A stretch of DNA of 20,000 nucleotides, from positions 120,137-140,136 of the forward strand of contig NGBS01000314.1 in the NCBI GenBank assembly GCA_002245135.1. The letters run 5' to 3'. How positions within the stretch are numbered: the first letter of the stretch is position 1; every line of letters starts with the position of its first letter. The notes beneath the pieces were generated by a model. The model worked only from the letters and a program-made list of their open reading frames with translations, made no database searches and had not been told where the DNA came from. Below, one piece after another: positions 1-20,000 of the stretch. This DNA comes from Proteromonas lacertae (Eukaryota). Both the position numbers and the translations under genes were made by a program.

Positions 1-310
1 CCCCGTATGGCAGAAATCTATATTGCAGAATGATTCAATCAAAACTAATATGATATTCATGATGTTAGGAGTTAGTTATTAACAAATATATAGTTAGTTT
101 GTCATGTGACCTACATCTGTGATATACTTATTTATGAACTTCATTATTATCAATATTAAACTAATTTTTATATATTTTCTATTTTAATTTATCAGTCACT
201 ACTAATGTTTAGATACTGAAAAAAGAAAAAAGAAAAAATAAGTTCAAGCCTCACTCAAGCCTGTTCTTTAATTTCCTTTTTTAAATAAGCTGCTGTTTAA
301 GTTATTGTAA
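1..310 (+). mobile_element. Left part of a TGT...ACA inverted-repeat element (direct repeat of 10056-10414), cut by the window edge
   Basis: 1-170 is nearly identical to the stretch starting at 10056, and 219-310 matches about 10325-10414 including TCAAGCCtcacTCAAGCC at 244-261. The 10 kb copy has about 50 extra bp between these blocks. By alignment, the TGTTGTT terminus would lie in the 7 bp just before position 1. Confidence 0.85.
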
Positions 311-408
311 GAATAAAAAAACCCTTAATAATAGATTCTATTTATTTTTTATTACCACCACAAATACAACAATTTCTTATATACTCTTCCATTTTTCTTT
401 AATAAATA

Positions 409-2132
409 ATGAAATATTATATTGATATACAAATATTAAGAGGTTTTTCAATATTATTTATAATTTTATTTCATTTTAATATTATTAAAAGCGGTTATAA
501 AGGAGTAGATGTTTTTATATTAATATCAGGATTTTTAGTATACAATCAATACGAGAAAAACAAATCAATTCTACTATTTTTAGTATATAGGATACAAAGA
601 ATAATGATACTATCATATTTTGTTCAGTTTTCCATACTAAAATTCTATTCAGTATATGATAAATATAATATATCAAATGTAATTGATGAATATAATAATG
701 CTTTGCTATTTGTTTCAAATATTTATTATTATTACATAGGTAATGATTATTTTTTGTCTAATACTAAGAAAGTGTTGTTACATTATTGGTATATATCAAT
801 GGATCTTCACTTATATTTTATTTATCCATTAATTCATAAAGCAAAAATGATTTTCATATTCATATTTTATTTAATATTCTTGATAATTCATATAAAAGAT
901 AATAGTTTTTCATATTATTTTGCAATAGCTAGGTTGTATGAATATTTGATAGGAAATACATCATTTATATATAGAAGAATAAATAATAAGTACATAAAAT
1001 ATGTTTCTATTATTTTAATTCTCTATTCACTTTCCTTTACATTAAGTAATTACTATATAAGTAATATAATAATTCTATTATTTACTTATTTATATTTAGT
1101 AAATGAATCACAAAGTATAAGTATATATATTATTGAAAAAATTGGAAATGTATCATATATCTTGTATCTTATTCATTATCCATTATCAATTAAAAATAAT
1201 TCAATCATGTTGCTAATTTTATTAATGCCCATATATGTTATTCTTAAATATATAGAAAGCTCTATTACTATACATTTAAAAGAATTCAATATAGTATATT
1301 CATTAGCATTTGTTCTATTCTATTATTTTATCTGTAGAATTGTGTCATATAAAATATCTAAGAGTAAAACAGAATTTAAAGATAATATACCTAAACAAAC
1401 ATTTATAAATAATTGTTGTGATAATTTTGAATATAGCAGAAATGATATATTAATTATTGGTGATTCTCATTCATATAGATTCCTTGTAAATGTGTTACTT
1501 ATAATATGTGGAAATGAAATTAAGATATACTATAAATTTGTCCATTCAAACTGGATTATACATAATTCTATAAAATATATTAATGATATTTATAACAAAT
1601 TTTATTGATAATTTCCATGAATATGATATCTTGTAGATTGAATTATAAACTACCTATTTTAATTGATGAATATACCAAATATGTTTTATTCTTAAAATCA
1701 AAATGTAAATATTTAATAGTATATAAACCTACACCAACTTTCAATAAGTCAATAGATTGTTTAACACAAATCAAAAATAGAATAGCTATAATAAACTATA
1801 ATATCACTTATATACCTTTTAATCTGAATATCACATATAATAAATATTTCATTCTCAAAGATCTATCAAAATATTATTGTAACAATAGAATATGCAACCT
1901 TACATATAATAGTAGATGTATTTACGATGATTACAATCATTTAAATTCATTATTTTATCGTAGTATATTTAATATTGTAAAGATTGATATACTAAAATAC
2001 ATTCCACATGTTAAACAAAAAGACATGAAATGCAAAAGTTTTATTGTATATAATAATATAATCCCTTACAATTGGGTTTTTTTAAGGAGCTTCTGTATTA
2101 AATCATATTATAGTAAATCTGATTTACAATAG
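409..2132 (+). CDS. Acyltransferase-3 + SGNH O-acetyltransferase (OafA/OatA-like), split by one frameshift near 1600-1604
   Basis: Motifs IQILRG...FH, GVDVFILISGF, RIQRI, LLHYWY, IGNVSYILYLIHYP and GDSH are in ORF 409-1608. The SGNH DxxH motif (DYNHL) is in overlapping ORF 1605-2132. Adding one T to the T4 run at 1600-1603 fuses them (KFLLIISM, compare KFDLVIIG in the paralog). Intronless. Confidence 0.85.
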
Positions 2133-2530
2133 TATTTAAAACATTTACAAGGAATGCAATTCGATAGTCAATTAACAGGTAAATGAATTGAAAAGCAACT
2201 TAATAGGGTTTAATCTTTCTATCATATTACATTTAATTCTATCGGCATATTCTTTCTACTGTTATAAATGCTAAAAACAGTGATAGTGACATTATAGAAC
2301 CATGGTGTGATTATGCAAGTGATCCTCTGATGTAGAGAATGAGATTGCCCATTTCCTAGATACTATTATTAACATTATTAGATTGAAGTATGAATTAGCT
2401 GTTAGAAATTAATAATGTGGAAGCAATAAGTTAAAGAGATGATGAGTAAAACTCAGTTTTAAAGAAAGCAATTGAAAACAACTAATAACTACAATGAAAT
2501 TATTACAATTAAAATTGTATTACATATGTA

Positions 2531-4339
2531 ATGTTTTTTAATGTTATAGAATCTGTCAAAGGTTTTTCATGTTTATTAATTGTCTTGTATCATATATCAC
2601 CAAAATTAATACCTAACGGATTTTTAGGAGTAGATCAATTTTTTATATTATCTGGATTTCTTATTGTTAACTCTATTCAAAATAGTAAATACAAATCCTT
2701 TAAATTTAATGACTTTATTAATAAAAGAATACAGAGAATTATACCATTAAAATGTGTTGTATTATATTATGTTTTATATGTGAATAGACATTATCTAAAA
2801 GAGACAATATTTGATTTGGAGTATGATTCTATTACATCATTGTTATTCTATTTCAACTATAAGTTAATTAATGATAATAATGATTATTTTTCTAAAACTA
2901 CTACTAATTTAATTCTTAATTTTTGGTCTTTATCAGTAGAAGAACAATATTATATATTAATAGCAATAATATCAATAATTGCTTCAAAATTGAATAATAT
3001 AACATCTATAATTATTCATATAACCATAATATGTTTATCTTATATATCTTTTTATCACTACTATACAGAATATTATGTTATATCATTCTACAGCGTTATA
3101 TCTAGAATGTGGGAATTTAGTTGCGGTTCATGCGCTTACTATTATAATAATTATTATTCAAATCGATATCTTATGTATTTATTTGTTATTATTCAAGTCA
3201 TGTTAATGTTTTCAAGCAAAATTGGTGTTATTTGTCATGTATATATAAATGCTATAACAGTGTATCAAATCAATTACTCAAAATATAATAATGATATATT
3301 TTTCTCCAACTATATCATCAGATTTATAGGTAGATTATCCTATTCTATTTATCTATTTCATTATTCGAATGTAATGCTGTTTAACTACAAAAAGGGAATA
3401 ATTGTGACAATATTAGGATCAATTATTTTATATTATATAATTGAACAGCCATTTAGAAAATATATATCAGGTTTAGTTATTATTGTATTTTATATAGTAT
3501 ATATTTTTATCTTTTACAGAATGTATGTTAAAGATTATAAATATACTGCAGTAAGGAAAACTGATTATTATTTTATAAAAGATATGTGCTCATATGATAT
3601 AGTAGACTATATAATTAAATCAAGAATTAATATATTGTTATTAGGTGATTCACACGTTTTACACTTCATTAGAGCATTTTATAATAATAAATGTGATGTT
3701 GTATTATATTATTCATATATATATGATGCTGACATGTATAAAAGCAAATATCGCACAATAAACTATTTATTAAAATATAAATTTGATTTAGTAATAATAG
3801 GATTTTTTGAACAATTATATAGAAATGAATCATATAAATATAAAATATATTTATTAATAGAATACATCAAGAATATTACTAAGAATGTATTAGTTATATC
3901 AGATAATCCATTAATAAAAGTTGACCCCAATAATTGTCTCTTATCAAAGAAATGTAGTTATGGTATTATTAATATAAATTGTAGTATTATTCCACCTCAT
4001 AATCTATCCAATTATAAATTCTCAATTAACCTAAATGTTTATGATTATAATACAAATAAATACACCGTACAAGGAAATAAATGTGTATTCTTTGCAAAAG
4101 GAATTCCTATATATAGGGATCAACATCATTTTAGTGGTTTTTTTGTAGAAACCATTTTAGCAAATGAAATACATAATTTGTTAAACCTAATATTAGAAAG
4201 AACTATATACAAAGATGTATCTGTTTCTCATATAAAGTTTCATTGTTTGGAAAATGATCATAATATATATAAAAAAATTTGTTATAGAAATAATTATAAA
4301 ATACAGAATATACATATAACAAATATAAAACATAAATGA
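2531..4339 (+). CDS. Acyltransferase-3 + SGNH O-acetyltransferase (OafA/OatA-like), 602 aa
   Basis: Motifs K-x10-H, GFLGVDQFFILSGFLI, KRIQRIIP, FWSLSVEEQYY, SRMWEF, GRLSYSIYLFHY, IEQPFR, LLGDSH and YRDQHH. Multiple hydrophobic helices. Intronless. Confidence 0.93.
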   Translation: MFFNVIESVKGFSCLLIVLYHISPKLIPNGFLGVDQFFILSGFLIVNSIQNSKYKSFKFNDFINKRIQRIIPLKCVVLYYVLYVNRHYLKETIFDLEYDSITSLLFYFNYKLINDNNDYFSKTTTNLILNFWSLSVEEQYYILIAIISIIASKLNNITSIIIHITIICLSYISFYHYYTEYYVISFYSVISRMWEFSCGSCAYYYNNYYSNRYLMYLFVIIQVMLMFSSKIGVICHVYINAITVYQINYSKYNNDIFFSNYIIRFIGRLSYSIYLFHYSNVMLFNYKKGIIVTILGSIILYYIIEQPFRKYISGLVIIVFYIVYIFIFYRMYVKDYKYTAVRKTDYYFIKDMCSYDIVDYIIKSRINILLLGDSHVLHFIRAFYNNKCDVVLYYSYIYDADMYKSKYRTINYLLKYKFDLVIIGFFEQLYRNESYKYKIYLLIEYIKNITKNVLVISDNPLIKVDPNNCLLSKKCSYGIININCSIIPPHNLSNYKFSINLNVYDYNTNKYTVQGNKCVFFAKGIPIYRDQHHFSGFFVETILANEIHNLLNLILERTIYKDVSVSHIKFHCLENDHNIYKKICYRNNYKIQNIHITNIKHK

Positions 4340-4340
4340 T

Positions 4341-4395
4341 TTCTCACAGTATTTTATAATTATTTTCTCACAGTATTTATATTCTCACAGTATTT
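4341..4395. repeat. Three copies of TTCTCACAGTATTT
   Basis: Copies at 4341-4354, 4365-4378 and 4382-4395, immediately after the stop codon at 4339. Confidence 0.9.
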
Positions 4396-4471
4396 ATGAT
4401 TCATAAGATTAATCTCATTTATTTGGTAGTACTGTTGTTGGTAATACATCTGAATTATTAACATCTATTAA

Positions 4472-4849
4472 TCAATTATCAACATCCAATGTTTTACTCC
4501 AGTTCAATAGTTTTACTTCATCATCTTTAGATTCTTCTACTGCTTCTATTGTGGAATTATCAATTACATCTTTATGATAATCTGTTGATTTCCATTTTAA
4601 TTTTCTAAGTGAATAAAGTAAATCATAATGTCTATCATATAATTTTAATAAACTATCCATCATTTTAAATTTAAAAGAGAAGTAAGAAACTGTATTTGCA
4701 TATGAGATATAGTTGTCAAATGGATCTAAACTAATATCTATATCATTGTGAATAAAAAGATCAGAAAATTGATGAAACATAATTAAAAACGGATTGGATA
4801 GTTGATATGTTACAAATTTTCCTCTTATATCAAATGAACAGAATCTCAA
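4472..4849 (-). CDS. Hypothetical ORF or gene fragment
   Basis: 125-codon open frame in very AT-rich DNA with a non-ATG start. IDNSTIEAVEES resembles IDSTMEAVEQS encoded at about 7358-7392. Confidence 0.35.
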   Translation of the reverse strand: MRFCSFDIRGKFVTYQLSNPFLIMFHQFSDLFIHNDIDISLDPFDNYISYANTVSYFSFKFKMMDSLLKLYDRHYDLLYSLRKLKWKSTDYHKDVIDNSTIEAVEESKDDEVKLLNWSKTLDVDN

Positions 4850-4930
4850 TTGATAAACTACTTTCCATGGATTGCAATATTGTAAATTATATAACAGAGA
4901 TCGTCAGTATTGGCCTTAATTGTATCGACG

Positions 4931-6109
4931 TTACTTGTTGAGACCATGGACTTGCTTATAGCACTTATCGATCTTGTTGGATATATCACTAGTGCAGAAG
5001 GACTTTGCCTTGGTATTGGTTTCATCGATAGTAGCTATCCTTTCTCCATTGAGGTTCTGAATATCGCCTTCAATGTTATTCATCTGGTTCTTGAAGTCCT
5101 TGTTGTATCCATTGGTGATCTCAATCTCTTGAAGTAGCTCCTTGAACTTAATCATGTTGTTGTTGATTACGGTGTTGATTGTCTTGTAATCTTTGTAGTT
5201 GACTCTCATCTTATCAAGGACTCCGAGAGTTCCAATTAGTTGATTCTCTAGGTCGGTAAGTTTCACTAGACTCTTATCATCGACAGTGGTAATGTACTTG
5301 AGCATGTCGTACATGTTGATCTCATCGATGTTGAGACTCCCGGCTATAGACGATAGCAAGGAGCTCAACTTAGCTAACTTCTCATCCGTGGATGCTTTCA
5401 ATTGACTAACACTTTCATCGGTGGTATCAATGGAGCCTTTGACTTCTTCAATACTCTTACTCATTACTGGGACTTGTTCTTCCAGGTACTGCTTTTACTG
5501 ATTGCTAGTTCCCGAGATGCTCTTCAAGGATGATGTTACCGACTCTCCAAAGTCTTCTGGCATCTTACTATCGATAGACTTACTCAGCTCCTTGACTTCC
5601 TTCAGATCTCTATCCATCTCTTCCATGTTATCAACTTTACTTTGCACCTCCTTGAGTGTTGTCTGGATGCTTATACATGCTGGTTGCACCTTGTCTTCCA
5701 AGTAGTCCTGGATGTGCTGATGGTCTTGCTCTAGCTTAGGGATCTTCTTACTGACTTCTTCAGAGTGCTCATCCAGCTTTCTCTTGATTGATTCTATCGA
5801 TGATGTTACTTCCTCCTGCTGAGTATCGTTGATACTTACTGGAGTACCTCTAATCACATCTTGAATGCAACTTACTAAGAGTGGATCAAACTTCTCATAG
5901 TCAACACTTACCTTGAGATCTCCAGAGGTCAAAGCCTTTTGAACTTGCTCCTTGGTATCCTGGAAGACTACGTCCTTATCGTACCTTACGATTACTCGGG
6001 AGTCTACCTTTTGCTTAGTGTCGGTCGTGTTCTTATCGATCATATTCAACAACCTTAGTATCTCCACCTCGTTCTCACATAAGCTATTATTGAACATCGC
6101 CCCCAGCAA
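4931..6109 (-). pseudogene. Long coiled-coil protein interrupted by a single in-frame TAA at 5495-5497
   Basis: ORFs 5495-6109 and 4931-5464 are in the same frame (SNQ*KQYLEEQVPVMSK). There is an internal repeat (HIQDYLEDKV versus Q*KQYLEEQV) and heptad-like K/E/D/S/L/I composition. Confidence 0.6.
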
Positions 6110-6151
6110 ACAAGATATTGGGTTAGAATGTATTGAGTGAGATCGTTTAAC

Positions 6152-6849
6152 TTAATTACGAGATGTCGGAGGCTGAGCTGATGGTTGGGTCGGGATCGTC
6201 CATTGATCGATAGACATAGAAGCTCTTGAATCTGATAAGTGCTTCTTCTTACGGGGTGGTTCATCATCGTCATTGCTATCCTCGGAGTTGCGCTGTTGCT
6301 TTCGTAAGCGTCTTTGATTATACCATGAAGTATAGTTCCTACACCTAGAGCAGTTCACGTAGTACTTACCCTTCTGATTCTTGAGCAACTCTTCCTTGGG
6401 GTGCATATAATAACACTGGTTACAGACTAGCTTCTGTGATGGGTAATCACCAGTCTCTCGAATTGCTATCCCTTTAAGGGAATAGACATCACGCATCATC
6501 GAGATGAACAGTTCAATGCTCTGCCAACAGATGTCACAGATCCTTTGTCCTGATCGATCAACCTTAGTTACTTCGTCCGATAAGTAGAGTTCGTTGATCT
6601 TGCATCGATAGCACTTAACATTTTCATCCTCATTAAAGTCATCTCCTATCACTTCTCCTCTGGCATGTGATAATTGCTTAAGTTCTTTGAATCGTGATAG
6701 AAGCTCCTGAGAATGCTTTGTGTGCATCTCATGGAGGTAATTCTTTTGTTGGCTTCTACAACTAGGACATCAGATATAGTATCTCTTATCAGGCATCTCA
6801 AAGTTTCGGGCATTGAAGGACTTCTGCATTCTAAGCAAGGTAAAGTCAT
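6152..6849 (-). pseudogene. Protein with three CxxC...CxxC zinc-finger-like units, 5' part interrupted
   Basis: ORF 6152-6727 has CYRC...CDIC and CNQC...YYVNCSRCR plus a basic PPRKKK NLS-like motif. Upstream in the same frame is KRYYI*CPSCR (TGA at 6770-6772), and one frameshift further is LPCLEC. Confidence 0.65.
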
Positions 6850-7935
6850 TGATGGATCAACATCCTTGAAGGCTCCATGGACATAGATAGAATTGCCATT
6901 GTTGTTGGGGTGGTTGAGTATCGCTAACAGCTTCCTTGAATATCATCTCTGGTGGTCGCAATATCGAAGTCTCCTGTTTCTTAACTTCTATCTCGGGAAT
7001 GTTTACTTCATAAGGCATCTGTGGTAAGTCTAATTCATCATCACCATCCGATATGGTTATCTTGTCGATGGTAACGTGGTAATCTCAGAACCTTTATCTT
7101 GATTACGTAATCTCCATAGTCGGAGGGATTATCATGTTGTTGATCACCATCATCATCCTTGGACTCCTCCAAGTGATTCTCATCATTGACTTCAAAGGGA
7201 TTGGAATACTCATGTAGTTGTGATTCTAAGTTCATCTCCATGCCATTGATAAACTCTTCGGGAGGTGTCTACTCTTAGTTGGATCCTTTATAAGCTTTCT
7301 TAAAGAATCCTGGTTGGATTGATCATCATCAACTGCAATAGCCTTCTTCTTCTGGGTAGATTGCTCCACAGCTTCCATGGTTGAATCTATTGCTGGGTAC
7401 TTCAAAGTCTCCTTGAAGTACAGGTTTATAGCACTATTGCTAGCAGCCCTACATCTTCTTTAGTTCATCAGTAAAATCTGGATCTAGAAGGGGACGGACT
7501 CCTAGAACACTCGTTAGAAATCTGACATTTGTCCCACAGTCCCATTTATATACTATATACCATTCTAAGTCTAGGAGACGTTTTTCACTTCTCAATTTTC
7601 TTCTGTGCCTTATGTGTATCATTTCATAATTATTGATACTATTACTTAAAACAAAAAACAACATAAATAATGTAATTTTGAGTTTTATACAAAAGAAGCT
7701 AAGTGGTAAAAGAATATTGTAATTGGCTATACGCTGAAATGAATGATTTCTATAGAACGTATTGAAATTAGAAATACATTAATTTGTTGTAGCATTTAGA
7801 ATCATGTCGATTAAATATTGTATATCTGTTTATATTGTAGATATTAACTTTGTAACTGAAATTATAGATTTAGATGAAAAGCATATACTTATAAAACAAG
7901 TGTTACAGATTGTTGCAATTAAATGTTGCTAAATT

Positions 7936-9780
7936 TCATACTAATGATGAGTTTGATGAATAGTTATTATTTTTTATCATATGATAAATGAGTTTTCTAT
8001 ATAAAATATCATAATGAATATAACAGTAAGATATTTTAGATATTTTATTTATGGTAATATTTTTTGATAATATAACAAGTTTATATACTTTATTCTTCAT
8101 TAATTTAACATAACATTCAGTAAGATGATGATTATCAGAATAAATTTCAAATCCATTTTTATACATATTACATATTTTGTTTGAGCATATTTCTTTAGTT
8201 AAATTAATATAAAAAATATTGCTTAAATTGATTTTTGGTTGTAAGTCTGTTGTACAATTAACATCAATAATGCAAAATATATTATTTCCGTTTATATTAG
8301 AAGAATAGATAATTTTGGGATTGTACTTTAATGAAGGATTATCAACAAAAATGAATATTTTATTAGCTATGCCAGACAAATAATAATTTAAACTATTCAA
8401 ATTTTTTAAATATAAAGGACTTCTGTATTGTATGTTAGAATAAAAACCTTCAAAGACATAGAAAGGATTTCCAATCATATTAATTACACGTTTCACTACT
8501 AAATAATAATTATTAATGAAATAATGAATCCAAAATACCAAAAAGAGGACAAATAATCCAGTAGATTTATATAAAGGTAGCAAAACCACATTCCATTGTC
8601 GTAAATGTGAATCACCTACTAAAAGAATATACTTCCCATCCATTTTAATATTTTTAATTAAGTTATTATAAAAAATACATTGTGTACATATTTCATTATC
8701 ATTAGGAAATACATTTTTACATTTTACTATATTTGATTCATTTCTATTAAATAAAAAAACAGCCTTAATAACCAAATATGTAATATATATTTCAACTACT
8801 ATGCTATAAATATATACTACAATATAAGTACTATTGAGATTAGTAAAATAATTCTCAACAAATAAGTAGCAGAATATACTAACAATTAAAACTAGAATTA
8901 TAGATACATTTGGATAATATGTTAGCAGAGGATAATGAACTATATAAAATGAATAGGATAAAGAACCAAAATATTGTATTGCTTTTATTGAGAACAGTGA
9001 ACTACTTTTAAACTCTTGGAATAGCATCAAAAATGAAGTAATCAAAGGTAATAACATTTTGTGGTTAGGATATTGACCAATAGAACATTCATAACTACTA
9101 TAAATCCACATAATAATAACAAAAGCATCATATAAATACTGACATTTAATTATGTTACCATAATGAACTATATTTAGATAAGACCCAAAAATTAGTTCAC
9201 AAAATCTAACTTCGAATGAATAGTATGAGTAATTAACATCCTTGCTACAAATATATAATGAAAATGAAAATGAAATACAAAATATAATAAAAAGAGAATA
9301 CTTTATATATTCATTGAATATCAATTGAATAATAAATGGCCATATTAAATAAAACTGATTTTCAACAGATAAGGACCAATAATGTAATAATGGTGTATAA
9401 CTAAGCGAACTAGATTGCTCTAAATAATTTACTGATATGTAATAATAATAATAGTTTGCATATGAATATAAACATGACAATATTTCTTTGGATCTTTTAT
9501 ATGATATGAATGGATTTGATAAGGATGATATATATATAATTAACAATATTAAATTTGACATGGGTTGTAATCGAAGTATTCTTCCTTTAAAGAAGGATAT
9601 GTAATAATTTTCTTTTTTCATTCTTCTTATTAAACTTCCTGTTATGAAATATCCTGATAATGTGAAAAAAATATCAACTCCTATAAAACCTCCTTTGAAA
9701 TACTTATTCTTTTTATGAAAATAAAAAACAAATATCATCGCAAAAAATCTGACTGCCTGCAAATCATTCCTGTATCTCAT
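7936..9780 (-). CDS. Acyltransferase-3 + SGNH O-acetyltransferase (OafA/OatA-like), 614 aa
   Basis: Motifs YRNDLQAVR...FH, GGFIGVDIFFTLSGYFIT, RILRLQP, PLLHYWSLSVENQFYLIWP, GSLSYSFYIVHYP, LVGDSH and YSDNHHLT. Most canonical of the three copies. Intronless. Confidence 0.95.
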   Translation of the reverse strand: MRYRNDLQAVRFFAMIFVFYFHKKNKYFKGGFIGVDIFFTLSGYFITGSLIRRMKKENYYISFFKGRILRLQPMSNLILLIIYISSLSNPFISYKRSKEILSCLYSYANYYYYYISVNYLEQSSSLSYTPLLHYWSLSVENQFYLIWPFIIQLIFNEYIKYSLFIIFCISFSFSLYICSKDVNYSYYSFEVRFCELIFGSYLNIVHYGNIIKCQYLYDAFVIIMWIYSSYECSIGQYPNHKMLLPLITSFLMLFQEFKSSSLFSIKAIQYFGSLSYSFYIVHYPLLTYYPNVSIILVLIVSIFCYLFVENYFTNLNSTYIVVYIYSIVVEIYITYLVIKAVFLFNRNESNIVKCKNVFPNDNEICTQCIFYNNLIKNIKMDGKYILLVGDSHLRQWNVVLLPLYKSTGLFVLFLVFWIHYFINNYYLVVKRVINMIGNPFYVFEGFYSNIQYRSPLYLKNLNSLNYYLSGIANKIFIFVDNPSLKYNPKIIYSSNINGNNIFCIIDVNCTTDLQPKINLSNIFYINLTKEICSNKICNMYKNGFEIYSDNHHLTECYVKLMKNKVYKLVILSKNITINKISKISYCYIHYDILYRKLIYHMIKNNNYSSNSSLV

Positions 9781-10048
9781 TTGTTAATAATAGTCAAATC
9801 AAAATTCGAACCTAAATCGCTAATCTCAACTTCTGGCAGAAAGCCTGTAATTCACAATTCAATCAGCCAAAACCAGCTATGATTTATCCGATCATAATGT
9901 GTTGGAAAGATTGTTAAATAAATTACAAGTTCATAATCTTTAGTGATGAATCAATGATTAGGCTAAATGAAGTAAAAACTATGGGCTTATAAATCGCTTT
10001 ACCTAATGAATTAACACCCTTTAGTAAACAATCATAGGCAATGCTATT

Positions 10049-10655
10049 TGTTGTTCCCCGTATGGCGGAAATCTATATTGCAGAATGATTCAATCAAAAC
10101 TAATATGATATTCATGATGTTCGGAGTTAGTTATTAACAAATATATAGTTAGTTTGTCATATGACCTACATCTGTGATATACTTTTTTATGAACTTCATT
10201 ATTATCAATATTAAACTAATTAATTATTTTATTTTTTATATTTTAATGTATCAGTGACTACTACAGTCTAAAATACATTATTTGATATGAATAGAATTCA
10301 CTATTTGTAATGTTAAGGCGGTTAAAAAAGAAAAAAGAAAAAATAAGTTCAAGCCTCACTCAAGTCAGCTTTTTAATTTCTTTTTTAAATAAGTTGTTAT
10401 TTAAATTATTGTAATTTATTCATATCAAATAATGTATTTTAGGCTGTAGTAGTCACTGATACATTAAAATATAAAAAATAAAAAAATTAGTTTATTATTG
10501 ATAATAATGAAGTTCATAAATAAGTATATCACAGATGTAGGTCATATGACAAACTAACTATATATTTGTTAATAACTCTTTATAACTAAGATAAAAATGA
10601 TATTAGTTTGTTTTAAAAGTTATTGTATGATAAGAGGGCTCAACGGCGCACAACA
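10049..10655. mobile_element. Non-autonomous inverted-repeat element A (MITE-like, TGT...ACA)
   Basis: Terminus TGTTGTTCCCCGT (10049-10061) pairs with the reverse complement of 10643-10655, TGTTGTGCGCCGT (11/13). Near-identical ~165-bp inverted arms lie at 10129-10293 and 10417-10577. No matching TSD (CTATT left, GGTGT right). Confidence 0.75.
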
Positions 10656-10660
10656 GGTGT

Positions 10661-11286
10661 TGTCGCGCGCGATAAAGAAATTTGCGCGATAAAGGAAATA
10701 ATAAGTTTCCATTAAAGTGAATATGTTAATACTTATTTGGAAGGCCGAGTAAATATAAATATAACATTATTTTGTCTAATAAATTACATATGTTGAAATT
10801 GTCATCAAGTTTTCAATAAGATTTATATCATCTATTATTAATCTTTGTAATTATTTTATTATTTAAATCGCTAGAATATATTAATATATATGTCTTATTA
10901 ACATATTGATATATATATAGTACCCTTTAAAAAAATATTAAAGAAAAAAGAAAATATGCTCAAGCCTTCTTCAAGCCAATATTTTATTTTTTATTTCAAA
11001 CCATCGTAACATCGATTTTGTTTAATCTTTTCATCAAAGAACTGTTTATTTCAATTTCTTCCAGTGATATATGCAATAAAAATAATGTTAAATGATAGAA
11101 ATAATTAAGATGAATATGAAGTGAATATTTATGAATAATTGAACATAACTATTGTATATGACTGTTATAAGACAAAATGATTATATATTCATGCATAGCG
11201 TAATGACATTAACAATAATATTATATTAGATCTAAATATAAACAATTACTTCCTTTATCGTGCAAATTTCTTTATCGCGCGCGACA
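10661..11286. mobile_element. Non-autonomous DNA transposon B (MITE) with 42-bp TIRs and 5-bp TSD, Ginger/TDD-like ends
   Basis: TIR TGTCGCGCGCGATAAAGAAATTTGCGCGATAAAGGAAATAAT at 10661-10702 and its inverse at 11245-11286 (2 mismatches). GGTGT is duplicated at 10656-10660 and 11287-11291. No ORF inside. Confidence 0.9.
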
Positions 11287-11415
11287 GGTGTTATTTATGC
11301 ACTTTTACTATGTCATTTTAATTATTCACATAAGTGGTTTAAAAAGTATAATAAAGTGTTTAGTTATTGTAGTATATGTAATTATGTAATTAAGTATTAA
11401 TAGAAATATATATGT

Positions 11416-12477
11416 ATGTTAAAGAAATTAATTTTTATTTTACTTATTTGTGTTACTTTATACATTTGTAATACTTTGAAAAATAAGGAAGATAATTGCA
11501 TAGATATAGGTTTATGTTTTAGGAATTTAACTATTCATAAACAATCAGCAAAACCATATATGTGTAATGATACATCATCTTTATACATACCTTTTCATAT
11601 AAATAGGAAATGGAGTAATCAACCTAACATTATAGTTGTAACAATCTATTTGTATCCTTCACATACACAATATTATTCATATATTAATTTCGTTAGAAGT
11701 TTTACTTTAAGTAACAAAGGAAGAATACTCTTACTCATTTCCTTTCGCATATCGTTATATAGATATTTATGTAATACTATGAATATTACGAGAATAACTA
11801 ATACAAAAAGAATATATAAATATTTAACAAATTTAGATTACGGATATTCATTATTCAAATACAAGACACATAGTTCTTACTGTTATTTAATATACACAAA
11901 TATGGAACAGAAATACTTTGATAATGATTTTCTTAATCATAGATATTACACAATTAAAAATAAAAACTATTCTTTTAGCGGGTATTATGCAGCATCAACT
12001 AATTTATACTCTATATTGCCAAATATTTTGAATATATTCGATTATTATGATTATTTTTTTAAATATGATTTTGATAAATCTGGAAAAATAAACATATGGG
12101 ATTTTGCTTTTACAAATAATAAAATAAGAAAATGGTTTCTTTTTGGTACATGTTTCTTGTTAGATTCTTATTATGTATGTAATGATGTGAAAAAAATGTT
12201 ATTAGAATATGTAAGATTAAAAAACTGTAATAGAAATATAGTTAATTTAATTAATATATCAAATGAGTGTATTAATCTTCCAGGATGGTTTACAGGAATG
12301 TGGTTAGGATTATACTCATCTGTAGAAGTGAGGGATTTTAGTAATTATTATATATTACATAAGAAGAGTATGAAACAAAATAGATGGGGAGATCAACAAT
12401 TTTTTACAAATGCATTGATGTTGTTTGGTAGTAAAGAAAAGTTATATTACAATTTAACATATGATTGTGTAATATAA
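11416..12477 (+). CDS. Glycosyltransferase family 15-like (KRE2/MNT1 alpha-1,2-mannosyltransferase-like) type II membrane protein
   Basis: N-terminal signal-anchor. YDYFFKYDFD resembles GT15 YDYYWRVEPD, and C-terminal NRWGDQ resembles GT15 ERWGDA. Intronless. Donor sugar cannot be determined from sequence. Confidence 0.7.
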   Translation: MLKKLIFILLICVTLYICNTLKNKEDNCIDIGLCFRNLTIHKQSAKPYMCNDTSSLYIPFHINRKWSNQPNIIVVTIYLYPSHTQYYSYINFVRSFTLSNKGRILLLISFRISLYRYLCNTMNITRITNTKRIYKYLTNLDYGYSLFKYKTHSSYCYLIYTNMEQKYFDNDFLNHRYYTIKNKNYSFSGYYAASTNLYSILPNILNIFDYYDYFFKYDFDKSGKINIWDFAFTNNKIRKWFLFGTCFLLDSYYVCNDVKKMLLEYVRLKNCNRNIVNLINISNECINLPGWFTGMWLGLYSSVEVRDFSNYYILHKKSMKQNRWGDQQFFTNALMLFGSKEKLYYNLTYDCVI

Positions 12478-12841
12478 TACTATCATGTTCAATCTATACA
12501 TCACATACTCAAAGGATATATTGCAAGCTTTATTTATGGAATAGTATTTCTCTTCCATAATTGTAAGCTTATATGGTAAGAAATATGAATAATATTCTTT
12601 AGTATTATTTCTAATATTTCTAGTGTATTTGTGCATTATCAAATTATGTATATCAAATTATGAATACTTTTTCCCCTTTCTTTAATATAAAAACATATTA
12701 AATCTACAATATAAAGATATAACTACTTTTATATTATTTATAGACTCAGATATAATTAGTGATATACAATTCTCAATTATAATACTTGATTTAATAATTT
12801 AATCATTAATATTATAATAAGAATTACTTATTATAACCAAA

Positions 12842-12849
12842 AACAAACA
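12842..12849 (-). promoter_or_regulatory. TGTTTGTT candidate 3'-end processing motif
   Basis: Exact TGTTTGTT on the minus strand 30 nt downstream of the stop at 12880. It matches the GU-rich motif known downstream of Blastocystis poly(A) sites. Single occurrence only. Confidence 0.4.
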
Positions 12850-12879
12850 TTTATAACAATTAAATAACACTATTTAGTT

Positions 12880-13451
12880 TTAGTTATCAGATTTCATTCT
12901 TTCAAGTAATTCAATTTCTTTCTTCAATTCTTCAATTCTTCTATCTGCTTTTTTAATCTTTTCGTCAATGATAGAATCTCTTTTTCTAAATTCCTTACTG
13001 GTAGTGTAATTTATGAATTTATTAATTCTATTACTCATTGAGTCTATCATACTACCTGAATGCATTAATATATCATAATTATTCTCATCTATCATAACAG
13101 TATTACTTCCACTTCTTGTAATTTCTCTATTTCATAAAATGAGTAAATATACGAATTTGATGTCTGATTTTCTGAATTAATACAATCAGTACATATATCA
13201 TTCGATTGATCAAATGTTTGATTCTTGTCAGGTGTTGATAATGGAGTTGTGTTTATTCGTTCAGAAATTTCTTCATCATATTTCTGTGTAATGTCATTTT
13301 CCTATCAAAATTCTATAACAATTTCATTAAATACGGTTAATTTGTTGTTAATTGAGGATGATTCATTATTTGACTTAATTTTTTTATTTATTTTATCTGT
13401 ACTATCATTCTTTGATGTACTATTATCATGACTTTTTCTTTTAGAAGGCAT
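12880..13451 (-). CDS. Hypothetical protein (~170 aa, 3 exons, C-terminal coiled coil)
   Basis: ATG at 13451 (MPSKRKSHD). GT-AG introns 13302-13334 (33 nt) and 13127-13152 (26 nt) give a continuous frame into ORF 12880-13095. Confidence 0.75.
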
Positions 13452-13556
13452 ATGTGAAGAAAACAATAAATGGCGCGAAAATAATTCTAAAAATTATATT
13501 CGTTTCATAATTCTTTAAAAACAAAAAATTCATAAATACAATAAATATTTAGTCTT

Positions 13557-14226
13557 CTAGTCCTTATTTTTTAATTGATTTATAATTGGATTACCTGATG
13601 GGCCTTGAAAAACTGTTCCATTTGATAAAGGTAAATCTAATTTTGGAATAATTCTTCGCTTTTTTAGAATTGGAGTATTTCTATCAACTGAGTCTTTACA
13701 TTTGTCAATGTCTGAATTATCTACTAAACAATTTTGAGTTTTTCTTACTATTTCTCTCTCTTCTTCTAAATTCTTTCTTTTAGATTGATACGAGTGTTTT
13801 TCTCCTGGAATCCATTTTGCATTTGGTTCTAATTCATATGCTTTTTTTATCCATGCCTTATATTCTCTTTCCAACTATTAATCATAAAGAATTCCTAATA
13901 ATACAAATTCAGCTCTTTCTTTGAATTCTTTTATTTTATGTGATGAATAATTTCGATTCACTTCTAATTGTTCTACATTGTACTGTAATTCTTTTTTGAT
14001 TTTCGGTAACCACTTCCTTATATCTCTAGATGTTTTTACAGTATCTCTATATTGTTAAATTATAATGTATTTCTATACAAAGGTGGTCTTTCATAACTTC
14101 TTATTTGATCTTTATCTTTTGCTATTACAAATCTGTAGAATAATTAAGAAAATATTCAAATTAACATAATATATGGGGAAATGATATATTTATCTCACTC
14201 TTCTGTTTTTCAGAATTTCTTGCCAT
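13557..14226 (-). CDS. ISY1-like splicing-factor family protein (~184 aa, 4 exons; short divergent homolog)
   Basis: Exons 14226-14188, 14134-14079, 14046-13905 and 13874-13557 give MARNSEKQKSEINRF...ERPPL...RKWLPKIKKEL...LEREYKAWIKKAYEL. This aligns with the ISY1 N-terminus (MARNAEKAMTALARF...RRP...EKWRRQI...LREKGHWEVRIKEL). Confidence 0.8.
14135..14187 (-). other. U12-type (minor spliceosome) AT-AC intron, 53 nt
   Basis: Donor ATATCATTT, branch-point-like TTTTCTTAAT (14152-14143), acceptor TTCTAC. Phase 0 splicing restores an ungapped match to ISY1 residues 1-15. Both available GT donors joined to the adjacent AG hit TAA within two codons. Confidence 0.82.
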
Positions 14227-14289
14227 TCTGGTGTATGAAAATATTTTCGTTGCATTTCATTCCCCTCATTTTAGATTTTCTTTTGTTTT
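14227..14289. promoter_or_regulatory. 63-bp divergent intergenic region (bidirectional promoter and 5' UTRs)
   Basis: Head-to-head ATGs at 14226 (minus) and 14290 (plus). Confidence 0.6.
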
Positions 14290-14995
14290 ATGTCAATTCA
14301 ATCTGAAGGACTTTATTTTATTGCAGTTCCAGAGGAAGATAAACCTAATGGAGGATATGATGATATTGAAAAATGCATTAGTTCGTCAGTTAACTCATTT
14401 TGTGGTATTTTATGTTTTATTAGGTTTTAGATATTCACCGATTTGAAATTCCGAAATTACCAGTTGGTACCCTTGAAATATTGATGGTATTTTTTATATT
14501 AGTATATTTTGTATGTAGGTTCTTTCAGAAGAACTTATCAAAGTGGATACTCAAGGAAGAGGCGTATTAGATAAAATTAGAAAGGCTTATTATGAATTAG
14601 TCCAAGAAGGTAGTAGAAATTCATTGTTAGTTGCAAATGGAACAATATTAGATTATTTAAAGAGTTTTGTGTGGAATGAGACAAGTTTTTCAAAGACAGA
14701 CAAACTCCAAGAATTGTCTAAAAAGATATCTGATGTATATATTGTTCCATTTATTAATTGAGAATAGAAATTTGTTAATGAAGAAACAGAAATTCGTAAA
14801 ATGAATAACAGATATACAGAAATAAAGAATCAACTTGTAGCATTGAAGCGTAAGAGCGGTACAACGTTATTATCTGCTCCAATATCCTCAATATTAACAA
14901 ACGATGTAATATTGCAAGGAACAGGAGGTATGACTCCATCTGAATTATTCATAAATACTGATTTTATGAAAACTATAGTTATTGTTATATCAAAG

Positions 14996-15027
<32 letters not shown>

Positions 15028-15635
15028 GAACTCAAGAAAAGGAATTCTTAGCATCTTATGAGAAGTTATATTCCATCACCAATAATACAAATGGAACAGT
15101 AATGTATGGAACAATACCAAAATCAGCAAGAAGAATTATTGAAGATAAAGATAGTTATGTTTTATATACTATAGTTATCTTGAAGAAATTTGAAAATGAA
15201 ATTAATGAGATATGTAAAGAACATCATTATCATATTCGTGAGTATGATCTTGCTGAAGAAACAGATAAACCAGAAATAAAAGATGAAGAGAAAATAGCAA
15301 AATTAGAAAATGAAGAGAAGAATATGAAATCGAGTATTACTAGATGGTGTAGACCTCATTTCAGTGATATTTATCAAGCTTGGGTGCATCTAAAAGTGAT
15401 TCGTGTTTATATTGAAGCTATCTTGAGATATGGTTTACCTCCTAAATTCATTTCAGCAATTATTAAAGTAAGACCAAAGATGGAAAAGAGGTTAGAAAAA
15501 TCTTTAATTACAAAGTATGAACATTTAGGAGGTAAAATAAAGGCATATGAAAAAGATAGTAACAGCAGTATTATTGGTGGATCAGATACTACTAATTATC
15601 CATTTGTTTGTATTAATATTGAACGATTAGCTTAA
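14290..15635 (+). CDS. ATP6V1C: V-type proton ATPase subunit C (~406 aa, 5 exons)
   Basis: Exons 14290-14404, 14431-14486, 14519-14734, 14768-14994 and 15029-15635, with GT-AG introns of 26, 32, 33 and 34 nt. Motifs FEIPKLPVGTLE, FVWN, RKSGTTL, AWVHLKVIRVYIEAILRYGLPPKF and YPFV. Confidence 0.95.
14996..15022. repeat. (TA)n microsatellite forming most of V-ATPase C intron 4
   Basis: Direct reading. The intron spans 14995-15028. Confidence 0.9.
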
Positions 15636-15763
15636 TATTGAAAGATGTTGAAATATTATATTTGTTATTATGTTATTGCTTTAATAGTTTTGTTGAATAG
15701 AAATAATTTGATATTCATATATAATATAAATTAAAAAAAATCATCATCATATCTTTTGAATTG

Positions 15764-17311
15764 CTATGATTTATTTCCTTGTTCTCTTAATTTTTGTATT
15801 TTCTCTCGAATTGCAATCATTCTTGGGTCATCTGTTTTAGTTGGAGGGACAATTCCGCTAGAACCGTTGGCTTTATTGCTATTAATTCTTTGAACTTGAG
15901 TATTCAATACTCTTTCATGTAAAGATTCTAATCTTGCTGAAAATGCTGATTTTGGCTCAGACTATTAAATGTATATAAATATGATAAAATACTGGTAGGT
16001 TATATTGAGATTTCAATTGTTTCAATCTTTCTTTCACATCCATAGCAGTGTTTGATTGCAAATAATTATTTGTCAAATTCATTGTTCTTTCTTTAGAAGC
16101 AATTGTATCTAATTCTCTTATAATGTAAGTACTATAAACAGACCCTAACTGTTGAAGGTAAATATCAATATTAATCTGAGGATGTTGTTGTTTAAACTCA
16201 TATAACATAGGAATAGTTGGACAAGAATTAATCTCTTTTCTTGTTAATTTTGCTATTTCTTGTGTTATATTCTGAAGCATTTGCTGTAATCTAGCAATAT
16301 TATCATCTTCATCATCATCTTCATCTTCATTATTGTTATTATTATTATTATTCTGTAATAAACTCATAATCTTTGAATATAATACATCTTGTAATGAAAA
16401 CTTATTAATTTGTGTTTGTAATAAATCATATTGTGATTCTACATAATCTCTAATCAAATCATCCAAAGTTAAATCCATTGAATTCTGATATCTTTTGTAT
16501 AAAAGAGATGAATATATTTTATTTAATGATGGTATAAATATCTCACAATTGATTCTACTGTATGGTTCACTTTGTTTTGCTTCAGCATGTCTTATTTTAT
16601 CCAACATCTTTAATATTACTTGTAACTTCTGTTCAACGTATTTTTCTCTAATACTTGTCAAGTATAATGTTTGACAAATTGCTGCTAATAACAGTGTTGT
16701 ATTTGCTGATTGTAATACACGAATTAATACATGTTGAAATGCTTGTGCTAAATCCTTTAATTGATCATTCTCCTGTAGTGTATCTCCTAATAACCCCTTT
16801 AATGATAATTGTAATAGATTTTCAAGAGATTTTTCACTTATCAATTGTGCAATTCTGGGTTGTTGGAATATTGCCAATAAATCCTGATAATGTAACAGAT
16901 AACATTCGTGAATCTACTTCACTTCCTTTAATATTATCGCCTAATGATAATCTTGCACATTCTATCAATCTGTTACTAATTTATCCCACTTCATGTTTAT
17001 TAACTCATCAATTGAATCACCTTCTAACACTAATTTTACTATAATCTTGCATGAATCAACAGCATCATTGTGATCTCCACGATATAAATCGATAATTTGA
17101 TATGGAAGAACTCCTGTTTCATATCTTATTATTATATTCTCTAATTTTAATATTATTCTATCTATTATTGGCATTTCTTCATCTGATTCAGTTCTTCCTC
17201 TTGTTCTTCTGTGGTAGTGTTCTCTTGAATATAGTGGCGAATCTACATAACTATCACCTAAACTCATTCTCTTAAAGTTAAATACTTACATAACATTAAA
17301 GAACTAAATAG

Positions 17312-17351
<40 letters not shown>

Positions 17352-20000
17352 AAATGATATATTTGAATCACTGCTTAATGCAGTTACATTTGCATCTGAA
17401 TTAACATAATTCTCTCCATCCTCAACTTCTCCTTCTTGATATTGATATTGATCTTCACCATAATTATAATTGTAATTTCCATATACATCTTCATCTGTAT
17501 ATTGTTCTACTTCTTGTTGTTGTTGTTGCATCTCCTCTTCATAATTATCTTCTTCTTCTTCTGATGCTGCTATTACTACAGGTCTTTGTCTTGGTGGTGT
17601 ATATCTTGGTATTCCACTATTTCGCTGTTGTGCTATTAATGGATGTGGTGGAGGTGTTTTCTTAGCTCCAACATATGGTGATGTATGGATTTTCTATTAA
17701 ATAATAATTAATATTAATAATATTATGATTATACAGTATCAGGTATTTCAATATTGGAATGTTTAATTCTTTCTGCTATAAGATCTTGTATTTTTTTTGG
17801 TAAATCAGGTACTAAAGCGTATATTCTTTCCACTACATATTCAAACTCAATATATAATTGAATAGTTATTTCTAATGCTGAATTTCTAATATCTTTATCA
17901 TCACTACCAACCAATTTAATAATATTCTGTAATCCCTTCTTTGGTACAGCAACACTTCCTCTATCTCTCACTAATATATTTATTTCTACTAAACACTCAG
18001 TTACTACCCTTTTATTCTTATTATCTAATTGGTCTATTAAATATGGAACTATTTTTTCTGAATCATATAAACTCCATATTAAATTCATCAAATCATGACC
18101 ACTCTTAACGAATCTAATTTTATTTGAACCAAAGAATTTCTCTAGTATTGTTGGTAAAATGATAGAAACTTCTTTATCAAGGAAATGATAACTATTATAA
18201 TATAAAATATATATAATATATACTCTTTATTATCTAACATGGTAAATAAATTAGTGTAAAAATCAACAATTGTTGCTGTTTGAGTGGTTAAATCTCTTCC
18301 TAATAATTTCAATGTTACATATTTCAATAATAAATCCAATATTGACACTACTTCATCTGGATTAGTTTGAACTGCTTTGATTAATAGTTTTAATGCTTGT
18401 AATACATCTACATCTTTCTTAGAAAACATTAAATCAAATAATTCAGTTGGTAAATATGGTTGGATCAATCTCTTCACATCTCCCATATATTGTTCTTCTC
18501 TTACTGTAGTATTCCATATTGTACGATCTTTATTAATTCTATCATATTTCACTGCATCAGAACATAATATAAAGTATTCATTTGAACCACCATTCTCTAT
18601 ATCCACAAACATATTTGGACGAACTTTAGCTTGTTTATTAGCTGGACCTAATGTCTTTGTAACTGGAGGAGGAATACCTGATGATTGTTTTGTAGATGGC
18701 ATTTCTGTTTTTGCATAAACATTCTTCTTCTTCATTTGCAGTGGAGAACTACCTTTGATTATATCATTCTGAAACATTATTGTTATTGTTGTCATTTATA
18801 TTAGCAGATTCAAATATACTATCTAATCTAGGTTGTACCTGTCTTAATACAGCTGGTTTATAATCTCTAGTAGCATTAATAATTGGATTTCTACCTAAAT
18901 GTTGAACTACAATAATTAAACAACTTTCAGCAACATCTTTACAGCCTTTAAATTATCTTGTATTGATTCAACTAATGGTTCAACTAAACAATCAAATGTA
19001 TTAGTTGTTTATTATTTAGATACTTAATCAACCATGATAAATTTATTCTTATTCCCTTTTATAACATCAGCTACATATGGAATAACACTTTTATTGATGA
19101 TATATCACCATCATGATCTACCCATTTATCTAATGTATCATATAATACAGAGGTTATATTCTTTCTACTATTTGTTGATATACCTAACATATATGGCAAT
19201 ACTGATTTATTGAATTGTGTAATATCTGGACCAACACAAGCTGCTAAATATCCTAATACTTCGACAGCTTTAGATTGAAGATTCTGATTTGGTTCGAATT
19301 TAATTCTGTCTCTTAATGCTAATACTACTTCTTTCACTGGTGTTAATTCAATTTGAAATGTTGATTGCAATAATACACTCAAATCTGACATTGCTTGATT
19401 TCTATTCTTCCAAGCTTCTTTGTTTGAATTATCAGTTAATTTGACTAATAAAGGGCTGTAATTGTTTAGATATATCAACTGCTCTCATAATATCATTATT
19501 ATTACCATTATTATCTTCTTCACCCTCTATTTCTATTGGTGGAACATAATCTACTTTATATTCTGCTTTAGAAAGTGCTGTTTCTATTGTATTAGTTAAT
19601 TGATTGGAGAGATTATAACATGTTAACATTGGTGATAATTGTGGTCCAAGTTGTTCATATAATGATGTTAATACTTTTAATGATTCATTCTTTGCTGATG
19701 AATTAGGAGATTGTAAACACTATTATTATATATATATATATATATACAGTATTAGCAGTAACATAATCCAATATACACTTTATATCCAATTTATTTATAC
19801 CAAATCACTAATTGCTTTTGATAAATATGATAATATAGTAACATGTACTGCCATTGATTTAGTGGGAATAATTAATGGAATTATTAAATCATAGTCCATT
19901 TTGGTGATATCTTTATTGATGATTGGTTGTATATTTCTATTAGAAATGGAGATAATCTTCTTTCACTTATCTTCTCAACTGTATTCTTAATCATGTAATT
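15764..20000 (-). CDS. CKAP5: XMAP215/ch-TOG/CKAP5-family microtubule polymerase, 3' portion (5' end beyond window; several apparent small indels)
   Basis: TOG/HEAT motifs AWKNRNQA, ILDLLLKYVTLKL, RVVTECLVEI, DIRNSAL and LYEQLGP. GT-AG introns at 19720-19747, 18192-18223, 17694-17734 and 15962-15992. The last exon ends with TAG at 15766-15764. Confidence 0.88.
17277..17360 (-). other. Candidate second U12-type AT-AC intron containing a (TA)n tract (17316-17348)
   Basis: Same donor context AAT|ATATCATTT as in the ISY1-like gene, branch-like TTCTTTAAT (17303-17295), and in-frame acceptor TTTAAC|TTT AAG AGA ATG. In-frame GT-AG alternatives exist. Confidence 0.55.

Follow-up and report, generated by a model that had tools for sequence, protein, structure and literature searches.

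OafA and OafB (Salmonella O-antigen) and OatA (Staphylococcus peptidoglycan) are the closest described counterparts of the proteins considered here, and in all three a multi-helix AT3 domain at the N-terminus is connected by a linker helix to an SGNH domain at the C-terminus. An AT3 domain followed by a C-terminal SGNH domain is also described for the Caenorhabditis OAC proteins, with 42 of them reported in C. elegans (10.1101/2025.08.10.669515). The GT15 alpha-1,2-mannosyltransferases, such as Kre2p/Mnt1p (1s4n), Ktr4p (5a07), and CmsA (7boo), are proteins of type II topology with a GT-A fold. In the window, which is the entire 20,000-nt stretch of Proteromonas lacertae DNA that was analyzed, positions 409 to 12477 contain an island of bacterial-type AT3 membrane O-acyltransferase genes together with a mannosyltransferase-like gene, and these are predicted to decorate secreted or surface sugars.

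Three AT3-SGNH gene copies

The first-pass annotation had proposed three AT3-SGNH genes, and this was borne out by Pfam searches with cut-offs of 31 bits for Acyl_transf_3 and 27 bits for the SGNH domain PF19040. All three AT3 ORFs matched Acyl_transf_3 above its cut-off, and PF19040 was detected at marginal scores in two of the three copies, one of them below cut-off. The island genes are as follows:

409..1608, + strand: N-terminal part of AT3a, with the AT3 domain and the first portion of SGNH (GDSH); Acyl_transf_3 E 1.1e-9, 38.3 bits
1605..2132, + strand: C-terminal part of AT3a, SGNH domain, in the -1 frame, with block V DxxH kept
2531..4339, + strand: AT3b, intact, 602 aa; Acyl_transf_3 E 1.2e-12, 48.0 bits
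7936..9780, - strand: AT3c, intact, 614 aa, the best conserved copy; Acyl_transf_3 E 2.3e-15, 56.9 bits
11416..12477, + strand: ORF353, a type II membrane GT-A glycosyltransferase-like protein of 353 aa with a GT15-like predicted fold

AT3c, for which 813 homologs were found, has a PF19040 score of 27.3 bits against the cut-off of 27, while that of AT3b is 23.2 bits (E 6.5e-5) and falls under it. Motif conservation was scored over 60 aligned homologs using AT3c numbering, which yielded 39 conserved columns. AT3c retains all 39 and AT3b retains 35, the catalytic S, D, and H among them. The motifs kept in AT3c include R11/H22 (R-X10-H), G31-F32-x-G34-V35-D36, F38-F39-x-x-S42-G43, R67/R70 (RXXR), and E309 in its N-terminal part, as well as G389-D390-S391, D549/H552, and two Cys pairs in its C-terminal part. 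Mutation of the OafA residues matched to these by motif abolished activity, as listed in Tables 1-2 of Pearson et al. 2020 (PMC7448272). In the predicted model of AT3c (pLDDT 84), the C-terminal domain most resembles the periplasmic SGNH domain of OafB (6se1; Z 13.7, rmsd 4.4, 218 residues aligned), followed by PatB and GDSL esterases. Immediately past the AT3b stop codon lie three exact copies of TTCTCACAGTATTT (4341..4395, + strand); counting a further copy with two mismatches, the resulting four matches were reached in 1 of 200 shuffles.

The AT3a segment at 409..1608 retains the R-X10-H, GVD, RXXR, and GDS motifs and closes at a TGA that arises from a frame change located within a T/A-rich run at ~1600-1606. 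The segment at 1605..2132 can be aligned with residues 450-571 of AT3c and 437-587 of AT3b and carries the equivalents of D549 and H552. Since AT3a is thus divided between two frames, it is either broken or mis-assembled, and it is likely a decaying copy. Its branch is also the longest in each of the two trees described below, and it carries the substitutions L137I, E140D, and Q142H (AT3c numbering) at three sites that are invariant in 60 of the 60 aligned homologs. The frame change and these substitutions, the very long branches of both AT3a and AT3b, and the presence of a dead foreign gene in the middle of the cluster (the GC-rich block discussed below) could all be taken to mean that the three AT3 genes are disused relics, AT3a being simply the first to show it. 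We consider this improbable, however, as AT3b and AT3c remain open for 602 and 614 codons in stop-rich DNA, their conserved columns are largely or entirely kept with the catalytic triad and AT3 motifs intact, and the motifs of AT3c recur in relatives that resemble orthologues of it, at 46-55% identity.

The GT15-like gene, introns, and composition

ORF353 has 26 relatives among 1.84 billion representatives, and those known so far are exclusively uncharacterised proteins of Tritrichomonas, Porphyridium, and further assemblies. Its family has the invariant motifs DYFDYF, DxD (D218xD220), WLG, and RWGDQQ, and its model (pLDDT 85) begins with a helix at residues 2-26. All of the top 10 Foldseek matches were GT15 proteins (E 1.5e-7 to 2.4e-6), and VIA Z scores were 15.8-17.6 for six GT15 entries versus ≤12.4 for other GT-A folds. 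The earlier description of this gene as GT15-like therefore stands at the level of fold, but not at that of the sequence profile: ORF353 had no Pfam match, Glyco_transf_15 included, only 1 of 14 family members matched that profile weakly and below cut-off (E 1.1e-3), and a profile search of the PDB gave no match. Because it has eukaryotic relatives, ORF353 is not part of a bacterial island, and the set of four genes is not a single import. Furthermore, ORF353 is intronless and yet has eukaryotic relatives; thus, the absence of introns alone is no mark of bacterial import.

The four genes beyond 12.8 kb each appear as a series of short ORF segments:

12880..14054, - strand: intron-containing gene of five ORF segments, no Pfam match; candidate introns 13904-13875 (30 nt), 13334-13302 (33 nt), and 13152-13127 (26 nt)
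14275..15635, + strand: V-ATPase subunit C gene (Pfam V-ATPase_C in two exons, E 4.8e-49 and 5.1e-11), interrupted by at least 4 tiny introns: 14487-14518 (32 nt), 14735-14767 (33 nt), 14995-15028 (34 nt), and another around 14389-14430 that measures 26 or 35 nt
15764..17693, - strand: intron-containing gene with N/D/E-rich runs, no Pfam match above cut-off; intron 15992-15962 (31 nt)
17729..20000, - strand: XMAP215/TOG-domain gene with tiny introns, leaving the window (Pfam XMAP215_CLASP_TOG E 2.7e-12); 32-nt intron 18223-18192, read directly

When adjacent segments were joined by frame-keeping GT..AG introns, 12 of the 17 pairs were joinable and nine of these introns measured 26-35 nt; two were also checked by eye. 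By this heuristic, there are no introns in the ~6.4 kb of island coding sequence versus at least nine in the four right-hand genes. The contrast between intronless and intron-bearing genes noted previously is therefore real, except that the first island gene spans two frames; the others are single uninterrupted ORFs, and all four align end to end with their homologs.

Very low GC had also been noted for the island, but it is no foreign signature. GC3 is 0.14-0.19 in the island genes versus 0.13-0.20 in the flanking exons, so composition gives no sign of foreign origin, and RSCU correlates with that of the intron-bearing host genes at r 0.95 for the AT3 genes and r 0.94 for ORF353. The low GC of the island resides in codon positions 1 and 2, as these are membrane proteins rich in I/F/Y/N/K. 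Judging from these features, the island genes look long-resident rather than recently imported. Composition across 409-12477 is nonetheless uneven, and the true compositional anomaly is a GC-rich block absent from the first-pass annotation:

4904..7590, - strand: GC-rich block with a broken orphan gene, 2.7 kb, 40-43% GC, GC3 0.46-0.56
4472..4903, - strand: ORF125, a 143-codon open frame, in frame with and immediately after the GC-rich gene

The gene in this block consists of a 598-codon frame with two internal TAA codons (191 and 410), and its 5' 830 nt are scattered over several frames. It encodes CxxC...CxxC motifs as well as an extended helical stretch of coiled-coil-like character, its RSCU correlates poorly with that of the host (r 0.34), and none of the searches found a homolog. 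ORF125 is host-like (RSCU r 0.80 versus host exons) and matches no known family.

Assembly errors could account for both the AT3a frame change and the broken frames of the GC-rich block, and a bacterial or other foreign contig might have been joined to eukaryotic DNA at ~12.4-12.9 kb. Such a chimera or contamination is very improbable, given the agreement in codon usage with the intron-bearing genes, the AT-rich island spacers of 0.4-1.6 kb, and the same AT-driven amino-acid bias in relatives from elsewhere (P0001-P0004 and P0121). Moreover, ORF353, with its relatives in Tritrichomonas and Porphyridium, sits between AT3c and the intron-bearing genes.

Origin of the AT3 family

The three AT3 paralogs share 25-29% identity, and four relatives from other assemblies (P0001-P0004) are 35-55% identical to them. 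A starred branch with a support of 99 (FastTree, 123 rows) or 96 (IQ-TREE PMSF, 42 rows) groups all seven into one clade, in agreement with the earlier suggestion of expanded and strongly diverged paralogs. We conclude from this that the AT3 family is old and resident. Past P0001-P0004, the matches listed begin at E 1.7e-36; those that carry a name are bacterial, apart from a single EukProt row (P0088). Outside the clade, the relatives that score nearest come from bacteria or metagenomes, with 21-33% identity to the bacterial proteins listed. Among the pattern matches in prokaryotic genomes, 553 of 604 encode relatives (21-31% identity), and the nearest loci are scattered over Actinomycetota, Pseudomonadota, Chloroflexota, and others, with none prominent. 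Neither this search nor the trees revealed a specific bacterial sister group. A tree forcing the window clade together with P0088 had a log-likelihood 15.77 above the free quick search (p-AU 0.736), in trees with near-zero eukaryotic sampling, due to a hit list drawn from a bacteria-dominated database, and with rows of strongly deviant composition and long branches. The clade may therefore have a eukaryotic origin in common with P0088, or long branches may have drawn the two together. The suggestion of horizontal acquisition is accordingly no more than plausible: the nearest outside relatives agree with it, but there is no bacterial sister, the codons are host-like, and the P0088 grouping is not rejected. 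As there is no bacterial sister and the AU test keeps the eukaryotic grouping, a bacterial origin of the family is left as plausible.

Starting from the observed domain content, conserved motifs, fold, paralogy, intron absence, and host-like codon usage, the reading that we consider fairly probable is that these are three old AT3-SGNH paralogs of the OafA/OatA type and a GT15-like glycosyltransferase, all intronless, with host codons, and predicted to modify glycans. An ancient transfer from bacteria into this lineage is the likely source of the AT3 family, and its duplication would have preceded the split from the relatives in other assemblies. A less probable account has the AT3-SGNH genes inherited vertically from old eukaryotic stock, as nematode OAC genes may be, without any bacterial transfer into this lineage and with introns lost or never gained (e.g. 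in retroposed duplicates). This is favored by codon usage and GC3 indistinguishable from those of host genes, by the deep paralogy, by the survival of the P0088 clade in the AU test, by the adjacent eukaryotic-type ORF353 being likewise intronless, and by the occurrence of the same architecture in the 42 OACs reported for C. elegans (10.1101/2025.08.10.669515). However, among the 120 matches listed, only one is labeled as coming from a eukaryote, and both free trees place it within a bacterial/metagenomic group apart from the window clade. In addition, four genes have zero introns amid an intron-dense genome, and bacterial OafB is the nearest counterpart in both motifs and SGNH fold.

Under the preferred reading of old paralogs of likely bacterial derivation, the AT3 domain (10-11 helices) would carry an acyl group over the membrane (probably acetyl, supplied by acetyl-CoA in the cytosol), and the lumenal or extracellular SGNH domain, with its Ser-Asp-His triad and conserved disulfide cysteines, would hand it to a sugar acceptor, both by analogy with the bacterial family as outlined in PMC7448272. 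Glycans are predicted to be modified along the secretory pathway or on the surface of the cell. ORF353, anchored by its one N-terminal helix, may add a hexose in the Golgi lumen (mannose, by analogy with GT15). As a conjecture, the clustering of the AT3 and GT15-like genes may reflect a common pathway.

Comparison with known systems

The window AT3 proteins share with OafA, OafB, and OatA the motifs R/K-X10-H, GG-F/Y-xGV-D, FFxxSG, RXXR, GDS, and DxxH and the paired cysteines, following the motif list given in PMC7448272. By structure, the C-terminal domain of AT3c is nearer to OafB 6se1 (Z 13.7) than to OatA 6vjp (Z 9.9); a sequence search of PDB chains with the AT3 proteins gave no match. 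Unlike these bacterial systems, the window AT3 genes are eukaryotic nuclear genes with host codon usage, only distantly similar to the bacterial proteins listed, and stand in no O-antigen or peptidoglycan context. ORF353 has the type II topology and GT-A fold of the GT15 enzymes, and its six best structural matches are GT15 entries, aligned over 247-254 residues (rmsd 4.0-4.7), although identity is only 10-13% and its family has invariant motifs of its own. The CASD1/Cas1p-type Golgi glycan O-acetyltransferases of animals and fungi move acetyl across a secretory membrane onto glycan, which is also the job predicted for the window AT3 proteins, and they too couple a multi-pass domain to an SGNH/GDSL-like domain. 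They differ in that the esterase-like domain comes first, in reversed order, and the membrane domain belongs to another family. By their description, the Caenorhabditis OACs resemble the window AT3 proteins in being eukaryotic, lineage-expanded, and two-domain, with some pseudogenes among them (10.1101/2025.08.10.669515), whereas those studied so far are linked to small-molecule (pheromone) chemistry rather than the glycan modification predicted here.

Gene structure and codon usage across the window

The first-pass annotation had described 409-12477 as an intronless island of very low GC holding three AT3-SGNH O-acetyltransferase genes and one GT15-like gene, next to intron-bearing genes beyond 12.8 kb, and had proposed horizontal acquisition. 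Taken as a whole, the observation is largely real, and the gene identities are correct. The features considered are the following.

Features in and beside the 409-12477 interval (window coordinates)
409-1608 and 1605-2132 (+): AT3a, AT3-SGNH gene in two frames
2531-4339 (+): AT3b, AT3-SGNH gene, 602 aa
4472-4903 (-): ORF125, a frame of 143 codons with host-like codon usage and no family, immediately following the GC-rich gene downstream in the same frame
about 4904-7590 (-): GC-rich block
7936-9780 (-): AT3c, AT3-SGNH gene, 614 aa
11416-12477 (+): ORF353, predicted type II membrane protein of 353 aa, GT15-like
12880-14054 (-): intron-containing gene, no Pfam family
15764-17693 (-): intron-containing gene, no Pfam family; N-, D- and E-rich runs; 318-codon exon

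With the exception of a single block, the GC content of the window is 19-30%. Its left side carries long ORFs in the standard code, whereas its right side consists of strings of short ORF segments, which bear V-ATPase subunit C and XMAP215/TOG domains. In the right-hand genes, GT..AG introns of about 32-34 nt could be read directly, and because these stretches shift the frame, they are real introns rather than read-through stops. Genetic-code tables 4 and 6 were dropped, since the AT3 genes, ORF353 and the host exons require no reassigned stops and use only CAA and CAG as Gln codons; the standard code was therefore kept. From the right-hand domains, the frame-changing introns and the dispensability of tables 4 and 6, we thus take the window to come from the nucleus of an AT-rich eukaryote that uses the standard code and has tiny introns. 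Scans of the window for RNA genes returned none with Rfam and none with the tRNA search. A search with a V-ATPase C exon gave no match, Atlas yielded generic eukaryotic V-ATPase C clusters only, and none of the searches lent support to a stramenopile host. Trichostome gut ciliates are a partly compatible lead: Muniziella uses the standard code at 25.7-26.3% GC (PMC11316547) and Entodinium has a coding GC3 of 13.33% (PMC10384029), but the introns reported for Muniziella, about 100 bp long, differ from the candidate introns of 26-35 nt in the window.

To chain the right-hand segments, adjacent ORF segments were joined wherever a GT..AG intron keeps the frame. This heuristic found a candidate intron in 12 of the 17 adjacent segment pairs, 9 of them predicted at 26-35 nt and mostly of the form GTAT...ATAG, with at least one candidate of 26-35 nt in each of the four right-hand genes. 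All four island genes, by comparison, align over their full length with homologs and are intron-free. Coding sequence on the right holds ~1.7 introns per kb; at that density, the 6.4 kb that the island genes encode should contain roughly 11, and none was found, so the intron contrast between the two sets of genes can be considered real. Runs of (TA)n, 10-18 units long, occur at 14996-15022, 17312-17348 and 19727-19746, and at least the first of these forms the body of a 34-nt intron in the V-ATPase C gene.

The contrast does not extend to composition. GC3 is 0.14-0.19 in the four island genes and 0.13-0.20 in the flanking host exons, while the RSCU correlation with those exons is r 0.95 for the AT3 genes and r 0.94 for ORF353. 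The lower overall GC of the island genes is located in codon positions 1 and 2, where it reflects hydrophobic, N/K/Y-rich proteins. Foreign composition or codon usage, as a sign of recent transfer, was sought in the island genes and not found. The matching GC3 and RSCU argue against contamination, a chimeric join or a recent transfer, and by these measures the island genes are fully at home in the host genome; very low GC thus fails as a mark of an island. The 1.6-kb spacer between AT3c and ORF353 (9781-11415) contains no ORF longer than 73 codons and resembles neither the AT3 proteins nor ORF353, and tblastn found no further AT3 or ORF353 copies elsewhere in the window. Overall, 409-12477 is neither a compositional island nor demonstrably a single transfer; we regard it as a few clustered genes for glycan enzymes, all of them old, resident and free of introns, with a probable dead foreign insert in their midst.

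Domains, integrity and ancestry of the AT3-SGNH genes

All three AT3 genes exceed the Acyl_transf_3 (PF01757) cut-off of 31 bits, scoring 38.3 (AT3a), 48.0 (AT3b) and 56.9 (AT3c). The SGNH family PF19040, with a cut-off of 27 bits, is matched just above it by AT3c (27.3) and below it by AT3b (23.2), and the C-terminal ORF of AT3a has no Pfam match to this domain. The R/K-X10-H motif of the first transmembrane helix is present as R11/H22 in AT3c, K/H in AT3b and R/H in AT3a, and the loop RXXR motif as R67/R70 in AT3c and R/R in the other two; PMC7448272 describes both motifs as essential in OafA/Oac. The GG-F/Y-xGV-D motif of the first outer loop, which is specific to fused proteins, reads GGFIGVD in AT3c, NGFLGVD in AT3b and SGYKGVD in AT3a. 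The catalytic triad of AT3c comprises G389-D390-S391 (block I GDS) together with D549/H552 (block V DxxH), with equivalents in AT3b and in both pieces of AT3a.

In an alignment of 60 sequences, AT3c retains every conserved position: R-X10-H in helix 1, GG-F-xGV-D, FFxxSG, RXXR and E309, followed in the C-terminal part by the GDS serine and the Asp and His of DxxH, as well as two cysteine pairs. Mutation of these residues in OafA abolished O-antigen acetylation (Tables 1-2 of PMC7448272), with the correspondence between AT3c and OafA set by motif rather than by direct alignment. AT3b departs at 4 of 39 listed positions, none of them catalytic. In the AT3c model (pLDDT 84), eleven long helices precede an alpha/beta domain (residues ~364-577), and among solved structures this domain is best matched by OafB's periplasmic SGNH domain (6se1; Z 13.7, rmsd 4.4, 218 aligned residues). 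Other SGNH proteins score Z 9-12, with PatB and GDSL esterases coming after OafB, and OatA reaches Z 9.9. With the whole AT3c model, Foldseek gave SGNH matches at E values of only 3e-3 to 3e-2, and a sequence search of the PDB with AT3c found no chain. Thus, the identification of three AT3-SGNH genes stands: the fused SGNH domain is recognized by Pfam and fold in AT3c and by alignment only in AT3a and AT3b, and all three genes encode the motifs of the OafA/OafB/OatA type.

AT3a is split over two frames, and 1605-2132 carries the SGNH domain on after a -1 frame change. The shift lies within a T/A-rich stretch (about 1600-1606) and costs no residues relative to the paralogs; it could be a true recent lesion or an assembly error of the homopolymer type. 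AT3a also departs at 7 of the 39 listed positions, among its changes L137I, E140D and Q142H at sites that are invariant in 60 of 60 homologs, and it has the longest branch in the trees. Given the frame change and the long branch, AT3a is probably decaying, with an assembly error as the less likely alternative.

Among 7996 candidates scored, 813 were relatives of AT3c at E values up to 0.001. Four (P0001-P0004) are close, at 35-55% identity; they come from Logan assemblies only and have the same AT-driven amino-acid bias as AT3c, and no close relatives were found in JGI metagenomes. The matches listed beyond these four start at E 1.7e-36 with 21-33% identity, and those with names are bacterial except for one EukProt transcript (P0088). 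With one prokaryotic genome per species, 553 of 604 pattern matches encode relatives (21-31% identity), scattered over many phyla with none prominent. The three window paralogs are themselves only 25-29% identical.

Trees were built with FastTree (123 rows) and with IQ-TREE PMSF (42 rows, namely 7 clade members and 35 rows representing the FastTree subclades, the other 81 being left out). The three paralogs and P0001-P0004 fall on one side of a supported branch (99 in FastTree, 96 SH-aLRT in PMSF), within which AT3c clusters with P0001-P0003; the AT3 duplications are therefore older than the split from the organisms behind P0001-P0003. No bacterial sister group of this clade was found among the 116 (FastTree) or 35 (PMSF) other rows. 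P0088 was placed elsewhere in both free trees, yet the tree forcing it together with the clade was 15.77 log-likelihood units above the quick free search, with an AU p of 0.736. Branches are long, composition is skewed and eukaryotes are hardly represented, so that the data are compatible with ancient transfer as well as with vertical descent. AT3-SGNH proteins do exist in eukaryotes, with 42 in C. elegans according to a preprint (10.1101/2025.08.10.669515), and a full-text search of a limited literature set found no papers on AT3-SGNH genes transferred to protists. Of the proposed horizontal acquisition, what survives is the bacterial affinity by score and the intronless structure; set against it are the missing bacterial sister, the host codon usage and the AU result with P0088. 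The score-based affinity and the absence of introns lead us to favor an ancient bacterial origin, by a small degree.

A GC-rich block between AT3b and AT3c

The real compositional anomaly of the interval is absent from the first-pass annotation. The block at about 4904-7590 has 40-43% GC in a genome of 20-25% GC, GC3 of 0.46-0.56 and a codon usage unrelated to that of the host (RSCU r 0.34). Its minus strand contains a 598-codon frame broken by two TAA codons, and the 830 nt upstream of this frame are coding-like over at least three frames. There is no need to treat TAA as a sense codon, as only 2 internal TAA stand against 19 CAA codons and the 5' part has several frame breaks as well, and tiny in-frame introns around the TAA codons were ruled out by eye. 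CxxC...CxxC motifs and an extended helical stretch are seen in the encoded protein. Searches gave it no relative in viral_contigs or, when read with TAA as Q, among 5.8 billion proteins, and its best Atlas score of 0.80 is at chance level; a Stc1-domain cluster with an Atlas score of 0.76 is a mere lead. An exact 28-mer of the block was absent from metagenome and viral contigs, and neither terminal repeats nor a target duplication were found at the block. Most simply, the block can be read as foreign DNA that was inserted not long ago and has already died; an assembly artefact is the alternative. Under the insertion reading, ORF125 may be what is left of a host gene that received the block.

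Separately, a 14-mer, TTCTCACAGTATTT, occurs in three exact copies at 4341-4395, the first starting 2 nt past the AT3b stop codon and successive starts lying 24 and 17 nt apart. Allowing up to 2 mismatches, 4 matches were observed, a number reached by only 1 of 200 shuffles.

The block also illustrates a more general point: low overall GC does not show that a membrane-protein gene is foreign, whereas GC at third positions, together with codon usage, flagged the truly foreign segment that the first reading had missed.

ORF353 and the predicted glycan pathway

Of 1.84 billion representatives searched in full with HMMER, only 26 proved to be related to ORF353. No Pfam family was found in ORF353, and Glyco_transf_15 (PF01793) had no match even at E values up to 1. 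In a Pfam scan of 14 of the hits, 12 had no family, one was an unrelated GAF/HD protein and one (P0137) matched Glyco_transf_15 at E 1.1e-3 with 18.8 bits, below the cut-off of 25. PDB searches with the family profile, which found no GT15 chain, and with P0137 gave no meaningful match. Of the ten clusters of relatives examined, four are named: Tritrichomonas foetus, T. musculus, Porphyridium purpureum (a 'Hexosyltransferase' in UniRef) and an uninformative 'hypothetical protein' from JGI/IMG. The family (P0121-P0141) also spans several metagenome or assembly records besides Tritrichomonas and Porphyridium. As these relatives are eukaryotic, ORF353 stands outside any bacterial import.

When the family is aligned, a hydrophobic anchor is seen at the N terminus, and D209, D212, D218xD220, WLG, E304 and RWGDQQ are invariant among its members. 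In the ORF353 model (pLDDT 85), a helix at 2-26 precedes the catalytic domain. The top 10 Foldseek matches are all GT15 (E 1.5e-7 to 2.4e-6; TM 0.46-0.50), and VIA gives Z 15.8-17.6 against six GT15 entries and at most 12.4 against other GT-A folds. The model thus has a GT-A fold nearest the solved GT15 enzymes together with a type II membrane anchor. The label 'GT15-like' consequently holds for the predicted fold and not for family membership, and ORF353 and its relatives are best described, judging from the model, as a separate, uncharacterized GT-A family nearest GT15. This family appears to be unclassified; being Pfam-less and common to Tritrichomonas and Porphyridium, it merits classification.

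Beyond the domains, motifs, fold, topology elements and conserved cysteines observed in the island enzymes, a mechanism can be proposed by analogy. If the AT3-SGNH proteins act as in the bacterial family, acetyl-CoA would be used on the cytosolic face, the acyl group would cross through the AT3 domain, and a glycan on the lumenal or outer side would receive it from the SGNH triad; ORF353, by analogy with GT15, would add hexose in the Golgi. That these neighboring genes act on one shared glycan is conjecture. We consider it unlikely, although worth stating, that an anciently bacterial-derived AT3-SGNH family expanded in an AT-rich protist lineage and clustered with an unclassified GT15-like family as a eukaryotic 'build and O-acetylate' locus, serving a glycan of the surface or of secretions, and that this locus recently captured 2.7 kb of DNA of possibly viral or mobile origin.

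As it stands, the result is at the level of annotation, with known domains and predicted function. In eukaryotes, other enzyme families are usually credited with the O-acetylation of glycans, and if two-domain enzymes of the OafA type have been kept intact in a protist, an added route of O-acetylation would be worth testing. The AT3-SGNH genes would also offer a clean case for asking how genes of long residence and possibly bacterial descent remain free of introns where the rest of the genome is rich in them. With respect to known systems, the closest solved likeness to the modeled C-terminal domain of AT3c is the SGNH domain of OafB, while ORF353 is predicted to resemble GT15 (Kre2/Mnt1) in its fold and type II anchor but differs from it in Pfam profile.

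Follow-up and report, generated by a model that had tools for sequence, protein, structure and literature searches.

A 53-nt AT-AC intron, probably U12-type, in an ISY1-N-terminal-like gene of a probably Blastocystis-like genome

Introduction

By which intron, and by which spliceosome, is the first exon of an ISY1-like gene joined to its second? The question is raised by a minus-strand gene in the window, by which we mean the whole 20,000-nt stretch of DNA analysed here. The frame after exon 1, MARNSEKQKSEIN, meets a stop, and a different frame carries on as RFVIAKDKDQIRSYERPP... A sequence-only reading of the window had placed between the two a very short AT...AC intron of the minor (U12-dependent) spliceosome with a shifted donor. 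U12-type introns have the 5' splice site RTATCCTTT and a branch site TCCTTAAY located roughly 10–20 nt from the 3' end.

Host gene and protein family

The host gene has four exons on the minus strand (13557–14226) and a 184-aa product. We searched 1.84 billion representatives by phmmer, using as query exons 3 and 4 read through intron 3 (with X at its two stops). The 57 matches include the close ORF fragments P0003 (88% identity), P0008 (73%) and P0002 (71%). Exon 1 (14188..14226, MARNSEKQKSEIN) begins with the ATG at 14226, and its N-terminus aligns from residue 1 with P0006. Exon 2 (14079..14134), placed with a family profile, encodes RFVIAKDKDQIRSYERPP and supplies two bases of an L codon. 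It is followed by an ordinary GT-AG intron, intron 2 (14047..14078, 32 nt, GTATAG...ATATAG), which agrees with the profile and with the local intron set. Exon 3 (13905..14046, DTVKTSRDIRKW...KERAEF) is covered by P0003 and P0008, and the P0003 ORF fragment would imply that a relative also has an intron at the position of intron 2. Intron 3 (13875..13904, GTATTA...AATAG) was placed by reading frames and the profile; its length of 30 nt is a multiple of three, and it contains in-frame stops. Exon 4 with its TAG stop (13557..13874, stop at 13559..13557) is an ORF to which P0002 is the close match.

The full-length phmmer matches mostly begin MARN.EK. Named family members come from Blastocystis, Basidiobolus, Cavostelium, Planoprotostelium, Arcella, Trichoplax, a jellyfish, many molluscs, frogs, and sharks and rays. 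All of them are labelled hypothetical or uncharacterised; the vertebrate member bears the zebrafish name 'si:dkey-86e18.1', for which a full-text literature search returned no paper. Rows of the ESM Atlas agree on the family, as a lead only. The family profile gives the window protein 143.9 bits, and the family invariants are L12 (also I in one count), N13, R14, P31 and L33. The closest protein to the ISY1-like product, among the full-length matches for which the organism was looked up (30 of the 57 matches), is from Blastocystis sp. Blastoise.

The sequence-only reading had called the gene ISY1-like, and this holds for the N-terminal domain. Thirteen of 20 scanned homologues match Pfam Isy1 (PF06246) with 29–41 bits (cutoff 25), and a profile of 23 family members matches human ISY1 chains over positions 1–96 (E 7.3e-6). 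The MARN.EK start and the N-terminal roughly 96 residues are thus shared with ISY1. However, the likeness does not extend over the length of the family: the Isy1 matches of the homologues span at most model positions 1–100 of 253, that is, the N-terminal third alone. Single exon pieces and the exon 3–4 read-through gave no ISY1 match in Pfam or PDB, and the exon pieces alone, too short or too diverged, had no Pfam or PDB match of any kind; a word-index search with exon 4 for longer proteins found none. Judged by sequence similarity, the host gene is best classed not as canonical ISY1 but as a member of an uncharacterised ISY1-N-terminal-like family.

Splice junction

The candidate intron (14187..14135, minus strand, 53 nt, phase 0) begins with the 5' splice site ATATCATTT (14179..14187) and terminates in TTCTAC, after which the next exon opens with RFVIAK. 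Its 3' splice site AC (14136..14135) is directly followed by AG (14134..14133). Taking this AG as the acceptor would shift the frame into a stop. A GTGAGA with its first base at 14198 lies 11 nt before the AT donor; joined to the AG at 14133 it would produce a 66-nt GT-AG intron, which is likewise frame-shifting. The coordinates, the letters and the 53-nt AT...AC stretch given in the sequence-only reading agree with the sequence, and so do its branch sequence 8 nt before the 3' end and the AG right after the AC.

We tested the junction by protein homology. All in-frame, stop-free cut pairs (n = 1085, with any end letters) were scored with a profile of 42 family N-termini. Removal of 14187..14135 gave the top protein (143.9 bits, rank 1 of 1085). 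Four neighbouring cut pairs yield this identical protein, with the ends AT-AC, TA-CA, TA-TA and AT-CT, and only AT-AC is a known splice class. AT-AC splicing joins AAT, the codon of N13 at the end of exon 1, to AGA, the codon of R14 at the start of exon 2. Both residues are invariant in the family N-termini (42/42), and position 12 is L or I. The spliced 184-aa frame is open. From residue 1 on, its product aligns over 113 aa with the hypothetical Blastocystis sp. Blastoise protein P0006, at 50% identity and with a single gap (E 2e-38). The phmmer matches supply a further measure. In most full-length matches residue 2–4 of the query pairs with residue 35–38 of the match, hence the N-terminus absent from the query should be about 33 residues long, and the AT-AC model supplies 32. 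As judged from these comparisons, the junction 14188|14134 is very likely real; the AT-AC junction proposed earlier emerges as the best of all 1085 cut pairs and restores N13-R14.

U12-like signals in the intron

The donor ATATCATTT matches the general U12 consensus (ATATCCTTT) at 8 of 9 positions, with the mismatch (A) at the conserved position +6. A branch-site-like TTTTCTTAAT (14143..14152) ends 8 nt before the 3' end of the intron; at the same distance ends TTCTTAAT, a 7/8 match to the consensus TCCTTAAY. The comparison set comprises 10 GT-AG introns from the three neighbouring genes, all confidently located; ORF continuity served for this, supplemented in the V-ATPase C gene by a tblastn search with P0001. 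All 10 begin with GTAT and end with AG (mostly TAG). They are 26–41 nt long, shorter than the 53-nt candidate, and contain 3.1% C, with C at +5 in 0/10; their best match to TCCTTAAY reaches only 5–6 of 8 positions. Neither the length range nor GTAT is a strict rule: the window has at least one probable GT-AG intron of 63 nt with GTAAC at its start. Directly shown are the AT-AC junction, through protein colinearity, and the presence of U12-like donor and branch signals that the neighbouring introns lack; the earlier description of these signals stands.

How often would the signals arise by chance? Bare 9-mers like ATATCATTT or ATATCCTTT are expected about twice per window; a ATATCCTTT at 12519 on the minus strand is intergenic and was discarded as a chance occurrence. 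We considered the donor and the branch site jointly, within introns. When 200,000 introns were simulated at the base composition of the local ones, C at +5 plus at least 4/5 of CCTTT was found in 0.4%, a 7/8 match to TCCTTAAY ending 6–16 nt from the 3' end in 0.6%, and both together with a frequency of 1.5e-5. This joint frequency speaks for a U12-type intron and against a local GT-AG one with merely changed end bases. The minor snRNAs U11, U12, U4atac and U6atac have no match within the 20-kb window, where an Rfam search gave no family above the gathering score and, at E up to 1, only a chance-level miRNA model.

Taken together, we assign a probability of about 0.7 to the reading that this is a 53-nt phase-0 AT-AC intron in an ISY1-N-terminal-like gene, probably spliced by the minor (U12-dependent) spliceosome, in a genome probably belonging to a low-GC (tortoise-type) Blastocystis-like lineage. 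The identity of the acting spliceosome is the part that we infer: U12-type splicing is probable from the intron signals and by analogy with known U12-type introns. By analogy with Blastocystis ST1 and with general U12 biology, the organism would also have kept the minor snRNAs. In the mechanism that we propose, ATATCATTT would base-pair first with U11 and afterwards with U6atac, each time mismatched at +6, and U12 would pair with TTCTTAAT, where the T replacing the usual C would form a G-U wobble. The putative branch A would lie about 9–10 nt from the 3' end, so that AC would be chosen by distance rather than the AG two bases on. Joining of AAT and AGA would then give the invariant N13-R14.

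Alternative explanations

The intron might instead be a canonical GT-AG one, with AT-AC an artefact of forced colinearity. Two such models are in frame and without stops: GTTAAT...TAATAG (14165..14122, 44 nt) and GTGAGA...TAATAG (14198..14122, 77 nt), the latter with a donor known to be good in many eukaryotes. The claim that only AT...AC splicing yields a colinear product needs one qualification, the four top ties, among which AT-AC is the sole known splice class. The products of the GT-AG models score 132.3 bits (rank 148) and 118.5 bits (rank 753), and so trail the AT-AC product by 11.6 and 25.4 bits. Both destroy N13-R14, invariant in 42/42 family members, and neither donor begins with GTAT, unlike 10/10 local donors. 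We regard a canonical intron at this place as very unlikely. Still less credible is an assembly error hiding a true GT...AG intron, or a decaying gene copy. It would need two independent base errors exactly at both ends of the intron, while the other exons are intact and conserved (71–88% identity to P0002 and P0003) and the full 184-aa reading frame is open.

Of more weight, though still unlikely, is the explanation that the AT-AC intron is real and that the major (U2-type) spliceosome removes it, as a local GTAT...TAG intron in which the first G became A and the last G became C. Work in yeast reportedly found that these two changes suppress each other, and ATAT...TAC indeed differs from the local GTAT...TAG introns only at the two terminal bases. 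The departure of the donor from the U12 consensus at +6 and the lack of any minor snRNA within the 20-kb window also speak for this explanation. What it leaves to coincidence is the interior: C at +5, TTT at +7 to +9 and a 7/8 branch match at the right distance, a combination with a simulated frequency of 1.5e-5 and with signals present in 0/10 local GT-AG introns. U2-type AT-AC introns share the terminal dinucleotides with the candidate, and its ATAT mirrors the local GTAT donor; however, they keep the major consensus, whereas here we find C at +5 and the U12-like branch match. Furthermore, the published Blastocystis AT-AC introns are of the U12 class, and the Introns section of PMC5608401 describes no U2-type AT-AC class. 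We therefore retain U12-type splicing by the minor spliceosome as the probable reading.

Comparison with known minor introns

Minor introns are well documented in Blastocystis. Gentekaki et al. (2017, PMC5608401) reported for Blastocystis ST1 346 U12-type introns, typically AT-AC, together with all four minor snRNAs and seven specific proteins; according to supplementary file 12 of that paper the minor snRNAs are known for ST1 and ST7. The survey by Larue and Roy (2023, PMC10639083) counted 253 ST1 minor introns; 77% have AT-AC ends and 49% lie in phase 0. They are also the shortest in that survey (mean length about 42 bp, median 39 bp). Their turnover is fast, 11 of 12 aligned ST1 minor introns being absent in B. 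hominis (PMC10639083), for which 0.29% minor and 2.6% 'minor-like' introns are given (PMC11347168). The sequence-only reading had presented both the very short length and the AT-AC ends as unusual, but both are typical of Blastocystis ST1 minor introns (PMC10639083).

The candidate resembles the U12-type introns of Blastocystis ST1 and B. hominis in its AT-AC ends, very short length and phase 0, and in a host with roughly 30-nt GT-AG introns. As in ST1, the minor-type intron is longer than its GT-AG neighbours. It differs in the A at +6, where the general U12 consensus has C, and in lying in a genome of about 22–28% GC, similar in this to the tortoise isolates. With the U12-type AT-AC introns of animals and plants it shares the ATATC... 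donor, a TCCTTAAY-like branch site near the 3' end and a YAC 3' end with no need for AG; unlike them it is far shorter, has the +6 mismatch and carries one C-to-T change in the branch site. The intron is thus a new example of an already known kind, the short AT-AC introns of Blastocystis. The A at +6 is a small departure, and the single intron is otherwise an expected feature of a Blastocystis-type lineage.

The rest of the window points to the same lineage. The only word-index match of the V-ATPase C exon is from Blastocystis hominis (41% identity), the GC content is 19–28% outside one island, and the introns are about 30 nt long. For tortoise-derived Blastocystis, 21–23% GC, canonical stops and 40–42% amino-acid identity to human subtypes have been described (PMC10690189). 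In protein similarity, GC, intron length and stops, the window probably fits this low-GC, tortoise-type Blastocystis picture. The downstream element TGTTTGTT of human Blastocystis subtypes was uninformative in the window (2 matches versus 1.45 expected). Our result hints at the retention of minor-type introns in the low-GC reptile-type Blastocystis clade. They go unmentioned in the text of PMC10690189, where the term 'U12' has no occurrence.

Related loci were sought by means of exon 4. None was found among metagenome contigs in a first scan, or among prokaryote genome contigs. A second metagenome scan, with alignment, revealed a single locus, L001, which belongs to another organism with a higher GC content. 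This one other genomic copy that we read has no intron at N13|R14, which speaks against an ancient origin of the intron at this site. The first intron of L001 (131–178, 48 nt) is GT-AG, and a perfect ATATCCTTT lies 11 nt after its GT donor. A TTCTTAC lies 12 nt before its AG, and use of ATATCCTTT with that AG would be out of frame. In parallel, the GTGAGA in the window likewise lies 11 nt before ATATCATTT.

Donor position +6 and a second candidate

With A at +6, base pairing to U11 and to U6atac would be lost at this position, and the change is not of the wobble kind. The sequence-only reading had gone on from the donor to a lineage with a shifted minor 5' splice site and compensating changes in U11 and/or U6atac. 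A lineage-wide +6 donor shift with such compensation cannot be inferred from one intron and an ambiguous second candidate. We searched the window for further sites of the form [AG]TATC[ACT]TT that close an open frame and are followed, in frame, by an AC or AG. Of these, a single additional one falls at a real exon end, at 17360 on the minus strand, in a large multi-exon gene. There a second AAT|ATATCATTT occurs, the same 12-mer AATATATCATTT closing a 114-codon ORF. An 84-nt AT-AC intron (17360..17277, minus strand) would link this ORF in phase 0 to a 106-codon ORF, and TTCTTTAAT lies 18 nt before its AC. In-frame GT-AG alternatives are available too: GTAACT...TTTAAG (117 nt) and GTGATT...TGTAAG (87 nt). 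Homology cannot choose between these models because the region is a low-complexity linker. An unrestricted AT..AC scan of the window was too unspecific.

In both AT-AC candidates of the 20 kb (14187 and 17360), AATATATCATTT is found where an exon ends in phase 0. The shared donor is a suggestive coincidence, not evidence. One may speculate that in a low-GC Blastocystis-type lineage the minor 5' splice site has been re-tuned to ATATCATTT, U11 and U6atac having changed to match, and that the host gene could encode a factor linked to the minor spliceosome and be gated by the U12 intron that it carries. This extended proposal seems to us improbable. As regards the host gene, all named members of its family belong to what are presumably lineages keeping minor introns, a pattern of presences only. 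Should the A at +6 prove to be the norm across the genome, splice site and snRNAs would offer a natural example of co-evolution.

Gene annotation and other features of the window

The analysis provides a correct gene model for a conserved, unnamed ISY1-like protein. It had been predicted that GT-AG-only gene predictors would mis-model the host gene, and this is plausible because in-frame GT-AG alternatives exist. As to the genetic code, ORFs of 399–614 aa are open under table 11, in keeping with the standard code. A ciliate code was also tried and rejected: long ORFs are already open in the standard code, and the ciliate code only adds noise.

The ISY1-like gene (minus strand) and the V-ATPase subunit C gene (plus strand; Pfam E 4.8e-49) are arranged head-to-head, with 63 nt between their start codons (14227–14289). 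This spacer falls far below the median length of intergenic regions given for tortoise isolates in PMC10690189. Three intronless acyltransferase-3 genes are located at 409–1608 (+), 2531–4339 (+) and 7936–9780 (–), two of them with a fused SGNH domain (Pfam); given this bacterial-type architecture they may have been acquired from bacteria. Between 4900 and 7500 (–), an island of 33–42% GC stands out from surroundings of 19–28% GC. It contains one long frame interrupted by a few in-frame stops (likely short introns with lengths divisible by three), for which Pfam gave no convincing family. Lastly, (AT)n microsatellites are found inside short introns or candidates for such introns at 14995–15028 (+), 17300–17345 (–) and 19720–19747 (–).
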